Assembly (NCBI GenBank): GCA_965277775.1
Contig: OZ255843.1
Span: 583,451 to 647,450 of the forward strand
Direction of reading: 5' to 3'
From: Gammaproteobacteria bacterium
Lineage (GTDB): Bacteria > Pseudomonadota > Gammaproteobacteria > CAKMZV01
Length of the DNA stretch: 64,000 bases
The translations under genes and the position numbers were made by a program. This document shows, piece after piece, positions 1 to 64,000 of the stretch. How positions within the stretch are numbered: the stretch's first letter is position 1; each line of letters starts with the position of its first letter. The notes beneath the pieces were generated by a model. That model did not search any database. It saw only the letters and a program-made list of their open reading frames with translations, and was not told the origin of the DNA.

Positions 1-654
1 GATTTGGGCGTGGGCATCATTCAGATGGCTTACAACACCCAAAACCTTATATGCACCGGTTGCTACGAAACCGATAAGGGCTTATCCGATTACGGCCACG
101 ATGTGGTTGAAGCCATGAATAAAGCAGGCGTGTTGTGCGATCTGTCTCACGTTGGCGCCAAAAGTTCCAGAGACATCATATTGGCTTCCAAAAAGCCCGT
201 TTGTTATTCGCATTGCTTGCCAGCAGGATTGAAAGAGCATCCACGCAATAAATCCGATGAGGACCTGAAATTCATTGCCGAACAAGGCGGTTTTGTCGGT
301 GTAACCATGTTTCCACCCTTTTTGGAAAATGGCATTCATTCAACCGTTGATGACTATGTTAAAGCCATTGGCTATATTGTCAATATTGTGGGTGAAGATC
401 GCGTTGGCGTTGGCACAGATTTCACCCAAGGTCATGATCGCGCATTTTTTGATTACATCACGCACGACAAAGGCTTTGGCCGTAAACTGACTGAATTTGG
501 TGAAATCATCAACCCCAAAGGCATACAAACCTTAGGCGAATTCCCCAACCTCACCGATGCCATGCAAAGAGCCGGTTGGTCCGATTCAAAAATTGAAAAA
601 ATCATGGGAGCCAACTGGGTTCAGCTCCTCAAAGAAGTATGGATGGAGGACTGA
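1..654 (+). CDS. Membrane dipeptidase (peptidase M19-like), C-terminal part. The N-terminus lies upstream of the window.
   Basis: Open frame runs from the window edge; the track ORF 4..654 begins at TTG. Renal-dipeptidase-like residues are present (HVGAKSS...CYSHC, DHVV). Position immediately upstream of dgcA/dgcB matches the conserved dipeptidase-dgcAB arrangement in Pseudomonas-type betaine clusters. Confidence 0.55.
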   Translation, partial: DLGVGIIQMAYNTQNLICTGCYETDKGLSDYGHDVVEAMNKAGVLCDLSHVGAKSSRDIILASKKPVCYSHCLPAGLKEHPRNKSDEDLKFIAEQGGFVGVTMFPPFLENGIHSTVDDYVKAIGYIVNIVGEDRVGVGTDFTQGHDRAFFDYITHDKGFGRKLTEFGEIINPKGIQTLGEFPNLTDAMQRAGWSDSKIEKIMGANWVQLLKEVWMED

Positions 655-1193
655 TGGCAAATCCAAAATTACCCATTGATGTCAACGAAGAAACGGGCGT
701 CTGGGAAAGTGATGGCTTACCGATGCTGTACATGCCTCGGCACTTTTTTAACAATTTACACTTGGGCATGGAAGACATTGTTGGGCGAGAAGCGTATCGC
801 GACAACCTCTATCAATCTGGTTATAAATCTGCCTACTTCTGGTGTCAAGAGACCGCCAAAACCTATGGCTTAGAGCCCATCCCCTGTTTTGAGTTCTATC
901 TTGAGCGCTTGTCCCAAAGAGGCTGGGGCTTACTGGCGTTTAAAGATCAAAATCTGGCTCAAGGCTCAGCCACCATTGAGCTACGCCATTCCTCCTTTGT
1001 CAAACATAAGGTGGCATTTGATCAGTCCGCTTCTAACACTTGCTGTTATTTGTTTGAAGGATGGTTTGTGGGGGCCTCCGATTGGGTCAGCGATACATTG
1101 GGCTGGTCGCTAAAATATCAATGCCACGAGCACCAATGCGCCGCCGTTGCAAAAACTGAAAACTGTCTCTTTAAAGTTGAGGTCCTGTCATGA
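654..1193 (+). CDS. Conserved hypothetical protein co-clustered with dgcAB (DUF-type, Cys/His-rich C-terminus).
   Basis: Track ORF 639..1193. A second Met at 654 overlaps the dipeptidase stop (ATGA). Its stop overlaps the dgcA start at 1190, which suggests translational coupling. No recognisable catalytic motif. Confidence 0.45.
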   Translation: MANPKLPIDVNEETGVWESDGLPMLYMPRHFFNNLHLGMEDIVGREAYRDNLYQSGYKSAYFWCQETAKTYGLEPIPCFEFYLERLSQRGWGLLAFKDQNLAQGSATIELRHSSFVKHKVAFDQSASNTCCYLFEGWFVGASDWVSDTLGWSLKYQCHEHQCAAVAKTENCLFKVEVLS

Positions 1194-3244
1194 GCTATCC
1201 AAATCTTTTTTCCCCCATTACCCTCAACAAGGTCAAAATAAAAAACCGCTTCGTTAGTACAGCGCACGCAGAAGTCACCCCTGTCAATGGCAATCCCACA
1301 GGTCGTTATTTGGCCTATTACGAAGAAAAAGCCAAAGGCGGATTAGGATTGGCCATCTGTGGTGGTTCAAGCCCAGTCAGTATTGACAGTCCCGCCTCAT
1401 GGTGGAAATCCATTGATTTAACGAAGGATACGGTCATACCCCATTTGCAAAATTTAGCCGAGGTCATGCACCGTCACGGCACCAAAATTATGATTCAGGC
1501 CACCCACATGGGGCGACGCTCCAATTATTTTGGTGAAAATTGGCCGCATTTGGTCAGCCCCAGTGGCATACGCGAGCCCGTACACCGTGGTTTTGCCAAG
1601 ATTATTGAAAAACATGAAATCAAACGCATCATCCAAGATTATGCAGCGGCGGCTGTGCGCGTCAAAGAAGGCGGCTTAGACGGCATCGAATTTTCTTGTG
1701 CCCACCAGCACTTGGTCGATCAATTTTGGTCACCGCGCACCAATAAACGCACCGATGAATATGGGGGTTCACTTGAAAATCGCATGCGCTTTGGTATTGA
1801 AATGTACACGGCGGTACGTGAAGCAGTCGGCGCAGATTTTTGTGTGGGTATTCGAGTCAGTGCAGATGAGTTTCACGAAGACGGTTTAAATCATGAGCAA
1901 CTGCAAGAGATTGCAGGCATTATGGATGAGACGGGCTTAATCGATTTCTTCTCTGTCATTGGGTCTGGTGCCGATTCACATAATACATTGGCCAATTGCA
2001 TGCCACCCATGGCGCTACCCCCCACGCCTTTTGTCCACCTTGCGGCTGGCATCAAGGCGGTGGTGAAAGTGCCTGTAATGCACGCCCAAAGCATCAAAGA
2101 TGCCAATCAAGCAGAAAGTATTTTGGCCCAAGGCTTTTGTGACATGGTCGGCATGACACGTGCCCACATTGCAGACCCACACTTGGTCAACAAAACCCTG
2201 GAAGGCAAAGAAAATCAAATCAAACAATGTGTGGGCGCTAATTATTGCATTGATCGTCAATACAAAGGCCAAGACGTGCTTTGTGTTCAAAATGCCGCGA
2301 CCAATCGCGAAGAGTTTATGCCGCACTTGATTGAGAAAAAATCAGGTGATCCTGTAAAAGTGGTCGTCGTTGGCGGTGGACCCGCTGGCTTAGAAGCGGC
2401 CAGAGTGGCCAAAGAACGGGGTAATGATGTGGTATTGTTTGAGAAGCAAGCCAAAGTTGGCGGTCAAGTGAATTTGGCAGCCAAAGCCCCTCAACGCGAC
2501 CAAATGGCTGGCATCATTCGCTGGTTTGATATGGAATTGAAACGCTTGCAAGTCGATGTGCGCTGTGGCGTCACTGCCGATAAGGCCATGATTTTAAATG
2601 AGAAACCCGACATCGTCGTCATTGCAACGGGCGGACACAACCACTTAAACGAGAATCCCCACTGGACTGAGCATAAGCTGGCAGATGATGGCTGGGAAGT
2701 GCTTGACGGCACCGTTGAAGTCAAAGCCAATGTGTTGTTGTTTGACGGCGTTGGCTCGCAGGCAGGGGTGAGTATGGCTGACTTTATGGCGCACAAAGGC
2801 GCCTTGGTTGAATTGGCCACGCCAGACCCCATGGTAGGCGAAAATGTCGGCGGCACTTCCTTTCCCATTTTCTACCGAAGCCTGTGCGACAAAGGCGTTA
2901 TTTTTAGCCCCAATTTAATGTTGGAAAATGTTTACAAAGAAGACGATCAATTAATTGCGGTTTTGAAAAACGAATATTCGGGCAACATCGAAGAGCGCGA
3001 AGTCGATCAAGTGGTGATCGAAAACGGCACCATGCCCAATGAATCGCTCTATTATGAACTACAATCTGAATCACGCAACAAAGGTATTATAAACCTCAAT
3101 TTGATGTACAACCATAAACCCCAAGCAGAGCTCACTGAACCCATGGATAACGGCTTCTTGCTCTATCGTGTCGGTGAAGCCGTTTGTTCACGCAACATCC
3201 ATGGCTGTTTGTACGATTCACTACGCTTAGCCAAAGATTTTTGA
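1190..3244 (+). CDS. dgcA: Dimethylglycine demethylase subunit DgcA. This is an NADH:flavin oxidoreductase (OYE/TIM-barrel, trimethylamine-dehydrogenase-like) fused to a C-terminal FAD/NAD(P)-binding domain.
   Basis: 684 aa. The N-terminal OYE-like barrel contains a Cys cluster (CVGANYC). The C-terminal Rossmann domain carries GGGPAG dinucleotide motifs. Its position, followed by dgcB and etf genes, matches the known dgcAB operon. Confidence 0.72.
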   Translation: MSYPNLFSPITLNKVKIKNRFVSTAHAEVTPVNGNPTGRYLAYYEEKAKGGLGLAICGGSSPVSIDSPASWWKSIDLTKDTVIPHLQNLAEVMHRHGTKIMIQATHMGRRSNYFGENWPHLVSPSGIREPVHRGFAKIIEKHEIKRIIQDYAAAAVRVKEGGLDGIEFSCAHQHLVDQFWSPRTNKRTDEYGGSLENRMRFGIEMYTAVREAVGADFCVGIRVSADEFHEDGLNHEQLQEIAGIMDETGLIDFFSVIGSGADSHNTLANCMPPMALPPTPFVHLAAGIKAVVKVPVMHAQSIKDANQAESILAQGFCDMVGMTRAHIADPHLVNKTLEGKENQIKQCVGANYCIDRQYKGQDVLCVQNAATNREEFMPHLIEKKSGDPVKVVVVGGGPAGLEAARVAKERGNDVVLFEKQAKVGGQVNLAAKAPQRDQMAGIIRWFDMELKRLQVDVRCGVTADKAMILNEKPDIVVIATGGHNHLNENPHWTEHKLADDGWEVLDGTVEVKANVLLFDGVGSQAGVSMADFMAHKGALVELATPDPMVGENVGGTSFPIFYRSLCDKGVIFSPNLMLENVYKEDDQLIAVLKNEYSGNIEEREVDQVVIENGTMPNESLYYELQSESRNKGIINLNLMYNHKPQAELTEPMDNGFLLYRVGEAVCSRNIHGCLYDSLRLAKDF

Positions 3245-3246
3245 GC

Positions 3247-5112
3247 ATGTCCACCGCATTTGCCCTCTTTCTCCTCGCTGGATTTAGCCTAACAGGCTTG
3301 GTCTTTGGCACCTTAAAACGGGTCAATATCTGGCGTCAAGGCAAAGCCACTTCAGAGCCAATCAACTGGATGGCTTTGACCACCATTCCAAAACGCTATT
3401 TTGTTGATTTGCATCACATCGTGGCCCGCGATAAAGAAGCGGCGCGCATGCACATCTTTTTTGCAGGCGGCATGATTTTAGTGTTGGGCTTGAGCTTTTT
3501 AAGCGTTATCATGCCCGTTGGTTTATTGCTCAAAGGATTGATCACCATTGCCTTAGTCTTGGTCTTGGTGGGTTGCAGGCTGTTGCTCAAAAGACGCAAA
3601 GACCAGCCCAGTCATTTGTCTTATGGGCGCTTTCAATGGACGCTTTCAGCCGCCGTTGGCGTCACGGTTGGCGTACTTCTCATTCTTTGGACTTCCTTTA
3701 ATTTAGTCGGTTTATTAATCGCCTGCATGGGCTTGTTTACCTTATTCTGGGCAGGTTATTTCAATGCGCCGTTAAAACACATTATTTCAGGGTCAGCCCA
3801 CTTGGCATTCCACCCGCGGCAACAACGATTTAATCATGAACGCGCCACTGATTTAAAAACCTTGGCTGAGCCCACATCTCTCGGCAGCCAAACAATCACC
3901 GATTTCAGCTGGCAACAAATCTTAAGTTTTGATGCCTGCATAGAATGTGGGCGGTGCGAACAGGCATGCCCAGCTTTTGCCAGTGGTCAGCCTTTAAATC
4001 CTAAAAAACTCATCCAAGATTTGTATTTGCAAAGCATCGGCGCCAATGATTCAGACTACAGCGGTTCACACCATCCGCACAAACAAGCGCGAGACGAAAA
4101 AGTATTTGTGGGAGATCCCTTGTCTCAGTCCATTGCGCCTGAAACGCTTTTTGCCTGTACCACGTGCCGAGCATGTGTTTATGAGTGTCCCATGATGATT
4201 GAACACGTGGATGCCATCATCGATATGCGCAGACACATCACCATGACCCAAGGTGATTTACCAGAAAAAGCCGTGGAAGCCCTGACCAATTTACGTCAGA
4301 CAGATACAGTCGGTGGATTTAAAAATCAACGCCGTCACCAGTGGATGGATGACTTAGACATACCATTTGCCAACGCTGACCAAAGTTACGATGTCTTGCT
4401 GCTTTGCGGCGAAAGTGCTTTTGATGTGCGCGCCCAAAAGACCTTACGTGATTTGATCGCACTTTTACGCAAAGCCAACATTACGGTGGCGGCCTTAGAA
4501 GGCGAAAGCGATGTCGGTGATGTCGCGCGTCGTCTGGGTGATGAAATCTTATTTAAGCGCCTTGCCACTGATATGATCGCTCGATTAAAAGCCGTAAAAT
4601 TCAATAAAATTGTCACCTTAGACCCCCACATTTTTCATGTGATCAGCAATGAGTACCCTGAATTTGATGGCCACTTTGACATTGAACACGCCACGACTTA
4701 TTTACATCAGCTGATTGTGACCGATAACAAGATTAAAACCGCGCCCTTGAACCAATCCTTAACCTACCACGATCCCTGTTATCTTGGACGCTACAACGAA
4801 GTCATCGATGCACCCCGTTCATTGCTCAAACACATTGGCATTGAAGTCAAGGAAATGCAGCGCTCCAAAATGAAGTCACGCTGTTGTGGTTGGGGTGGCG
4901 GCAGTGCGTTTACTGACATCAGCGGCGATCAACGCATTCCTGATATGCGCATGGACGACATCAGAGCATGCGATGTCAACACCGTTGCCGTCGGCTGTCC
5001 CAATTGCAAGGTGATGTTAGAAGGGGTGGTTGAACCCCGCGCTGAGGTGGTTGATGTGATTTCCTTAGTCGCCCAATCCATGCACATGAATGAAACTCAA
5101 AAAGAGGCCTGA
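3247..5112 (+). CDS. dgcB: Dimethylglycine demethylase subunit DgcB. It is a membrane-anchored Fe-S protein with two 4Fe-4S ferredoxin motifs and CCG (heterodisulfide-reductase/GlcF-like) domains.
   Basis: Track ORF starts at 3184 inside dgcA. The Met at 3247 lies 2 nt after the dgcA stop. N-terminal hydrophobic helices are present. Two CxxCxxCxxxCP motifs are present (CIECGRCEQACP, CTTCRACVYECP). C-terminal Cys-rich CCG motifs are present (CCGWGGG, CPNC). Confidence 0.72.
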   Translation: MSTAFALFLLAGFSLTGLVFGTLKRVNIWRQGKATSEPINWMALTTIPKRYFVDLHHIVARDKEAARMHIFFAGGMILVLGLSFLSVIMPVGLLLKGLITIALVLVLVGCRLLLKRRKDQPSHLSYGRFQWTLSAAVGVTVGVLLILWTSFNLVGLLIACMGLFTLFWAGYFNAPLKHIISGSAHLAFHPRQQRFNHERATDLKTLAEPTSLGSQTITDFSWQQILSFDACIECGRCEQACPAFASGQPLNPKKLIQDLYLQSIGANDSDYSGSHHPHKQARDEKVFVGDPLSQSIAPETLFACTTCRACVYECPMMIEHVDAIIDMRRHITMTQGDLPEKAVEALTNLRQTDTVGGFKNQRRHQWMDDLDIPFANADQSYDVLLLCGESAFDVRAQKTLRDLIALLRKANITVAALEGESDVGDVARRLGDEILFKRLATDMIARLKAVKFNKIVTLDPHIFHVISNEYPEFDGHFDIEHATTYLHQLIVTDNKIKTAPLNQSLTYHDPCYLGRYNEVIDAPRSLLKHIGIEVKEMQRSKMKSRCCGWGGGSAFTDISGDQRIPDMRMDDIRACDVNTVAVGCPNCKVMLEGVVEPRAEVVDVISLVAQSMHMNETQKEA

Positions 5113-5114
5113 CC

Positions 5115-6233
5115 ATGCGTAAGAAAATAGCCGACATTTCACCGTATTTTTTGACCGATTCTGGGCGTAAACGCATTGCCCGTAATCGTGCCATTGACTC
5201 CGCGCAAGCATTGACCAATCGCTTAAAAACCGACGCCTCAAACAAGCCCTTACGGCACTTAACAACCATCGAAAATCACATCGTTTGTATTTTGTTGAGT
5301 AAAAATGGCAGTTTGAATCAATATGATCGCGAACTTTTGTATATTGCCCATGCGCTATCAAACCAATGGGATAACTGTGCCGTTGTCGCCGTTGTGTATG
5401 GCACCCACGAACAAGATTTAGGTCAATGGGGTGCGGATGTGCTCATTCAATTTGACTCAGACATCATCCCCTATGCCCAAATGGACATTGCCTTGGACAG
5501 CATTCAATCCCTGGTCGAGGATTATCAACCTAAACATATTTTGTTGGCGGATGATCATTGGGGCAGCGGTGAGATTTTGCGCCGCTATGTTGCTGCGCAC
5601 CCCGAAACAAGTTATGCCAGCGATGTGATTGAAATATCAAAAAATGACTGCATTCGTCTAATCAATGCAGACCAACAAGAAGCGGCTCATGCTCTGCCAG
5701 TGCTGATTGGCATTAAGTCACAAATCAGTGAGCATGAATTAGAACTGAACTGCCAATTGGTTGACATTCAGCTCGACCAAAGTATTGCACAAGAGGCGCC
5801 CCAAAACCCACTGGTAAAATTAGATGCGCAAGACGTGCCCTTGGAGCAAGCGCCTTTCATCATGTCTATGGGCAATGGTGTCGCCGATACAGGCGCCTTT
5901 ATGGCAGCGGCTGAAGCGATGGGCGCAACCATCGGTGGCTCAAGAGTGGTCGTCGATGATGGCAAATTGCCACGCCATTGCCAAGTTGGGGCGACGGGTC
6001 GTACAACCACAGCAACCATCTACTTGGCTTTTGGTATCTCAGGCGCTGTGCAACACCTTGAAGGCATAAAAAGTTGTGGGACGGTCATAGCCATCAATAC
6101 CGATGAAAGTTGTGCCATGGTCAAACGCGCTGATCTTTCCTACATCAACGATGCCAAAGCCGTTTTGGACCATCTAAAAGCCATTGCTTTGGCTGAACAA
6201 GAAGCGTCAACGCTGCAACACAAAACAGGATAA
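5115..6233 (+). CDS. etfA: Electron transfer flavoprotein alpha-subunit-like (FixB family), with an N-terminal extension of about 60 aa.
   Basis: C-terminal FAD-binding signature typical of ETF-alpha (TIYLAFGISGAVQHLEGIKSCGTVIAINTDE). It follows dgcB by 2 nt. Confidence 0.68.
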   Translation: MRKKIADISPYFLTDSGRKRIARNRAIDSAQALTNRLKTDASNKPLRHLTTIENHIVCILLSKNGSLNQYDRELLYIAHALSNQWDNCAVVAVVYGTHEQDLGQWGADVLIQFDSDIIPYAQMDIALDSIQSLVEDYQPKHILLADDHWGSGEILRRYVAAHPETSYASDVIEISKNDCIRLINADQQEAAHALPVLIGIKSQISEHELELNCQLVDIQLDQSIAQEAPQNPLVKLDAQDVPLEQAPFIMSMGNGVADTGAFMAAAEAMGATIGGSRVVVDDGKLPRHCQVGATGRTTTATIYLAFGISGAVQHLEGIKSCGTVIAINTDESCAMVKRADLSYINDAKAVLDHLKAIALAEQEASTLQHKTG

Positions 6234-6236
6234 AGC

Positions 6237-6998
6237 ATGAAAATCTCTGTTCTATTAAGCATTGCCATTCACCCCCAGTCTAATAAGGCCATAGCCTCAC
6301 CCTTAGATTTAAAAGTCTGTGGCATGGCTTTGGCTTTAAAACAACAAGGTCATGATGTTCAGTTTTTACATTTTGGCGAAAACAACGACGCTTTAAATGA
6401 CTACTTAGGTTACGGCATTGCCGCCATCGATTGCCACCAAGCACCAAGTACTTTTCAAATTGCCGACTGTGCGCCTTTGTTGCAAGACAGCAAACTCATT
6501 ATGTGCGGGCGTAAAACCCTCAGTGGTGAAGCCAGTGGTATGCTTCCCTATCATCTCAGCCAAATGCTCGATAAGCCTTTACTGGCGAATGTGGTCGAAG
6601 TAAACGCCGATCAACAAGGATTAAACCTCGTTCAATACTTACCGAGCGGTTATCGCAAAAAGCAACTCTTGGCGACCGACAGCACCGCTGTTTTAACCAT
6701 CCATGAATCGGCACCATCGTTGCTTAACTATAATTACACCAACCTAAATGCTGGCACAATAAATGCCTTGGACACCCCAAAAATTGGGGCGTACCAATCT
6801 GCGATGTCGTGGCAAATCAGCCCAGTTAAAAAACTACGAAAACGCTTCAAAATAGACAATAAACTGGGTGGTGACGAACGCATGAAAAGGACTTTGCAAG
6901 TGGGCACAAGTTCTGGTGGTCAAGTTCATCACATCAGTGACCAGGCGGCCGCTCAAGCCATCTGGGATTTGTTGAAAAACAAAAATTTAACCCCTTAA
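6237..6998 (+). CDS. etfB: Electron transfer flavoprotein beta-subunit-like (FixA family).
   Basis: 253 aa. The central segment LIMCGRKTLSGEASGMLPYHLSQMLDKPLLANVVEV resembles the ETF-beta core (DLVLCGkqaiDgDtgqvGpmLAelLgwP). It lies 3 nt after the etfA-like gene. Confidence 0.55.
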   Translation: MKISVLLSIAIHPQSNKAIASPLDLKVCGMALALKQQGHDVQFLHFGENNDALNDYLGYGIAAIDCHQAPSTFQIADCAPLLQDSKLIMCGRKTLSGEASGMLPYHLSQMLDKPLLANVVEVNADQQGLNLVQYLPSGYRKKQLLATDSTAVLTIHESAPSLLNYNYTNLNAGTINALDTPKIGAYQSAMSWQISPVKKLRKRFKIDNKLGGDERMKRTLQVGTSSGGQVHHISDQAAAQAIWDLLKNKNLTP

Positions 6999-7015
6999 AT
7001 TAACATTTAAAACCG

Positions 7016-8290
7016 TTGAGTAAGCTTATGAATGCACAAATAAAAAATAACATTTTTAATTGGAGTCAAGATCATAAATCCGGCTGGACTTTACCGCGAT
7101 CGTTTTATACCCAAGACGATGCCTTTGCGGCTGACCTTGAATTGTTTAGAACCCACTGGATCTATGCCGCCAGCCTGGCGGACTTTAAAGACGAAGGGGA
7201 TTATTTATTGGTTGAGATTGCAGGGGAATCCGTCATCTTAATTCGCAATGAAGAAGGCGCCATCAATGGTTTCCACAATGTTTGTTGCCACCGTGGCTCG
7301 CAAGTGCTGTTAGAAAAACAAGGCGCCTGTGCCAACATCGTTTGCCACTATCATCAATGGACTTATAACATGGAAGGTCAGTTGATTTTTGCAGGCTCAA
7401 TGGGCTCAAATTTTGACTGCTCCAAATTCCGCTTACAGTCGGTCGCCGTTGAAAGTATCGGTGGCTTGATTTTCATCTGTTTGAGCGACACACCACCCGA
7501 TATAAGCCCCGTTAGAGACATGTTGGCGCCTTATGTTAAGCCCTACGAAATAGATAAAATGAAAGTTGCTTATACAGAGGAATTGGTGTTACAAGCCAAC
7601 TGGAAGTTGGCCATGGAAAACAACCGCGAATGCTATCATTGCAACAGCAATCATCCCGAATTACTCCATCCGCTGTATGCCCAAGGATTTGGCTTTGGCA
7701 CAGATGGCGATGACCCAGACGCCTTGGCTGTGGACGATGAGAGCCAAGACGAATATGCCCAATTGATGGTCAAAAAAGAAGCGGAATGGCAAAAACTTGG
7801 GTTGAATTATGCCATCCAAGATTACCCAAACAATCAATGGGCACGGGTGGCGCGCTTACCCTTGGCAAACAACGCCGAATCGATGACAGTTGATGGCAAA
7901 CCAGCTTGTGACAAACGCTTTGCGCCTTTCCCATACCCAGAAGGCAGTACCCTTTCGCTGTGGGGCAACCCCAACTCTTGGAACCACTTTTTGTCGGATC
8001 ATGTGGTCACAGCTTGCGTCTTCCCCATCACCTCTGACACGTGTAAAGTCATCACCAAATGGTTGGTCCACGAAGATGCCAAAGAAGGGGTAGATTATGA
8101 TTTGCACCACCTCACCCACGTATGGAAACAGACCAATGCGCAAGACGCACGCCTTTTTGAAAGCGTCATGCAAGGACTAAGATCACACGCCTATGCCCAA
8201 GGTTTATTAGCACCCCAAGAGAAATTTGTCGCACAATTCATCGATTGGTACGTTGATCATGTACAACAGACCGTTTCCTCGAGCACATGA
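7016..8290 (+). CDS. gbcA: Glycine betaine monooxygenase (demethylase) oxygenase component GbcA. It is a Rieske non-heme iron oxygenase alpha subunit.
   Basis: Rieske 2Fe-2S motif CCHRG...(x17)...CHYHQW. Mononuclear iron ligands (NNRECYHCNSNHPEL). Followed by a reductase gene. An alternative start is possible at 7028. Confidence 0.75.
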   Translation: MSKLMNAQIKNNIFNWSQDHKSGWTLPRSFYTQDDAFAADLELFRTHWIYAASLADFKDEGDYLLVEIAGESVILIRNEEGAINGFHNVCCHRGSQVLLEKQGACANIVCHYHQWTYNMEGQLIFAGSMGSNFDCSKFRLQSVAVESIGGLIFICLSDTPPDISPVRDMLAPYVKPYEIDKMKVAYTEELVLQANWKLAMENNRECYHCNSNHPELLHPLYAQGFGFGTDGDDPDALAVDDESQDEYAQLMVKKEAEWQKLGLNYAIQDYPNNQWARVARLPLANNAESMTVDGKPACDKRFAPFPYPEGSTLSLWGNPNSWNHFLSDHVVTACVFPITSDTCKVITKWLVHEDAKEGVDYDLHHLTHVWKQTNAQDARLFESVMQGLRSHAYAQGLLAPQEKFVAQFIDWYVDHVQQTVSSST

Positions 8291-9375
8291 AACCCTTACC
8301 CAACTTGAATCGTTTAAGCGCATGGTCGCCGGACTTGTGCGCTTTGGTGTGCATACACATTCATGCGGAAAATCACAACGTTAAAAGCTTTACCTTTCAG
8401 TCTGTTAAACCCGCCTACTTCGAGTTTTTGCCTGGACAGAACATTACCTTGTTGTTGCCCATCGATGGTGAAGAAGTGGCGCGTACTTACACCATTGCCT
8501 CCAGCCCCACCAAACCCCATACCATCACGATTACCAATAAACGTATGAAGGGCGGCGTTGTCACTGAATGGATGCACCAGCATTTAAAAGTGAGGGATGA
8601 GTTGTCGGCGCTGTCCATATCAGGATTGTTCAGTGTTGCAAATGATGACCATGCGCAACAAAAACCCCTGTTATTGCTGTCTGGTGGCAGCGGCATCACC
8701 CCCATGTTATCGTTCAGTCGCTATTGCCATGATTTGGGACTCACCACCGATATTGCCTTCGCCCATCATGCACAATCAACCGCTGATTTCATTGCCTTTG
8801 AAGAATTGCAATATTACCAAAATCGGCACGATCATTTTCACCTGCATTTGGCGTGTGATAACGGCGCGCAAGATGCGGATTGGTCGGGTCCAAGCGGTTT
8901 CTTGAACGCCGACATGTTGCAGTCATTGGTGCCCGACTTCGCCCAACGTGCCATCTATTGTTGTGGTCCTGCGCCCTACATGGACAATGTTAAAAAGATT
9001 TTGCACGCTTTGAACTATGACATGGCGTTCTATCATCAAGAAAGTTTTGATTTTGCCCAGTCCAGCGCACAACAAGAAGAAGCCCCAGAGCTTGTATCAG
9101 AAGAAACGTCTAAAGGCGTTAAAATCCACCTCTCCAAAAGCAATAAAACCATTGTTGCAGATAAAGCCATCCCCATTTTGCAATCCCTAAAAAAACAAGG
9201 AATCAAAGTGCCTTTTGCTTGTGCTCAAGGCGTTTGTGGCACTTGCAGAACGCTCAAAGTTTCTGGGGACGTGGACATGAAGCACCAAGGGGGCTTACTG
9301 AAAAAACACGAACAGCAAGGCTATATCCTTATTTGTTGTTCCAAACCAACCACTGACCTGAATTTGGCGCTTTAA
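8287..9375 (+). CDS. gbcB: Glycine betaine monooxygenase reductase component GbcB. It combines a ferredoxin-NADP reductase-like FAD/NAD domain with a C-terminal plant-type 2Fe-2S ferredoxin.
   Basis: ATGA overlap with gbcA. FNR-like RxYT(I) FAD motif (ARTYTIASSP). GGSGITP NAD motif. C-terminal CAQGVCGTCRT...C ferredoxin cysteines. Confidence 0.7.
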   Translation: MKPLPNLNRLSAWSPDLCALVCIHIHAENHNVKSFTFQSVKPAYFEFLPGQNITLLLPIDGEEVARTYTIASSPTKPHTITITNKRMKGGVVTEWMHQHLKVRDELSALSISGLFSVANDDHAQQKPLLLLSGGSGITPMLSFSRYCHDLGLTTDIAFAHHAQSTADFIAFEELQYYQNRHDHFHLHLACDNGAQDADWSGPSGFLNADMLQSLVPDFAQRAIYCCGPAPYMDNVKKILHALNYDMAFYHQESFDFAQSSAQQEEAPELVSEETSKGVKIHLSKSNKTIVADKAIPILQSLKKQGIKVPFACAQGVCGTCRTLKVSGDVDMKHQGGLLKKHEQQGYILICCSKPTTDLNLAL

Positions 9376-9393
9376 CCGGATCCTGATCATCTT

Positions 9394-10644
9394 ATGCTAA
9401 AACAATATTCTTGGCTGTCGCTCCTAAAAGCGGGTTTTAATGGACAAGACTGGGCGCAAGCCATCCCTACCCCTACCCCTAAATCAAAATATGATGTGAT
9501 CATCATTGGCGGCGGCGGTCATGGACTTGCCACAGCCTATTACTTGGCCAAATCTTGTGGCATAACCAATGTTGCTGTGCTTGAAAAAAATTATATTGGG
9601 GGTGGCAACACTGGGCGTAATACCACCATTATTCGTTCTAATTACTTATGGGATGAAGCTTCCAGCCTGTACGAACACGCGCTGAAATTATGGGAGGGAC
9701 TCAGTGAAGACCTCAACTTTAATGTGATGTTCAGTCAGCGCGGTGTTTATAACTTAGGTCATACACTACAAGACATGAGAGACATTGAACGACGAGTCAA
9801 TGCCAACTTGATCAATGGCGTCGATGCAGAAGTCGTTGATGCCCAAGAGATCAAACGGCGCATACCCATCATCAATATCAGTAAAAATGCCCGCTATCCC
9901 ATTATGGGATCGTCCTTTCAAGCGCGCGGTGGTGTTGCGCGTCATGATGGTGTGGCTTGGGGGTTTGCCCGTGCCGCCAGTCAACTGGGTGTTGACATCA
10001 TCCAAAATTGTGAAGTGACTGGACTCGACATAGAACAGGGTCGCATCAAAGGCGTGAACACCAACCTTGGTAGCATTGAAGCCGATCGAGTGGGCGCTGT
10101 TTGTGCTGGACACTCTTCGGTCATTGCTCAGATGGCTGGGTTGAGATTGCCCGTAGAAAGCCATCCGCTCCAAGCCTTTGTTTCAGAAGCGATGAAACCC
10201 GTTTTAGATACGGTGGTCATGTCTAATGCGGTCCATGGCTACGTCAGTCAAAGCGATAAAGGCGACTTGGTTATTGGTGCGGGCATCGACGGTTACCACT
10301 CCTACGCCCAAAGAGGTAATTCACACATCATAGAACACTGCGCAGCCGCCATCATAGAGCTGTTCCCCATATTCTCGCGCGTGCGCATGAATCGCCAATG
10401 GGGCGGCATTGTCGATGTTTGCCCAGACGCTTGTCCAATCATCTCACCCACATCCGTCGGTGGCTTATATTTCAACTGTGGTTGGGGAACAGGCGGATTT
10501 AAAGCCACACCAGGCTCTGGTCATGTATTTGCCCACACCATTGCCCAAGATAAACCCCACCCCTTGGCAGAACCATTTCACGTTGATCGCTTTATAACAG
10601 GTGCGCTCATCGATGAACATGGCGCTGCTGGTGTTGCCCACTAA
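9394..10644 (+). CDS. soxB: Sarcosine oxidase beta subunit (heterotetrameric TSOX).
   Basis: 416 aa. N-terminal [22 protein letters not shown] fold. Gene order beta-delta-alpha-gamma. Confidence 0.85.
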
Positions 10645-10660
10645 CCTATAGTAAGCCATT

Positions 10661-10960
10661 ATGTTTTCGATCCACTGCCCCTACTGTCAAGAGTCACGCG
10701 AACAAATAGAATTTTCACCCACGGGCGAAGCTTTTATTGATCGCCCTAAAAACCCTGAGTCCCTGTCAGACAAAGAATGGGCGGATTATGTTTTTTATCG
10801 TTCCAACCACAAAGGCGATCACTGGGAACAATGGGTTCATACCCATGGCTGTCGTAAATATTTCTTGGTAGAACGTTCAACCATCAGCCATCAAGTGCTC
10901 AGAACCGCACCCATGGAAGACGCAGCGGCCATAAGAAAACAGCTTAAAGACAACAAATAA
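10661..10960 (+). CDS. soxD: Sarcosine oxidase delta subunit.
   Basis: 99 aa. CPYC...HGC zinc-ribbon-like motifs typical of SoxD. Lies between soxB and soxA. Confidence 0.8.
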   Translation: MFSIHCPYCQESREQIEFSPTGEAFIDRPKNPESLSDKEWADYVFYRSNHKGDHWEQWVHTHGCRKYFLVERSTISHQVLRTAPMEDAAAIRKQLKDNK

Positions 10961-10965
10961 CCATC

Positions 10966-13900
10966 ATGCGCTTAGCCAATCATCACTCAACTGTTATTGA
11001 TGCCGATCAAGTCGTCAACTTCAGCTTTAATGGCAAAGCCCTCACAGGCTTAAAAGGCGACACGCTCGCATCGGCGCTCATTGCCAACCGCGTCCAATTT
11101 TTATCTCGCAGTTTCAAATACGGTCGCAAACGCGGCCTGGTAGCTGCTGGTGTTGAAGAACCCAATGCCCTGGTTTCTTTAGAAGCAGAGGGTTACTACA
11201 CACCCAATATCAGAGCCACAGAAATACAATTATACGAAGGGCTGGTGGCCAAAAGTGCCATCGACACCGAGCAATTTGATTTGCGTGCTGCACTCAAACC
11301 CTTTCACCGTTTTATGCCCGCAGGGTTTTATTACAAAACCTTCATCATCCAAAAGATTTGGGCGAAGGTTGAAGACCATTTACGACGCTTGTCGGGCAAC
11401 TCAAAATCACCAACGGCACCAGATTCGGAAGTCTATGAGCATCAATACGGCTACTGTGACGTATTGGTTATTGGAGCGGGAATTGCAGGCATGCAAGCCA
11501 CCGTGGATTTGATAGAAAATCAGAATTTAAACGTCATATTAGTCGATGAACGCGCTCAAATGGGCGGAGAAATATTGAGTGATATTGCCTTTGATGACAC
11601 AGCAAAAACCCAGTACCAACAAAGCAGAATAACGCTCGAACAACAAGCGCTTAAAAATCCCGATCAACTCAGAATACTGCAAAACACCACAGCCTATTCT
11701 TGGTTGGACGACAATACCGTATTGGCTTTAGAAAAAGTCTCGGACAACCAGCCCATCAAGCAACGCAGACCAAATAGCTTTGCCAAGGTATTACACAAAA
11801 TTCGTGCCAAAAAAATCATCCTCGCCACTGGCGCGCATGAACGCCCCATGTTGTTTGCCAACAACGACCTCTCCCATATTATGCTGGCGCAATCGGTGCG
11901 CCGCTACGCCAACGAATTTGGTGTGGTTGCTGGCAAAAACATCGTGGTCTATGGCAATAACAACAGCATATATGAAGTAGCGCACGACTTGCTCAAACAC
12001 CAACTCAAAGTTCAAGTGGTCGATGTTAGAGCCCATTGTGATAGCCCTTTGGTGAAAAAACTGCAATCTAAAAACATCGAGTGTCATCAAGGTTATGCAA
12101 TCACTGCGGCTCATGGCAAAGATCAGGTCGAGTCAGTGACATTACAAAAAACCAACTATGTCAATGATCAATGGCAACTCATCCCTGTGGAACTGAGTTT
12201 GAATTGTGATTTGTTGGCAACTTCAGGCGGATTTAATCCTGTGGTCCATTTGGATTGTCACACGGGCTCAAAACCCGTTTACAACGAAACCTATCAGACT
12301 TTTATGCCCGTTGATGAACGCGAAAACCGCGTTGTTTGTGGTAGCATTGCTGGCTGGAGTCATTGGCAAGATGCGCAAATGGATGGTCATAACAAAGCCT
12401 TGACAATCATTCAGGCACTCACTGGTGGTAAGCCCGTGTCTCAGCAAGCACCGCCGCACAATCAAAGCTTGCAAATCAGTCCTTTTTTCACACCAGACGC
12501 CATCCTAAAATCGTCTCATGTGTTTTTAGATATGCAGAACGACGTCACAACCAAAGACGTTCGCCTTTCAATTACTGAGGGCTATCAATCGATTGAGCAC
12601 ATTAAACGCTACACCGCCATGGGCTTTGGCACCGATCAAGGTAAGACAGGCAACATCAACGGTATTGCTGTCGCGGCCGCCCTGCTAAAAACGCCCATGT
12701 CCGACATTGGCACCACCACTTTTAGACCGGCATACACAGCGGTACCCTTTGGTGCACTCGCTGGCAGTGGCTTAAAGACTTTTTTTGAGCCAGAAAGATT
12801 CACCCCCATCCACGCTTCACACGTCGCCCACGGTGCGGAATTTGAGCTGGTCGGACAGTGGTATAGACCTTGGTATTTTCCGAAAAATGGTGAAGACATG
12901 CATCAAGCCGTACAAAGAGAATGCCTCGCCGCACACACCTCGCTCGCCATGATGGACGCTTCTACCTTAGGCAAGATTGACATTCAAGGTAAGGACGCGC
13001 GTGAATTCTTATCCCGTGTTTACACCAATGCCTGGGCAAAATTGCCATCGGGTAAATGCCGATATGGCATTATGTTGGATGAAAAAGGGATGATTTCGGA
13101 CGATGGCGTCACCACGTGCATCGATGACAACCATTTTGTTATGACCACAACCACAGGCGGTGCGGCGGGCGTTTACAGCACCTTAGAAATGTGGTTGCAA
13201 ACCGAGTGGACCGATCTTGAAGTTTATTTAACCAGTGTCACAGATCACTTTTCAACCATAGCGGTTGTGGGGCCAGATGCCAGAAACTGCATGAAAACAC
13301 TTTGTTCTGACGTTGATTTTGATCGCACAGTATTCAAATTCATGGAATGGCGCCAAGGCACGGTTTGTGGCGTACCCGCACGCATTATGCGAATCAGTTT
13401 TTCTGGTGAACTGGCCTACGAAATCAATGTCCAAGCGAATTACGGCAAGGCCATTTGGGATCAGGTTTACGAGCAAGGGCAACCCTGGAACATAACGCCT
13501 TACGGCACAGAAACCATGCACGTGTTGAGGGCAGAAAAAGGCTATATTATTGTCGGGCAAGACACCGATGGTTCAGTCATGCCCGTTGATGCCAACATGA
13601 GCTGGATACTGGCGGCTAAGAAGGACTTTTCCTATATTGGCAAACGCTCACTGACACTGCCTGCCCTGACCAAAGACAAACGCAAACAACTGGTGGGATT
13701 GCACACCGTCGATGAGAGCGATTTTGTACTACCAGAAGGCACGCACTTGGTCAATAACAACAATCAATCTATAGGCCATGTCACCTCAAGCTACTACAGC
13801 GCTGTATTAAAGCGTTCAATCGCCATGGCGCTGGTCAAAGATGGACTCAATCGGATGGATGATGTGATCAAAGCATCGATCGTTCAACCCTATAAAAAGA

Positions 13901-13971
13901 CCGTTGAGTGCCAGATTGTCTCGTCCGTGTTTTATGACCCCAAAGGAGAAAATGTTGATGGCAATGACTAA
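10966..13971 (+). CDS. soxA: Sarcosine oxidase alpha subunit.
   Basis: 1001 aa. N-terminal CDVLVIGAGIAGM NAD/FAD fold. C-terminal aminomethyltransferase (GcvT-like) folate-binding domain. Confidence 0.85.
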   Translation: MRLANHHSTVIDADQVVNFSFNGKALTGLKGDTLASALIANRVQFLSRSFKYGRKRGLVAAGVEEPNALVSLEAEGYYTPNIRATEIQLYEGLVAKSAIDTEQFDLRAALKPFHRFMPAGFYYKTFIIQKIWAKVEDHLRRLSGNSKSPTAPDSEVYEHQYGYCDVLVIGAGIAGMQATVDLIENQNLNVILVDERAQMGGEILSDIAFDDTAKTQYQQSRITLEQQALKNPDQLRILQNTTAYSWLDDNTVLALEKVSDNQPIKQRRPNSFAKVLHKIRAKKIILATGAHERPMLFANNDLSHIMLAQSVRRYANEFGVVAGKNIVVYGNNNSIYEVAHDLLKHQLKVQVVDVRAHCDSPLVKKLQSKNIECHQGYAITAAHGKDQVESVTLQKTNYVNDQWQLIPVELSLNCDLLATSGGFNPVVHLDCHTGSKPVYNETYQTFMPVDERENRVVCGSIAGWSHWQDAQMDGHNKALTIIQALTGGKPVSQQAPPHNQSLQISPFFTPDAILKSSHVFLDMQNDVTTKDVRLSITEGYQSIEHIKRYTAMGFGTDQGKTGNINGIAVAAALLKTPMSDIGTTTFRPAYTAVPFGALAGSGLKTFFEPERFTPIHASHVAHGAEFELVGQWYRPWYFPKNGEDMHQAVQRECLAAHTSLAMMDASTLGKIDIQGKDAREFLSRVYTNAWAKLPSGKCRYGIMLDEKGMISDDGVTTCIDDNHFVMTTTTGGAAGVYSTLEMWLQTEWTDLEVYLTSVTDHFSTIAVVGPDARNCMKTLCSDVDFDRTVFKFMEWRQGTVCGVPARIMRISFSGELAYEINVQANYGKAIWDQVYEQGQPWNITPYGTETMHVLRAEKGYIIVGQDTDGSVMPVDANMSWILAAKKDFSYIGKRSLTLPALTKDKRKQLVGLHTVDESDFVLPEGTHLVNNNNQSIGHVTSSYYSAVLKRSIAMALVKDGLNRMDDVIKASIVQPYKKTVECQIVSSVFYDPKGENVDGND

Positions 13972-14530
13972 GTCTGCACAGTACCATGCTGTATTAGCAA
14001 CCGAAACCGATGAGAACGCGCACCTGTTTGATTTAAAATCGGTTCAATGCACAGAACAAACCCAGACGGCCGTGGTTATTCTGCGAACGAAAAATGCTAA
14101 AGCTGACCTCAAAACATTGGGATTTACAGCGCCTTCACCCTTAACATACAGCCAAAATAAAGCTGGCACGGTTTGTTTGTGGATAGGACCCGATGAATTC
14201 TGGTTATTGAGCACTGAAGCAGACAAGGATGCCTTGCTTAAAAAAGGAGAAGCATTATCTGGACACACTGCTTTGGTTGATAATTCTGGGGCGTACACAG
14301 CGTTGATTCTATCGGGTTCAAACGTTGACGCCTTATTAGCGCACCATGTGCCCTACGACCTCAAGCAAAACCTCCCATCTGGCAAGGTGGTGTCCACGCT
14401 CTTTGCCCAAGCGCCCACTGTTATTTATAGAACAAAAAACGAGACCATCCTCATCGTACGCCACTCTTTTGCCCACAGCATTGCCCGCCTATTGAAGCAA
14501 ACGGCCAATCGATTTTCATCGGGTGTCTGA
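13952..14530 (+). CDS. soxG: Sarcosine oxidase gamma subunit.
   Basis: Track ORF begins at 13904 inside soxA. Likely starts are the MLMAMTKS Mets at about 13952 to 13964, overlapping the soxA stop. Size (~190 aa) and position fit SoxG. Confidence 0.7.
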   Translation: MLMAMTKSAQYHAVLATETDENAHLFDLKSVQCTEQTQTAVVILRTKNAKADLKTLGFTAPSPLTYSQNKAGTVCLWIGPDEFWLLSTEADKDALLKKGEALSGHTALVDNSGAYTALILSGSNVDALLAHHVPYDLKQNLPSGKVVSTLFAQAPTVIYRTKNETILIVRHSFAHSIARLLKQTANRFSSGV

Positions 14531-14613
14531 CATCTGTTCAAAGACTTAAACGTTTTTTCCTTTTGCAGGGAGAAACCCTCAGTTAAGCACAGTCACGATG
14601 CGCCCCTGATACT

Positions 14614-14643
14614 CCGAGTTTTTCTAACAAAAAAACCACCACC
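14614..14643 (+). repeat. Copy A of a recurring junction motif: CCGAG-TTTTTCTAAC-AAAAAAA-CCACCACC.
   Basis: Shares the core TTTTCTAAC(G/A)AAAA...ACC with copies at 15916..15948 and 47307..47335. Lies between the soxG 3' end and the AT-rich islet. Confidence 0.5.
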
Positions 14644-14712
14644 TTTTAAACGAAAGCGGGGAAATTTGTTGTATGGAAGTCTCGGTTGTTGACAGCCAAT
14701 CATAGTCACCTG

Positions 14713-15342
14713 TTAGAGTAGGCTAAGGTTCTCTTTTAGCCAGTCTGATATAAAATTGGTGTAATCATTGTAAGTGACTTCTTCGGGTCTCAATTTTAAT
14801 TCTTGGCAGATGTTTTTCATTTCCATTAAAAATTTTCGATATCGATTATAGATTTCAATGCCTCCGGGGATCGTTTTTTTACCAAGTTTGTCATTCAACC
14901 AATTCCTTATTTGAGAAATTGCTTCTTCTGGGTGATTATTGTGGGACTTGATATCTTGTCCAGCAATATCCGACATAAATTTTTGATAGCGATGTGGTTC
15001 TTTGTCCAATATTAAGGTGATTTTTTGCTCTTGATCCTCATCCCCGAATTCCTTCGCTCCTATAAATACCCCTAATTCCAAGGGCATATTAAATCTAGGG
15101 AGTTTATTGATTTTATCTAATTCTGTTCTAGATATATCGTGAATGCCAAACTTAGATATTTCTATTAATTTTTTGATTTTATCAAAACGGACAACACCAC
15201 TGTCCTCTTCTTCAAGGGCACATTTTGGGATAAATCCGCAGTCAAATATTGTAAAAATTATTGCAGATCGAATAGATTCATATTCATCATCAAACGGACA
15301 GTTAACAAAAACGTTAAGGGGATAATCCTTGTGCATGCTCAT
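14713..15342 (-). CDS. TIR-like domain protein (resembles Pfam PF10137, 'predicted nucleotide-binding protein containing TIR-like domain') with an uncharacterised ~70-aa C-terminal extension.
   Basis: 209 aa. NVFVNCPFDDEY...PRFNMPLELGVFIGAKEFGDE...MSDIAGQDI...IRNWL aligns with the remembered PF10137 consensus (kVFIvHGhd...pRaRqNVifElGyFiGkLGRe...PSDlsGv...W..L). The reading frame is AT-rich. Confidence 0.5.
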   Translation of the reverse strand: MSMHKDYPLNVFVNCPFDDEYESIRSAIIFTIFDCGFIPKCALEEEDSGVVRFDKIKKLIEISKFGIHDISRTELDKINKLPRFNMPLELGVFIGAKEFGDEDQEQKITLILDKEPHRYQKFMSDIAGQDIKSHNNHPEEAISQIRNWLNDKLGKKTIPGGIEIYNRYRKFLMEMKNICQELKLRPEEVTYNDYTNFISDWLKENLSLL

Positions 15343-15346
15343 CCAT

Positions 15347-15733
15347 TTATCGTTTTTGTGATCTAGCAGCGATCACTTTTAAAACGGCCTTTTTTATTGC
15401 AATTCTGCTTATTTTTCCTTTTTTAGGTGCTGATTGTACAATTCTATTGGTATTGGCGGCTTTCGCAAGTGTTTTACCTGCGGAAGATTTTGATTTTGGC
15501 GATGCATTTGGACTTCTAAGGGTCTTTGCTGCCTTGGTTGTTGCTGCTTTCGTTAATGTTCTACCTGCGGAAGGCTTTGATTTTGGCGATGTATTTGAGC
15601 TTCTTAGGGTTTTTGCAGCTTTCGCAAGTGTTTTACCTGCGGAAGATTTTGATCTTGGAGATGCATTTGGATTTCTAAGGGTTTTTGCTGCCTTGGTTTT
15701 TGCTGCTTTTGAAGGTGATTTTTTAACGGGCAT
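15347..15733 (-). CDS. Lys/Ala-rich histone-H1-like (AlgP/Hc1-type) DNA-binding protein with three imperfect 24-29-aa tandem repeats.
   Basis: 128 aa, very basic. Repeats of AKTLRxxNxSP(K/R)SK(S/P)SAG(K/R)TL(A/T)KAA. It ends 4 nt before the start of the TIR-like gene, so the two form an operon. Confidence 0.5.
   Translation of the reverse strand: MPVKKSPSKAAKTKAAKTLRNPNASPRSKSSAGKTLAKAAKTLRSSNTSPKSKPSAGRTLTKAATTKAAKTLRSPNASPKSKSSAGKTLAKAANTNRIVQSAPKKGKISRIAIKKAVLKVIAARSQKR
15458..15688 (-). repeat. Three imperfect tandem DNA repeats (72-87 nt units) encoding the KA-rich repeats of the H1-like protein.
   Basis: TACCTGCGGAAG...TTTGATTTTGGCGATG...TTCTAAGGGT recurs at about 15475, 15562 and 15634. 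The antisense ORF 15447..15767 is an artefact of this repeat. Confidence 0.8.
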
Positions 15734-15915
15734 AATTGTTTCCTCAAATTCTGAAACGATCGTTTAATATTTAAGTTCAACTCCGCTTAAAGTTCTGTTT
15801 TCTAATTGTGTTAGCCACCTTGAGACGCTGAACTGTAGCACATTGATTTTGCCAAAGTGTACCACATTTGATAGGTTGTGTTGTCCCATGTCAGTCAATC
15901 GTGCGTATAACTGGA

Positions 15916-15948
15916 CCGTTTTCTTTCTAACGAAAAAAAAACACCGCC
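15916..15948 (+). repeat. Copy B of the junction motif: CCGTT-TTCTTTCTAAC-GAAAAAAAAA-CACCGCC.
   Basis: See copy A. Located at the other edge of the AT-rich islet, between the 3' end of the 811-aa gene and the H1-like gene promoter region. Confidence 0.5.
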
Positions 15949-16022
15949 TCATGAATGAAGAAACCAACATTCGGTAAACTCAGTCAATCGTGGGAAAATG
16001 GCGTAAGCGAAGGAGGGGATGA

Positions 16023-18458
16023 TTAGAATAATTTTTTGAGTTTATCTTCAACCGCGTCTTTGAGTTGCTTTTCAGCCTTATTTTGTTGCTCTTTGCGTTG
16101 CTTTTCAGCTTCAATTTGTTGCTCTTTGATGGCTTCTTCAATGCGTTTTTGTTCCTCAAGCAAACGGTTTTGTTCTATCAGTGTTTGGATGTCAAAACGG
16201 CGCAGTGATTCGATCTTTGACCGTTTGGAGTTTAGCAGTTGAGTGGTATTGTCCAAGTCGATCATCTTTTTATTGAAGTCTTCTATGTACGATTTGCGCA
16301 AGTCTGAAAGCTTGCGTCGTGCTTCGTTCTCAAAATCACTGCGAAATTCTTTAAAAACAGACTTTAAAGCGCCACCTAACTTGGCATCCAAATCTGAGTT
16401 AAAACCAATGTCGGGCGCGCCCAGTGAACCTCCAAAATCGATCTGTATGGAAAAGTCATTAAAGTCATTTAAAGCGTTCACCACGTATTTGCCTTCGGCC
16501 AAGGTTCTATAGCCATAAGTGTCCCAAGAAATGTCTTTATAATTGTACGCCAATTGCCCCTGTAGCTGATTATTGGCATCAATCCTCAGTTGGCCTTTAA
16601 TCTGCTCCTTGCCCCTATCTATGATCAGTGGCAGTTTCTCTTCTTGTAGCACAGTGAATTGTTCAATGCGTTTATCCAATTGATCAAAGTGCCATTCAGA
16701 AAATCCAGCACCTGACACGCGATAATCAAACACCCCATTCACCGTCAAAGGCACAGCGGATTTTTCAGCAAATGAAAGTTCGGAAATCATACCACTACCT
16801 TGGTGGTCAAAATGAAGGTTATGTCCCTCACCAATCCATTCTTTATCTTTAAATAAAGCGCTGATGTGTGTTTTTTTGATGTTGAAGCTGGGTTGAATAT
16901 CATATTCCTTAAAAGTGACCACTGTGCCTTTAAATACCAGGCTCGGGCTCTCATTTTTTCTTTGTTCACGCTCATTAAACCAAGTGACAGCATACTCGAT
17001 GATTGGCTCAGCTTTGACATACCATTCTCCCGCCGTATCAAATCGTTCAATCACATCTGGACCCAGAATGAGTTTGCCCAAATTGCCTAAGCCATCGTTG
17101 TTTAACTGGTATTGTGAAAGTAGGTTATTAATATCTTGGTCAATCGCACCATTTAAGTTTCGAATGTCGGTATTGACAACGTTCTGCTTGGCTGATAAAT
17201 CTTCATAAGCCAAGCTAATGGCCGCTTGTTGATCGGTCAATTTTTGCTTGAGGCTGTTCCAATGTTGATTCGCATCGGCAAGGGCTTGCGGATTGTTTAA
17301 ATCAACGCCCTTAAGCGATTCAATTTCTTGTTCTATAAACTTCAATTGCGCATCATCCAAAAAGACACTTTGGGTATTACGATAGGTCTTCTCTAAATCA
17401 TCAATTTTTAATTGCAAATCGACAATTTTTTGATTGAATGAAAGATTTGACTGAGCGATAATTTGGTCAATATCGGGTGTGGCAAGATCTGGCATTGTGA
17501 ACGTATCTTGCGCTGTTTTTGGTTCTGCGCCTGCCTCATCCACTACACTGTTTGATTCTGCCGCGGCCCCATTTTGTGGCGTATAAGGAACCGTTCTTAG
17601 CTGATCAAAGCTCATCCCTTTGAGTGTGAACTCCTCCACCACCCATCGACCGACAATGTAATGGTAAGTGCTGATAGACATTCTCAATTGTTGAATTTCA
17701 AATTGATTGCGCTTTACATCGTCTGGGTCTGCAACACTCACGCCTGTTAGCTCAAAAGCGAAGGGAATCACAGAAAATTGCACGCCTGAAATGCTGATCG
17801 GTGCTTGCCACAGAACAGACAATTGTTTTTCTAATTGATCTTTGATGAGATTTGAGCTTAGAAGCCAGTAAAAACCAAAACCGAGCGCCACAATCACACT
17901 GAGCAAGCTTATCTTTAGCTTTGAAAACCATGGCGATTTAGCTGAACTTTGCTGTACTCCAAGGATTTTGGTCACAAAGGATAACTTAGAGTTTTGAATT
18001 TTTTGAATCAACGCCAAATTTTGAACCCCTTTTAGGACGCGTTCACGGTACACTTTCAGCGTCAACCAAACAACAAAGAACAAGGGGATAATCAGCACCC
18101 AAGAGAGTATAAAACTGCCCAAAACAACAGAATCATTAAATCGAAAGAAACGCCAGATGGGATCGTTGTAAGCACCCGTCCAAAAAGCGCTTAGACTCGG
18201 AAGCTGTAACAGCCACAGTCCGAACACATCAAAAATAGGGAAAAGCACCAGCGCGGCAACCTCACTGAGTCCCCAACCCAAGACAAAGACGTTGTTGTTT
18301 ACTCTAAACAACATATAAAGTATCACAACGATGGCGTTGTGCGGTGACAGTAAGGGGGTAATGCCTATTAAACAGCCCAAACAGAGCGCAAATGCCCTTT
18401 GCGCAGGTGTACCTTCATTGACGAAGACTTTTAAATAATCAAACGATTCAAATTTCAT
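16023..18458 (-). CDS. Large membrane protein. The N-terminus is DUF2062-like and multi-pass. It is fused to a long TIGR03545/DUF748-like periplasmic region with a C-terminal coiled coil.
   Basis: 811 aa. N-terminal TPAQRAFALCLGCLIGITPLLSPHNAIVVILYMLFRVNN matches the DUF2062 signature. The C-terminus is K/E/Q-rich coiled coil (KRIEEAIKEQQIEAEKQRKEQQNKAEKQ). Confidence 0.45.
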   Translation of the reverse strand: MKFESFDYLKVFVNEGTPAQRAFALCLGCLIGITPLLSPHNAIVVILYMLFRVNNNVFVLGWGLSEVAALVLFPIFDVFGLWLLQLPSLSAFWTGAYNDPIWRFFRFNDSVVLGSFILSWVLIIPLFFVVWLTLKVYRERVLKGVQNLALIQKIQNSKLSFVTKILGVQQSSAKSPWFSKLKISLLSVIVALGFGFYWLLSSNLIKDQLEKQLSVLWQAPISISGVQFSVIPFAFELTGVSVADPDDVKRNQFEIQQLRMSISTYHYIVGRWVVEEFTLKGMSFDQLRTVPYTPQNGAAAESNSVVDEAGAEPKTAQDTFTMPDLATPDIDQIIAQSNLSFNQKIVDLQLKIDDLEKTYRNTQSVFLDDAQLKFIEQEIESLKGVDLNNPQALADANQHWNSLKQKLTDQQAAISLAYEDLSAKQNVVNTDIRNLNGAIDQDINNLLSQYQLNNDGLGNLGKLILGPDVIERFDTAGEWYVKAEPIIEYAVTWFNEREQRKNESPSLVFKGTVVTFKEYDIQPSFNIKKTHISALFKDKEWIGEGHNLHFDHQGSGMISELSFAEKSAVPLTVNGVFDYRVSGAGFSEWHFDQLDKRIEQFTVLQEEKLPLIIDRGKEQIKGQLRIDANNQLQGQLAYNYKDISWDTYGYRTLAEGKYVVNALNDFNDFSIQIDFGGSLGAPDIGFNSDLDAKLGGALKSVFKEFRSDFENEARRKLSDLRKSYIEDFNKKMIDLDNTTQLLNSKRSKIESLRRFDIQTLIEQNRLLEEQKRIEEAIKEQQIEAEKQRKEQQNKAEKQLKDAVEDKLKKLF

Positions 18459-18468
18459 TAAGTGTCAT

Positions 18469-18918
18469 CTATGGTTTCATTAAATTTACGAAGTTGTCCA
18501 TGGCTTGTGTGGCCAATGTGTCTGCTCGTTCGTTATAAGGATGTCCTGCGTGACCTTTTACCCATTGCAACGTCACATCATGTCGTTGCAAGAGATCATC
18601 CAAACACATCCACAAATCTTGATTTTTAATGGCCTGTTTATTCGCCCCTTTCCACTGCTTTTGTTTCCAGCCAGCCAGCCATTTCACTGCGCCATCGCAA
18701 ACATATTTCGAGTCTGTTACTAATTGTACACGACACGTGCTTTTCAATTGCTTCAGCCCTTCGATTGCCGCGGTTAATTCCATGCGATTATTGGTGGTAT
18801 GCGCCACTGACCCAGACAATTCTTTAACATGCTCATTATAAACCAGAATGGTGCCCCAGCCGCCGACGCCAGGATTGCCTTTGCAGCCACCATCGGAATA
18901 AATATAGACCTTTGTCAT
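18469..18918 (-). CDS. rnhA: Ribonuclease HI.
   Basis: 149 aa. IYSDGGCKGNPGVGGWG start and conserved DEDD residues. Adjacent to a yafS-like gene, as in E. coli. Confidence 0.9.
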   Translation of the reverse strand: MTKVYIYSDGGCKGNPGVGGWGTILVYNEHVKELSGSVAHTTNNRMELTAAIEGLKQLKSTCRVQLVTDSKYVCDGAVKWLAGWKQKQWKGANKQAIKNQDLWMCLDDLLQRHDVTLQWVKGHAGHPYNERADTLATQAMDNFVNLMKP

Positions 18919-19619
18919 AGCGAACCTTTTATCCTTGATGAGCCTACCAATCCACTGATATTGACGGCAACCTTACGCGCATCCTTGTTCAAAGGCTGCA
19001 TATGAAGTTGTTTAGTTTGTTTCTGCACCACTAGTATCTCAACCAGCCCTAAAGCGGACCACACAGGTAAGAATGTTTTAGAATTTAATAAATGATTCAT
19101 CAACCCTTCTGCATGGATCACCGTAAAACCTTGTTTTTTTATACACTGTTTTTGTTCTGAATAGGGTGTTTTTGGGCACACTTTCAACATCCCTCTATAA
19201 TAGCGATTGCCTAATACATATTTTGCCCAAAACGAGCGGTTGTAGAATAATAAAAAGCACATCCCATTGGGCATAAGAACGCGCCAAATTTCACTCAATA
19301 TCTCTGCGATGTTTTCTGATTGTTCGAGGACGTGTGGAGCTATAACGATTTGTACAGATTCAGAGCCCACGCCCAACTGTTGGTATTCTGACACAATGTC
19401 CTGAGTATGTTCAGCTCTTAAAGGTTCAGCAAGGATTTGAATGCAATCTTTGGACTCAACCATGCTTTGGGCATAGGGTAATAGTCCAGCTCGGTTTAAG
19501 ATCAAAAAACTGTTGCCATTGGTATGGCTTAGCAGCCATTTTAAGCGCTGACGCTCATTGGATCCAATGCGCCGACTCAAACGTTGCTGTTTCCAAAATA
19601 TCATCTCTGGTGAATACAT
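18915..19619 (-). CDS. yafS: Class I SAM-dependent methyltransferase, YafS-like.
   Basis: Similar to E. coli YafS (VLMPNGMCFLLFYNRSFW vs LIDDGWLVISGFNP). Conserved rnhA-yafS synteny. The track start at 19670 overlaps lplT. The Met at about 19619 (MYSPEM...) is preferred. Confidence 0.55.
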   Translation of the reverse strand: MYSPEMIFWKQQRLSRRIGSNERQRLKWLLSHTNGNSFLILNRAGLLPYAQSMVESKDCIQILAEPLRAEHTQDIVSEYQQLGVGSESVQIVIAPHVLEQSENIAEILSEIWRVLMPNGMCFLLFYNRSFWAKYVLGNRYYRGMLKVCPKTPYSEQKQCIKKQGFTVIHAEGLMNHLLNSKTFLPVWSALGLVEILVVQKQTKQLHMQPLNKDARKVAVNISGLVGSSRIKGSL

Positions 19620-19624
19620 GCTTT

Positions 19625-20878
19625 TTAAAAACGTTTTTGACAAAACAAAATGATGGACACCGCACCACACAAAACACCGAGCATTAAAAGGAGCATGCTC
19701 AGTGTCATACTAATCGCGTACCCAATAACAAACATGACAGCAGATGATACCATAAAAAACGCATTTAAAACATTATTCAAACCAATGATTTTTGCTCGTT
19801 CTTTTGACTGGGTGTGTTGTTGGATCGCGGTATAAATTGGCACAATGTACGCCCCAAGTGCGGCAGAAATCAGTGTCAATCTAAACAGGATACCCCAATA
19901 GCTATTGGTTTGTGCACCCTCTGAATTGATTGGATCAATGCCCTGTTGAAATGCATTTAGACTGAAAAATAACTCGACCAACAGCAGGGCACAAACGACC
20001 ATGGCCCAAGAAGGATAGCGCATATGAATCGTCCCTTTCATCCATTTTGCAATGCCAATCGCACCAACGCCGACACCCACAGCAAAGGCGGCAATGAAAT
20101 AGGTCACAGCGGTTTCGGGCAACAGCAGGATCGTTTTAGTCAGAACGGGTATTTGACTCAGTAAACTGGCGCCAACAAACCAAAACCAAGAATTGCTGAG
20201 CAGTAGAAAGCGCACATCGCCTCGATGCTTAAGTTGACTCAATTGATGCCACGTCTCACCCCATTGCACACCCAAACGGCTGAGCGATTTTGGACCAGGC
20301 TCATTTGGCATACGATACGCCATGAATAGGCCCATCGATGCCATGATGACCAGCAGGCTGATTAAAATCACCAACCAATCATCGAATATCACCAAGTAAC
20401 TGCCCACCAGTGTCCCCATGAGTATGGCTGTAAAAGTGGCCACATTGATCCAGGCATTGGCCATCAGCCAGTGTTCTTTTATCAATATTTTGGGAATGAT
20501 CGCATACTTTACCGGTCCAAAGAAAACCGATTGTGTCGCTAATAAAAATACCACGATCAGCATCAAAGCGAGGTTCTCCCAGTAAAACGCCATTGCCACC
20601 AAAGCCAGTACGCCAAACTCACACCATTTTATCCATATGGTTAATTGGCGCATTTCAACAGCATCCGCTATACGTCCTGCATAAACAGAAAACAGCAAAA
20701 AGGGCAGGATAAAAATCCCCTGAGTGACAGTGACTAATATTTCAATTTGATAGCCGTTTTTTTCCGCCATGCCATAAGCGAGCAGTACAGCCAAGGTGCT
20801 TTTGAGGAGGTTGTCGTTAAAACTGCCAGTAAAGCTGACCCACCACAGCGGAAAAAAATTGCGTTGTAAGATCATCAT
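19625..20878 (-). CDS. lplT: MFS transporter, lysophospholipid transporter LplT-like.
   Basis: 417 aa, about 12 predicted TM segments. N-terminal FFPLWWVSFTGSFNDNLLKSTLAVLL resembles LplT ([23 protein letters not shown]). Confidence 0.55.
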   Translation of the reverse strand: MMILQRNFFPLWWVSFTGSFNDNLLKSTLAVLLAYGMAEKNGYQIEILVTVTQGIFILPFLLFSVYAGRIADAVEMRQLTIWIKWCEFGVLALVAMAFYWENLALMLIVVFLLATQSVFFGPVKYAIIPKILIKEHWLMANAWINVATFTAILMGTLVGSYLVIFDDWLVILISLLVIMASMGLFMAYRMPNEPGPKSLSRLGVQWGETWHQLSQLKHRGDVRFLLLSNSWFWFVGASLLSQIPVLTKTILLLPETAVTYFIAAFAVGVGVGAIGIAKWMKGTIHMRYPSWAMVVCALLLVELFFSLNAFQQGIDPINSEGAQTNSYWGILFRLTLISAALGAYIVPIYTAIQQHTQSKERAKIIGLNNVLNAFFMVSSAVMFVIGYAISMTLSMLLLMLGVLCGAVSIILFCQKRF

Positions 20879-20925
20879 AAGACATCCGAACCTGAGAAAG
20901 ACTCATTTTCACAAACCCTTGAACT

Positions 20926-20948
20926 ACCGTTAAACTTAGATTTAACGG
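20926..20948. terminator. Inverted repeat CCGTTAAA-cttaga-TTTAACGG between the fabI 3' end and the lplT start.
   Basis: Perfect 8-bp stem with a 6-nt loop. No strong U-tract, so its function as a terminator is uncertain. Confidence 0.3.
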
Positions 20949-20984
20949 CGGTTGTGGTCAGATGACTTATGATTGATAAGACGA

Positions 20985-21758
20985 TTAAACAGCCGCAACG
21001 AAGTTGTAGCCGCCATCAACATAAACAATCTCACCAGTAATCCCTGAAGCCATATCTGAACATAGAAAAGCAGCGGTATTGCCGACTTCTTCAATCGTCA
21101 CGTTGCGACGTAAGGGTGTGGACTGAGTTGAACGATCCAATAATTCACGAAAATCTTTGATGCCACTGGCTGCCAATGTGCGGATGGGACCAGCAGAAAT
21201 GGCATTGACTCGAATCCCCTCTGGACCCATTGCACTGGCCATATAGCGGGTACACGCTTCTAAACTGGCTTTGGCAATACCCATCACATTATAGTTAGGG
21301 ACAGCGCGCACCGCACCAAGATAGGTCAAAGTCAACATGGCACCGCCCTCTGTCATCAAAGGTCTTAGAGTTTTACCCAAAGCAATGAAGCTCCAAGCAC
21401 TGATGTCGTGCGCTGTTTTAAACCCTTCTCGCGTTGCCACGTCCATGTAATTGCCTTCTAATTCTTCACGGGGCGCAAATCCAACAGAATGGATCACAAT
21501 ATCGACATGACCCCAGTGTTGCTTGATGCCATCATGAACGGCTTGCAGTTGTTGTTCATCGGTCACATCCAATGGCATGACGATGTTAGAACCAACCGCA
21601 TTGGCTAACTTTTCCACGCGTGATTGGAGTTTTTCTGTTTGATAAGTTAGGGCAATTTCTGCGCCTTCACGATGCATTGCATGCGTGATGCCACTAGCAA
21701 TTGACTTGTCATTTGCCACCCCAACGATCAATGCTTTTTTACCTGATAATAATCCCAT
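20985..21758 (-). CDS. fabI: Enoyl-[acyl-carrier-protein] reductase (NADH).
   Basis: 257 aa. [22 protein letters not shown]-terminus and Y-x6-K active-site spacing typical of FabI. Confidence 0.9.
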
Positions 21759-21859
21759 AATAATTTATCCTCTCAGTTGTTTTGAAAATTGTAACCTTTG
21801 TTACCCCAATTTATATAATCTTCTGCCCGATCACAGTTGTTTGATACGCACAACGCCGC

Positions 21860-23539
21860 TTATGATTGTTGCGTGTCGTGGCGCATGAGCGGAAACAGCA
21901 GCACATCGCGTATGCTGGTAACGTTGGTCAGCAGCATCACCAATCTATCGATGCCAATGCCCTCACCCGCTGTGGGTGGCATGCCGTACTCGAGCGCCAT
22001 GATGTAATCTTCATCATAGTACATGGCTTCAGCATCCCCGCCATCACGTACCTGCACTTGATCGCGGAAACGTTGTGCCTGATCTTCTGGATCGTTTAAT
22101 TCTGAAAATCCATTGGCAATTTCTCGTCCACCGATGAACAATTCAAATCGATCTGTTATGGCTGGGTTATCATTGTTTCTTCGCGCCAAGGGCGAAACCT
22201 CAGCGGGATATTCGGTGATGAAGGTGGGTTGGATGAGCGAATCTTCAACCAAGTGTTCAAATATTTCCGTTTGCTTCTTACCCACACCCCAATCTGCTGC
22301 CACTTTGACCTCTAAGGTTTTTAAGACTTCGGTTAAAACGTCGTCGTCATCCACATTTTTTTCTGTCAATGAGTTGCAAGCTTTGATGATCGACTGCTTC
22401 ATGGTCAGTCGAGCAAACTTTGGTGAAAAATCTATGTATTTTTGATCCCATTCAAAAAACTGTTCCCCTAAAATATGATCCGCCAATTCCCTTAGCAGCA
22501 CTTCGGTCATGTCCATGAGATCGTGATAGGTTGCATAAGCTTGATAGAATTCAATCATGGTGAATTCAGGATTATGTCGTGTTGAAAGCCCCTCATTGCG
22601 GAAATTCCGATTGATTTCATAGACCCGATCCAATCCCCCCACGATGAGTTTTTTTAAATACAACTCGGGCGCAATGCGTAAATATAAATCCATATCCAAG
22701 GCATTGTGATGCGTCACAAAAGGTTTGGCAATGGCGCCACCTGGAATAGCATGCATCATGGGTGTTTCAACTTCTAAAAACGCTCTTTGATTAAAGAATG
22801 TTCGAATGTATGAAATGATGGCGCTGCGCTTTTGAAATATTTGGCGCGAAGTCTCATTGACCATTAAATCAACATAGCGCCGTCTATAGCGCAATTCAAT
22901 GTCCTGCAGGCCATGATATTTATCGGGTAAGCTTCTGAGCGATTTACTCAGCAATTGAATGTCCTTAACATGAACGGTTAGTTCGCCCTTATCGGTTACA
23001 AATAATTGACCGCTGACGCCAATGATGTCACCGGCATCCATTTGTTTGAACTGCTGGTATTGGTCTTGAGCCATAGCATCTCGACTGAGATAAAGTTGCA
23101 AGCGACTGCCACCATCTTCTAAGTTGGCAAACGACACCTTACCCATGATTCTTTGTTGAAATAAACGCCCAGCAATGGTCACCTGATGGGCTTGCTCTTT
23201 AAGGGCTTGTTGGTCTAAATCTGCAAATGTCTCAATGATGTCAGCACAACGATCGCTTCGTTGAAAATTATTAGGATAGGCGGAACCTGTTTGACGCAAA
23301 GCATAGAGTTTAAGCCGTCTGCGCACTTCTTCATCACGTTTTAGCGCCTCTAAAACGTGTTTTTTCAGTCCATGGATTTGGCCTTTTTCAGGCAATGAAT
23401 CATCCCAATCCTTGGTCCATTCCTTTATTTTAGTCTGATCAATGGTCACCGACGCTGTCATACTTGCATCGGTTCTGACAATGCGCACAATGGCTTCGCC
23501 CCAATCTGTTTTAACCGACTGCTGAAAAGAAGTATCCAT
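21860..23539 (-). CDS. lysS: Lysine--tRNA ligase (class II).
   Basis: Class II motifs (FELFIGGREIANGFSELNDPEDQAQRF, GIGIDRLVMLL). OB-fold anticodon-binding N-domain. The track start gives 559 aa. A Met at about 23461 gives a more typical length. Confidence 0.85.
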   Translation of the reverse strand: MDTSFQQSVKTDWGEAIVRIVRTDASMTASVTIDQTKIKEWTKDWDDSLPEKGQIHGLKKHVLEALKRDEEVRRRLKLYALRQTGSAYPNNFQRSDRCADIIETFADLDQQALKEQAHQVTIAGRLFQQRIMGKVSFANLEDGGSRLQLYLSRDAMAQDQYQQFKQMDAGDIIGVSGQLFVTDKGELTVHVKDIQLLSKSLRSLPDKYHGLQDIELRYRRRYVDLMVNETSRQIFQKRSAIISYIRTFFNQRAFLEVETPMMHAIPGGAIAKPFVTHHNALDMDLYLRIAPELYLKKLIVGGLDRVYEINRNFRNEGLSTRHNPEFTMIEFYQAYATYHDLMDMTEVLLRELADHILGEQFFEWDQKYIDFSPKFARLTMKQSIIKACNSLTEKNVDDDDVLTEVLKTLEVKVAADWGVGKKQTEIFEHLVEDSLIQPTFITEYPAEVSPLARRNNDNPAITDRFELFIGGREIANGFSELNDPEDQAQRFRDQVQVRDGGDAEAMYYDEDYIMALEYGMPPTAGEGIGIDRLVMLLTNVTSIRDVLLFPLMRHDTQQS

Positions 23540-23812
23540 GTTTAAAGTGTATTAATGTGTTTTTATCGTGGATTATTACAAGGCTTAAGCCTTAGTTATT
23601 GTACCTGCTTCAGCCTAAAACGGCTTGTCTCTAATGTGATAGGAAACCCAAATCCAAGTGCATTTTGAAGGCGAAATGATTGACAATCCTGACTTGAGGG
23701 CATGGGTTGATGCATTTGACAGCGCGCTCTGTCATGGAAGCGACAGACATCGCAGTTGAGGTTCGATTAGGAAATGAGCTGAGCAAAGGCAAAACGCCTT
23801 TCAAGCAAAAAG

Positions 23813-24562
23813 CTAAGTGACGTCTTTCCAGTATTCTTTTTTCAGTAATACGGCAAGAATCAGTAAACCGAATAGGAATAATATCACCCACATACCCAAT
23901 TCATGGCGATCGGTTTTTTGTGGTTCACTGATAAATTCCATGAAATTGACGACATCACGTAACATTTCTTCAAATTTTTCTTCTTTTTCTAATATGATGG
24001 CTTTGCCCTTACCATCAATATAAGGTTTGCTTGATTGCGTGCCTATGATCCGATTTTCGCTGGCATCGGCGTACATGGCTTGACGCAGACCCTGTTCACC
24101 AAAGAAAGGATTGGGCATGGCTGATCCAGGAAATACATAGTTGTCTGTTTGACCTGATTCTGTTTGATAATAGGCTTGCAAATAGGTGAACAACCAATCT
24201 GTGCCGCGCACCTTCGCACTCAATGTCAGGTCTGCTGGAATAACGTTAAAAGCCGCAATGGCCGCATCTGCATTCATGCCAGCAACCATATGGTCTTGAT
24301 ACTTGGCACGTCCTTTGATGAGAAGCTTTTCAACTTCTTCTTCAGACCATAACAATCGATGGGCAATAACACTGTAACGGATGTATTTTGCCGAGTGACA
24401 GCTGGCACATTTGGCTTCAAAAATAAGCGCGCCTCGGCGTAATGATTCAATGTCATATAAATCATTATTAGGTTCCAGCAAAGGTACAGAACTGCCGCCT
24501 GCACCGAACACAGCAGGGCTGATACATAAGAAAAATAATAGACTGGCAATGATTTTTTTCAT
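23813..24562 (-). CDS. petC: Ubiquinol-cytochrome c reductase cytochrome c1 subunit.
   Basis: Signal peptide, CASCHS heme-binding motif and a C-terminal membrane anchor. It follows petB. Confidence 0.8.
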   Translation of the reverse strand: MKKIIASLLFFLCISPAVFGAGGSSVPLLEPNNDLYDIESLRRGALIFEAKCASCHSAKYIRYSVIAHRLLWSEEEVEKLLIKGRAKYQDHMVAGMNADAAIAAFNVIPADLTLSAKVRGTDWLFTYLQAYYQTESGQTDNYVFPGSAMPNPFFGEQGLRQAMYADASENRIIGTQSSKPYIDGKGKAIILEKEEKFEEMLRDVVNFMEFISEPQKTDRHELGMWVILFLFGLLILAVLLKKEYWKDVT

Positions 24563-24575
24563 AAGTAATTCCGTG

Positions 24576-25796
24576 TCAAGTCAGATTCGTTGGCAAAGGT
24601 TTCATCGGTTCCCTGGCGGTGTAGAACGGCATCAGCAGGAAGTACGAAAAATAAACAATGGTGAAAAAACGTGACATGTATTTAAATAATTCGGTCACTG
24701 GCTGTGTGCCCAACCAACCCAGAATGATGAATGAAATTGTAAAGGCCGCCAACATGGTCATTGACTGCCAAGAGCGATAACGGAGCGAACGATTTTTTGC
24801 GCGATCTAACCAAGGTAAGGCAAAGAATAATAAAATCGCCATGAACATCACAACGGCGCCCAAAAACTTATCTGGCACCGCCCTAAGCATGGCGTAATAA
24901 GGTGTGAAATACCATACTGGGGCAATGTGTTCTGGTGTTTTAAGCGGATTGGCTGCTTCAAAATTCGGCTTTTCTAAGAAATAGCCGTTCATCTCTGGAA
25001 TGAAGAACACCACCGCGCAAAATAAAATCAAAAAGATCACAACGCCAGTAACATCTTTTACTGTGTAGTATGGATGAAAAGGAATGCTGTCAACAGGCAC
25101 ACCATTTTCGTCTTTATTATCCTTAATCTCTATGCCATCAGGGTTGTTCGAACCCACTCTATGAAGTGATACCAAATGAAGGAACACCAACATGATTAAG
25201 GCCAATGGCAAAGCAATAACGTGAAGCGCGAAAAAGCGATTGAGTGTAGCATCAGAAATCACAAAGTCACCGCGTATCCACACAGCCAGGCTTTCTCCAA
25301 CAAAAGGGATGGCACTGAACAATGAAATAATGACCTGAGCACCCCAGAATGACATCTGTCCCCAAGGCAATAAGTAACCCATAAATGCCTCAGCCATCAT
25401 AATCAAATAGATCAGACAGCCGATGATCCAAATCAATTCGCGTGGCCCTTTATAGGAGCCATACATCAGTCCTCTAAACATGTGCAGATAGACCACCACA
25501 AAAAAGGCAGAGGCACCTGTTGAATGCAAATAGCGAATCAGCCAACCCCATTCAACGTCGCGCATGATGAATTGCACAGAATCGAAGGCTTTTTCAGCAT
25601 CTGGTTTGTAGTACATGGTCAACCATAATCCAGTAATGATTTGAAGGACGAGTACAAGTAAGGCTAAGGAACCAAAGAAGTACCAAAAATTAAAATTCTT
25701 GGGTGCGGCGTATTTGCTCAGATGGTATTCCCACGTCTCGATCAGTGGAAAACGTTTATCAATCCATGCAATAAAAGCGTTTGTTTTTTCAGTCAT
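24576..25796 (-). CDS. petB: Cytochrome b of the bc1 complex.
   Basis: 406 aa polytopic protein with conserved His pairs and cytochrome b hallmarks such as the PEW triad (P272-E273-W274 in yeast), corresponding here to the PEMNGYF stretch. Confidence 0.9.
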   Translation of the reverse strand: MTEKTNAFIAWIDKRFPLIETWEYHLSKYAAPKNFNFWYFFGSLALLVLVLQIITGLWLTMYYKPDAEKAFDSVQFIMRDVEWGWLIRYLHSTGASAFFVVVYLHMFRGLMYGSYKGPRELIWIIGCLIYLIMMAEAFMGYLLPWGQMSFWGAQVIISLFSAIPFVGESLAVWIRGDFVISDATLNRFFALHVIALPLALIMLVFLHLVSLHRVGSNNPDGIEIKDNKDENGVPVDSIPFHPYYTVKDVTGVVIFLILFCAVVFFIPEMNGYFLEKPNFEAANPLKTPEHIAPVWYFTPYYAMLRAVPDKFLGAVVMFMAILLFFALPWLDRAKNRSLRYRSWQSMTMLAAFTISFIILGWLGTQPVTELFKYMSRFFTIVYFSYFLLMPFYTAREPMKPLPTNLT

Positions 25797-25829
25797 AATA
25801 ATGAATCTTCTGTGAAGGCGTTTATCTGA

Positions 25830-26411
25830 TTAAGTAATTTTCCCAATGAGTATCTGAGTATCACTGATAAATTTATACGGTGGGACAGGCATGTTCGTCG
25901 GTGCAGGCGCGCCATCATAAACTCGACCTGATAAGTCAAACTTAGAACCATGACAGGGGCAGAAAAATCCACCTTTCCAATCTTCACCCAAATCTTCACC
26001 GCCCACATCAGGACGATACAAAGGGGAACACCCAAGGTGGGTACATATACCGACTAAAACTAATAATTCAGGTTTGAGTGAACGCGCTGAAGTGTTTGCA
26101 AAATCGGGCTGTTCACTGTCCTCGCTGAGCGGGTCTTTGAGTAAGTCCGTCACTTGTTCTAAATTGTCTAATTCTTGTTGTGTCCGACGGACGATCCAAA
26201 CAGGTTTACCACGCCATGCAACGGTCAACAATTGACCTGGTTGCAGATTGGTAATGTTGACGTCAACGGGCGCACCTGAGGCGCGAGCTTTTGCACTCGG
26301 TTGCCACGCACTTAAAAAAGGATAACAAGCCGCAGCAACTCCGAAGCCACCTACAACAGAAGTTGAAGCGGTGAGAAATCTACGACGCGTAAGATCAGTT
26401 TGTTTTTTCAC
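25830..26411 (-). CDS. petA: Ubiquinol-cytochrome c reductase Rieske iron-sulfur subunit.
   Basis: Tat-like RRRFL N-terminus. Rieske boxes CTHLGC and CPCHGS. Confidence 0.85.
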   Translation of the reverse strand: MKKQTDLTRRRFLTASTSVVGGFGVAAACYPFLSAWQPSAKARASGAPVDVNITNLQPGQLLTVAWRGKPVWIVRRTQQELDNLEQVTDLLKDPLSEDSEQPDFANTSARSLKPELLVLVGICTHLGCSPLYRPDVGGEDLGEDWKGGFFCPCHGSKFDLSGRVYDGAPAPTNMPVPPYKFISDTQILIGKIT

Positions 26412-26572
26412 AATAAAACCTACAAAATGAAATGTTTAATTGGCATTCTTGATGCTTCTAATTATAAAGGGATTTGCCATCGCTTTCCTCCACAAATCGT
26501 CAACTAAAAGCAAGTGTGATTGTAACACCATTACAGCACAAATTCCTATTGAGTTTTGCCATGCATTTTTGT

Positions 26573-27961
26573 CTAATTAAGCAAAGATTGCAATATTTTT
26601 TCCATTTGCATGCCTCGCGAACCTTTAATCAATACAGTCGATGGGGTTTTTAATTGGTTCTGAACCCACTGTATCAAGCTTTTTTGATCGGGAAAATGCA
26701 CAGCTGACTGGTCTGAATTTTGTCTATGCTCATTAAAATATTGCGTTGCGTGCACACTGTCTTGACCCACTGCGCACAATAGATCTATGCCTTTTTCAAG
26801 CGCGTAGCGCGCCACATCCTGGTGCATCTGTACCTTTAGATCACCCAATTCCAACATATCTCCCATAATCAACATGGCGGGGGTGCCTTCAACTTTTGCT
26901 TCATCGGCCAACACATCAATGGCGGCATTAAAAGCTTCTGGGCTGGCGTTGTAGCTATCGTCAATGACGACCCCATGAGATAGCTTATGAAGTTGCAATC
27001 TGCCTGGAACCGTCGACAGAGCAAGCAATGCGGTTCGACACTCGGATAAACGCACCCCGCATTTCAATGCAGCCGCACAAGCCAGAGCGGCATTCAATGC
27101 ATTATGTCTGCCTAACAAAGGCAAGGTCAAATCAATGGTTGCTCCATTCGCCTGCAGCCGTGTTTCAACGCCGTGGTATTGCCAGTGAACAAATGCACTG
27201 GGGTCGGTTGCGCTGACTCGCAAAATCTGCGCTTGGGTCATTGCTTGCCATTGATCAAACCACGGACTATCCCCATCAATAACGGCATAACCCGTCCGAT
27301 CAAGACTTTGGAGCAATTCGCCTTTGGTTTGCGCGATTGTCTGGTGATTTTTAAATATGCCTATGTGCGCTGATTGCGCATTGGTCAATATGCCTATGTC
27401 TGGGCGAGCCACTTGACACAGCCAGGCAATGTCATTGGGTTGGCGCGCACCCATTTCCAAAACAACGTGCGATTGCCCTTGCCAAGCAAGCAAGGTTTTG
27501 GGCAAACCGATTTCATTATTAAAATTGGCTTGATTACTGTGGACAGAATGACCTTGTGCTAATAAGGCCATCAGCATTTCTTTAACCGTGGTTTTGCCAC
27601 TACTCCCAGTAATGCCAATGACTGTGCGATTTTTTTTAGAAGCGGTTGTAAGAGGCTGATGAAAAGCAAATGAAGCGAGTAAACCCAAGGCTTTTTGACT
27701 GTTTGTTACGCGCCAATACGGCCTGTCATCGCTGTTTTTTTGCTCACCAATGGCGGCAATCGCCCCTTGGTCGAATGCCTGTTGAATATAATCATGCCCA
27801 TCAAAGCGTAAACCCTTTATAGCAATAAAAACAGAGTGATTCTGATGTTCTCGTGCATCGGTACTGATGGATTGAATGTGCCCTTGAGCCCCCTCAGTTC
27901 TGGCTTCAATGAGAATGGGCTGGAGAATGTCGGAAATTTGATCGATGGCAATTTGAATCAC
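26573..27961 (-). CDS. murF: UDP-N-acetylmuramoyl-tripeptide--D-alanyl-D-alanine ligase.
   Basis: 462 aa. GITGSSGKTTVKEM P-loop. Overall collinear with E. coli MurF. Not adjacent to any other dcw gene. Confidence 0.85.
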   Translation of the reverse strand: MIQIAIDQISDILQPILIEARTEGAQGHIQSISTDAREHQNHSVFIAIKGLRFDGHDYIQQAFDQGAIAAIGEQKNSDDRPYWRVTNSQKALGLLASFAFHQPLTTASKKNRTVIGITGSSGKTTVKEMLMALLAQGHSVHSNQANFNNEIGLPKTLLAWQGQSHVVLEMGARQPNDIAWLCQVARPDIGILTNAQSAHIGIFKNHQTIAQTKGELLQSLDRTGYAVIDGDSPWFDQWQAMTQAQILRVSATDPSAFVHWQYHGVETRLQANGATIDLTLPLLGRHNALNAALACAAALKCGVRLSECRTALLALSTVPGRLQLHKLSHGVVIDDSYNASPEAFNAAIDVLADEAKVEGTPAMLIMGDMLELGDLKVQMHQDVARYALEKGIDLLCAVGQDSVHATQYFNEHRQNSDQSAVHFPDQKSLIQWVQNQLKTPSTVLIKGSRGMQMEKILQSLLN

Positions 27962-27981
27962 TTGAACACCGTGCAGTGAGA

Positions 27982-28956
27982 TTAAGCCGACGGCGGCGGT
28001 TCAAGAAAACTCAAATAATGGTCCACTTCATGCGCCGAGCCAAGCACGACTGGGATGCGCTGATGAATGTGTGTGGGCTGAACATCGAGTATGGCAATGT
28101 CTCGTGCCATGGCTTTGCCGCCTGCTTGCTCAACCAAAAAGCTCATAGGACTAGCTTCATAAATCAGACGAAGTTTGCCTGCTTTGTCAGGTTCTCTGTT
28201 ATCCCAAGGGTACATAAATATGCCCCCTCGCATGAAAATTCGATGCACATCGGCAACCATAGAAGCCACCCAGCGCATGTTATAGCGTTTCTTTAACACA
28301 CCGGCTTCACCCAAAAGACAGGCGCCGATATAGTTCTGTATTTCAGGACGCCAAAACCGCTGATTAGACATATTGATGGCAAATTCTTTGGTGTCTTTGA
28401 CAATCTTCATCGATTCTTGGATCAACACGAATTCATTGAGGCTTCGATCTAATAGATAAAGATGCGTTCCACGGCCCACCGACAACACCAATAAGGTAGA
28501 AGCACCGTATAAAACGTAGCCTGAAGCAATTTGAGAACGACCTGATTGTAAAAATGACGAGGCCACTGAAGACTGCGCTGGCAAAATGGAAAATATCGTC
28601 CCCACCGAAATATTGACATCAATATTTGAAGAACCGTCTAAGGGGTCAAAAGCCACAACATAAGCTCCTGATTCATGCCCCTGAATCGGTTGTTCTTCTT
28701 CCTCTGAAGCGATGCCAAAAACGGCTGAATTTTCTAATAAAACGGCTTTTAAGATGTCGTTTGAGATGATGTCTAATTGTTGCTGTCTTTCGCCTTGAAC
28801 ATTATCGGTTTGCGCTGCGCCTGTCACACCAGCCAAGTCGCCTTTGCCTAAGCGCCAGGCAATGTCTTTGCCGCCTGTAGCAATACACGCAATAACCTCA
28901 ATGAGATCCTTGGGGCATTGCTGCTGTGCAAGGTGCTCGTTTAAATGGCTATACAT
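27982..28956 (-). CDS. fbp: Fructose-1,6-bisphosphatase class 1.
   Basis: 324 aa. Resembles the FBPase class I fold (metal-binding DPLDGSSN motif and the C-terminal GKLRLIYE region). Confidence 0.85.
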   Translation of the reverse strand: MYSHLNEHLAQQQCPKDLIEVIACIATGGKDIAWRLGKGDLAGVTGAAQTDNVQGERQQQLDIISNDILKAVLLENSAVFGIASEEEEQPIQGHESGAYVVAFDPLDGSSNIDVNISVGTIFSILPAQSSVASSFLQSGRSQIASGYVLYGASTLLVLSVGRGTHLYLLDRSLNEFVLIQESMKIVKDTKEFAINMSNQRFWRPEIQNYIGACLLGEAGVLKKRYNMRWVASMVADVHRIFMRGGIFMYPWDNREPDKAGKLRLIYEASPMSFLVEQAGGKAMARDIAILDVQPTHIHQRIPVVLGSAHEVDHYLSFLEPPPSA

Positions 28957-29039
28957 AATGGTTATACATGGTAGTTAATATTGAATTCAACCTTTAGGAA
29001 ACCCTTGTGGTGCCACCAAATCGTTCTGTCGCACATCAA

Positions 29040-30137
29040 TCAAGAAGGGTCTATTTTACCACGTCTAAAGAAGTCCTCACCCAAGACAAACCTTCGCCAG
29101 CCACTGCTGAGTTTTGAACGCTCTGGATCACAGATGAAATGATACAACACCTCTTTGCCCGCTATTTCAGAGCCCTTTAGGCCAATGGCTTGACCTTTGC
29201 TTTCTAAAACGCGTTGCAGTTGTTTGATTTGCGCCCGTTCGCTGTCGGTTGGTCTATCAAATGCTTTAGGCAAACACAGTTGCTCATGCGACATCTGCTC
29301 CGCTTCCTGCCAAGCCTGTTTGAGTGAGGATTTTTGAGCATTATCTAAATACCAGTAGTGTTTGATTGGTTCTGAGTTTGACGCTTGCGCAAAAAATATC
29401 AACGCTTTAGTTCGCAAAATGCGGGAAGGTGCTTGATTGAGCAGCTTGGCTTGTTGATCGCGCCAAATCGCCAAAACCTGTAATTTCAATTGCGTTCTGG
29501 GGGTGGCTTCATAGGATTCCCGAGAAAGCTTCCACCAAAGCTGTTCTTTGGGCGTTACCGTCATAAATTGGCGACAAACTTCTTGCATTTCCTCTGCAAC
29601 GGCTTGCAATGCTTCTGGCGACAAATGCTGCAAAACATATTGATATAAACGGGCTAACTGTTTGGCATCTTGCACGGCATAATTTATTTGCTCTGAGCTC
29701 AAAGGCCGAATACGCCAATCTGATTGCTGGTGTGCTTTGTCCATTTTGACCTGCAAACAAAGTTCGACCGCTTTGGAAAAGCCAATTTGCACGCCCTTCC
29801 CCAGCAATATCATGGCAACTTGCACATCAAATGAGCGGTCTGGCACACTGTCGGTTAGGTTTTGCCAAATTTCAAAATCTTGGCTGGGCGAAAAAAAGAC
29901 TAATTGCTGACACAGGGTTAGGTTTTGCAAAAATTCTGCAATGTGATCTTGAATGTCTTCTGCCAAAACATCCACCACAGCGGTCCATTCCAGCGTTGCA
30001 ATTTGGATCAAACACAGTTTTGAATAATAAGTACTGCGTCGGTGGAATTCAAAATCAACCGCCAACCACGATTGTTCTTGGCATAAAAGCAAGAGATCAT
30101 TTAATTCTGCTTCTGTGGTAATAATATTGTTTAACAA
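29040..30137 (-). CDS. rnd: Ribonuclease D (DEDDy 3'-5' exonuclease + HRDC).
   Basis: 365 aa. N-terminal exonuclease motifs (AVDFEF, YAVQDA). C-terminal helical HRDC-like region. Confidence 0.75.
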   Translation of the reverse strand: MLNNIITTEAELNDLLLLCQEQSWLAVDFEFHRRSTYYSKLCLIQIATLEWTAVVDVLAEDIQDHIAEFLQNLTLCQQLVFFSPSQDFEIWQNLTDSVPDRSFDVQVAMILLGKGVQIGFSKAVELCLQVKMDKAHQQSDWRIRPLSSEQINYAVQDAKQLARLYQYVLQHLSPEALQAVAEEMQEVCRQFMTVTPKEQLWWKLSRESYEATPRTQLKLQVLAIWRDQQAKLLNQAPSRILRTKALIFFAQASNSEPIKHYWYLDNAQKSSLKQAWQEAEQMSHEQLCLPKAFDRPTDSERAQIKQLQRVLESKGQAIGLKGSEIAGKEVLYHFICDPERSKLSSGWRRFVLGEDFFRRGKIDPS

Positions 30138-30178
30138 GGCGCATCCTCATTTTGGTTTTGGTAACAGCTCATAGTGAT

Positions 30179-30742
30179 TCAGTCCTCCAGTGACAGAGTT
30201 AGAATTTTATCGATGGTTCGTGCATTTCTTGCCGTGGTCGGGACCCCCAATGCTCGGTCGATTTTGGCGGCTAATTTTGACCGACCCATGCCATTGGGGG
30301 TATGAAGATAAAATTGCTTGTTCACTAAGGTAAATTGTTCACCTGATGTGGCTAAGGCTTGCAAAGGTTCAATCATGCTCGCCGTTAGTTCGGCCTCAGT
30401 AAAATAATAGTGCACGTCTTTAGCTGACTGATCCGCATAAGGATTGTTGATCATTGCTTGCCTCAGTTTTTCAATGGCCAATGTCATGATCAACACCTCA
30501 AACCCTGACCGTTCTAAGATCGTTTGTTTTAAACGCTGATTAAAACTTTCAATGGATGCCCCCGAATAATCAAATAGCACATTGCCCGATTGAATATAAG
30601 TTTTGATGTTTTTTGCACCACATTCACCTGCATAAGCTTTTAGATCCTGCATGGCTAATAGTCGATGGCCACCGACGTTTATACCGCGCAATAAGGCGAC
30701 ATAGCTGTATGCGTTCTTAGTTGGACTCATCGGCTTCGCCAT
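30179..30742 (-). CDS. DUF1697 family protein.
   Basis: MSPTKNAYSYVALLRGINVGG is the typical DUF1697 start. The track ORF extends to 30859. The inner Met (MAKPM...) at about 30742 is preferred. It overlaps the upstream gene by about 26 nt. Confidence 0.5.
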   Translation of the reverse strand: MAKPMSPTKNAYSYVALLRGINVGGHRLLAMQDLKAYAGECGAKNIKTYIQSGNVLFDYSGASIESFNQRLKQTILERSGFEVLIMTLAIEKLRQAMINNPYADQSAKDVHYYFTEAELTASMIEPLQALATSGEQFTLVNKQFYLHTPNGMGRSKLAAKIDRALGVPTTARNARTIDKILTLSLED

Positions 30743-31568
30743 GGTCTGTGTGAACGTCCTCAAAGTATCTTTCAAATTGATAAAAACTCGGGCATTGATC
30801 GAGGTATTCAAAAACACCTTGGTCGGCAATGCCTTGCGCCGCTTGAATAAACGCACCAAAAGCGGCGCGTGCCAATGATGAACCCACGCTGATTCGTTGC
30901 ACGCCCAACTGCCTTAGCGCTTGAACGGTATCGCCTTTAGAACATAGGGCACTGACGGGGCAATCCACTTCTCGCACCAAGGTCGCAAGCTCTGCTTGGT
31001 TTAATCCAGGTGCAAACAAAACATCCGCGCCCACTTCTTGAAAAGCCTGCAATCGTCGAATCGTATCTTTGAGGTCAACCCGACCTTGTAAGAAATTTTC
31101 TGACCGCGCTGTGAGCATAAATGGGAAAGGCAATTGGTTTTTTGCCTCTACCGCAGCTTGAATCCGTTCTACTGCCATATCAAAATCATAAATGGGGGAT
31201 GACTCATACCCAGTGGCATCTTCAATCGAAGCACCAACCAATCCGAGTTCTGCAGCAGATTGAATCGTGTGGTAAACGCCGCTTGGGTCATCGGCATAAC
31301 CATTTTCTAAATCGGCACTGATGGGCAGAGGCGTCGATTCGACAATGGCCAATGCATTTTTCAATACGGCTTCTTTGGAGACCTGTTGTCGCCCATCCAT
31401 TTGCCCCTCGGTAAAAGCAAATCCAGCACTGGTGGTTGCCAATGCTGAAAATCCCATTTGAGTTAAAATTTTAGCCGATCCTGCATGCCATGGATTGGGC
31501 ATAACAAAGGGCTTGGATTGCTTGTGTAGCGCACAAAATCGTTGCGCCTTCTGTAATTGTGATGCCAT
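30717..31568 (-). CDS. Isocitrate lyase/PEP mutase superfamily enzyme (2-methylisocitrate lyase / carboxyvinyl-carboxyphosphonate phosphorylmutase-like).
   Basis: 283 aa. VMPNPWHAGSAKILTQMGFSALATTSAGFA N-terminus typical of the ICL/PEPM barrel. Confidence 0.65.
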   Translation of the reverse strand: MASQLQKAQRFCALHKQSKPFVMPNPWHAGSAKILTQMGFSALATTSAGFAFTEGQMDGRQQVSKEAVLKNALAIVESTPLPISADLENGYADDPSGVYHTIQSAAELGLVGASIEDATGYESSPIYDFDMAVERIQAAVEAKNQLPFPFMLTARSENFLQGRVDLKDTIRRLQAFQEVGADVLFAPGLNQAELATLVREVDCPVSALCSKGDTVQALRQLGVQRISVGSSLARAAFGAFIQAAQGIADQGVFEYLDQCPSFYQFERYFEDVHTDHGEADESN

Positions 31569-31622
31569 GCGATTGATCAGCCCTTGTCGTATATTTTTTG
31601 ATTATGACGCATCTGTCAGACC

Positions 31623-32147
31623 CTAAGCACAATTTAAACCGTAAAAGGAAACCCCATGTGCGTTGGTCTCTATTTTTTCAAATCCAATCTGTCGTAATAA
31701 TTTAGAGGAAGCGACATTGTCGGCCTCTACCCCACCCACCAGCTGATTGACGGCGGTTGAGGTTTTGCACCATGCGATCAACCCGTTGAGTACTTCTCTA
31801 GCATAGCCTTTGCGCCAGTAGGATTGTCCCAGAAAATAGCCCAAATGAACGGTTTTATTGTCGCCTTCGTGCAAAAAAACACAACCCATGATTGTTGCAG
31901 AATCCCGCGATTGGATGATCAATAAATGTGATTCAAATCGCATTTTTTTCAACCACTGGCGTGCCTTGTCCATGGTGTTTATGTTATGAAAATACCCTGG
32001 CAATGGCTGCACCACCTCATCGGATAACAAACCTATGATTCTTTGCAAGAAGGCTTCTTCGCTCAAATCTTCAACCAATACTGCCGCCACACCTTGTAAT
32101 TTCAAGCGTTCGGTTGAAAAACCACAGGTGGCTAATGTCTCTAACAT
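31623..32147 (-). CDS. GNAT family N-acetyltransferase.
   Basis: 174 aa. Acetyl-CoA-binding motif Q/RxxGxG/A-like (YWRKGYAREVLNGLIAWC). Confidence 0.65.
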   Translation of the reverse strand: MLETLATCGFSTERLKLQGVAAVLVEDLSEEAFLQRIIGLLSDEVVQPLPGYFHNINTMDKARQWLKKMRFESHLLIIQSRDSATIMGCVFLHEGDNKTVHLGYFLGQSYWRKGYAREVLNGLIAWCKTSTAVNQLVGGVEADNVASSKLLRQIGFEKIETNAHGVSFYGLNCA

Positions 32148-32282
32148 CGCTTTATACTCATCTTTTTATCTTCATACTTGCACTCTATTGGATCGGAAAT
32201 TAGTTCGACTGAAAATTCGGGGCATAATAACACAGAACGCTCGCACAAAAAACATCTGATTTATGTGCCGTATAATACGCCC

Positions 32283-34034
32283 ATGGCAAGATTCTCACAA
32301 ACATTCATCGATCAACTCCTATCCAAAGTTGACATTATCGATCTGATCAATCAACGGGTCGCCTTGAAGAAACAAGGCAATAATTATGTAGCTTGTTGCC
32401 CATTTCACGCTGAAAAAACGCCTTCTTTTAGCGTCAATCAAAGCAAACAATTTTTCCACTGCTTTGGCTGTGGCGTCAGCGGCAGTGCCCTGAGTTTTTT
32501 AATGCAATACGATAACCTCAGTTTTCCAGAAGCCGTCGAATCATTGGCAGAAACACTCGGCGTCAGTCTGCCCCAAACCAGCCAGACTCAACAATACGAC
32601 ATTTCAGCCAACGAGGTTTTACAACGCTGTGCCCGATTTTATCAGCAACAATTGAGTCAGCATGATGGGGTCATACTTTATGCAGCCCAGCGCGGTTTAG
32701 ACGATCAGATTATGGCGCAGTTTCAATTGGGTTATGCGCCCGAGAAGTGGCAATCGATCGGTGAAGCTCTGGGTAAAGATGCCGCACTGCAAAAAGTGTT
32801 ATTCGACAGTGGCATGCTCATTAAGAGCGCCCAAGGCCATTACGATCGGTTTCGACACCGATTAATGTTTCCACTGCACAATCGTCGTGGCAAGGTCATC
32901 GGTTTTGGCGGACGCGTCATCAATAAGGAAGATCAGCCTAAATACTTAAACTCGCCTGAATCCCCATGGTTTCATAAAAGTAATGAGCTGTACGGCTTTT
33001 ATCAGCTATTACAAAACAACCGCAATCCACCCTGGATATTGGTGACAGAAGGTTATATGGATGTGCTAAGTTTGGTACAACACGGGGTCCATAACGTTGT
33101 TGCGACCATGGGCACCGCCTTAACGGCTGAACATTTAACCCAGCTATTTAGAGTCACAGAAAAAGTAATTTTGGCCTTTGATGGCGATGCCGCTGGCATT
33201 CAAGCCACTGACAAAGCGCTTAGCCACCTGCTACCGCTGTTGGAAGATGGGCATCAATTGGCTTTTTTCACTGTGCCCGAAGGCGATGACCCCGACTCGC
33301 TCATTCGCAATATTGGCGCACAAGCATTCAATCAAAAAATTGCCGAAGCGCGTTCGCTCACCGAATACTTTATTCACATAATTTCACGAACTTGTGACCC
33401 AGAGAATCCCGCAGACATCCCCAGAATTTTCAGCTTGGCGCGTCCCATTATTCAAGCCACAAAAGAGCTCAGCGCTTGGCGAATTGCCTTAATCGCCGCG
33501 CTGGCCAAAATGATTGGATTGGAGCGTCATCGTGTGGAAAAAAATCTTAATCTCAAGCAAGCCAAATCCTATGAGACTGAGCCACTACCTGAACAAACAC
33601 TGAATAAAACGAAAAATTTACAAGTCAGACAACTCATCCAATTGGTGCTACATTTTCCCAACATTGCCACCGAGTTGGTTAAACGCTTACCCGAAGCCAA
33701 TCATCTTCCAGGATTAAACATTTTGAGAACGCTTTGTCAGCAAGCCACAACAACAGACGACATATCGGGCGCAGCTTTGATAGAACATTGGCGCGAAGAC
33801 ACCGCAGTTTATCCGCATCTTGTTAATCTATTCAATCAGCCTTGCTATTTAACAGAACAACAAGCCGCGCTCGAAGAGGCTTCAGGTTTGGTATTGCTCA
33901 TTGAAAAAGCCCTAAACAATGCCGAATTGGAAAGATTGAAGCAAATGGTGGACCAAAAAGGGCTGTACAGCTTATCGGAGGCTGAGAAAACCCGTTACTT
34001 GGAACTTTCGCACAAAGGTCGCCGTATTCGTTAA
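32283..34034 (+). CDS. dnaG: DNA primase.
   Basis: Zinc-ribbon CCPFHAEKTPSFSV...CFGCG. TOPRIM core (EGYMDV, AFDGDAAG). The track ORF starts at 32178. The Met at about 32283 (MARFSQTFIDQLL) matches the canonical DnaG N-terminus. No rpsU upstream. Confidence 0.9.
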   Translation: MARFSQTFIDQLLSKVDIIDLINQRVALKKQGNNYVACCPFHAEKTPSFSVNQSKQFFHCFGCGVSGSALSFLMQYDNLSFPEAVESLAETLGVSLPQTSQTQQYDISANEVLQRCARFYQQQLSQHDGVILYAAQRGLDDQIMAQFQLGYAPEKWQSIGEALGKDAALQKVLFDSGMLIKSAQGHYDRFRHRLMFPLHNRRGKVIGFGGRVINKEDQPKYLNSPESPWFHKSNELYGFYQLLQNNRNPPWILVTEGYMDVLSLVQHGVHNVVATMGTALTAEHLTQLFRVTEKVILAFDGDAAGIQATDKALSHLLPLLEDGHQLAFFTVPEGDDPDSLIRNIGAQAFNQKIAEARSLTEYFIHIISRTCDPENPADIPRIFSLARPIIQATKELSAWRIALIAALAKMIGLERHRVEKNLNLKQAKSYETEPLPEQTLNKTKNLQVRQLIQLVLHFPNIATELVKRLPEANHLPGLNILRTLCQQATTTDDISGAALIEHWREDTAVYPHLVNLFNQPCYLTEQQAALEEASGLVLLIEKALNNAELERLKQMVDQKGLYSLSEAEKTRYLELSHKGRRIR

Positions 34035-34064
34035 GGATGCTTCCTAACTGAGGAAGTGGCAAAG

Positions 34065-34949
34065 CTATCCGGTGTGTTTATGAATCACCCTTGAATCCTG
34101 TCCGCCTTCCCCAAGCGCAACCATTTGTTGCAGCTTTTCTAAGCCCAGCTCCGTACCTTGTAACGATAAGTTGAGGCGCGCCATTTCTTTGGCGACAATG
34201 TTTAAATCCTTCAGGTGCAGTTGACTCATAAAACCGGCTGAATAATCCCCTGCCATCATCTTAGGCGCATGAAACTCCAAAGCTCGGCAAGCGGCCATTC
34301 CACCTGACAATGCTTGTCTAACCGCTTCCACATCCACTTCGCTTTTTTCAGCAAAGCGCAGCGCCTCAGCCACACCATTGATGATTTGCACCACCAGCAT
34401 TTGATTACACGCCTTTGCCACCTGTCCAGCGCCCGTCGATCCAATATGGGTGATGGTTTTCCCCATACATTCAAATAAGGGACGCGCACGTTCCAAATCT
34501 GATTCAGAACCGCCGACCATGATAGATAATATGCCTTCAACCGCGCCAATTTCTCCGCCTGAAACCGGCGCATCGAGCATTGTGATGCCCTGCAGCTTGA
34601 GACGCTCGGAAAACTGACGCGTCTCGTGCGGACTGATGGTGCTCATATCAATCACCAGACTACCCGAACGCATGGATTGTGCCGCACCATTATCAGAAAA
34701 CAGCACCTCTGCCACATCGGGGGTATCCGACACAATGGTAATGAGCACATCGGCTTGTAAGCCGACCTTTAGCGGGCTGTCAAGCAATTCACCTCCCGCA
34801 TCAACAAAGCTCTGACAGCGTTTGGGGCGACGCGCATAACCCGTCACCTCATAGCCCTTGTTCAAAAGATTCTTTGCCATGGGTAAGCCCATAATGCCTA
34901 GACCAATAAAACCAATTTTTGGTTGTCGATTATCTGCTTGTTGGGACAT
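34065..34949 (-). CDS. NAD(P)-dependent 3-hydroxyisobutyrate dehydrogenase family oxidoreductase (tartronate semialdehyde reductase-like).
   Basis: 294 aa. N-terminal IGFIGLGIMGLPMAKNL Rossmann motif and the catalytic Lys region of the HIBADH family. Confidence 0.7.
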   Translation of the reverse strand: MSQQADNRQPKIGFIGLGIMGLPMAKNLLNKGYEVTGYARRPKRCQSFVDAGGELLDSPLKVGLQADVLITIVSDTPDVAEVLFSDNGAAQSMRSGSLVIDMSTISPHETRQFSERLKLQGITMLDAPVSGGEIGAVEGILSIMVGGSESDLERARPLFECMGKTITHIGSTGAGQVAKACNQMLVVQIINGVAEALRFAEKSEVDVEAVRQALSGGMAACRALEFHAPKMMAGDYSAGFMSQLHLKDLNIVAKEMARLNLSLQGTELGLEKLQQMVALGEGGQDSRVIHKHTG

Positions 34950-35022
34950 AAAATATGCTCCTAAGTGTCTGTGATTTTGAGAGCAGACCCAAATAAAGCA
35001 AAATCACTTTATTGTTTTTGCT

Positions 35023-35703
35023 CTATTTTTCGTTTGAACTGCTAGGCATATCCTCTACAGCATGTGGTCCATCTACGGCGACCAACAACTTGGTAAATTT
35101 TTCTTTATTATCATTATTGGCTGTTTCAAAGACAGCACACTTTGACCATCCATCGCCGAATATCTTTCTGTTCATCCACTGATCTCTGGCCTCAATTAGA
35201 TGTCGCGTCTCCTCAGTCTGTGTTTCTTTGTCAACGTTGGTGTACCAAACTGAAGCCAGTAGAACCTTATAGACAAATTTACAATGACTCTTTGATATAA
35301 TCCATGTATTACTATTCATATTTTGCAATCTTTTTGCATCTTTTAAAATGGCATTGTGAGCCATTATAGAATTTAATTTACCATTCCTGGCATTACCCCG
35401 TTTAATTTTCTTGGCTTCAACGATCAATATTGATGAGTTTTTGTCTTTGTCTGTTAATTTGATGGCTGCGTCCAATCTTTCTTTACTATCTTCGTAAATC
35501 CGCATTTCAGTCCAAGCGGAAACATTATCAAAACCATTATTTCGTCTCACTGCTTCAATGAAATGACTGACAAAGTTATATTCGTGAATGCCATCGTCTG
35601 AATACTTTGGTAGATAGTCCTCACGCATTTGGTTATGAATTTTCAGTGCCATCGTGCAAGCATCCTTAACCAGCTCAACAATACTATCATTTTCTTTAGT
35701 CAT
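35023..35703 (-). CDS. AT-rich orphan gene, possible PD-(D/E)xK nuclease-fold protein.
   Basis: 226 aa. Candidate motifs: E in helix (IHEYNFVSHFIEAV), then ...AAIKLTD-KDKNSS-ILIVEAKKIK (D ... ExK spacing). Strong SD (GGGAG). No recognised family. Low-GC codon usage relative to neighbours. Confidence 0.35.
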   Translation of the reverse strand: MTKENDSIVELVKDACTMALKIHNQMREDYLPKYSDDGIHEYNFVSHFIEAVRRNNGFDNVSAWTEMRIYEDSKERLDAAIKLTDKDKNSSILIVEAKKIKRGNARNGKLNSIMAHNAILKDAKRLQNMNSNTWIISKSHCKFVYKVLLASVWYTNVDKETQTEETRHLIEARDQWMNRKIFGDGWSKCAVFETANNDNKEKFTKLLVAVDGPHAVEDMPSSSNEK

Positions 35704-35751
35704 CTTATGATCTCCCTTGTTTGTTAATTATTAATTGCGAAAATCTAAGTC

Positions 35752-35781
35752 AAAAAAAACCCGCAAATGCGGGTTTTTTTT
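35752..35781. terminator. Bidirectional rho-independent terminator: AAAAAAAA-CCCGC-aaat-GCGGG-TTTTTTTT.
   Basis: GC stem flanked by an A-tract and a U-tract, immediately downstream of the pal-like gene (minus strand) and upstream of the orphan gene. Confidence 0.7.
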
Positions 35782-35809
35782 GAATGTAAAAACAATTTAC
35801 AACCAAACT

Positions 35810-36373
35810 CTAATCGGAGTACTTAAACTGAGCTCTGCGATTTTGTGACCAGCAACTTTCATCGTGGCAAGTGGCAATTGGTTCCAATTCGCCGTAACTG
35901 ACCACACTCAAGCGAGAGGGGTCAATGCCTTGATTGATGATCAAAAAGTCAAAAGCTTGGTTAGCACGACGTTCACCCAAAGACAAGTTGTATTCGCTGC
36001 TGCCTCTTTCATCACAATGTCCTTGGATTTCAGCTTTAACACTTGGGTTATTGCGCAAGAATTCAGCGTGTGATTCTAATACGGCTCTGGCATCATCATC
36101 TAATTCAGCAGAATTGAAGGCAAACTTAGAATTGAGATTACTCATTTTTTCAAGTTCTGCAACATAAGCCAATCGCTCTTCTTCTGTTTCAAAGCGACTG
36201 TCTGAAGATAATTTCAACACATCATCTAAGCTAACGCTGCTTGCAGAGCCAGATGCAGAATCGCCGCCGCTCACTGAAGTCGCAGCATCATCGGTTTCGG
36301 TTTCTTTGACATTATCGCCACAAGCAACAACACTCAATAATAAGAATATGCTTAATAATAATTTTAAATTCAT
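35810..36373 (-). CDS. OmpA-family peptidoglycan-associated lipoprotein (Pal-like).
   Basis: Lipobox LSVVAC. Asp/Ser-rich linker. C-terminal OmpA domain (NLSLGERRANQAFDFL...RRAQF). Confidence 0.7.
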   Translation of the reverse strand: MNLKLLLSIFLLLSVVACGDNVKETETDDAATSVSGGDSASGSASSVSLDDVLKLSSDSRFETEEERLAYVAELEKMSNLNSKFAFNSAELDDDARAVLESHAEFLRNNPSVKAEIQGHCDERGSSEYNLSLGERRANQAFDFLIINQGIDPSRLSVVSYGELEPIATCHDESCWSQNRRAQFKYSD

Positions 36374-36504
36374 GGTTATCTCGTTTGTATAAAAGTTAAT
36401 AAAATAATGGTTTAGTTATATTTTAACAACAAATCGCCACCCTGTTGTTTTAACACCACAGCTATTCTATCAAATAAAACGCACAAAATACAAATAAAAC
36501 GCAT

Positions 36505-37146
36505 TTAAAAGACAAATTTAGTTCTTTTTGTGGGTTTTTTAAGGGGTTGAACATCTGTTTCAAACAATGTTTGTTTGACAAATTCCTTTTGATTTCGTTT
36601 AACCAAAACCGCCTTAACCAATGATCCTTCTTGCTCAAACACAAATAATCTGCCTTGGTCTTTCAAGCTTTTGAGCCACTGTTCTGGACATATTTCGGTT
36701 GAGCCAGAAGCCACAATCACGTCAAATTCTCCTTTTATTTGTTCTGAGAACCCGCAACCCAACTTTAACTGGACATTTTTGCACTTGCCTAAGTTTAACT
36801 CTGCCATTTGATGGATTTTTTCAGAAATTTCAAAGGCCACCACTTTTTTGGCCAATAAAGCAATCAAAGCCACAAGATAGCCACTGCCTGCGCCAATGAC
36901 CAATGCCCTGTCGGTGTCCTTTATTTGCAAACTTTGAACAATGTGGGCTTCAACCTTTGGCGTCAACATACATTCGCCTTCCGCCAAAGGCAAGCAGACA
37001 TCAGCAAACGCCATCTCTTGCTGATCGGCGCTGACAAACTGTTCCCTTGGCAATTCAAACAACAAATCTAAGGTTCTTTGGTCCAACACATTCCATGTGC
37101 GAATTTGTTGTTGAATCATGTTGGCGCGTGCTTTTTCAAAATCCAT
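36505..37146 (-). CDS. pcm: Protein-L-isoaspartate O-methyltransferase family protein.
   Basis: 213 aa. SAM motif I VIGAGSGYLVALIALLA and overall collinearity with PCMT. Confidence 0.6.
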   Translation of the reverse strand: MDFEKARANMIQQQIRTWNVLDQRTLDLLFELPREQFVSADQQEMAFADVCLPLAEGECMLTPKVEAHIVQSLQIKDTDRALVIGAGSGYLVALIALLAKKVVAFEISEKIHQMAELNLGKCKNVQLKLGCGFSEQIKGEFDVIVASGSTEICPEQWLKSLKDQGRLFVFEQEGSLVKAVLVKRNQKEFVKQTLFETDVQPLKKPTKRTKFVF

Positions 37147-37384
37147 AATTAAACCGTTTTTGATGAAGTGTTTGAACGCCTATTATACTGTGCAACTGTG
37201 CCAAACTAAAAGACTTGGTTGATAATTCCTTCAACTCAAAACGCAGAATGGACTTTATGGTGTCAAAACTGCGCCATCAATTCAAGGATTCGGTTTGTGA
37301 TAAACCCCGTTTTAAATGCTTTGCGAGTAAAATAGTGATTTTTATAATTCAAATTCTAATAATAGATTTTCATAATAAATCAAA

Positions 37385-38968
37385 GTGGCCATCCTAACGT
37401 TCTTTCGCATTCTACACGTCCTACTCCGCTATGGATTAGACGAATTTATTCACCCATACCCCGTGTGGAGTAAGGTGCGATTGCTACTGTTTTTAATGCC
37501 CAGCTATTGGTTTAGAAACCAACATCAAACCTTACCTCGGGGTGAACGATGCCGCTTGGCATTAATAGAATTGGGCACCATATTCGTCAAATTAGGACAA
37601 GCTTTATCGGGCCGATTAGACTTAGTGCCTGATGACATTACCCAGTCACTGAGTCAATTGCAAGACGACTGCCCAGCTTTTCCCAGCGCCGACGCCTACA
37701 GAATCATTGAGCAGCAACAAGGCCGACCTGTCAGCCAATGCTTCAAGACCTTTAACGATGAGCCACTGGCGTCTGCCTCCATCGCGCAAGTACACGAAGC
37801 CACCTTGAAAACTGGCGAATCCGTCATTGTTAAAATCGTTCGCCCTGACATAGAGACACGCATTGAGCAAAGTGTATATGTCATGCGAAAACTGGCCACC
37901 ATTTTAGAATACCTATTGCCACGCTCCAATCAATTTCGACCCATGGAAGTGGTCGAGGAGTTTGCCCGTACTTTAAACCATGAAACGGACATGATGCGAG
38001 AAGCTGCCAATGCCAGCGTCATCCGCAAAAATTTTCTGGACGACCCCACCATGTACGTGGTAAAAGTTTATTGGAAACTGACCGCCCCCAAAATGATGGT
38101 GATGGAGCGCATCGATGGCATTCCCATCAAAAACATCAAAGCCATTGAGGCGGCAGGCATTGATCGTAAAACATTAGCAGAAAATGGCGTGTTGATCTTT
38201 TTCAAACAAGTGTTCAGAGACAATCTATTTCATGCCGACATGCACCCTGGTAATGTTTTTGTCAGTCTTGATGGTGTCTATAAAGCCGTTGACTTCGGCA
38301 TTGTTGGCTCACTCTCTGATGATGACAAGCGCTATCTTGCTGAAAATTTTATCGCCTTCTTTAATCAAGACTACCGCCGAATTGCCCAATTACACATTGA
38401 TTCTGGTTGGGTCAATCCCAATACCCGTTGCGAAGATTTAGAAGCGGCGGTACGGAGTATTTGTGAGCCCATCATGGGACTGCCCTTGAGTCAAATTTCT
38501 TATGGTAAATTTTTGCTGCAACTGTTTCGGGTGGCGCAAGGATTCGATATGACTGTGCAACCACAACTGATTTTGTTGCAAAAAACACTGTTCAACATTG
38601 AAGGTTTGGGACGCCAACTCTACCCTGATTTGGATTTATGGGTCACAGCCAAACCCTTCTTAGAGGGCTGGTTGAGAACCCATTTCAGCCCCCGCACCTT
38701 AATAAAAGATCTTCGCATTCACTGGCCCGCAATCAGACAAGAATTACCCACGGCCATTCGCAACCATCTCACTCAACAAAAGCACGCCACCGCACCACCC
38801 CCACCCATACAAAAATCAGCGTTGCTGCCTGTGGGCTTATTGATTGCAGGCATACTTAGCCTAACGCACGATAATGGCCAAATAACGCCCCTGCTGCTCG
38901 GCCAATTACCACTATCCAGTGCACTGCTCCTACTCGCGTCGGCGTGGCAATTTTGGAAAATAAAATGA
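37385..38968 (+). CDS. ubiB: Ubiquinone biosynthesis regulatory protein kinase UbiB (ABC1/ADCK family).
   Basis: 527 aa. LGTIFVKLGQ...ASIAQVH...FHADMHPGN motifs collinear with E. coli UbiB. C-terminal TM helices. Confidence 0.85.
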   Translation: MAILTFFRILHVLLRYGLDEFIHPYPVWSKVRLLLFLMPSYWFRNQHQTLPRGERCRLALIELGTIFVKLGQALSGRLDLVPDDITQSLSQLQDDCPAFPSADAYRIIEQQQGRPVSQCFKTFNDEPLASASIAQVHEATLKTGESVIVKIVRPDIETRIEQSVYVMRKLATILEYLLPRSNQFRPMEVVEEFARTLNHETDMMREAANASVIRKNFLDDPTMYVVKVYWKLTAPKMMVMERIDGIPIKNIKAIEAAGIDRKTLAENGVLIFFKQVFRDNLFHADMHPGNVFVSLDGVYKAVDFGIVGSLSDDDKRYLAENFIAFFNQDYRRIAQLHIDSGWVNPNTRCEDLEAAVRSICEPIMGLPLSQISYGKFLLQLFRVAQGFDMTVQPQLILLQKTLFNIEGLGRQLYPDLDLWVTAKPFLEGWLRTHFSPRTLIKDLRIHWPAIRQELPTAIRNHLTQQKHATAPPPPIQKSALLPVGLLIAGILSLTHDNGQITPLLLGQLPLSSALLLLASAWQFWKIK

Positions 38969-39924
38969 GCGAAGCACAACAGCCATCGATCGTTCATTTT
39001 CCCACGATTATTTTTACCAGCATCATGGGCATGTCTGGACTTTCTGTGGGTTACTACGAGTTGGTTGGCACTTGGGCTGGATTTGAAACCATTGCCGTCG
39101 TTATCCATTCAATCACCAGTATTTGTTTATCCATTTTGCTTGTATTCCAACTGGTTAAGACCATCAAATATCCTCGCGTCATTGTCGCTGAATTTCTAAA
39201 TCCTGCCATCGTGGGCAGTTTTTCAACCATCCCCATTTCATTCCTATTGCAAGCCCAAGCTTGGAATTACTGGCATATCACTTATTCAACCTATTTATGG
39301 TGGATAGGCGTTGCTTGCTTATTTTTGATTAACTTCATGGTTTTTTCAACGTGGTTGCATCAAAAAACAACTTTTAGCAAACTCACCCCCATATGGTTTA
39401 TTCCAATGGTTGGCAATATGATTGTCGGATTTCTGGCAAAAACATTGGGTCAAACAGAATTGGGCTGGTTTTTCTTCAGCATTGGTTTTATGATGGCGCT
39501 GATCATGCTCGTCATCATGATTGCTCGGCTTATTTTTGGCACCCCGCTGCCCAAAGCTCAGCTGCCCAGTTTATTTATTCTTATGACACCCTTTGCCGTC
39601 GCTTGCTACGCCTATCACCAATTGACCGACCTCATCGACCCCATTACCCGCATTCTGTTCTATGGCGCGGTATTTTTCTGGATTGCCTTGGCTTCTCAGT
39701 TTAAATATTTTGTGCGATTGCAATTTTCACTGACTTGGTGGGCCTATATTTTCCCCTCTGCTGCATTGGTCACTTGCGCCTACACCTTGGGTCACAAATT
39801 GGCCAACCCATGGATCCTTTATTTCGGCTACACCGTTGCCACCATCATCACCTTGCTCACCCTCTATCTTTTATACAAAACCATTGGGTGGTTTATCTCC
39901 AAGAAAATATTCATGGCCCCATGA
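38965..39924 (+). CDS. tehA: TDT family (TehA/Mae1-like) tellurite-resistance/dicarboxylate transporter.
   Basis: About 10 predicted TM helices. ATGA overlap with the ubiB stop. Confidence 0.6.
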   Translation: MSEAQQPSIVHFPTIIFTSIMGMSGLSVGYYELVGTWAGFETIAVVIHSITSICLSILLVFQLVKTIKYPRVIVAEFLNPAIVGSFSTIPISFLLQAQAWNYWHITYSTYLWWIGVACLFLINFMVFSTWLHQKTTFSKLTPIWFIPMVGNMIVGFLAKTLGQTELGWFFFSIGFMMALIMLVIMIARLIFGTPLPKAQLPSLFILMTPFAVACYAYHQLTDLIDPITRILFYGAVFFWIALASQFKYFVRLQFSLTWWAYIFPSAALVTCAYTLGHKLANPWILYFGYTVATIITLLTLYLLYKTIGWFISKKIFMAP

Positions 39925-41258
39925 AGCACGTCCACATTCTCGGCATTTGTGGCACCTTCATGGCAGGCATTGCGCAAATCGCCAAGCAACTGGGTTGGCA
40001 GGTCAGCGGTTGTGACCAAAACGTCTATCCACCCATGTCCACCCAATTAGAGGACGCTGGTATCCAAATCGTTCAAGGTTTCGATGCCTCACAAACCGAC
40101 TTGCAACCCGATTTATACTTAATCGGTAATGTGGTCAGCCGAGGCAATGAGCTCGTCGAAAAAATACTGCGCGACCGACTGCCCTACCAAAGTGCGCCGC
40201 AATGGCTGTATGAGCACGTTCTACAATATCGGCACGTCCTTGCCGTCTCGGGCACTCACGGCAAAACCTCCACTTCCGCCATGCTCAGCCACATTCTGCA
40301 CAGTTCGGGTCAATCCTGCGTTTATCTGATTGGTGGCGTGGCTCAAAATTTCCCCACATCCGCACACTTAGGTCAAGGCGATTATTTTGTTATTGAAGCC
40401 GATGAATACGATACGGCTTTTTTTGATAAGAACGCCAAATTTTTGCACTACCGCCCTCAAACCCTGATTATCAATAATATTGAATTTGACCATGCCGACA
40501 TATACCGCCATTTAGATGACATCATTCACCAATTTCACCTATTACTCAGGCAACTGCCAGACACAGCAAAAATCATTTGCCCCCCACATGACACCATCAA
40601 AAAACTGTTGGACCAAGGCTGTTGGTCACAAGTGGAATGGCTCAACAAAGATTGGCAAATTCAAGCACAAAGCCCTTTTGAAATTAGCCATCATGGCCGA
40701 GCACAAGGTCAACTTCAATGGGATTTGCTCGGGCAATTTAACCGCCAAAACGCCCTCGCAGCAATCGCGGCGGCACATCATATTGGCATTTCAGTAGAAC
40801 AAAGTTTAGCAGCGCTCGCGCAATTTAAACACGTCAAAAGAAGGCAACAACTGATTGCAAATGTTCATGGCATCCGAGTGTACGATGACTTTGCTCATCA
40901 TCCTAACGCCATCAAAGCCACACTACAAGGTTTGGGCGAATTGAAAACGCAAGGCAAGCTTATTGCAGTTTTCGACCCAGCGTCCAACACCATGGCTATG
41001 GGGATTCATAACGAACACTTAGTCGCCAGTTTTAGCCAAGCCGATCAAGTGCTGGTACATGCTTCCAAGAAATTACACTGGGATGCACACGCACAATTTA
41101 CTGCCCCCCTATTTCAAGTTTTTGACACCATCACAGCACTGGTTGAACACTTAATACAAAACTGTGCTGAGAATGACACAATCGTCGTACTCAGCAACAG
41201 CGGCGCAAACATTGCTCAAAAAACAAAGGCGATGTTAGAACAAAAATGGGGGGCGTAA
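39921..41258 (+). CDS. mpl: UDP-N-acetylmuramate:L-alanyl-gamma-D-glutamyl-meso-diaminopimelate ligase.
   Basis: MKHVHILGICGTFMAG...VSGTHGKTSTSAM motifs of Mpl/MurC. The track ORF 39735 has a spurious His-rich upstream extension. ATGA overlap with tehA at 39921. Confidence 0.85.
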   Translation: MKHVHILGICGTFMAGIAQIAKQLGWQVSGCDQNVYPPMSTQLEDAGIQIVQGFDASQTDLQPDLYLIGNVVSRGNELVEKILRDRLPYQSAPQWLYEHVLQYRHVLAVSGTHGKTSTSAMLSHILHSSGQSCVYLIGGVAQNFPTSAHLGQGDYFVIEADEYDTAFFDKNAKFLHYRPQTLIINNIEFDHADIYRHLDDIIHQFHLLLRQLPDTAKIICPPHDTIKKLLDQGCWSQVEWLNKDWQIQAQSPFEISHHGRAQGQLQWDLLGQFNRQNALAAIAAAHHIGISVEQSLAALAQFKHVKRRQQLIANVHGIRVYDDFAHHPNAIKATLQGLGELKTQGKLIAVFDPASNTMAMGIHNEHLVASFSQADQVLVHASKKLHWDAHAQFTAPLFQVFDTITALVEHLIQNCAENDTIVVLSNSGANIAQKTKAMLEQKWGA

Positions 41259-41319
41259 AAACGCAGATTGATGGCTTGATATTATTGTCAGGCCATTAAC
41301 AAATAACACGGTATGGCGT

Positions 41320-41511
41320 TCAATCGCCAGACTCTGTGGCTGTGGTTTGTTCTTGGTCTGATTCAGGCAGTTCTAAGGCGGTTTTATGCGCACAACCTGT
41401 GGATAACACGGCAAACAACAAACTCACCATAATGCCTAACAGGCCTTTTGAAACGATTGTATTGAGATGTGACATGATCTTGTTTAATGTATTTGGCTCA
41501 TTGACGGACAT
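41320..41511 (-). CDS. Small predicted lipoprotein (hypothetical).
   Basis: Signal peptide plus lipobox LSTGC, followed by a short acidic mature peptide. Located at the left edge of the second accessory island. Confidence 0.3.
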   Translation of the reverse strand: MSVNEPNTLNKIMSHLNTIVSKGLLGIMVSLLFAVLSTGCAHKTALELPESDQEQTTATESGD

Positions 41512-41796
41512 CCGTTGAAACCGTATTAAAACGGCGACTTCATTGTAGCAAACCAGCCAGAATTTAACCCAATTTCCTTTTCGCCCTGTTTACGAAGGAA
41601 GTGCTAAACGTAGCAACACGGAGCGGTCTTCAACCCATTTCTAATTTAATATAAACGTTCTGTGCAAATGAGGAAAGAATTCTCAGATAATATTTCACTT
41701 AGAAAAAATAGGGTATTTAAGCACTCTAATAAAATAGATAAAATATAATCAGAATGCTTAGAGTTCACCCTTTTTAATCGACTTGACAGTAGCAAC

Positions 41797-42165
41797 ATGG
41801 AAGATGTCTATCACAATCCAAAAAATTATGACCAAAGCAACTTAGACCGTTTTGCAGACAATGTGAAACTGGATCGTTCCCCTGATGATTTGTTGGCTCA
41901 AGTCATGTTGGATTGGGGCTTACCCCTATCGCTTAAAATTGAACAAGCGACCATCTGTGGCAAAAACGTATTCAAAGTGGCAGAAAACTCGCTTTACGCT
42001 TGTTTTGATGTGGGCATAGACGAAGACTTTGCCAAAGCCATCGCAAAAGAAGCCCCTTTAAGGTTTGTGTTTAAAGACAGTTGTTTTAAGAGTGATACAG
42101 CCAAAATCAATGTACAGCAATTGTTCAAACAATTGAGCCCCACAACTGAAATGAAAGTCATTTAA
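41797..42165 (+). CDS. Small (122 aa) protein of unknown function. First gene of the Res-like cassette.
   Basis: Preceded by an AT-rich promoter-like region. Its stop is 1 nt before the next gene start. The frame opens only at 41749, so it is not an obvious in-frame remnant of a longer gene. Confidence 0.4.
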   Translation: MEDVYHNPKNYDQSNLDRFADNVKLDRSPDDLLAQVMLDWGLPLSLKIEQATICGKNVFKVAENSLYACFDVGIDEDFAKAIAKEAPLRFVFKDSCFKSDTAKINVQQLFKQLSPTTEMKVI

Positions 42166-42166
42166 A

Positions 42167-44149
42167 GTGAAAGAGTATTCCGCTGAACAACTATTTGACT
42201 TGCTCAACCAGCAAGATGAATGTAGTTGGATAGAGGCCAAAAAAGCGCATGATAAAGCCAGTTCAGCCATGGAAACCGTGTGCTCATTTTCCAATGAACC
42301 CTTTCTTGGTGGTGGATATATTTTGCTTGGTGTCGCAGAAACCAATGCCTCTTCACCACCAAGGTATAAAACAATTCATATTGATGATCCAGATACAGTC
42401 CAAAAAGACTTTGCTTCCCAGTGTAGCACCATGTTCAATATCCCTATAAGACCCATAATATCAGTTGAGAAAGTACATGGAGATACAGTCATCAAAGTAG
42501 CCGTTGAAGAATTAGAGCCGCAACAAAAACCACTTTATTTCAAAAATAGAGGGCTATCCAAAGGTGCCTATCGTAGAGTTGGTTCCACGGACCAAAGATG
42601 CACTGAGGATGATTTGAGAATATTCTATAAAGACGATACAAGTTACGATCAAACTTCTATTCAAGGAGTCACATTGGATGATGTGGATAAAGATGCTCTG
42701 AAAATGTACAGGACTCTAAGAGGGAAAGTAAATCCTACGGCAGTAGAATTAAATTATGCTGATGATGAGCTATTGGGAGCGCTCGGATGCGTTAATAAAA
42801 AAAATGAAAATGAACTCAACTTAGCAGGCTTAATACTCTTTGGAACATCGAAAGTTTTGCGATCAAGCATGCCTATGGCTCGAGCAGACTATATTCGAGT
42901 GCCAGGCAATGAGTGGATTGAAAATCCCGATGATCGCTTCACTACCATAGACATGCGGGGCCCTCTTCTAACGCTTATCTTTAGGCTTATAGAGGCTGCA
43001 AATTCAGATTTGCCTCAAGGTTTTCTATTACCTGAAGGAAAAATTCAGGCAACTTCTGTAGGCTTGCCTACTAAGGTCCTTCGTGAAGCCATCGTTAATG
43101 CCGTCATGCACAGATCTTATCGAGTGCATAGACCTATTCAAGTGATTCGATACGATAATCGAATTGAGATCATCAATCCAGGCTACTCTCTAAAATCCGA
43201 AGACTTGTTAGGCGAACCAGGAAGCGAAATTAGAAACCCTTTCATTGCAGAAGTTTTTCATGAAACTAATTTAGCAGAGACAAAAGGTTCTGGTATCAGA
43301 GCCATGAGAAAATTAATGACTCAATCTCATCTTGCACCACCTACTTTTGATTCAGATAGGGACGGCAACCAATTTGTCTCTCGCCTACTACTGCATCATT
43401 TCTTGGATGAAGAAGACGTAAAATGGTTAAGCCAATATGAAGGCTTTAAATTGGGTGATGGGCAGAAGCAGGCTTTGATTTTTGCACGTGAGACTGGAGC
43501 GATTGATAATAGAACTTATCGTCAGATGAACGATTGTGACACTCTGAAAGCCAGTACAGAATTAAGGGTTCTAAAATCAACCAATCTGTTGACTCAAAAG
43601 GAAAAAGGGAAGGCCGCTTATTATGTCCCTGGTCCAAAATTGAATATGTCAATTCAAGAAATAAGTACACCACCTCAAGAAATAAGTACACCACCTCAGG
43701 AAATAAGTACACCACCTCAGGAAATAAGCACACCACCTCAGGAAATAAGTACACCACCTCAAGAAATAAGTAAACCATCTCAAGAAATAAGTACACAACC
43801 TCAGGAAATAAGTACACAACCTCAGGAAATAAGTACACAACCTCAGGAAATAAGTACACAACCTCAGGAAATAAGTACACTACCTCAGATTAGCGGAGCA
43901 CTTAAAATTAGAATAAATGCTTTAAAAGAAAGGGAGCATAATCCGAAGAAAATTGAGGCGATTATTCTTGAAATATGTGCAGCTGGCTTTGTGCAAGCAA
44001 CCCATGTTGCTGAAATTCTAAAGAGGGGGGAGGATTATGTAAAACGTAAATATTTAGGTCCGATGATTAAGGACAAAAGATTGGTTTATAGGCATCCTGA
44101 TATGCTCAATCACCCGAATCAAGCCTACAAATCTAATAAAAATTCATAA
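42167..44149 (+). CDS. AlbA_2 (Schlafen-like 'divergent AAA') + HATPase_c_4 protein with two C-terminal winged-helix modules separated by a heptapeptide-repeat linker.
   Basis: N-terminal E..IEAKK...FSNEPFLGGGYILLGV...YRRVGSTD signature of AlbA_2. Central REAIVNAVMHRSY...RIEIINPG (HATPase_c_4). Then wHTH-like segments. (QEISTPP)x11 repeat at aa ~497-573. Confidence 0.6.
   Translation: MKEYSAEQLFDLLNQQDECSWIEAKKAHDKASSAMETVCSFSNEPFLGGGYILLGVAETNASSPPRYKTIHIDDPDTVQKDFASQCSTMFNIPIRPIISVEKVHGDTVIKVAVEELEPQQKPLYFKNRGLSKGAYRRVGSTDQRCTEDDLRIFYKDDTSYDQTSIQGVTLDDVDKDALKMYRTLRGKVNPTAVELNYADDELLGALGCVNKKNENELNLAGLILFGTSKVLRSSMPMARADYIRVPGNEWIENPDDRFTTIDMRGPLLTLIFRLIEAANSDLPQGFLLPEGKIQATSVGLPTKVLREAIVNAVMHRSYRVHRPIQVIRYDNRIEIINPGYSLKSEDLLGEPGSEIRNPFIAEVFHETNLAETKGSGIRAMRKLMTQSHLAPPTFDSDRDGNQFVSRLLLHHFLDEEDVKWLSQYEGFKLGDGQKQALIFARETGAIDNRTYRQMNDCDTLKASTELRVLKSTNLLTQKEKGKAAYYVPGPKLNMSIQEISTPPQEISTPPQEISTPPQEISTPPQEISTPPQEISKPSQEISTQPQEISTQPQEISTQPQEISTQPQEISTLPQISGALKIRINALKEREHNPKKIEAIILEICAAGFVQATHVAEILKRGEDYVKRKYLGPMIKDKRLVYRHPDMLNHPNQAYKSNKNS
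43655..43885 (+). repeat. Eleven head-to-tail copies of a 21-nt unit (CAAGAAATAAGTACACCACCT and variants) inside the AlbA_2 gene. They encode QEIS(T/K)(P/Q/L)(P/S).
   Basis: Exact tandem periodicity read directly. The first 5 units are nearly identical (one silent change in unit 4). Units 7-10 share a CCA to CAA change. The antisense ORF 43446..43880 (YLFPEVV repeats) is an artefact. Confidence 0.9.
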
Positions 44150-44151
44150 AA

Positions 44152-47100
44152 ATGAAACTACAGTTTAAAGAACAAGATTTCCAAATAGAAGCGGTCAAAG
44201 CAGTGGTTGATTGTTTTGAGAGGCAGCCGCTCAAAACCAATAGCTTCACCTTAGAACGCAGCAAAGCACTCATCCAAAAAGCCAAACAAACAGACATGAA
44301 CCCAGGAATTTTGGATTTTGCATTAGAGGAATATATTGGCTATCGTAACTCTGCCATTCAAATAACAGAAGACCAAATGCTTGGCAACATTAAAAAAGTT
44401 CAAAATAGGAATAACCTGCATGAAAGCCAGCAATTAGAACGTCCCAACGGCGTAAAATCAGGCTACAACCTAACCATCGAAATGGAAACAGGTACAGGTA
44501 AAACCTATGTCTATATCCGCACCATGTATGAGTTGCATAAAAAGTATGGTTGGAGCAAATTTATTGTTGTAGTACCCAGCATTGCCATCCGCGAAGGGGT
44601 GTACAAATCCTTTCAAGTGACCCAAGATCATTTTCAAGAATGCTACAAGCACAAAATCAAACCATTTATTTATCATTCAGGTTGCCCGCAAGATATTGAG
44701 AATTTTGCCTCAGATAACCGAATCAGCGTGATGATCATCAATACACAGGCGTTCAATGCACGGAGCAAAGATGCACGACGGATCCATCAAGAATTAGATC
44801 AATTCGGCACTCGAAAACCCATAGATATTATTGCTCAAACCCAGCCCATCCTGATCATTGATGAACCACAATCGGTTGATGGTAAAAAGACTTTAGAGAG
44901 CATGCAGGATTTTAAACCGCTGTTCACACTGCGCTATTCAGCCACGCACAGAGAGGACTATAACAAGATTTATCGTTTAGATGCCTTGGATGCCTACAAA
45001 AAACAATTGGTTAAGAAGGTACAGGTAAAGGGCATCAATCTTATAAATTCAACTGGCACAACAGGTTATATTTACTTAGAAAACATTAACCTAAGCACCA
45101 CAAAACCACCCCTTGCTTGGATAGAACATGAAAAAAGAAGCAAAAGTGGCGACATTTCTACAAAGCGAGTGAAAATTGCTGAAGGCTACAACATTTATGA
45201 GCAGTCAGGCAAAATGCCCGCCTATAAAAACCAAACGGTCACAGAAATAGATGGCTATCTTAATAAAATAACCGTAGGTGGTCAAGATATCTACCCCGGA
45301 AATATTCTCAATAACCACTATGATCATACTTTTCGCACCGTCCAAATTCGGGAATGCATCCAATCGCATCTACAAAAGGAAAAGCAACTCTTTGGTCGGG
45401 GCATTAAAGTGCTTTCTCTGTTCTTTATTGATGCGGTAGAGAAATACAGAATTTATGATGAATTCGGTGCGCAACAATTGGGCGAATACGCCCAGATATT
45501 TGAAGAGGAATATAAAGAAATAAGAGCCAAACTAAGGGACACTAAATTGAAAGGTTTTGATGAGTACTTAATGCGTGATGCCCCATCAGAGGTACATCAG
45601 GGTTACTTTTCCATAGACAAGAAAGGCAAGACGATTGATCCTATAGTAAAGCGTGGTAAAGAAGAATCCGACGATGTTTCAGCCTACGATCTAATTATGA
45701 AGGATAAAGAAAGGTTGCTTAGTTTTGATGAACCGACCCGTTTTATCTTTTCACATTCTGCCTTAAGGGAAGGCTGGGACAACCCCAATGTTTTTCAAAT
45801 TTGTGCCCTCAAACACGCAGGAAGTGGCAGTGCTACAAGACGCAGGCAAGAAGTCGGGCGAGGCATGCGCTTGAGCGTTGATAAATTCGGTGTACGACAA
45901 GGCTTTGAGTTGGTCGGTGAACAAGTACATGAATTGAATAAACTCACAGTCATTGCTTCCGAGAGTTACGAGGCTTTTGCCAAAGGACTGCAGAAGGAAA
46001 TTGCCGACACACTCAAAGACCGTCCGCAGAAAGCGGAAATAGACTTCTTTACCGGCAAGGTAGTAACCGACGCGCATGGCATTAAATATAGACTAACCGA
46101 AGAAGAGTCTAAGAAACTCAATAAATTTCTATACAAAGACGATGTAATTGATGAAGACGACAAGATTACGCCTGAAGGCAAAGAATTGATTGAAAGGCAA
46201 CAAATACCGCTTCCTGAAAGTTTAGAATCTTACCGTGAATCTATATGTGCGTTATTGCAGACCATTTACACAGAGACAGACTTAAGCCCTGAGGATGAGC
46301 GTCAATCAGTCACATTTAACACTAATCGTAATTTTGAGAGGAAAGAATTTCAGGCGCTATGGAATAAAATCAATCTAAAGACCATTTATGAAGTGCAATT
46401 CGATACTGACAAGCTGGTTCAAGAAGGGAAAAACAAGATTGATGAACAACTCAACATTGGTCGTTCAGAATACGAGCATGAGGATGCGTACCAAGTAAGA
46501 TCAGCTAATATTGAACGCAGTTCGGTCGATCAGATGAAAAACGCCGACTTGCCGCCTGTATCAGAAAGCAAAACGGTATCCGTTGAAAATAAAAAACACT
46601 CCCTCGCTGTTTACGATGTGATGGGTGAGATTGAAGCTCAAACACATCTAACTCGAAGGACGATTGTAGAAATTCTCAAGCAGATAAAACCTGAAAAATT
46701 TTTACTCTTACATAAGAATCCAGAAGCGTTCATTGCCAAATGTAGCAGACTGATCAATGAGGCAAAATCCAGTTTAATCATCAATAACATCAAGTACCAT
46801 AAAACCGAAGAAAAGTATGATGCCACGACGGTTTTTACTAATGATAAATCCGCTTTACGTCAGTCAGAAAACTTCAAAAAGCACATTTATGATTGCTTAA
46901 CTTCTGACTCAAAAGTTGAATCGGATTTTGCCGCCAACTTAGAATGTAGCACCGAAGTGGTCGTTTATGCAAAACTTCCCAAAAGTTTTTATGTTGCTAC
47001 GCCTATCGCCAACTATAGCCCCGACTGGGCCATCGTATTTGATAAAGAACAAGTACGTTATATTTATTTCGTAGCAGAAACCAAAGGCTCTGATAAAGAG

Positions 47101-47247
47101 GAGGATTTAAGAGCGATTGAAAAACTAAAAATTCACTGTGCTGAGAAACATTTTGAAGAAATAAGCGGCGGGAAGGTCATATTTAAAATGATCGCCAGTT
47201 ACAGCACTTTAAGTGATGTTCTTTGTTGGAAAAGCAAACATTCATAG
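44152..47247 (+). CDS. Type III restriction enzyme Res-subunit-like protein. It has an N-terminal SF2 helicase (ResIII) and a C-terminal PD-(D/E)xK endonuclease. No cognate Mod methyltransferase is present.
   Basis: 1031 aa. Walker A METGTGKTYV (~aa 113). DExx box ILIIDEPQS (~aa 235). C-terminal nuclease motif YSPDWAIVFD...IYFVAETKG (D ... ExK). It starts 3 nt after the AlbA_2 gene. Confidence 0.7.
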   Translation: MKLQFKEQDFQIEAVKAVVDCFERQPLKTNSFTLERSKALIQKAKQTDMNPGILDFALEEYIGYRNSAIQITEDQMLGNIKKVQNRNNLHESQQLERPNGVKSGYNLTIEMETGTGKTYVYIRTMYELHKKYGWSKFIVVVPSIAIREGVYKSFQVTQDHFQECYKHKIKPFIYHSGCPQDIENFASDNRISVMIINTQAFNARSKDARRIHQELDQFGTRKPIDIIAQTQPILIIDEPQSVDGKKTLESMQDFKPLFTLRYSATHREDYNKIYRLDALDAYKKQLVKKVQVKGINLINSTGTTGYIYLENINLSTTKPPLAWIEHEKRSKSGDISTKRVKIAEGYNIYEQSGKMPAYKNQTVTEIDGYLNKITVGGQDIYPGNILNNHYDHTFRTVQIRECIQSHLQKEKQLFGRGIKVLSLFFIDAVEKYRIYDEFGAQQLGEYAQIFEEEYKEIRAKLRDTKLKGFDEYLMRDAPSEVHQGYFSIDKKGKTIDPIVKRGKEESDDVSAYDLIMKDKERLLSFDEPTRFIFSHSALREGWDNPNVFQICALKHAGSGSATRRRQEVGRGMRLSVDKFGVRQGFELVGEQVHELNKLTVIASESYEAFAKGLQKEIADTLKDRPQKAEIDFFTGKVVTDAHGIKYRLTEEESKKLNKFLYKDDVIDEDDKITPEGKELIERQQIPLPESLESYRESICALLQTIYTETDLSPEDERQSVTFNTNRNFERKEFQALWNKINLKTIYEVQFDTDKLVQEGKNKIDEQLNIGRSEYEHEDAYQVRSANIERSSVDQMKNADLPPVSESKTVSVENKKHSLAVYDVMGEIEAQTHLTRRTIVEILKQIKPEKFLLLHKNPEAFIAKCSRLINEAKSSLIINNIKYHKTEEKYDATTVFTNDKSALRQSENFKKHIYDCLTSDSKVESDFAANLECSTEVVVYAKLPKSFYVATPIANYSPDWAIVFDKEQVRYIYFVAETKGSDKEEDLRAIEKLKIHCAEKHFEEISGGKVIFKMIASYSTLSDVLCWKSKHS

Positions 47248-47306
47248 TGCTTTAGTTAAACCTCGCAAGCGGTGGGGGGATAAATTGCCAGTACAACCAG
47301 ACACCG

Positions 47307-47335
47307 CCCGAATTTTTCTAACGAAAAGACCCATC
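47307..47335 (+). repeat. Copy C of the junction motif: CCCG-AATTTTTCTAAC-GAAAAG-ACCC.
   Basis: Same core as copies A and B. It lies 60 nt downstream of the Res-like gene at the right edge of island 2. A GAAGGAGG element follows, as it does after copy B. Confidence 0.45.
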
Positions 47336-47547
47336 TCACTCACCTCGTGAAGGAGGAAACCAGAAATAGACTCCTGCGCTTCACGTCATTCAGCACCTTG
47401 CTCGAAACGAGGGAGCGATTTAGTATTGTTCACATTAAAAATTGTTTAAATACAATACCGCTTGACTTATTCGCGCAGTTCGATAAGGGTTGTGGCACAA
47501 TAACCGCCTGATTATTAACCGTTGATTTCGCTGTTTTCATCTAAGCA

Positions 47548-48630
47548 ATGCTACTCTATCTTGTCCAAATATTCAGCCAGTATCAAAGTGATTTATTGAT
47601 CTTTAAATACGTCACATTGCGCGCAATTTTAGCGGCGCTTACTTCGCTTGGTGTTTCTTGGTTATTGGGTTCAAAGACCATTAAACTGTTGCAACAGTTA
47701 AAACTCAAACAATCCATCCGCAGCGATGGCCCCAGCTCCCATTTTGAGAAAAGCGGCACCCCGACCATGGGGGGCATTCTGATCTTATTTTCCATTATTG
47801 TTTCGAGCTTGCTTTGGTGTGATTTGAGCAACCCAAATATTTGGTTGGTTTTGTTTGTGGTCACTGGATTTGCTTTGATTGGATTGGTCGATGATTGGTT
47901 AAAGATCAAAAACAATTCATCCCAAGGGTTGCGTGTTAAAAGCAAATATTTTCTGTTATCGGCGGTGGCAATCGTTGCGATTCTGTGGTTGTACACTCAG
48001 CAATCGGCCTATCAACCTTGGGTGTTATTGATTCCATATACCAAGGATTTTATTATAAACATTGGCTGGGGCGCCATCATATTGGGTTATTTTGTGCTGG
48101 TGGGTTCGGCCAATGCAGTGAATTTAACCGATGGCTTAGATGGCTTGGCCATTCTCCCTACTGTACTTATTGCCAGCGCGTTGTGCGTATTTGCTTACGT
48201 CAGTGGTCATTTTTATTTCTCAGAGTATTTGTCTATTCCCTATATTGCAGGGAATGCAGAAATGGCCATATTTTGTTGCGCCATGATTGGCGCGGGGCTG
48301 GGCTTTCTTTGGTTCAACAGCTATCCCGCTCAAGTATTCATGGGTGATGTGGGTTCTCTGTCATTGGGCGGGGCATTGGGCATTATTGCCATATTGGTCA
48401 AACAAGAACTGATTTTCTTAATCATGAGTGGCGTTTTTGTGGCCGAGACTTTGTCGGTTATTTTACAAGTTGGGTCCTATAAATTAAGGGGGAAGCGCAT
48501 TTTCCGCATGGCGCCCTTACACCATCATTTTGAACTCAAAGGTTGGGCAGAACCAAAGATCATCGTTCGCTTTTGGATCATTACATTGTTACTGGTTTTA
48601 ATCGGTTTAGCCAGCCTTAAAATCCGTTAA
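47548..48630 (+). CDS. mraY: Phospho-N-acetylmuramoyl-pentapeptide transferase.
   Basis: 360 aa. Collinear with E. coli MraY (FKYVTLRAIL..., DGPSSHFEKSGTPTMGGI). 10 TM segments. Confidence 0.9.
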   Translation: MLLYLVQIFSQYQSDLLIFKYVTLRAILAALTSLGVSWLLGSKTIKLLQQLKLKQSIRSDGPSSHFEKSGTPTMGGILILFSIIVSSLLWCDLSNPNIWLVLFVVTGFALIGLVDDWLKIKNNSSQGLRVKSKYFLLSAVAIVAILWLYTQQSAYQPWVLLIPYTKDFIINIGWGAIILGYFVLVGSANAVNLTDGLDGLAILPTVLIASALCVFAYVSGHFYFSEYLSIPYIAGNAEMAIFCCAMIGAGLGFLWFNSYPAQVFMGDVGSLSLGGALGIIAILVKQELIFLIMSGVFVAETLSVILQVGSYKLRGKRIFRMAPLHHHFELKGWAEPKIIVRFWIITLLLVLIGLASLKIR

Positions 48631-48653
48631 CTGTCTGATTCAATCGTATAGGG

Positions 48654-49964
48654 ATGATCCAAAAAAACCATCAATCAATATTAGTCGTGGGTTGTGGTGT
48701 GAGCGGGGAGGCAACTTGTCGCTTCTTGGCACAACAGGGTTTGGCGTTTAAATGGACCGACACGCGCGCAAATCCCCCTTTAAAACAGCAATTTTTGCAA
48801 CAATTTGGGCAAGACTGTTGGATCCTGCCTAATCACATATTTTCTAAAGATATTGGATTTAAACAAGCCATCATTGCGCCTGGTCTTGCTTTAGACGACC
48901 CTCTGGTACAAAGCATTGTTCAACATAGCATCCCAGTGATTGGAGAAATGGAACTTTTTGCCCAATACAATCGCAAAAAAATCATTGCCATCACTGGAAC
49001 CAATGGTAAGAGTACCGTTACTAAGCTGATCACCCACCTATGCCAAAGCGCTGGTATAGAAACCGTTGCGGGCGGTAATATTGGTTATCCAGCTTTAGAC
49101 ATCCTAAATCATGATGCCGAACTCGCTGTTTTAGAAATCTCCAGTTTTCAGTTAGAAACCATGCACAGCTTGAAGCCAGATATTGGGGTGTTACTCAACA
49201 TTAGCGAGGATCATTTGGATCGGCATAAATCTTTGCAACGCTATACAAAGTTGAAAAAGAAATTACTTGCGCTCTCCAAACAATCGGTATGCCAAGCCTC
49301 CATTTCAGTCGATCACCCAGATTTAATCACATTTTCAGCAGATTCAGCGGCTCAATACACACTCCAGCAAAATTCTGGACAGCTGTGGTTGGAAGGCTTG
49401 CCACATCATACCCCCTTAATGCCATTAGCTGATGCGGCATTGTTGGGACGTCACAATGCGGAAAATATCTTAGCCGCTTGGGCGGTTGGTCATCTGATGC
49501 AAATTGACAATGACCTCATTTGCCATGCGATGAAAACCTTTAAAGGCTTGCCCCATCGCTATGAAAAAGTCTCCGATTTTGCTGGCATGGTCTGGATCAA
49601 TGACTCTAAGGCCACCAATGTGGCCGCCTGCATGGCGGCCTTAGCGACCTATGCCCATCCTAAGGTTATTCTGATCGCTGGTGGACAAGGCAAGGGGCAA
49701 GATTTTAGCCCGCTTAAGCCACTCATCCGCCAAGTGGTTAAGCAGCTGATTTTATTTGGTGAAGATAAACACCGCATAGCCGAACACGTCCAATGTACCG
49801 ATGCCTTGTTTGCGGATACTTTGGATGAAGCCATTGCCTTTGCTTGTAGGCATGGTCAAAAACATGATGTTGTACTTTTTTCACCCGCTTGTGCCAGTTT
49901 TGATATGTTCAAGCATTTTGAGGATCGAGGCAATGCTTTTAAAAAAGGAGTTGCAAGGCTGTAA
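48654..49964 (+). CDS. murD: UDP-N-acetylmuramoylalanine--D-glutamate ligase.
   Basis: 436 aa. ITGTNGKSTVT P-loop. MurD-type N-terminal Rossmann domain. Follows mraY. Confidence 0.9.
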   Translation: MIQKNHQSILVVGCGVSGEATCRFLAQQGLAFKWTDTRANPPLKQQFLQQFGQDCWILPNHIFSKDIGFKQAIIAPGLALDDPLVQSIVQHSIPVIGEMELFAQYNRKKIIAITGTNGKSTVTKLITHLCQSAGIETVAGGNIGYPALDILNHDAELAVLEISSFQLETMHSLKPDIGVLLNISEDHLDRHKSLQRYTKLKKKLLALSKQSVCQASISVDHPDLITFSADSAAQYTLQQNSGQLWLEGLPHHTPLMPLADAALLGRHNAENILAAWAVGHLMQIDNDLICHAMKTFKGLPHRYEKVSDFAGMVWINDSKATNVAACMAALATYAHPKVILIAGGQGKGQDFSPLKPLIRQVVKQLILFGEDKHRIAEHVQCTDALFADTLDEAIAFACRHGQKHDVVLFSPACASFDMFKHFEDRGNAFKKGVARL

Positions 49965-50024
49965 GTTGGCTCAAATTGCTGTATTGTTGCCGCCTAAAAA
50001 TTTGTGTGCATCAGAACAGTGAAA

Positions 50025-50058
50025 TTGTGTAAAGAACATCACATTATTCAGTATAATA
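50025..50058 (+). promoter_or_regulatory. Putative sigma70 promoter for the tRNA-Val/tRNA-Asp operon.
   Basis: TATAAT at 50052..50057 lies 17 nt upstream of the tRNA. A GC-rich discriminator (CCCGCC) sits between the -10 and the tRNA 5' end. The -35 element is weak and ambiguous. Confidence 0.35.
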
Positions 50059-50074
50059 CCCGCCTGATTTAAGT

Positions 50075-50150
50075 GGGTGCTTAGCTCAGTTGGGAGAGCA
50101 TCGCCCTTACAAGGCGAGGGTCACAGGTTCAAGCCCTGTAGCACCCACCA
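50075..50150 (+). tRNA. tRNA-Val (anticodon TAC).
   Basis: GGGTGCTTAGCTCAGTTGGGAGAGC...CCCTTACAAGG...GGTTCAAGCCCTGTAGCACCCACCA. Cloverleaf with UAC anticodon and encoded CCA. Close to E. coli tRNA-Val. Confidence 0.9.
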
Positions 50151-50160
50151 ATCATGCCCT

Positions 50161-50237
50161 GCAGCGGTAGTTCAGTTGGTTAGAATACCGGCCTGTCACG
50201 CCGGGGGTCGCGGGTTCGAGTCCCGTCCGCTGCGCCA
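50161..50237 (+). tRNA. tRNA-Asp (anticodon GTC).
   Basis: GCAGCGGTAGTTCAGTTGGTTAGAATACCGGCCTGTCACGCCGGGGGTCGCGGGTTCGAGTCCCGTCCGCTGCGCCA. Near-identical in architecture to E. coli tRNA-Asp. Acceptor stem pairs 7/7. Confidence 0.9.
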
Positions 50238-50370
50238 TGTTGTCATGACATGTCCCCAAAAAACACCTCTGTCATTACAATAATTTACAGATTTCTCAAG
50301 GGAAATTCATTGGAAATTCGTTATTGAATTAATATAGCTATACCAAAATATTCAATCATCAGGATCAGAT

Positions 50371-50994
50371 ATGAAAAATTTTATAAAACGGTTATTGATC
50401 GTCGTTGTTGTTGCATTGGCGGGTATTTTTATCTTTAAAGACAGCCTCCTGAGCTATTTTGCTAACGCACAATTTGTCACAGCCGAAGCTGCACAATTCG
50501 ATGCGGGCATTGACGTTGGCGCGCATATTCCAGCCATTTCAGCACTACATCAGGGTAAAGAAGTCACAGATTTGGCTAAGTTTAGTGGTCCAAAGGGTTT
50601 GGTGGTCATGATCAATCGTTCGATTGATTGGTGTCCGTTCTGTATCCACCAAACACTCAGCCTCAATGATGCCTTTGAAAAGTTTCAAAAGAATGGCATT
50701 GGTGTTGTGATGATCACCTATGATGCGCCCGAATTACAAGAAGCATTTATGGCTGAAAATGACATTAAATTCCCCATCATTTCCGACATTGATACGCGAT
50801 CCATGAAGGCATTAAAAGTGCTACACCCTCATTTTCCCAAAGGGCATGAACATCATGGAATCCCCTACCCTGGCACTTATATCCTTAGTCCTAAAGGCTA
50901 TATAATGGGCAAGCTTTTTGTTGAAGGTTATATCAATCGTGTCAGCACAGACAGCCTATTAGAGTTTACTATGACCAAGTTACGCGCTGGCTAA
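50371..50994 (+). CDS. Periplasmic/membrane-anchored thiol-disulfide oxidoreductase (redoxin/AhpC-TSA family).
   Basis: N-terminal signal anchor. WCPFC thioredoxin-fold active site. Confidence 0.6.
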   Translation: MKNFIKRLLIVVVVALAGIFIFKDSLLSYFANAQFVTAEAAQFDAGIDVGAHIPAISALHQGKEVTDLAKFSGPKGLVVMINRSIDWCPFCIHQTLSLNDAFEKFQKNGIGVVMITYDAPELQEAFMAENDIKFPIISDIDTRSMKALKVLHPHFPKGHEHHGIPYPGTYILSPKGYIMGKLFVEGYINRVSTDSLLEFTMTKLRAG

Positions 50995-51045
50995 GAACCT
51001 TGACTTTAAAGGAAGGGTTTAAAACACGCTCAAATTAATTTAGCA

Positions 51046-51067
51046 TCACCCTTGAGACTAAGGGTGA
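51046..51067. terminator. Inverted repeat TCACCCTT-gagact-AAGGGTGA between the convergent redoxin and waaA genes.
   Basis: Perfect 8-bp stem. No clear U-tract on either side, so the terminator assignment is tentative. Confidence 0.3.
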
Positions 51068-51072
51068 ACAGC

Positions 51073-52362
51073 TCAAGCCTCTGCCAAATACGACGCGAGG
51101 ATTTTTTGGATTTTCTCTCGTATCCCTTGATTCTTAAGCGCAAACTGGTAGGCTGTTTCTGCCCGTTCATGTGCTTGCTCTGGTTGCTCAATGAGAGTGC
51201 AAATTTGTCTAGCCAAACCATCTTCATCTTGCACAATGTTCACAGCATTGTTTTCGATGGCTGGTTCAAATAAATTTTCTAAATTTGCATAATTGGGGCC
51301 ACTCAACACGGGTTTTTTTAATAAGGCGGGTTCAATGATGTTATGTCCGCCAAATGGCACCAAAGAGCCTCCCACAAATGCATAGTCTGAAACCGCGTAC
51401 CAAAACATTAACTCTCCAATTTGGTCAATCAGCAACACTTGCGGATCATTTTGACCAATCTCTGTTAAATCGTTTTTACTGCGTTTGTTATATCGAAATT
51501 TGTGCTTAATGAGGGCCGTATTGGTTTCCTTGTTTGTTTTGTCGTGCCGAGGCGCAATGATCAACAAGCAATCTGGATGAGACTGTAATATTTTCGAATG
51601 CGCTGCTAAGATTTTTTCACCTTCGTGCTCGTGCGTGCTAGCAGCGACCCAAATGGGGCGTTGCGGGGCAAAAGCCGTTCGCCATTGTTGTGCTCTTGTC
51701 ACTAAATTTGTGCTCGGTTGCAAGTCAAATTTTAAATTACCAATCAACGATATTTGTTCAGGCTTTGCGCCCAACCTGTAGAAATGCTTAGCATCCAGTT
51801 CAGATTGTGGAAAAATAAGCGTGAATTTCTGTAGCGATTGTTGGACCAATTTTTTTGCATACTTTTGGTACCTCAAAGTTGACTTTCTTTTCAAACGCGC
51901 ATTGATCAACATGACTGGAATGGAAGATGTGCTGGCCTGATGCAATAAATTTGGCCAAATTTCTGTTTCCACCATTAGGATCAATTTTGGTTGTAGCTGT
52001 TGGATGAACTGCTGCATGACAGAGGGTAGGTCAAACGGCATGACATGTTTTGAAATATTAGGAAAGCGATTGTGAATGTATTCTGCGGCGCTGAGCGTGG
52101 TGTAGGTCAGCGTGATTGGCATTTGTGGATGGTTGCGTGCCAATGTTTCAATAAAATCTTTGGCAGAACGTGCTTCACCCAGCGATAAAACATGAATCCA
52201 AATGCCATGTTTCTGAGGTTGAAACGCACTTGAGCGGGCAAAGTAATCAGTTAATTGGGCGGGCAGGCTAATCGATTTAAAGGCACGACACCGTTTATAA
52301 GTTCGCCACAAAATAATAGGCAATAACAAATAACTCAGAATTGTATAAAGCCTTAACGACAT
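51073..52362 (-). CDS. waaA: 3-deoxy-D-manno-octulosonic acid (Kdo) transferase.
   Basis: 429 aa. N-terminal membrane anchor. GT-B fold signature with a conserved basic/acidic residue near the C-terminus. Collinear with E. coli WaaA (KdtA). Confidence 0.85.
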   Translation of the reverse strand: MSLRLYTILSYLLLPIILWRTYKRCRAFKSISLPAQLTDYFARSSAFQPQKHGIWIHVLSLGEARSAKDFIETLARNHPQMPITLTYTTLSAAEYIHNRFPNISKHVMPFDLPSVMQQFIQQLQPKLILMVETEIWPNLLHQASTSSIPVMLINARLKRKSTLRYQKYAKKLVQQSLQKFTLIFPQSELDAKHFYRLGAKPEQISLIGNLKFDLQPSTNLVTRAQQWRTAFAPQRPIWVAASTHEHEGEKILAAHSKILQSHPDCLLIIAPRHDKTNKETNTALIKHKFRYNKRSKNDLTEIGQNDPQVLLIDQIGELMFWYAVSDYAFVGGSLVPFGGHNIIEPALLKKPVLSGPNYANLENLFEPAIENNAVNIVQDEDGLARQICTLIEQPEQAHERAETAYQFALKNQGIREKIQKILASYLAEA

Positions 52363-52371
52363 GCAATAAGT

Positions 52372-53073
52372 TTATTGATAAAAGCTATGAATGCGATTTT
52401 GAATCGACATGGCCATGGCTTTTGGATCTTCTGCTTGTCGGATGGGACGTCCCATTACTATGTAACTGGCACCATTAGAAAAAGCTTGCTCCACATCAAC
52501 CACCCTTTTTTGATCATCCACATTTGCAACTGGCCGAATGCCTGGCGTTACCACAATAAATGCGTCTCCGTAATGTTGGCGCAATTGCTTGGCTTCCAAG
52601 CCTGAAGAAACAACCCCTTCACAACCAATGGCAAGCGCCCTTTTGGCTCGTGACAAGACCAGAGACTCCACCTCGCAGGCAAAACCTAAATCCGATAAGT
52701 CCCCTGTGTCCAAACTGGTGAGGGCGGTCACTGCAAGCACACCCATTTTGTTTTTGGCTTCACAAGCTGCGCGCATTATGGCATCATTGCCATGGACGGT
52801 CGCAAATTCCGCACCCTTATCATCCAAGGCACTGACCGCAGCAGCGACTGTTCGGGGCACATCAAAAAATTTGAGATCGATAAAGATTTTTTTATCCTGA
52901 TCTTTCAGCCAATCGATCAGATCAATGTAATTGCCAGACATGAATAATTCCAATCCCATTTTGTAAAAGTGCACACTGTCCGCCAATGTGTGGACCATGC
53001 TTTTTGCACTATCAAGGCTACTAATGCCGTCTAAAGCAAAAATCAGACGGTCTTTGGTTTCAATGTTTGGCAT
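52372..53073 (-). CDS. pyrF: Orotidine-5'-phosphate decarboxylase.
   Basis: 233 aa. DLKFFDVP active-site motif (Lys/Asp). IFALD start. Confidence 0.85.
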   Translation of the reverse strand: MPNIETKDRLIFALDGISSLDSAKSMVHTLADSVHFYKMGLELFMSGNYIDLIDWLKDQDKKIFIDLKFFDVPRTVAAAVSALDDKGAEFATVHGNDAIMRAACEAKNKMGVLAVTALTSLDTGDLSDLGFACEVESLVLSRAKRALAIGCEGVVSSGLEAKQLRQHYGDAFIVVTPGIRPVANVDDQKRVVDVEQAFSNGASYIVMGRPIRQAEDPKAMAMSIQNRIHSFYQ

Positions 53074-53503
53074 GTACTTAACATTTTTAATTATGATTCA
53101 CAGAACAGTAATGGCTGCATCAACCTGTCCCAAGTGTTTGTTTTAAGACTTGAGACGCCCACGTTTGAAGCGGTGTTCTTCAAATTCTACCATGTCAGAA
53201 TGACAAAATTCGTTGGACTTATTTTGCCCACTAACAATTGGTTGCGTATATTCATAGCGTTTATTGTAAAAATAATGCAAATTCTAACTTGTGAATTTTG
53301 TTAGTTTGCTTAGTTTTATGCAATAATTTCGCACAATGTCAATGAAAAAGAATGGCCTGCAAAGGGCTGCAATTAAAATCGCTTCCCCTCTTTAATAAAG
53401 GTTCAATATTTTGTTTTCATCGGTTGAATAATATACTTATCTATTATAATAATTAGAACATTAAAGCTCAGATAGTCACAATTAAAGTTCAAACAAAATC
53501 GTT

Positions 53504-56500
53504 ATGTATCAATTATTGCTCAGATGTTTCACCCAATCCTTTGTCAGCTTTTCTTTTCAATGGAGCACCACCAATCGAATAATAAACACTTTTAAGCGCG
53601 TATTGAGTTCAATCAATAAACGCGTGCTGAGCTCAATGTGCTCGACCCTGGTATTATTCGCAATGTTATCCGCAATGTTATCCGCATGTGGTGGCGGCGG
53701 CGGCGGTGGTGAGCCGACACCAACGCCGACACCGACACCAACTCTGACACCAACGCTTTCGGTTTTGTTCCCGAGCTTGAGAGTCGATGAAGACTTCCCA
53801 GTAACTTTGGTGGTTGCCACTGCAACCAATGCAACAAATTTAACGGTCGATCAATCCACCACTGGGGTGATTACTGTGGCGCCAACAACAAACTCAGTGA
53901 CAGTTTCAAGCTTTGCCAATGGCAATGGACAAACCACTTTAACCATTGTCGCCACCAATAGTTCGGGTAGCACGACTGCACAAGTGGTCGTGACAGTAAA
54001 TGCTGTCAATGATCCACCAACAATAGCTGTCTCAAGCAATAGCATTTCAACTGTGGGAGGCTTTTCGCCGATTACCATTAACACCACAGCAAGTGATATT
54101 GAAGATGCCCATTTATCTTTCACCGTGATGGATGCCAATACAAGGGTAGTCAGAATAACCACATCAGCAGCGACTATTGTGTTAAATACCATCCCTGGTG
54201 CTTCAGGCCAGACCACCTTAACCGTCATTGTGGTTGATAGCTCGGGAGCAACAGTTACTCAATTCATCACTGTCAGTGTGACCATTACGGTCAGTGCCAC
54301 ACCGGTGGTGACAGTTTCTACTAATTTGATTAGCGTGCAAGAAGACTTTAGGGCTTTGGTCATCATCCAAACCACAGCAACGGATGCTGATGGTGATGCC
54401 ATAACCCTATCTGTAAGTTCATCCTCGCGTTTAGTTGATGTAGTTATATCCACACCAAACAACAGCACCAACACCATCACCAATAGCATCACCTTATCGG
54501 CGGTTGCCAATGCCAATGGCACAGCAACCTTGACTGTGTTAGCAACCGATGCGGGTGGGCAGTCTACTAATACTGAGATTATTGTCGTGGTATCGTCTGT
54601 TCAAGATACACCGACCTTAACCATACCATCTACGACTTTAACCGTAGCAGAAGATTTTGCGAGTGCTCTAACCATTGCCACAGCAAATGATAGTGATGGT
54701 GATACGCTCCTGATAAGTGTGGTTGAAACCACCACGGGCGTAGTCATGGTCACAACCTCAGCCTCAGGGGTGTTTGTGTCAAGCATACTCAATGCGAATG
54801 GGCAAACCACATTAACGATAACCGTCAATGATGGCACACAAGATACAACGGCTCAAGTGGTAGTCGACGTCACGCCTGTTAATGACCCACCGACCTTGAC
54901 CATCCCGAGTGCAACATTAACAGTCTTAGAAGATTTTGTGGGTGCTATGACGATTGCCACAGCAACCAATGTTGACAGCAATACGCTCACTTTTACTGTG
55001 ACTGAATCAAACTCAACGGTAGTCAATGTAACAACCACAGCCATAGGCGTCTCTATATCAAACATTCTCAATGCCAATGGACAAACCACCCTAACCATTG
55101 CTGTCAATAATGGCAATCTGAGTTCTACCGATCAAGTGATTGTGACTGTGATAGCTGTCAATGATACGCCTACATTAACCGTCTCAACGAATGATATTTC
55201 AACGAATGCTGACTTTTCAACGATCACTATTAATACCACTGCGAGTGATGTCGATGAAGGCACTTTAACTTTCGCTGTGACTGTTTCTACCACTGGAGTG
55301 GTCAGAGTATCCACTTCCTCGAATGCCATTATTTTGAACGCCATCCCTGATACGACAGGTACAACGACTTTAACCGTCCATACAATCGACAATTCTAGGC
55401 TGATGGCTACGCAAACAATTGTAATCAATGTGTCACCTATTCCAAATCTTTTCCCTGTTCTGATGATTTCCACTACCCGAATCAACGTTCAAGAAAATTT
55501 TATGAAACCAGTGATCATCCGAACCACTGCTACAGATGCTGAGGATGGAACCATTACCCTTTCTGTGAGTTCATCCTTGCCTCTTGTGAATATCGTTCTA
55601 TCATCACCAGACAACGGCGAAAGCACCATAACTAATAGAATCACTTTAACTGCGGTTGATAATCTTAATGGCAAGACAACCTTAACTGTGCTTGTAACAG
55701 ATGCTGGAAAGCAAGTCACCTCTACTGAGATTGTGGTGGTCATAAATTCCGTAATTGACCCTATATCGTTTACCTTATCCACCTCTGTCGTCACCTTGTC
55801 AGCTCTCGGCAATCAACTCAATCGTAATGTACAAAGCATAATTATTAGCAACCCAGGCAATGAATCCTTAAGGACTCAGTGGCAGGTTTTGAGTAGTGGA
55901 AGCCCACTCTTTTCAGCCAATCCAGCCCCAGTGGTGAGTTTTACCACCAATATCCTAACAACCACAGCCACCTTGACCTCAGCGGCATCAACGGCACAAT
56001 TGTATTTTACGATCAGGCCAGATCGTACTGGTACGGCCACGCTGACCATACAATTGACTGATCTGGATACTTCAATAACGACACAACAAACCATAGTGGT
56101 ACACGTCAATTCAGTCAATGTGCCTCCAGTTATTGCACCATATAACTCAAATCTTTATAATTATGTTATTTATGGTGGCCGAATATATGCCAATTCTATT
56201 CAAAGCGTACAATCACTAAACCCATTATTAACCGAAGCCAGAGCTTTGGGTGGGCAATTGATTAACTTCAATTCAGATGAAGAGTATCGATTTATACTTG
56301 GTGCAGCAATAGAAACTCAAAATACTTGGTGGGGTTTGGTTTTACCGCAACGAGAATTCCCTGGTGAGCTGTCTTGGATAACACACAACAGCACCATTTC
56401 TTATGGGTATGCCAGCACCAATGGCATCACTAACCTCACTGTATATCCTGGTCAATACCCATTGCCCTGGGCGACTGTTGCTAGTGGTAATGGACTAATT

Positions 56501-59500
56501 GCCAATAGAGGTGGAAGCGCCACTGCTGTCAATGGGACGGTTTACTCCGACGGTGCTTTTTTATTCTTATTAGGAGAGGGTGGGGATGGTAGTTCACGTA
56601 TTGGGCTTTTTGAATTTCCTCAAGGCTTATTAGAAGCTTCAAACATTCAAACCTATGTTGCAGCTGGCTCAGTTGCAACCGTGAGATTGACCGGTTTTGA
56701 TTTAAATGCTGATGCGATACAAACATCTGATTGGTCTGCGGTGGCAACCGCTGGTACAGTAATATTTAATCAGGTGTCACAAAGCACTGGGATTCAAAGC
56801 GTGGACATGATGTACACCCCACCAGCTAATTTTAACAGCCAATCAACCGTTGTCGTCACACTAGACGTGAATGGCCAAAACACTACCACTGCCCTATTGT
56901 TTAGATTGGATAGTTTTCCAATTATTGACTTATCAACAAATGCCATTTCGATTACCGAAGATTTTACTAACTTAGTTATTGGTACGACCATAACAGATGA
57001 GATCGATGGGACCCTACCATTTACCGTGCGATCTTCTAACTTAAATGCGCTAATCATAACCACCTCAGCAAATGCCATTCGACTATCAGGGGCGCTCAAT
57101 TTCAACGGTACAGTCACTTTGACTGTTCGGGCAGCAGACTCTGCTCAGCAGATCGCTTTTACAACGGTCGTGATTTCAGTTCAGGAAGTGAATGACCCCC
57201 CAACATTAATGGTTTCAACCGATAACATTTCACTTTTGGGTGGCTTTGCACCCTTCACCATTGCCACGACAGCCACTGATATTGAGCAGGGTGCTTTACC
57301 CTTTACAGTACAAGCATCACCTCAAAGTGTCGTCTCCATAAGCACTCGTACCAATGCCATTGTGTTGTCCCCCATAGTAGAGGCGGGCTCAGGTCAAACC
57401 ACCTTGACCGTCACAACAATCGATCGTTTTAATGCCATAGCAACCCAAACCATTGCAATCAATTTAATCGTGTTACCAAGCTCGACACCCGTGTTGACTG
57501 TTTCCACCAACATACTCAGCTTGCAAGAGGATTTTACTGATTTTGTCATCAGAACCACGGCCTCAGATGTCGATTCAGCGACCTTGGTCATAACAGTGAG
57601 TTCGTCAACGCAATTAGTCGATGCCATGATTTCGACTCAAATGATCACATTGCGTTCAGTGGCTAATTTATTTGGTACGACCACCCTAACCGTCCGTGCG
57701 ACGGATTCTGGGGGATTATTCGACACGACAGAAATTGTTGTCGTGGTGAACTCTGTTAATGATAGGCCAACTTTAACCGTCTCAACGCACACAGTCACTT
57801 TAGGGGCACCTCCTTCCTCCGTTATTCTGTCTGTATCAGCCAGGGATGTGGAGGATGGCATCTTATCTTTCAGCGTTTCGACGGGTTCAAGCCTTATTAA
57901 TTCAACAAACACCACCACAACTTTAACCATAACGCGATTGAACTTGGATGCAGCTCAAGCCGTTTTAACCCTCAGAGCGACCGACTCAATGGGCGATTCG
58001 ACAATAACCACAATTAGTGTCGTGCCACAGCCAGTATTATTTGTGACAACTGGCATTAAGACCCTTGATTTTGCTTGGAGTGCGGTCTCTACGGCAACGC
58101 ATTATCGCTTACGAAGTAATCCGGATGGCAACTCAGGGTATGTGGATTTGAGCACCACAGGTATGGTGGTTAGTCCGAATAGCACTAATATTAGGCAAAC
58201 CACTGCGCAGGGTTTGGTCTCCTTACATCGCTACATCCCAAGAGTAAACAATCCACAGTTTGGCATAAATACCTGCAATGCAAGCTCGTGTAGCACCTCA
58301 TTTGAGCACAATACAATAAACTTAACCAATGCACAACTGAACAGTCTGATTGGTCGATTGCAAGCCAGTAACGCTGCAACAGGTGCTCGTTTTGGCTATT
58401 CTGTGAGTTTGAATGGTGATGGTAACACCCTTGCTGTGAGCGCAAATTCAGAAGGTACAGGTGCTCGCCTTTCAGGAGCGGTGTATGTGTTCCAGCGTAA
58501 TGGGCGAGATTGGTCACAACAAGCATTCATCAAACCATCAAATAGTTCAGCGTTTCTTCTATTTGGTAGTTCTGTGAGTTTGAGTGGCGATGGCAATACG
58601 CTTGCGGTGGGCGCAGATCAGGAAAGCAATTCAGCTACTGGCGTAAATGGTGCTATAAATCAAGGATTTGTGCTCGCATCGGGCGCGGTATATGTATTCC
58701 GTCGTAATGGAACTGACTGGACACAACAAGCATACATCAAAGCCTCGAATACGGGTGCAAATGATGAATTTGGACTGGCTTTGAGTTTAAGCGCTGATGG
58801 CAATACACTTGCAGTGGGCGCACGATTTGAGGATAGCACCTCCAATCTAATTAATAGTGGAGAATCTAATAACAGCGCAACTAATGCAGGGGCGGTGTAT
58901 GTATTCCGCTTCAGTAGTAGCACATGGTCACAGCAAGCATACATCAAAGGATTGAATACGAGAGTGGGCAATTTATTTGGTCAATCTGTGAGTCTAAGTG
59001 CAGTTGGAAATACGCTTGCGGTGGGGGCAACTGGTGAAGACAGTGCTTCCACCCAGGTCAACAGCGGTGGAACCGATATAAATGCAGCCGATGCAGGTGC
59101 AGCATATGTATTCCGCTTTAGTAGTAGCACGTGGTCACAACAAGCATACATCAAAGCCTCAAATACTGGTTCTGGCGATTTGTTTGGTCAATCTGTCAGT
59201 CTAAGTGCAGATGGTAATACGCTTGCTGTGGGCGCAATGAATGAGGACAGTGCTTCCAATCAGATCAACAGTGGAGAAACTGATTCAAATGCAACCGATG
59301 CAGGTGCGGTGTATGTATTCCGCTTCAGCAGTAGCACCTGGTCACAACAAGCCTATATAAAAGCTTCAAATACAGGTGCTGGCGATTTGTTTGGTCAATC
59401 TGTGAATCTAAGCACAAATGGCAATGTGCTTGCGGTGGGGGCAAATCGGGAAGATAGTATAGCCTCTGGGATTGTAACAACTGAAGATAATCAATCGCTT

Positions 59501-59695
59501 GATTCAGGTGCAACCTATGTGTATGAATTCAGCAATGGCACCTGGACTCATCAAGCCAGAATCAAAAGTAGTGACGGCTTCTTCGCTGTAAGAGCTGAAT
59601 TTGGTTTCTCTGTAAGTTTAAGCGGAGACGGTGGCACACTTGCGGTAGGTGCAAGTCGTTTGACTTCTAATACTGGCGGGGTTTACTTGTATTAA
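53504..59695 (+). CDS. Giant surface lipoprotein/adhesin. It has about 14 cadherin/Ig-like (VxxVNDxPT-type) repeat domains, a cysteine-less C-type lectin-like domain, an FN3-like module and a C-terminal 7-blade FG-GAP (integrin-alpha-like) beta-propeller.
   Basis: 2063 aa. Lipobox LSAC followed by a Gly run and a PT-rich linker. Repeated ~95-aa modules start VNAVNDPPT / VTPVNDPPTLT / VIAVNDTPTLT. CTLD-like WxEA...GGQLINFNSDEEYRFI...WWGL. Seven FG..S.SLSGDGNTLAVGA...GAVYVF blades. A likelier signal-peptide start is MCSTLV at about 53635. Confidence 0.7.
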   Translation: MYQLLLRCFTQSFVSFSFQWSTTNRIINTFKRVLSSINKRVLSSMCSTLVLFAMLSAMLSACGGGGGGGEPTPTPTPTPTLTPTLSVLFPSLRVDEDFPVTLVVATATNATNLTVDQSTTGVITVAPTTNSVTVSSFANGNGQTTLTIVATNSSGSTTAQVVVTVNAVNDPPTIAVSSNSISTVGGFSPITINTTASDIEDAHLSFTVMDANTRVVRITTSAATIVLNTIPGASGQTTLTVIVVDSSGATVTQFITVSVTITVSATPVVTVSTNLISVQEDFRALVIIQTTATDADGDAITLSVSSSSRLVDVVISTPNNSTNTITNSITLSAVANANGTATLTVLATDAGGQSTNTEIIVVVSSVQDTPTLTIPSTTLTVAEDFASALTIATANDSDGDTLLISVVETTTGVVMVTTSASGVFVSSILNANGQTTLTITVNDGTQDTTAQVVVDVTPVNDPPTLTIPSATLTVLEDFVGAMTIATATNVDSNTLTFTVTESNSTVVNVTTTAIGVSISNILNANGQTTLTIAVNNGNLSSTDQVIVTVIAVNDTPTLTVSTNDISTNADFSTITINTTASDVDEGTLTFAVTVSTTGVVRVSTSSNAIILNAIPDTTGTTTLTVHTIDNSRLMATQTIVINVSPIPNLFPVLMISTTRINVQENFMKPVIIRTTATDAEDGTITLSVSSSLPLVNIVLSSPDNGESTITNRITLTAVDNLNGKTTLTVLVTDAGKQVTSTEIVVVINSVIDPISFTLSTSVVTLSALGNQLNRNVQSIIISNPGNESLRTQWQVLSSGSPLFSANPAPVVSFTTNILTTTATLTSAASTAQLYFTIRPDRTGTATLTIQLTDLDTSITTQQTIVVHVNSVNVPPVIAPYNSNLYNYVIYGGRIYANSIQSVQSLNPLLTEARALGGQLINFNSDEEYRFILGAAIETQNTWWGLVLPQREFPGELSWITHNSTISYGYASTNGITNLTVYPGQYPLPWATVASGNGLIANRGGSATAVNGTVYSDGAFLFLLGEGGDGSSRIGLFEFPQGLLEASNIQTYVAAGSVATVRLTGFDLNADAIQTSDWSAVATAGTVIFNQVSQSTGIQSVDMMYTPPANFNSQSTVVVTLDVNGQNTTTALLFRLDSFPIIDLSTNAISITEDFTNLVIGTTITDEIDGTLPFTVRSSNLNALIITTSANAIRLSGALNFNGTVTLTVRAADSAQQIAFTTVVISVQEVNDPPTLMVSTDNISLLGGFAPFTIATTATDIEQGALPFTVQASPQSVVSISTRTNAIVLSPIVEAGSGQTTLTVTTIDRFNAIATQTIAINLIVLPSSTPVLTVSTNILSLQEDFTDFVIRTTASDVDSATLVITVSSSTQLVDAMISTQMITLRSVANLFGTTTLTVRATDSGGLFDTTEIVVVVNSVNDRPTLTVSTHTVTLGAPPSSVILSVSARDVEDGILSFSVSTGSSLINSTNTTTTLTITRLNLDAAQAVLTLRATDSMGDSTITTISVVPQPVLFVTTGIKTLDFAWSAVSTATHYRLRSNPDGNSGYVDLSTTGMVVSPNSTNIRQTTAQGLVSLHRYIPRVNNPQFGINTCNASSCSTSFEHNTINLTNAQLNSLIGRLQASNAATGARFGYSVSLNGDGNTLAVSANSEGTGARLSGAVYVFQRNGRDWSQQAFIKPSNSSAFLLFGSSVSLSGDGNTLAVGADQESNSATGVNGAINQGFVLASGAVYVFRRNGTDWTQQAYIKASNTGANDEFGLALSLSADGNTLAVGARFEDSTSNLINSGESNNSATNAGAVYVFRFSSSTWSQQAYIKGLNTRVGNLFGQSVSLSAVGNTLAVGATGEDSASTQVNSGGTDINAADAGAAYVFRFSSSTWSQQAYIKASNTGSGDLFGQSVSLSADGNTLAVGAMNEDSASNQINSGETDSNATDAGAVYVFRFSSSTWSQQAYIKASNTGAGDLFGQSVNLSTNGNVLAVGANREDSIASGIVTTEDNQSLDSGATYVYEFSNGTWTHQARIKSSDGFFAVRAEFGFSVSLSGDGGTLAVGASRLTSNTGGVYLY
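58881..59413 (+). repeat. Three consecutive ~180-nt near-identical DNA repeats encoding beta-propeller blades 3-5.
   Basis: Long identical runs recur three times (GTATGTATTCCGCTTCAGTAGTAGCAC(A/G/C)TGGTCACA(G/A)CAAGCATACATCAAAG, CAATCTGT(G/C)AGTCTAAGTGCAG). Confidence 0.75.
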
Positions 59696-59869
59696 TTGTT
59701 AACTTATAGCCATATATTTTAGATGATATACATCTTCGGACAACAGAGTTTCAAGCCCGCATGGGAAAGAATGTTTGCTGATTATTCAGTGAACACGCGG
59801 CGTCCCAAACACCACTGATTGTTTTAATGAAATCTCAGCGCATTGTGACCAAATGCCAAACCCTATGAA

Positions 59870-61768
59870 TTAGGACAATTTTCCACCATAGTCCACAATA
59901 CCTGGATTGGTCATCACATTTTTAAGCGTCGGGTAATTGATTTTCTCTAATTCAATGGTTTTATGGTTTTGTAAATATTGACTAACCACGTCCCAAATCA
60001 GCGGTCCCTCCCCCACTTCATTGACTTGAGCCCAGCCAGCAACAGTGTATTGCTTGTTCATATCAATGTTTGAGCCATCGTCAAGACTCAGATCAGAAAT
60101 TCGATTGCCATAGCTGTTCGATGGATCAATGCTGTAATCTATTCCCCCCACACGGACCATGTCGCCACCAGATTGTAAATAGGGATCTTGCACGAATAAA
60201 TTTTCTGCAACCCCTTCCAGTATTGATTTGATTTGAGCACCACTTAAGGTGGATCTATAAGATTCACCATAAGTTAGAGCCGTTTGATCAAAAACGTGTT
60301 CCATTAAAATGGTATCGCCTGCTGGAATGGACGTACCCCAACGCACTCCGGGCGAGAAAGCAATTTGAGTATCATGTGCTTCTCGGAGTGCATTAATTGT
60401 GACTTGGTCCCACGTTCCGATAAAATTACCGCGCCTATAAAGCGTTTCACCTGCTATGGCGAGCGGTTGTTGCAAAATTTCAGCATAGGTTTTACCCATA
60501 CGACCTTTATGATAAAAAGCCTCTGAACGGCGGGATTCAATGATGGATTCATCATAAGAGGTTGAACGGATTTTTTGGATGTAGGCTGTCATTTCAGCGT
60601 CTGCTGCAATGAGATTTGAAAACACGGGGAGCAGTTTATAAGTGATTTTTGTCACTCGATTGTGCGCGAAATCTAAATCCATCACCCCGACAAATTTACC
60701 ATTTGAACCCGCATTGGTCACCCAAGTCTGCCCGCCTGAATTTTTAACAGCAATCGCCTTGGGAACCGCATCGTGAGTATGTCCACCCAGAATAGCGTCT
60801 ATGCCGACCACTCTAGACGCCATCTTGAGATCGACGTCCATGCCATTATGAGAAAGCAAAATAATGGAAGCGGGTTTTTCATGAGCGCGGATGTCCTGTA
60901 CCAAGGCTTGCAGGGCTTCTTCGCGTAAGCCAAAGGACCAATCGGGAAAATTGCTCTGAGGATTGGCATTGGCCGTTCGTGGAAAGCATTGCCCGATGAC
61001 AGCCAGACGATGACCGCCGACTTGTTTCATCACAAATGGCTTGAAAGCATGTCCAGTATCCTCATCCTCCAACCCATGTCCATATTTATCCGTCATGTCA
61101 AAATAACGATCATCCAACAGAGCATCTTCTTTTATTCGGACATTTTGACCCAAAAAAACGCCGTTAAAATCAGAAATATTTGATAATACTTCTGGCTCTG
61201 AATATGTAAATTCCCAATGCCCGATTTGGGCTTCAACCCCTAATAAATTTGCCGCACCAACCATATCTTTGCCACGCGTCCAAAGCGCTGTTGCAGACCC
61301 TTGCCACAAATCACCCCCATCTAAAGTCAGGGTATTATGACGCCCGCCAGCCTGCTCACGCAGTTGCTCTAACAAGGTTTTAAGGTGTGCAAATCCACCC
61401 ACCTTGCCATAAATGTCACTCAATTCGGAAAAATTTGAATGCGTAAATGCGTATGTGTTGAAACCACGCGCAATCAGATCGCTGTTATCCATAAAAGACT
61501 GTCCAACCAGATGCGGAAATTGGCCGACGGCACGACCCAACCCTAAATTGACATTGGGCTCTCGGTAGTAAATTGGATTCAGTTGCGCGTGGGTATCAGT
61601 CAAATGCAATATCCGAGCTTGTCCTTGCAGAGGCACCTCATACATCTTCTGATTAAATTCAGGGTCATAGCGCTGGTTTTTACTCGGCAATTGACTGCAT
61701 CCACCCAACAATCCTGAAGCCACGCCCAGCCCCAACATTTGAATGAATTCTCGTCTTGTTAAATACAC
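59870..61768 (-). CDS. soxB: Thiosulfohydrolase SoxB of the sulfur-oxidation (Sox) system. It is a dimanganese metallophosphatase / 5'-nucleotidase-fold enzyme, not the sarcosine oxidase soxB above.
   Basis: Twin-arginine signal (RREFIQMLGLGVAS). HLTDTHAQLNPIYYREPNVNLGLG matches the SoxB N-terminal metal site (HFTDCHAQL...YFREPSVNLG in Paracoccus SoxB). GGHTHD motif. C-terminal 5'-nucleotidase domain. Confidence 0.7.
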   Translation of the reverse strand: MYLTRREFIQMLGLGVASGLLGGCSQLPSKNQRYDPEFNQKMYEVPLQGQARILHLTDTHAQLNPIYYREPNVNLGLGRAVGQFPHLVGQSFMDNSDLIARGFNTYAFTHSNFSELSDIYGKVGGFAHLKTLLEQLREQAGGRHNTLTLDGGDLWQGSATALWTRGKDMVGAANLLGVEAQIGHWEFTYSEPEVLSNISDFNGVFLGQNVRIKEDALLDDRYFDMTDKYGHGLEDEDTGHAFKPFVMKQVGGHRLAVIGQCFPRTANANPQSNFPDWSFGLREEALQALVQDIRAHEKPASIILLSHNGMDVDLKMASRVVGIDAILGGHTHDAVPKAIAVKNSGGQTWVTNAGSNGKFVGVMDLDFAHNRVTKITYKLLPVFSNLIAADAEMTAYIQKIRSTSYDESIIESRRSEAFYHKGRMGKTYAEILQQPLAIAGETLYRRGNFIGTWDQVTINALREAHDTQIAFSPGVRWGTSIPAGDTILMEHVFDQTALTYGESYRSTLSGAQIKSILEGVAENLFVQDPYLQSGGDMVRVGGIDYSIDPSNSYGNRISDLSLDDGSNIDMNKQYTVAGWAQVNEVGEGPLIWDVVSQYLQNHKTIELEKINYPTLKNVMTNPGIVDYGGKLS

Positions 61769-61983
61769 TTAACTCCTTATATTGCGTCCACGTTCTACCA
61801 TTTATAACATAATACTGTACAACTAAAGCGCCGTACCGTTTCATCATGCCATAGGTATTTTAATGGCATTTGTTTTTATCGTGGCAATCAATTCAAACAA
61901 GCGCCATCTTCACACTAAAATAAACAAAAAAACGGTCATCGTGCGATAATTCCACCCTTGATTTAAGCGCATATTATTTCATC

Positions 61984-62358
61984 ATGAACCAACTCTTTTT
62001 AATTGCAACTGGCGGGGCTTTGGGTGCCATGTCCCGATTTCTTGCCGTGTCAAGCCTAACGGTTCTATTAGGAAAAGATTTCCCTTATGGCACGCTGTTT
62101 GTCAACGCCTTTGGCTGCTTTTTTGCTGGCATCATACTCGTCTTGATTCATGAAAAAGGTATACTCAATCCGCATTACCAAGCGCTAATCATCGTCGGTT
62201 TTCTCGGGGCATTTACCACCTTTTCCGCCTTCTCAATTGAAACCATCGATTTGGTGCAGAATGGCAATATTTTCTCTGCACTGACCAATACCCTGTTGAA
62301 TGTTGCCGTTTCCATCTCTGCAGCCTATTTAGGCATGCTGCTCACTCGTCAAATCTAA
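61984..62358 (+). CDS. crcB: Fluoride ion channel CrcB/FluC.
   Basis: 124 aa, 4 TM. GGALGAMSRF and TFSAFS motifs. Confidence 0.85.
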   Translation: MNQLFLIATGGALGAMSRFLAVSSLTVLLGKDFPYGTLFVNAFGCFFAGIILVLIHEKGILNPHYQALIIVGFLGAFTTFSAFSIETIDLVQNGNIFSALTNTLLNVAVSISAAYLGMLLTRQI

Positions 62359-62374
62359 CCTTGTTAACGCCATT

Positions 62375-63652
62375 ATGATTGATTCTAAATTAATACGTAC
62401 CCAAGCAAAATATGTACAACAACAGCTCAAACTTCGAGGTGTGGATTTCCCATATGATCAGTACGAATCCTTAGAAAATAAACGCAAAGACTTGCAACTC
62501 AAAACCGAAACCTTGCAACAACAACGCAACGACAAAGCTCGCGAAATTGGCAAAGCCAAAGCACAAGGTCAGGACGCTGATGAATTGATGAATAAAGCCA
62601 AAGTTTTAAATGATCAGCTGGGTCAATACGCTGAAGATTTAAAACAAAGCAATGAAGCCATTCATCTATTGCTTTCAGAATTGCCCAATCTGGCAGATGA
62701 CTCTGTGCCAGTTGGTGACAACGAAGATCAAAACGTTGAAGTATCGAGAAATGGCATGCCACCATCGTTTGGCTTTGAGCCTGCAGATCATATACACCTT
62801 GCAGAGCAAAAAGGTTGGTTACCTACCCACATTAGCAGTGAAGTCAGCGGTGCCCGTTTTGCCTATATGAGAGGGGATTTAGCCAAATTGCATCGTTGCT
62901 TGGCGCAGTTCATGCTAAATTTGCACACGACGGCGCACGGCTATGAAGAAATCAATACGCCCGTCATTGTGAATGGCAAAGCCCTATACGGCACAGGCCA
63001 ACTGCCCAAGTTTGCTGAGGATGTGTTTAAGATTGATCGCCCTGGATACGACCAAGATTCGTATTTAATTCCAACCTCAGAAGTGACATTAACCAATTTG
63101 GTCAACAATCAGATCATTGACATTGAAGCCTTGCCTTTGCGTTTTACGGCACACAGTTTGTGTTTTCGTTCCGAAGCTGGCTCATCGGGTCGGGACACTC
63201 GAGGCTTAATACGCCAGCATCAATTTGAAAAAGTTGAGTTGGTACAGATTGCCCATCCTCAGCACTCAATGGCCGCCTTAGAAGAAATGCGCAGCCATGC
63301 AGAAACCGTTTTACAACAGTTGGAGATTCCCTACAGAGTCATCGAATTATGTACTGGAGATCTTGGTTTTTGTTCAGCTAAAACCTATGACTTGGAAGTC
63401 TGGGTGCCCACTCAAAATACCTATCGTGAAATTTCATCCATTTCAAATTGCCAGAGTTTTCAAGCCCGACGGATGAAAGCTCGATATAGAAATCCTGAAA
63501 CCCATAAAACCGACTTTGTACACACTTTGAATGGCTCAGGTGTTGCTGTTGGTCGTGCAATGGTCGCTCTATTAGAAAATAATCAAACGGAGAATGGCGA
63601 CATCAAAATTCCGAAAGTTTTGCAAGCGGCAATGGGTACAGAACTCATTTAA
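62375..63652 (+). CDS. serS: Serine--tRNA ligase.
   Basis: 425 aa. N-terminal coiled-coil arm. Class II motifs (FRSEAGSSGRDTRGLIRQHQFEKVE, GSGVAVGR). Confidence 0.9.
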   Translation: MIDSKLIRTQAKYVQQQLKLRGVDFPYDQYESLENKRKDLQLKTETLQQQRNDKAREIGKAKAQGQDADELMNKAKVLNDQLGQYAEDLKQSNEAIHLLLSELPNLADDSVPVGDNEDQNVEVSRNGMPPSFGFEPADHIHLAEQKGWLPTHISSEVSGARFAYMRGDLAKLHRCLAQFMLNLHTTAHGYEEINTPVIVNGKALYGTGQLPKFAEDVFKIDRPGYDQDSYLIPTSEVTLTNLVNNQIIDIEALPLRFTAHSLCFRSEAGSSGRDTRGLIRQHQFEKVELVQIAHPQHSMAALEEMRSHAETVLQQLEIPYRVIELCTGDLGFCSAKTYDLEVWVPTQNTYREISSISNCQSFQARRMKARYRNPETHKTDFVHTLNGSGVAVGRAMVALLENNQTENGDIKIPKVLQAAMGTELI

Positions 63653-63705
63653 ATCAATGTTGGCGTGCTCTACCATCAATATTGCTTTGAACGACCGGGT
63701 TGACT

Positions 63706-64000
63706 GTGGCCAGCGCTGAATTTTATTTGTTACAAGATCCTAACAAGCAAATAGAATTTGTCTCTCTACTTTGCGCCAAAGCTTGGCGCCAGTATAGAAG
63801 CGTTTCAGTCATTGGCGATTTACCCGATTTAGAAAGATTGGATAAAACCTTATGGCAAAATTCTGCTGACAGTTTTTTACCACACGTGCTCGGTAAAGAC
63901 AAAAATGTCATTCAATTACTGCAAGACAGTCAACTTTCCATTGCCCCCATTGTCATTAATTTGACCCATCAAGTGCTACTTAACACCCCTTGTGAAAGAA
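63706..64000 (+). CDS. holC: DNA polymerase III chi subunit, 5' partial. It continues past the window end.
   Basis: GTG start. (M)ASAEFYLLQDPNKQIEFVSLLCAKAWRQYRSVSVIGD...LDKTLWQNSADSFLPHVL parallels E. coli HolC MKNATFYLLDND...LDEALWARPAESFVPHNL. Not in the ORF track, probably because there is no in-window stop. Confidence 0.5.
   Translation, partial: MASAEFYLLQDPNKQIEFVSLLCAKAWRQYRSVSVIGDLPDLERLDKTLWQNSADSFLPHVLGKDKNVIQLLQDSQLSIAPIVINLTHQVLLNTPCER

Follow-up and report, generated by a model that had tools for sequence, protein, structure and literature searches.

The AT-rich islet at positions 14531-16022 of the window (the whole 64,000-nucleotide stretch of DNA analyzed here) encodes, on its minus strand, a small and very basic partner protein together with an acidic protein of TIR-like fold. 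The conserved pairing of the two genes is strongly supported. The islet probably holds a single copy of a two-gene conflict module (defense or addiction type) that is both mobile and widespread, and that seems to be of a new kind among bacterial conflict or defense systems. Our best overall explanation, to which we give an even chance, is that the TIR-like protein is an N-glycosidase on which the partner docks and which it probably holds in check or tethers. NAD-processing enzymes of the TIR fold have a central role in the immunity of bacteria, plants and animals. The clade described here is large, with members on chromosomes and on conjugative plasmids in many phyla, and it is covered by no Pfam, NCBIfam or PADLOC model.

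Organization and composition of the locus

The partner gene (128 aa, 15347-15733, minus strand) precedes the gene for the TIR-like protein (209 aa, 14713-15342, minus strand), and the two are separated by the four nucleotides ATGG (15343-15346, minus strand), which lie between the partner TAA and the ATG of the second gene. A hairpin with a T-run, resembling an intrinsic terminator (14639-14659, minus strand), closes the operon 54 nt past the stop of the 209-aa gene. The two-gene operon noted in the first-pass annotation is borne out by these elements. Given the 4-nt spacer, translational coupling of the partner to the TIR-like gene is likely. Where the partner lies upstream (27 loci), its distance to the start of the TIR-like gene ranges from -17 to +12 nt, with a median of -2 nt. 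Upstream of the operon, 289 intergenic nucleotides (15734-16022, minus strand) extend from the stop of an 811-aa gene to the partner ATG without a long ORF. We presume that they hold the promoter and the 5' leader; the segment is 93-96% identical to the sister strains L087 and L088, and scanning it found no strong sigma-70 consensus.

The compositional deviation claimed for the islet is confirmed. Its GC content is 0.379, compared with 0.442 (sd 0.028) in windows of the same length, which places it in the lowest 1.4%, and the 209-aa gene (GC 0.343) ranks among the bottom 0.4% of 630-nt windows. The partner gene has a GC3 of 0.33 and the TIR-like gene one of 0.22, against 0.43-0.50 in soxA, soxG, the 811-aa gene and rnhA. 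The left flank of the islet is clearly GC-richer, and the right flank (0.40-0.43) is less different. A protein identical to the TIR-like product, 207 aa when read from the second ATG (P0001), is present on a public contig of 2.06 Mb; an exact-sequence lookup with the 207-aa product of the window returned no record.

Fold and candidate active site of the TIR-like protein

The TIR-like protein (209 aa, pI 5.4) has at least 7,961 homologues, and the family comprises 3,326 clusters at 50% identity (E<=1e-3). The enzyme retains 55-70% identity across phyla, which is unusual for an arms-race gene and runs counter to a conflict reading. The AF2 model (pLDDT 84.8, pTM 0.85) presents a TIR/NDT fold with the three-layer, TIR/flavodoxin-like arrangement. 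Foldseek matched this model to RPP1, SPARTA TIR-APAZ, AbTir, SARM1 and TIR-STING, and its best structural match among viral proteins carries the annotation Cap12/Pycsar TIR. The TIR/NDT-fold (STIR) core comprises residues ~8-153 (14884-15321, minus strand) and is defined by the invariant residues N14-x-P16-F-D18, D34-C-G36, D69, R72-T73, P82-RFNM-86, E89, G91, D113, R118-Y119, S124-D125, H134 and W148. The core is followed by a family-specific C-terminal extension (residues 154-209; 14716-14883, minus strand), modeled as an IPGG turn and two long helices (161-181 and 191-206) with pLDDT above 90. I158, P159, G160, G161, R167, F171, E188, D193 and W201 of this extension are conserved family-wide. 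The extension reported in the first pass is a real and conserved element of the family, and it has no family match of its own.

Assignment to the PF10137 family, as had been proposed, stands only in part. The 209-aa protein matches no model in Pfam, NCBIfam, PADLOC or PHROGs, and the absence of any match to PF10137, PF08937 or PF13676 at E<=1 formally speaks against the proposal; the canonical TIR HMMs (PF01582, PF13676 and PF08937) likewise gave nothing. What stands is the TIR/NDT fold and a sub-threshold similarity to PF10137 in 19 of 46 homologues (12-18 bits against a gathering cut-off of 24.7, best E 0.0014), with colinear alignments that span nearly the whole domain (profile positions 23-112 of 119). 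The window protein itself scores nothing against this profile. We regard the TIR-like assignment as supported only at the level of remote homology. The PF05014 and LOG HMMs do not match the family, and its profile has no meaningful match among PDB sequences. Comparison by hhalign with seven TIR domains, namely six TIR_2 domains that occur in natural fusions with the family and the ThsB-type TIR found in the L056 partner, was not significant, with a probability of 0.26%. Fusion of the TIR-like domain to a canonical TIR_2 is seen in 6 of the best 150 representatives. A recognizable sensor domain (SAVED, STING, SLOG or CARF) is absent from the ~205-aa protein.

The candidate catalytic residue is Glu89, which is invariant within the segment PRFNMPLELG and lies at the N-terminal end of helix 3, which follows strand 3. 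In NDT and TIR enzymes the catalytic Glu would occupy the same topological position; PF10137 likewise has an invariant Glu at the start of helix 3, a presumed equivalent. As the TIR_2 profile comparison is not significant, the equivalence of the catalytic residues is positional only. The protein could be an NAD+/nucleotide glycosidase, an assignment to which we give somewhat less than an even chance.

The basic partner and its repeats

The partner is rich in lysine (20%), alanine (19%) and serine (15%), and its pI of 12 and net charge of about +34 contrast with the acidic TIR-like protein. AF2 assigns no secondary structure to residues 1-109 (pLDDT 50-70) and a helix to residues 110-127 (pLDDT 85-93); the protein is thus predicted to be disordered except for one C-terminal helix. 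Three K/A/S-rich repeat units (residues 8-40, 41-64 and 65-93; 15455-15712, minus strand) conform to the type s-KAA-x-KAAKTL-x5-S-x3-KSSAGKTLAKAA and are each recovered by the unit HMM (E 4e-13 to 1e-9). At the DNA level, TRF reports a sole period of 72 nt with 2.1 copies.

The Lys/Ala-rich composition and the three tandem repeats were correctly described in the first pass; the accompanying assignment to the H1/AlgP/Hc1 type of DNA binder was not upheld. No H1, Hc1, HC2 or other histone-like model in Pfam or NCBIfam matches the partner at E<=1. The repeat unit matches phrog_5079 instead, a family of small phage proteins of unknown function (partner residues 4-37 on positions 8-41 of 49, E 8.7e-9, PHROGs). 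The partner has no match among the Pfam, NCBIfam and PADLOC models. That neither protein of the pair reaches threshold in these three collections counts against a conflict reading.

A conserved motif accompanies the TIR-like gene

The conserved element of the partner is not the K/A repeats, which are limited to about 10 of 86 loci and are ruled out as a conserved feature, but a C-terminal motif of ~30 aa, R·VK··PK·G·vSR··IKKAV··V. In the window it reads RIVQSAPKKGKISRIAIKKAVLKVIAARSQKR (residues 97-128; 15350-15445, minus strand) and the partner scores 46.5 bits against the motif HMM. The motif is modeled as an extended stretch that leads into an amphipathic helix, the latter confidently predicted. 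Its R and G are invariant, the helix face I-x2-AV-x2-V is kept, and the motif is conserved at the protein level across more than ten phyla.

This motif adjoins the TIR-like gene on the same strand in 53 of the 86 loci (27 upstream, 26 downstream), and in 59 of 86 after HMM iteration; among the non-seed loci it is present in 30 of 63. Only two matches lie away from a TIR-like gene in 808 kb searched in six frames. Co-occurrence of the pair elsewhere is therefore found, with the motif rather than the K/A repeats as the shared element of the partner. In the remaining 27 of 86 loci the partner escapes HMM detection, with divergent copies visible by eye in some of them, so that the asymmetry expected of a toxin, an enzyme never without its partner, is not established. 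In most phyla the partner precedes the TIR-like gene, whereas in Poribacteria it follows it; this reversed order is a point against a conflict module. In the literature searched, no description of a TIR-like protein paired with a basic partner was found, although one may exist.

The motif exists in free-standing form, as peptides of 41-80 aa, and fused to K/A units, DUF2188, a CBASS cyclase, a ThsB TIR, TPR arrays or an unknown domain of ~600 aa. In L047 and L071 the fused domains are CD-NTases (PADLOC Cyclase, E 5e-125; Pfam DncV-like NTase), and in L056 the motif is joined to a ThsB-type TIR. The DUF2188 fusion matches the PADLOC candidate PDC-S16. In PADLOC-DB v2, only such partner fusions at other loci have matches (PDC-S16, Cyclase and ThsB), and neither protein of the window matches a family. 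DUF2188 is tied to defense in papers citing Burroughs and Aravind; its similarity to HicB-like antitoxins has been proposed, with an HHPred match that is not significant. Natural fusion of the enzyme to the motif was absent among the best 150 representatives, and the motif profile has no meaningful match among PDB sequences. We consider it likely that the partner docks directly on the TIR-like protein through this motif, and we hold this part of the explanation with the most confidence.

Distribution, mobility and loss

The module is spread over many bacterial phyla (more than ten). Its distribution is patchy and of low frequency: a pattern search across the genomes of 185,579 species gave at least 599 matches. 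Some genomes have several copies. Seventeen plasmids, eight of them conjugative, carry the module, and the enzyme copies seen there are annotated as 'hypothetical protein'; on one plasmid the module lies directly behind tniA-like, tniB and tniQ genes, a Tn5053-like context. The module is present in 0 of 50,697 phage genomes and in 4 of 2.9 M viral contigs. These counts rule out a phage origin, and we take the near-absence from phages as neutral, not supportive, for the conflict reading.

Loss of the enzyme with retention of the partner is seen in two lineages. In L087 and L088, the sister strains, the TIR-like gene is truncated near codon 17 and a partner of 44 aa is intact, its repeat units having been removed by an in-frame deletion. 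In a Poribacteria population an identical 52-aa peptide is found with the enzyme in two places and without it in four, and the breakpoint falls exactly between the peptide gene and the enzyme gene. Horizontal acquisition, as suggested in the first pass, is plausible given the GC content, the patchiness, the plasmids and the Tn5053-like context; an empty site, however, was not found in close relatives. These hold a decayed copy at the same position, and a simple recent insertion at this site is therefore rejected.

Most of the genes that flank the pair in 80 loci (140 first-shell neighbors) are housekeeping genes and do not look like parts of defense islands, an observation counter to a conflict reading. 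A minority of neighbors encode AbiJ_NTD4, PD-DExK, Eco57I, SAVED, AAA_15/DUF4276 (which we take to be a PARIS-like pair) and DUF433-DUF5615. The conflict reading is supported by the plasmid carriage, low GC, transposon context, multiple copies, orphan partners and defense-domain fusions, and by the conflict-type genes beside some loci.

Proposed mechanism and alternatives

In the mechanism that we propose, the helix motif would dock on the TIR-like protein, both proteins being co-produced through translational coupling. The partner would serve as a regulator or adaptor, which by default would restrain the enzyme in an antitoxin-like manner, and its variable part (here the three K/A units) would tether the complex to nucleic acid. 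The trigger would be loss, titration or clustering of the partner, as could happen on invading nucleic acid. Through the Glu89 pocket, the TIR-like domain would then act on NAD+ or a related nucleotide, breaking its N-glycosidic bond, and the cell would be arrested. The sensor/effector and toxin-antitoxin-like roles suggested in the first pass would both fit the evidence. That the partner is an inhibitor of the TIR-like protein is a tentative element of this scheme, to which we give roughly one chance in three. If docking and regulation operate in this way, the module would represent a new defense or addiction system with a new wiring of sensor to TIR effector, and would provide the first functional context for DUF2188 and phrog_5079.

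Two other readings keep an enzyme at the center. A signaling pair of the CBASS or Thoeris type, in which the TIR-like protein answers a nucleotide signal made by the partner and the motif merely holds both together, would account for the genuine CD-NTases and the ThsB-type TIR that bear the motif, and for the TIR_2 domains joined to the family. We consider it quite unlikely, as signal-generating fusions occur in only 3 of 86 loci, the partner here and in the large majority of loci is a peptide of 41-128 aa without an enzymatic domain, and the TIR-like protein lacks each of the four sensor domains sought. We also see little prospect for a housekeeping or stress function, namely an NDT/DNPH1/LOG-like salvage or nucleobase-releasing enzyme accompanied by a basic chaperone that binds nucleic acids or ribosomes, the pair having spread by horizontal transfer. 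The patchy distribution, the multiple copies, the plasmid and transposon contexts, the loss in sister strains, the fusions to CD-NTase, ThsB-TIR and TIR_2, and the silence of the PF05014 and LOG HMMs all speak against it.

The remaining readings concern the partner. The literal first-pass reading, in which a TIR protein is held on chromosomal DNA by a nucleoid protein of the H1/AlgP/Hc1 type, with the K/A repeats as the essential partner element, draws on the composition, pI and three tandem units of the partner, and K/A-rich basic tails commonly bind nucleic acids. It is very unlikely, and as a general rule largely refuted: the units are rare among the loci and missing from the intact partner of the sister strains, they belong to phrog_5079 and match no histone-like model, and the element that is conserved is the C-terminal motif. 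Fortuitous adjacency, or a small ORF that is not a gene, is hardly credible. The ORF is often skipped by gene callers and its sequence is of low complexity, but the motif is kept across phyla almost only beside the TIR-like gene, the repeat deletion of the sister strains preserves the reading frame, and the spacer fits translational coupling.

Comparison with known systems

CBASS (Cap12) and Pycsar use PF10137 TIR domains as their effectors. The TIR-like protein shares the fold of these domains (TIR-STING and TIR-SAVED of CBASS; PycTIR), and in two loci the gene has a CD-NTase as its motif-bearing neighbor. It differs from them in its two-helix tail, which takes the place of a STING, SAVED or TM sensor, and in its usual partner, which is a basic peptide and not a cyclase; the window holds no cyclic-nucleotide sensor fusion, CD-NTase or pyrimidine cyclase. 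With Thoeris, SpbK and SPARTA the module shares a TIR-fold protein, a compact operon and residence on mobile DNA; the structural similarity to SPARTA TIR-APAZ and AbTir and the fusions to TIR_2 and ThsB point the same way. Unlike Thoeris, the module lacks an effector bearing a SLOG, Macro or TM domain, the window proteins match no PADLOC Thoeris model, and the family is not significantly similar to TIR_2 by hhalign. A keyword search of the text of a 2025 survey found a small basic peptide partner described for none of its 29 Thoeris types.

Likeness to type II toxin-antitoxin modules is found in the two small co-directional genes with a minimal spacer and likely coupling, in a first product that is small, disordered and of opposite charge, in orphan partner copies that outlive the enzyme, and in the mobile, patchily distributed module as a whole. 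MbcT-MbcA is such a type II module with an NAD-targeting toxin. NatT-NatR is another. The present module departs from this class in having a TIR/NDT fold instead of an ART-like or RES fold, a partner without a DNA-binding fold or a known antitoxin family, and a gene order that is reversed in one phylum. The N-glycosidases NDT, DNPH1 (Rcl) and MilB have no HMM similarity to the TIR-like family and lack its C-terminal helical tail, and we know of none that pairs with a basic peptide.

Short terminal docking peptides and adaptors are represented by the effector-associated domains of NTPase conflict systems and by encapsulation peptides. The motif would resemble them in its short amphipathic helix, which can be N- or C-terminal, its disordered linker, its many unrelated cargo domains and its location beside the gene of one hub protein, a likeness that is architectural only. 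The motif might be a portable docking tag that plugs unrelated sensing or signal-making domains (CBASS cyclase, ThsB TIR, TPR arrays, DUF2188, phrog_5079-type repeats and arrays of free peptides) into a single TIR-like hub that cleaves NAD or nucleotides. We regard this as possible, though doubtful. If true, it would be a previously unrecognized adaptor-based architecture of bacterial immunity in more than ten phyla, invisible to current annotation because a partner of 40-130 aa is often missed by gene callers.

The partner recalls H1, Hc1 and AlgP in its basic, K/A-rich tandem repeats and predicted disorder. It differs in that its repeat has a 24-33-aa consensus of its own, with the phrog_5079 match in place of a histone model, and in that the repeats are dispensable across the partner family.

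The islet and its two genes

Two open reading frames lie on the minus strand of the islet at 14531-16022, which is flanked by soxG (13904-14530, plus strand; PF04268) and by the gene for an 811-aa membrane protein (16023-18458, minus strand; NCBIfam TIGR03546 and TIGR03545). The first (15347-15733) encodes a basic protein of 128 aa, hereafter the partner, and the second (14713-15342) a TIR-like protein of 209 aa; a spacer of four nucleotides, ATGG, separates the partner's TAA from the ATG of the TIR-like gene. The unit is preceded by 289 nt without genes and ends in a hairpin followed by a T-run (14659-14639, minus strand). GC content of the islet is 0.379, against 0.442±0.028 for windows of the same length (lowest 1.4%), and that of the TIR-like gene is 0.343 (lowest 0.4% of windows). 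GC3 is 0.33 in the partner and 0.22 in the TIR-like gene versus 0.43-0.50 in adjoining genes. As ORF layout, spacer, GC and GC3 are all as measured here, the first-pass annotation was correct in describing an AT-rich islet with a two-gene minus-strand operon and a 4-nt spacer.

A large family with a TIR-like fold

HMM searches with the 209-aa protein found no match in Pfam, NCBIfam, PADLOC or PHROGs. A word-indexed search, with 8,000 candidates scored, returned at least 7,961 homologues at E<=1e-3, typically of 198-223 aa, with 56-71% identity and without a Pfam domain; an exhaustive profile search returned 3,326 representatives of 50%-identity clusters at E<=1e-3, 769 of them at E<=1e-30. Alignment of 46 diverse members has 46 invariant columns, among them N14-x-P16-F17-D18, D34-C-G36, E44, D69, R72-T73, P82-R-F-N-M86 and E89-L-G91 in the N-terminal half, and D113, R118-Y119, S124-D125, H134 and W148 further along.

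The AlphaFold model built from this alignment is confident (pLDDT 84.8, pTM 0.85). In it, residues ~8-153 form an alpha/beta core of five strands, after which come an IPGG turn and a pair of long helices (161-181 and 191-206). Structure comparisons of this model agree on the fold: Foldseek against the PDB matches RPP1, SPARTA TIR-APAZ, AbTir, SARM1, TIR-STING and DNPH1, and, of the viral models, the top match bears the annotation 'CD-NTase-associated protein 12/Pycsar effector TIR domain'. Sub-threshold matches to PF10137, the only family that recurs, appear in 19 of the 46 members (best E 0.0014). The likeness to PF10137 proposed at first pass thus holds as remote homology and fold and not as Pfam membership, because the alignments run colinearly (in one case, residues 34-128 against profile positions 23-112 of 119) but score 12-14 bits, below the cut-off of 24.7.

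In NDT and TIR enzymes the catalytic Glu follows strand 3, at the N-terminal end of helix 3. Invariant Glu89 occupies this place in the model and may be its positional counterpart; we infer this from position, since profile-profile alignment of the family to TIR_2 gave nothing usable and a profile search of the PDB found no sequence relative.

The TIR-like domain is fused to an N-terminal canonical TIR_2 in 6 of the top 150 representatives, and other family proteins carry a recurrent C-terminal domain of ~100 aa without a Pfam match (P0250, P0276, P0286, P0299, P0300 and P0350; signature …FVILxxxxxxxSYxQ…LEYQEGxLDEHY…), whose first helix (P-x4-I-x2-AI-x2-L) loosely resembles the partner helix. 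Three members have weak matches to DUF4062, another TIR/NDT-like family. A protein beginning MDKRYQVFVSSTYADLQQER…, DUF4062-like by eye, is encoded directly downstream of the two genes in one Gemmatimonadota genome (L004:5748-6776; L-numbers denote genomic loci of homologues).

The partner and its conserved motif

The partner has a pI of 12 and a net charge of about +34 (K 20%, A 19%, S 15%). It contains three Lys/Ala-rich (K/A) units (aa 8-40, 41-64 and 65-93; consensus s-KAA-x-KAAKTL-x5-S-x3-KSSAGKTLAKAA), which had led to its being called an H1-type DNA binder. That identity is not borne out: no model of the histone-like families matches the partner, and the match at residues 4-37 is to phrog_5079 (E 8.7e-9), whose members are small phage proteins of unknown function. 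AlphaFold leaves residues 1-109 without predicted structure (pLDDT 50-70); its single confident element is a helix at 110-127 (pLDDT 85-93).

Comparison of 80 loci places the conserved part at aa 97-128, a motif of ~30 aa, R-x-V-K-x-x-P-K-x-G-x-(V/L/I)-S-R-x-x-I-K-K-A-V-x-x-V. The K/A units, to which the motif is C-terminal, occur in about 10 of 86 loci (the window, L085, L003-5, L008-11 and L014) and never away from the module of partner and TIR-like gene. Free-standing small genes of K/A units only, phrog_5079-like, also adjoin the module (L018:5627-5881, L025:5739-5882 and L009 at ~629, minus strand); the unit thus need not be fused and can form a third gene. Partner tails of L021, L028 and L034 (Poribacteria) share a further short motif, (R/S)-(D/A)-A-x-TGR-(F/Y)-(I/V)…, after which these Poribacteria partners have …K-x-TAVVETI-(K/R)-(K/R)-P; the partner on the alphaproteobacterial plasmid L097 has the motif in reduced form, and no family is assigned to it.

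A significant same-strand copy of the ~30-aa motif directly adjoins the TIR-like gene in 53 of 86 loci (27 upstream, 26 downstream), rising to 59 (69%) after two HMM iterations; among non-seed loci the count is 30 of 63. Elsewhere in 808 kb, read in six frames, there are two significant copies, one being a tandem second partner. The pair thus recurs in other genomes. The figure of 69% is a lower bound because divergent partners escape the motif HMM; in several HMM-negative loci a diverged copy can be made out by eye, for instance '...LAPVATKKATVSDQRIAAAVKSVLAKKK*' on the Sphingomonas plasmid. Upstream partners touch or overlap the TIR-like start (median gap -2 nt), and all downstream partners are in Poribacteria. 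Gene callers had overlooked the partner in both of the two long contigs checked.

Fusions and arrays of the motif

In its commonest form the motif is a free-standing peptide of 41-80 aa, seen in 186 proteins that all lack a Pfam domain. It also stands N-terminal to genuine CBASS cyclases (L047, L071; PADLOC Cyclase, E 5e-125), to a ThsB-type TIR (L056; PF08937, E 8e-21), to a 14-repeat TPR protein (L046) and to a ~600-aa unknown protein (L030, L042, L064). In one Poribacteria locus (L089:2143-3723) five small genes in tandem (58, 58, 54, 48 and 62 aa) come after the TIR-like gene, and at least three of them carry the motif; this array adjoins AAA_15/AAA_21 and DUF4276 genes, which by our reading resemble a PARIS-type defence pair. 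DUF2188, the PADLOC candidate PDC-S16, bears the motif at its C-terminal side in Acidobacteriota and two viral contigs and at its N-terminal side in L032, L053, L072 and L075. Papers that cite Burroughs and Aravind link DUF2188 to defence, and one paper proposes similarity to HicB-like antitoxins, for which the HHPred match (E 0.5) is not significant.

Loss of the enzyme and mobility of the module

Two sister strains keep the synteny of rnhA, the 811-aa gene (protein 96% and 92% identical), a gap and soxG. The gaps (L087:8437-9303 and L088:8503-9354) hold a decayed module: the upstream region is 93-96% identical to that of the window, the partner is intact at 44 aa and without repeats (MTVKKSPSKAAKTQRIVQSAPKKGKISRSAIKKAVLKVIAARSK), and the TIR-like gene is cut at about codon 17, leaving a reading frame of 20 codons, beyond which lie ~375 nt of unrelated DNA with a minus-strand ORF of 64 aa. 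In a Poribacteria metagenome population (L090-L095:2370-3971), an identical 52-aa motif peptide occurs with the enzyme in two places and without it in four. A DUF433 and DUF5615 pair always follows the peptide, a TIR-like or an Eco57I-family gene precedes it, and the recombination breakpoint falls exactly between enzyme and peptide genes, ~14 nt past the TIR-like stop. The K/A repeats, which vary from three to none between near-identical strains, and the enzyme are therefore dispensable, and the partner has outlasted the enzyme in both cases. Such survival is typical of antitoxins; it is no proof of asymmetry here, because many enzyme loci have no HMM-detectable partner.

Among the matches listed, species-representative genomes with the family belong to Nitrospirota, Planctomycetota, Gemmatimonadota, Poribacteria, Chlorobiota, Verrucomicrobiota, Acidobacteriota, Pseudomonadota and others, some with two copies. 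Plasmids with the gene number 17, of which 8 are conjugative, and its annotation there is 'hypothetical protein' throughout; it was found in none of 50,697 phage genomes and, among 2.9 M viral contigs, on only 4. On the Sphingomonas aliaeris plasmid NZ_CP061036.1 (L097:1-4609) the module closes a co-directional run of Mu-transposase-like, TniB, TniQ, HU-family, serine protease, 56-aa partner and TIR-like genes. This gene order points to transposon cargo (Tn5053/Tn7-like), and the operon may be a larger one, taking in HU and protease.

A candidate conflict module

We consider that the islet probably carries a conflict module. The disordered basic partner would use its amphipathic helix to bind the acidic TIR-like protein, a putative N-glycosidase, both regulating the enzyme and tethering it to nucleic acid; once the partner is lost, titrated or clustered, cleavage of NAD+ or nucleotides would be unleashed. 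The data show the fold class, the size and spread of the family, the conserved and coupled gene order, the motif with its helix, the fusions, the mobility and the loss pattern, while docking, catalysis and its substrate, contact with nucleic acid and the direction of control belong to the proposal. Three points count against this reading: the genes flanking the module are mostly ordinary, the enzyme is unusually conserved, and PADLOC models match neither window protein. A signalling pair of the CBASS or Thoeris kind seems unlikely, as it suits the three loci with a synthase fusion but only those, and we give an equally small chance to a housekeeping NDT/DNPH1-like enzyme with a basic chaperone. 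That an H1-type protein literally tethers the TIR protein, as the K/A repeats might suggest, is more doubtful still, these repeats not being the conserved element of the partner. Chance adjacency of the two genes is scarcely credible and is ruled out by the motif-adjacency statistics (53-59 of 86 loci against two copies elsewhere).

The literature searched yielded no description of the family or its peptide pairing, with a mention in Burroughs and Aravind 2020 (on DUF2188) possible. We class the conflict module with the TIR-type conflict systems; its TIR-like clade and its kind of peptide partner are both new. Such a candidate is widespread and overlooked by current annotation, and the hypothesis is clear and cheap to test.

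Other features of the window

The 811-aa neighbour joins TIGR03546 (DUF2062), its membrane part at the N-terminus, to TIGR03545 (DUF748-like) in one polypeptide whose C-terminus is a charged coiled-coil; sister strain L088 has an 833-aa version. The second-lowest GC part of the window (~35000-36800, GC ~0.365) holds a 226-aa ORF (35023-35703, minus strand) that has no match in Pfam or PHROG and adjoins an OmpA-family gene (35810-36373). A third low-GC spot (52860-53700, ~0.34) covers the 5' end of pyrF (52372-53073, minus strand) and the intergenic region beyond, which precedes the gene for a 2,063-aa FG-GAP/Big_9 repeat protein (53504-59695, plus strand).

Follow-up and report, generated by a model that had tools for sequence, protein, structure and literature searches.

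The in-frame array of eleven 21-nt units in gene X, found in a window of 64,000 nucleotides of gammaproteobacterial DNA (43655..43885, plus strand, encoding residues 497-573), belongs to a variable linker that is shared by a whole protein family, and we found no evidence for a role as a switch. The explanation that we prefer, and that we consider fairly probable as a whole, is that the array is a variable number tandem repeat (VNTR) encoding a disordered, Pro/Ser/Thr-rich tether between the core of a prokaryotic Schlafen protein and its C-terminal winged helix.

The repeat array and the protein that carries it

Tandem Repeats Finder reported a single array (43654-43888) with a period of 21, 11.2 copies, 94% matches, 0 indels and a score of 386, in frame within the 660-aa ORF of X (42167..44149, plus strand). 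Its units are translated, in order, as QEISTPP (five times), QEISKPS, QEISTQP (four times) and QEISTLP. Units 1-5 differ only by synonymous changes (CAA/CAG, AGT/AGC), a CCA>CAA change (Pro>Gln) is common to units 7-10, unit 11 carries CCA>CTA, and two changes distinguish unit 6. At offset 21, the array matches itself exactly over at most 76 nt. The 14-nt core TAAGTRCACCACCT, searched with up to 2 mismatches, had 11 matches in the window, every one inside the array, against 0.46 expected in shuffled windows, and none of 100 shuffles reached 11. The sequence-only reading, which had described eleven in-frame 21-nt units within an AlbA_2-family gene, was thus confirmed by Tandem Repeats Finder, the translation and Pfam. 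Two antisense ORFs overlap the array on the minus strand (43446..43880 and 43649..43861); we treated them as by-products of a repeat devoid of stop codons.

X starts with a GTG codon located 1 nt past the stop codon of a remnant of a Type III mod gene. Pfam and its homologues (more than 4500) assign it to the class of prokaryotic Schlafens with SLFN, GHKL-like ATPase and HTH domains, and its protein consists, in order, of SLFN_AlbA_2, HATPase_c_4 (GHKL-like ATPase), a winged helix, the linker and a C-terminal winged helix. The SLFN_AlbA_2 domain (PF04326; residues 18-145; 42218..42601, plus strand) scored 50.7 bits against a cut-off of 25.3, which places X among the prokaryotic Schlafens. It carries, as E18-CSWI-E23-A-K25, the Ex4ExK motif that is catalytic in Schlafen RNases (PMC13056530), with E18, E23 and K25 invariant in 68 homologues. 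The GHKL-type ATPase-like domain (PF13749, 65.7 bits; residues 322-399; 43130..43363, plus strand) belongs to a family described as an ATP-driven oligomerisation module (bioRxiv 10.64898/2026.05.29.728809); its presence together with SLFN in one polypeptide, followed by a predicted HTH, identifies X as a 'Schlatpase'. The PDB relatives of X were 2kyy and 3lmm, the former matching its N-terminal domain with a profile E of 2.4e-47 and 49% identity in the Foldseek alignment.

In the AlphaFold2 model, built on a 68-sequence alignment, a first winged-helix-like module is predicted at residues 431-488 (43457..43630, plus strand), with helix-helix-helix-strand-strand topology and pLDDT 76-87. The repeat region (residues 496-570) has no secondary structure at all and pLDDT 31-37, and residues 577-656 are predicted to form a helical module with a beta wing (pLDDT 75-88). 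Foldseek matched ArsR/MarR-type winged-helix proteins with target TM-scores of 0.55-0.62. The C-terminal winged-helix module (residues 574-660; 43886..44146, plus strand), which is related to the Pfam Fic-like_C modules and present in 757 cluster representatives, shares 27% identity (E 6e-13) with the second C-terminal module of protein P0004, which itself matches Fic-like_C PF21247. Translation, AlphaFold2 and Foldseek therefore agree with the earlier proposal that the repeat separates two winged-helix-like modules, as far as predicted structures go, and the repeat does not appear to be a disordered tail, since folded modules are modelled on both its sides.

The pSlfn-HisKinase-HTH architecture accounts for 19.2% of prokaryotic Schlafens, several tested bacterial Schlafen architectures defend via tRNA cleavage (PMC13056530), and the SLFN+GHKL supradomain has been exchanged with restriction-modification (R-M) systems (bioRxiv 10.64898/2026.05.29.728809). 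X has the same domain order as this class and as the 'Schlatpase' + HTH proteins (SLFN_AlbA_2, PF13749, HTH), and it shares with the class the conserved Ex4ExK motif and a defence or R-M neighbourhood. Unlike the published description, however, the protein in the window adds a second winged helix behind the 11-unit tether. In neither article (PMC13056530; bioRxiv 10.64898/2026.05.29.728809) did a search by term turn up a tandem-repeat linker, copy-number polymorphism or the exchange of the C-terminal module.

Copy-number variation and exchange at the linker

Heptads of the form x[LI]S[TA]PPx occur at the same place, between a YY...G anchor and an R-E-H-D helix, in all of the 120 closest homologues (55-72% identical). 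They have between 2 and 13 units, most often 5, and the length of the linker segment equals 1 modulo 7 in 58 of the 120 proteins. Four of the proteins compared (P0019, P0026, P0036 and P0054) are 100% identical outside the linker, with aligned linkers of 56, 49, 42 and 21 aa, that is, 7, 6, 5 and 2 units. The pairs P0029/P0038 and P0010/P0022 follow the same pattern, the linker differing between otherwise identical proteins, and P0008, a 3-unit form seen in 12 contigs, matches P0271, a 4-unit form seen in 11, at 608/608 residues apart from the one unit. At the DNA level, a single locus that is 99.5-100% identical over 7-7.8 kb exists as alleles of 7 units (three JGI samples), 6 units (JGI and ENA) and 2 units (two ENA samples). 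Between the loci L015 and L020, an alignment of 7.8 kb has 3 mismatches and 4 gap openings; among the gaps are one 21-bp unit of X and one 12-bp unit of the linker that comes next.

Copy number is thus polymorphic among near-identical strains beyond their point divergence, as in a VNTR, with 100%-identical alleles differing by 1-5 units. The sequence-only reading would have been contradicted by an invariant copy number; instead, otherwise identical alleles differ by whole units. Its prediction that slippage alters the length of the linker while the gene stays on is supported by this variation in whole 21-nt units, a multiple of three that maintains the reading frame. For the gene of the window itself, a scan of genomes retrieved one close relative, L002, a cluster look-up added P0270, and a scan of metagenomes with a 20-nt unit yielded distant family members only (L008-L010). 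P0270 has 13 units of different composition between flanks about 95% identical to those of the window gene; the composition of the array turns over faster than its flanks diverge.

The linker is also a site of exchange. Identity of the core and identity of the C-terminal module are only loosely correlated (r=0.44), and P0096 and P0098 have cores 98.6% identical and modules 56% identical, the break coinciding with the start of the linker and identity returning in the final 22 aa. The linker and most of the C-terminal module swap in this way between cores that are 92-98.6% identical; the array marks the 5' boundary of this cassette, which comprises the linker and about 60 aa of the module and is traded between near-identical cores. 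The type of C-terminal module (REHD or RVND) showed no pattern with respect to the type of downstream gene (Res, SNF2 or HsdR) across nine contexts.

In the explanation that we prefer, a core made of an SLFN nuclease-like domain, a GHKL-type ATPase-like domain and the first winged helix would be tethered to the C-terminal module, which, by analogy with characterised bacterial Schlafens, may be the sensor or docking part of a latent tRNA-cleaving effector stationed beside an R-M system. Replication slippage or unequal recombination among near-identical units would shift the copy number. Since such a tether would need only to be flexible and unfolded, its length may be loosely constrained; length changes would at most alter how far the C-terminal module reaches or how many [LI]-[SN]-[TA] motifs there are, and would not turn the gene on or off.

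Bacterial Schlafens have only recently been established as antiphage tRNases, SLFN-HisKinase-HTH being among their commonest architectures. Those embedded in R-M loci carry a strictly heptad-periodic, hypervariable tether and a cassette-swapped C-terminal winged helix, and the tether is among the fastest-changing sites of the locus. Together, these features mark a part of the protein under diversifying pressure, probably its sensor or docking end, and they provide an experimental handle in the number of units and the type of module (REHD versus RVND). If copy number affects activation, repeats would be tuning an immune effector whose gene stays on, which would be a new mechanism. A more ambitious reading, possible although we would not bet on it, holds that the array is a selected device, namely a codon-conserved recombination junction for swapping the sensor winged helix, in which the number of units sets valency or reach and, with it, the activation threshold of the tRNase. 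It would then be a contingency locus whose target is the architecture, not the expression, of a cytoplasmic immune protein.

Diverged arrays were also found in front of the C-terminal module. Their period is 7 in 41 of 42 cases, and an [LI]-[SN]-[TA] triad recurs in them despite very different unit sequences. A pure flexible spacer leaves unexplained both this period and this triad, as well as the AGT RCA CCA CCT codons shared by nine lineages. The regular period, the hydrophobic-Ser/Asn-Thr/Ala triad and the persistence of the heptad sequence across homologues only 55-72% identical overall would fit multivalent short linear motifs, one [LI]-[SN]-[TA] core every seven residues, bound by a partner such as the adjacent helicase-nuclease or one of the domains in the same oligomer, with copy number acting as valency. 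We regard this as unlikely: AlphaFold2 shows neither structure nor contact for the repeat region, and a fixed period can be inherited passively when arrays change by whole units.

The decaying Type III locus and other genomic contexts

Members of the family are found in R-M operons of Type III or Type I, where they precede a helicase-nuclease gene, in the arrangements mod-X-res (Type III), res-mod-X-SNF2 helicase-DUF4391 and hsdM-hsdS-...-X-hsdR (Type I). This position adjoining the restriction subunit recalls that of PrrC, an anticodon nuclease encoded within the Type Ic EcoprrI locus (PMC1484252, PMC3458546), and X holds the place of PrrC in the Type I loci L012 and L013. By this analogy, both would be NTPase-regulated tRNA nucleases whose genes sit within an R-M operon, just before the gene of the restriction subunit, putatively so for X. 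However, PrrC combines an N-terminal ABC-ATPase domain with a C-terminal anticodon-nuclease domain (ACNase) whereas X has SLFN and GHKL domains, and their sequences are unrelated, so that the likeness is one of analogy only.

In the window, X is preceded by only the last 122 codons and the stop codon of mod (41797..42165, plus strand), a remnant without catalytic motifs that shares 96% identity with residues 502-623 of the L002 Mod (623 aa), which scored 683 bits with the PADLOC MTase_III model. A tblastn search of the full Mod against the whole window recovered residues 496-623 alone. Comparison of L002 with the window by blastn, together with the junction sequences, located at 41777..41778 a deletion of 1.56 kb, corresponding to L002 positions 8050-9610, by which mod lost its start and about 495 codons; the window has no intact Mod methyltransferase with catalytic and AdoMet motifs. 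On the other side of X, the ATG of the res gene (44152..47247, plus strand, 1031 aa) lies 2 nt past the X stop codon, and inspection of the sequence before it revealed no Shine-Dalgarno-like sequence. The encoded protein has the helicase and endonuclease domains of a Type III Res subunit (Pfam ResIII and RE_endonuc; PADLOC REase_III, 954 bits), with a score of 360 bits, under the cut-off of 564, for the NCBIfam type III endonuclease model. Res depends on Mod for DNA recognition and, with mod gutted, the window has no working Type III enzyme to tune. This locus is a decaying Type III cassette and its repeat is near the upper extreme of a family-wide trait; because mod is deleted, the Type III system of this genome would be defunct.

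The close relative L002 shows the opposite state, with mod and res intact but amino acids 66-~549 of X lost. The deletion is in frame and joins, by microhomology, CACCACC (codons 63-65) to a repeat unit, 3 units being retained; the counterpart of this site in the window (codons 63-65, SSPP) lies at 42354..42360 on the plus strand. X is therefore dispensable for keeping the R-M genes.

These data bear on the function that the sequence-only reading had attributed to the repeat, an adaptive length switch in which copy number, by setting the distance between DNA-binding modules, would alter the specificity of the associated nuclease or the geometry of its targets. It had invoked the phase-variable mod genes of Type III systems. 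Phasevarions rely on simple-sequence repeats in Type III mod that shift the frame and turn the gene on or off. X shares with them a hypermutable repeat within a Type III R-M operon, but the appeal to mod does not hold: the repeat lies in another gene, its 21-nt unit keeps the frame, and mod is reduced to residues 496-623. A specificity-tuning switch tied to mod phase variation is not supported.

The idea of a phasevarion analogue based on linker length also has a precedent. According to PMC7383803, which cites Price et al. 1987 and 1989, the HsdS of EcoR124II differs from that of EcoR124I by one 12-bp TAEL repeat between its two target-recognition domains, and this one unit alters the target spacer from N6 to N7. 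Both systems have an in-frame repeat between two modules that varies by whole units; the TAEL repeat, however, extends a rigid coiled coil, whereas that of X is proline-rich, predicted to be disordered and present in 2-13 units. This Type I precedent, the winged-helix-like modules predicted on both sides of the array and the copy-number differences between otherwise identical alleles all speak for a length switch. Nevertheless, although two such modules flank it, the repeat does not look like a rigid ruler (pLDDT 31-37), and the predicted disorder and the tolerance of 2-13 units in the family argue against a precise setting of geometry. The deletion of mod in the window also speaks against it. 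That X directs a neighbouring nuclease is likewise unsupported: L002 retains mod and res despite its gutted X, and the family is found beside Type III Res and Type I HsdR as well as SNF2 helicases, which argues against a specificity role for one type of enzyme. We therefore find a length switch doubtful.

Codon conservation and in-frame spacers

The heptad core codons AGT RCA CCA CCT (Ser, Thr/Ala, Pro, Pro) are fixed in nine lineages whose genes span 37-49% GC, whereas the 261 invariant degenerate columns elsewhere in the gene have a mean pairwise codon identity of 0.40 (Ser 0.30, Pro 0.22) and synonymous sites outside the heptad core are saturated. This contrast might suggest that the array acts as a nucleic acid, either as iteron-like protein-binding sites phased at 21 bp (two helical turns) within the coding region upstream of res or as an RNA element, heptad coding being secondary. 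We consider this very improbable. In the window and in 14 loci the DNA motif was confined to linker arrays, the folding of the array as RNA had z=+0.18, Rfam returned zero matches for it, and a promoter/terminator scan showed no promoter-like site in it. The distant family member L023 writes its heptad, LSSELPP, with other codons, which rules out a universal DNA motif. Moreover, the units of different alleles could stay alike through the frequent recombination at the linker, and breakpoints, if they cluster at the first units and at the YPEMINHPEQAY-coding end, could account for the codon conservation. The DNA motif also seemed to form a second array between X and res in L011, but what lies there is a second linker, decayed and frameshifted, together with what is left of a second C-terminal module; for that reason it is not independent evidence for a DNA site. 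We also dropped the idea that TTA/AGT codons sense Schlafen cleavage of type II tRNAs, with which the Ile-ATA variants do not fit; the Nat Microbiol paper gives no tRNA specificity for it.

Some copy-number differences could be errors of metagenome assembly, yet alleles recur across samples and assemblers. That the variation as a whole is an artefact of short-read assembly of perfect tandem repeats is hardly credible, even though the comparison sequences are mostly metagenome assemblies and the 2-unit allele comes from two MEGAHIT assemblies only. The 7-unit allele recurs in three samples, JGI and SPAdes (ENA) assemblies share the 6-unit allele, and 12 contigs carry the 3-unit allele and 11 the 4-unit allele. 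The arrays (63-147 bp) are within read length, and the window, L002 and P0270 have arrays that are distinct in the composition of their units besides number.

Proline-rich interdomain VNTR spacers are known in bacteria from the Xr region of protein A and from TolA/TonB-type proteins. Like them, X has an in-frame minisatellite with length polymorphism among strains that encodes an extended, non-globular spacer; those are envelope or surface proteins, whereas X is a cytoplasmic defence protein, and its repeat differs from theirs in its strict 7-residue period and in codons conserved across phyla.

An in-frame heptad repeat between two folded modules

Tandem Repeats Finder detected one strong array in the window (43654-43888; period 21, 11.2 copies, 94% matches, 0 indels, score 386), in frame with a forward-strand ORF (42167..44149, 660 aa) encoding a prokaryotic Schlafen, hereafter X. 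Translated in codon register, its 11 units (43655-43885) read QEISTPP five times, QEISKPS, QEISTQP four times and QEISTLP. Units 1-5 differ only synonymously, and a CCA>CAA change is common to units 7-10. Exact self-matches at offset 21 run up to 76 nt, and all 11 window copies of a 14-nt core fall inside the array (0.46 expected). Repeat detection, translation and core counts confirm the in-frame 21-nt x 11 repeat described in a sequence-only reading of this DNA: it is a real, hypermutable, in-frame VNTR.

X possesses SLFN_AlbA_2 (aa 18-145) and HATPase_c_4 (aa 322-399) domains. Its motif E18-x4-E23-x-K25, whose E18, E23 and K25 are invariant across 68 homologues, agrees with the Ex4ExK catalytic motif of Schlafen RNases (PMC13056530). 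An AlphaFold2 model based on a 68-sequence alignment (mean pLDDT 66) predicted a helix-helix-helix-strand-strand module at aa 431-488 (pLDDT 76-87), a stretch without structure at aa 496-570 (pLDDT 31-37) and a helical module with a beta wing at aa 577-656 (pLDDT 75-88). Foldseek ranked a full-length uncharacterised relative (3lmm) first, the N-terminal domain 2kyy second and ArsR/MarR-type winged-helix proteins after them; sequence searches gave matches as well. The linker between two winged-helix-like modules proposed in the sequence-only reading therefore holds in the model, with folded modules flanking the unstructured segment, and the VNTR encodes a disordered heptad tether joining the Schlafen-ATPase-winged-helix core to a swappable C-terminal winged helix. 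This last module is 27% identical (E 6e-13) to the second C-terminal module of the homologue P0004, which matches Pfam Fic-like_C; in P0004, as in P0005, a single protein bears two linkers and two modules.

More than 4500 proteins are homologous to X at E<=1e-10. The best 120, which are 55-72% identical to it and include named Bacteroidota and Xanthomonadales records, all have heptads of the form x[LI]S[TA]PPx at the equivalent position (120/120), with 2 to 13 units (mode 5). Their linker segment length is quantised by seven, being 1 modulo 7 in 58 of these 120. The window array ranks within the three longest. The C-terminal module alone, used as query, retrieved 757 cluster representatives. 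In the 121 top representatives with sufficient upstream sequence, a tandem repeat lies directly upstream of the module in 42, with period 7 in 41 of them. The units are highly diverse (LSAQPTD, LSSELPP, MDKSKPT, TGGSKVx, GLNTHAE and others), with a recurrent [LI]-[SN]-[TA] start.

Unit turnover and exchange at the linker

Near-identical alleles differ by whole units, as the sequence-only reading had expected from slippage. The homologues P0019, P0026, P0036 and P0054 have 7, 6, 5 and 2 units and are 100% identical outside the linker; the pairs P0029/P0038 and P0010/P0022 follow the same pattern, and P0008 and P0271 differ only in unit number, with 3 (12 contigs) and 4 (11 contigs) respectively. 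At one mod-X-small ORF-res locus, whose copies share 99.5-100% DNA identity along 7-7.8 kb, three JGI samples carry 7 units, two ENA (MEGAHIT) samples carry 2, and 6 units are found in both JGI and ENA (SPAdes) samples. Collapse during assembly may account for single cases; that it does so throughout is disfavoured by each allele's recurrence across samples and assemblers. Loci L015 and L020 are separated by 3 mismatches and 4 gap openings. Among the gaps are a 21-bp unit of X and a 12-bp unit (NQVS x2 vs x3) belonging to the linker of the Fic-like_C ORF that follows. This separate ORF between X and res (L015 4996-5439, L020 4975-5430; 147/151 aa) thus has its own 12-nt repeat, polymorphic between 99.5%-identical strains. 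In P0270, a cluster member of the window gene with flanks about 95% identical, the array has 13 units of different composition, with QELSTPL and QKISTPP units and zero TQP units of the window type.

Among the 120 homologues, identities of the core (aa 1-487) and of the C-terminal module are weakly correlated (r=0.44). Pairs whose cores are at least 90% identical show a bimodal distribution of module identity, with values clustering around 0.5-0.55 and around 0.85-0.95. P0096 and P0098, with cores 98.6% identical and modules 56% identical, are the same through YYVAGDGL, then differ across the linker and some 60 residues before full identity returns for the last 22 residues. The two exchanged module types have a first helix ending in REHD or RVND. 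The linker marks the boundary of an exchanged cassette. In the Lunatimonas locus L011, about nine more heptad-coding units, broken by a frameshift, lie at 8895-9206 in the 350-bp gap between X and res, together with what is left (..TYPIPDQL) of a second C-terminal module.

Nine lineages picked by protein similarity (gene GC 37-49%) have the same heptad-core codons, [AT]TA AGT RCA CCA CCT. Outside the linker, pairwise codon identity averages 0.40 over the 261 invariant degenerate amino-acid columns (0.30 for Ser, 0.22 for Pro), none of the four- or six-fold degenerate columns is uniform, and synonymous sites elsewhere in X are saturated; within it, Ser is uniformly AGT and Pro CCA. The common codons occur in window 43655-43885 and in the linkers of L003, L004, L011-L015 and L024. 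Tests of the array as a nucleic-acid element were negative: the heptad-core motif had no copies outside arrays in the window and comparison loci, an Rfam search of the array gave no match, its RNA folding was unremarkable (z=+0.18) and no promoter-like site was found in it. A distant family member encodes heptads with other codons. Linker recombination, which would pool units among alleles, is the most economical candidate explanation for the common codons.

Restriction-modification context and decay of the Type III cassette

X directly follows mod and precedes res in L003, L011 and L015, after res-mod and before a SNF2-type helicase and DUF4391 in L004 and L014, and before hsdR in the Type I loci L012 and L013; L024 is a further decayed locus. 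These contexts match published statements that Schlafens with the common pSlfn-HisKinase-HTH architecture occur near defence genes (PMC13056530) and that the 'Schlatpase' module, SLFN+GHKL, undergoes exchange with R-M systems (bioRxiv 10.64898/2026.05.29.728809); term searches of both papers turned up nothing on a repeat linker. PrrC (PMC1484252) is an analogy, and no more than that, for the location of X within R-M operons.

In the window, res (44152..47247; ResIII and RE_endonuc domains; PADLOC REase_III 954 bits) is intact, its ATG lying 2 nt past the X stop, apparently without a Shine-Dalgarno sequence. The ORF upstream of X (41797..42165, 122 codons) is a mere tail of a Type III mod. The collinear locus L002 (OZ255827.1, a Gammaproteobacteria MAG chromosome; 93-96% DNA identity, same flanking genes) encodes a full-length Mod (623 aa; PADLOC MTase_III 683 bits), and its positions 8050-9610, comprising the mod start and about 495 codons, are missing from the window. 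This clean 1.56-kb deletion left the last 122 codons (window 41777-42165), no second mod gene was found across the whole window, and res is an orphan restriction subunit. Since DNA recognition by Type III Res requires Mod, the window R-M system is most likely inactive. The dN/dS of res (window 44152-47247 vs L002 10525-13602) is 0.45, with dS 0.043, against 0.04-0.17 and 0.10-0.20 for flanking housekeeping genes; this is compatible with relaxed constraint without being proof, the values reflecting either relaxed constraint or a cassette ancestry more recent than that of the flanks.

The sequence-only reading had likened the repeat to mod phase variation; neither that link nor its proposed tuning of nuclease specificity is borne out: mod is deleted here, the tether lacks rigidity and widely differing lengths are tolerated across the family. 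The general idea of repeat-tuned specificity has a known precedent in the TAEL repeat of EcoR124 (PMC7383803).

The window and L002 carry two decayed forms of one cassette: window positions 42362-43814 are in turn missing from L002, whose gene X (10001-10522) encodes 173 aa, with codons 1-65 joined in frame to three heptads and the C-terminal module. The junction lies inside CACCACC, common to codons 63-65 and a repeat unit. In-frame 'mini' derivatives of this kind recur in public data (the L002 ORF, P0133, P0138, P0148, P0157 and P0131); they keep 40-65 N-terminal codons together with the C-terminal module and some of the heptads. Their frame retention may preserve translational coupling to the downstream res.

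Other repeats occur in the window. A 2063-aa ORF (53504-59695) with a lipoprotein-like N-terminus carries a (PT)n-type stretch (arrays at 53714-53751) and a 207-bp repeat (2.7 copies, 58877-59444) encoding '..GDGNTLAVGA..' blades, and its product is probably a large repetitive surface protein. Tandem repeats with periods of 72 and 33 nt (2.1-2.2 copies, 81-87% matches) lie at 15536-15688 and 16057-16129.
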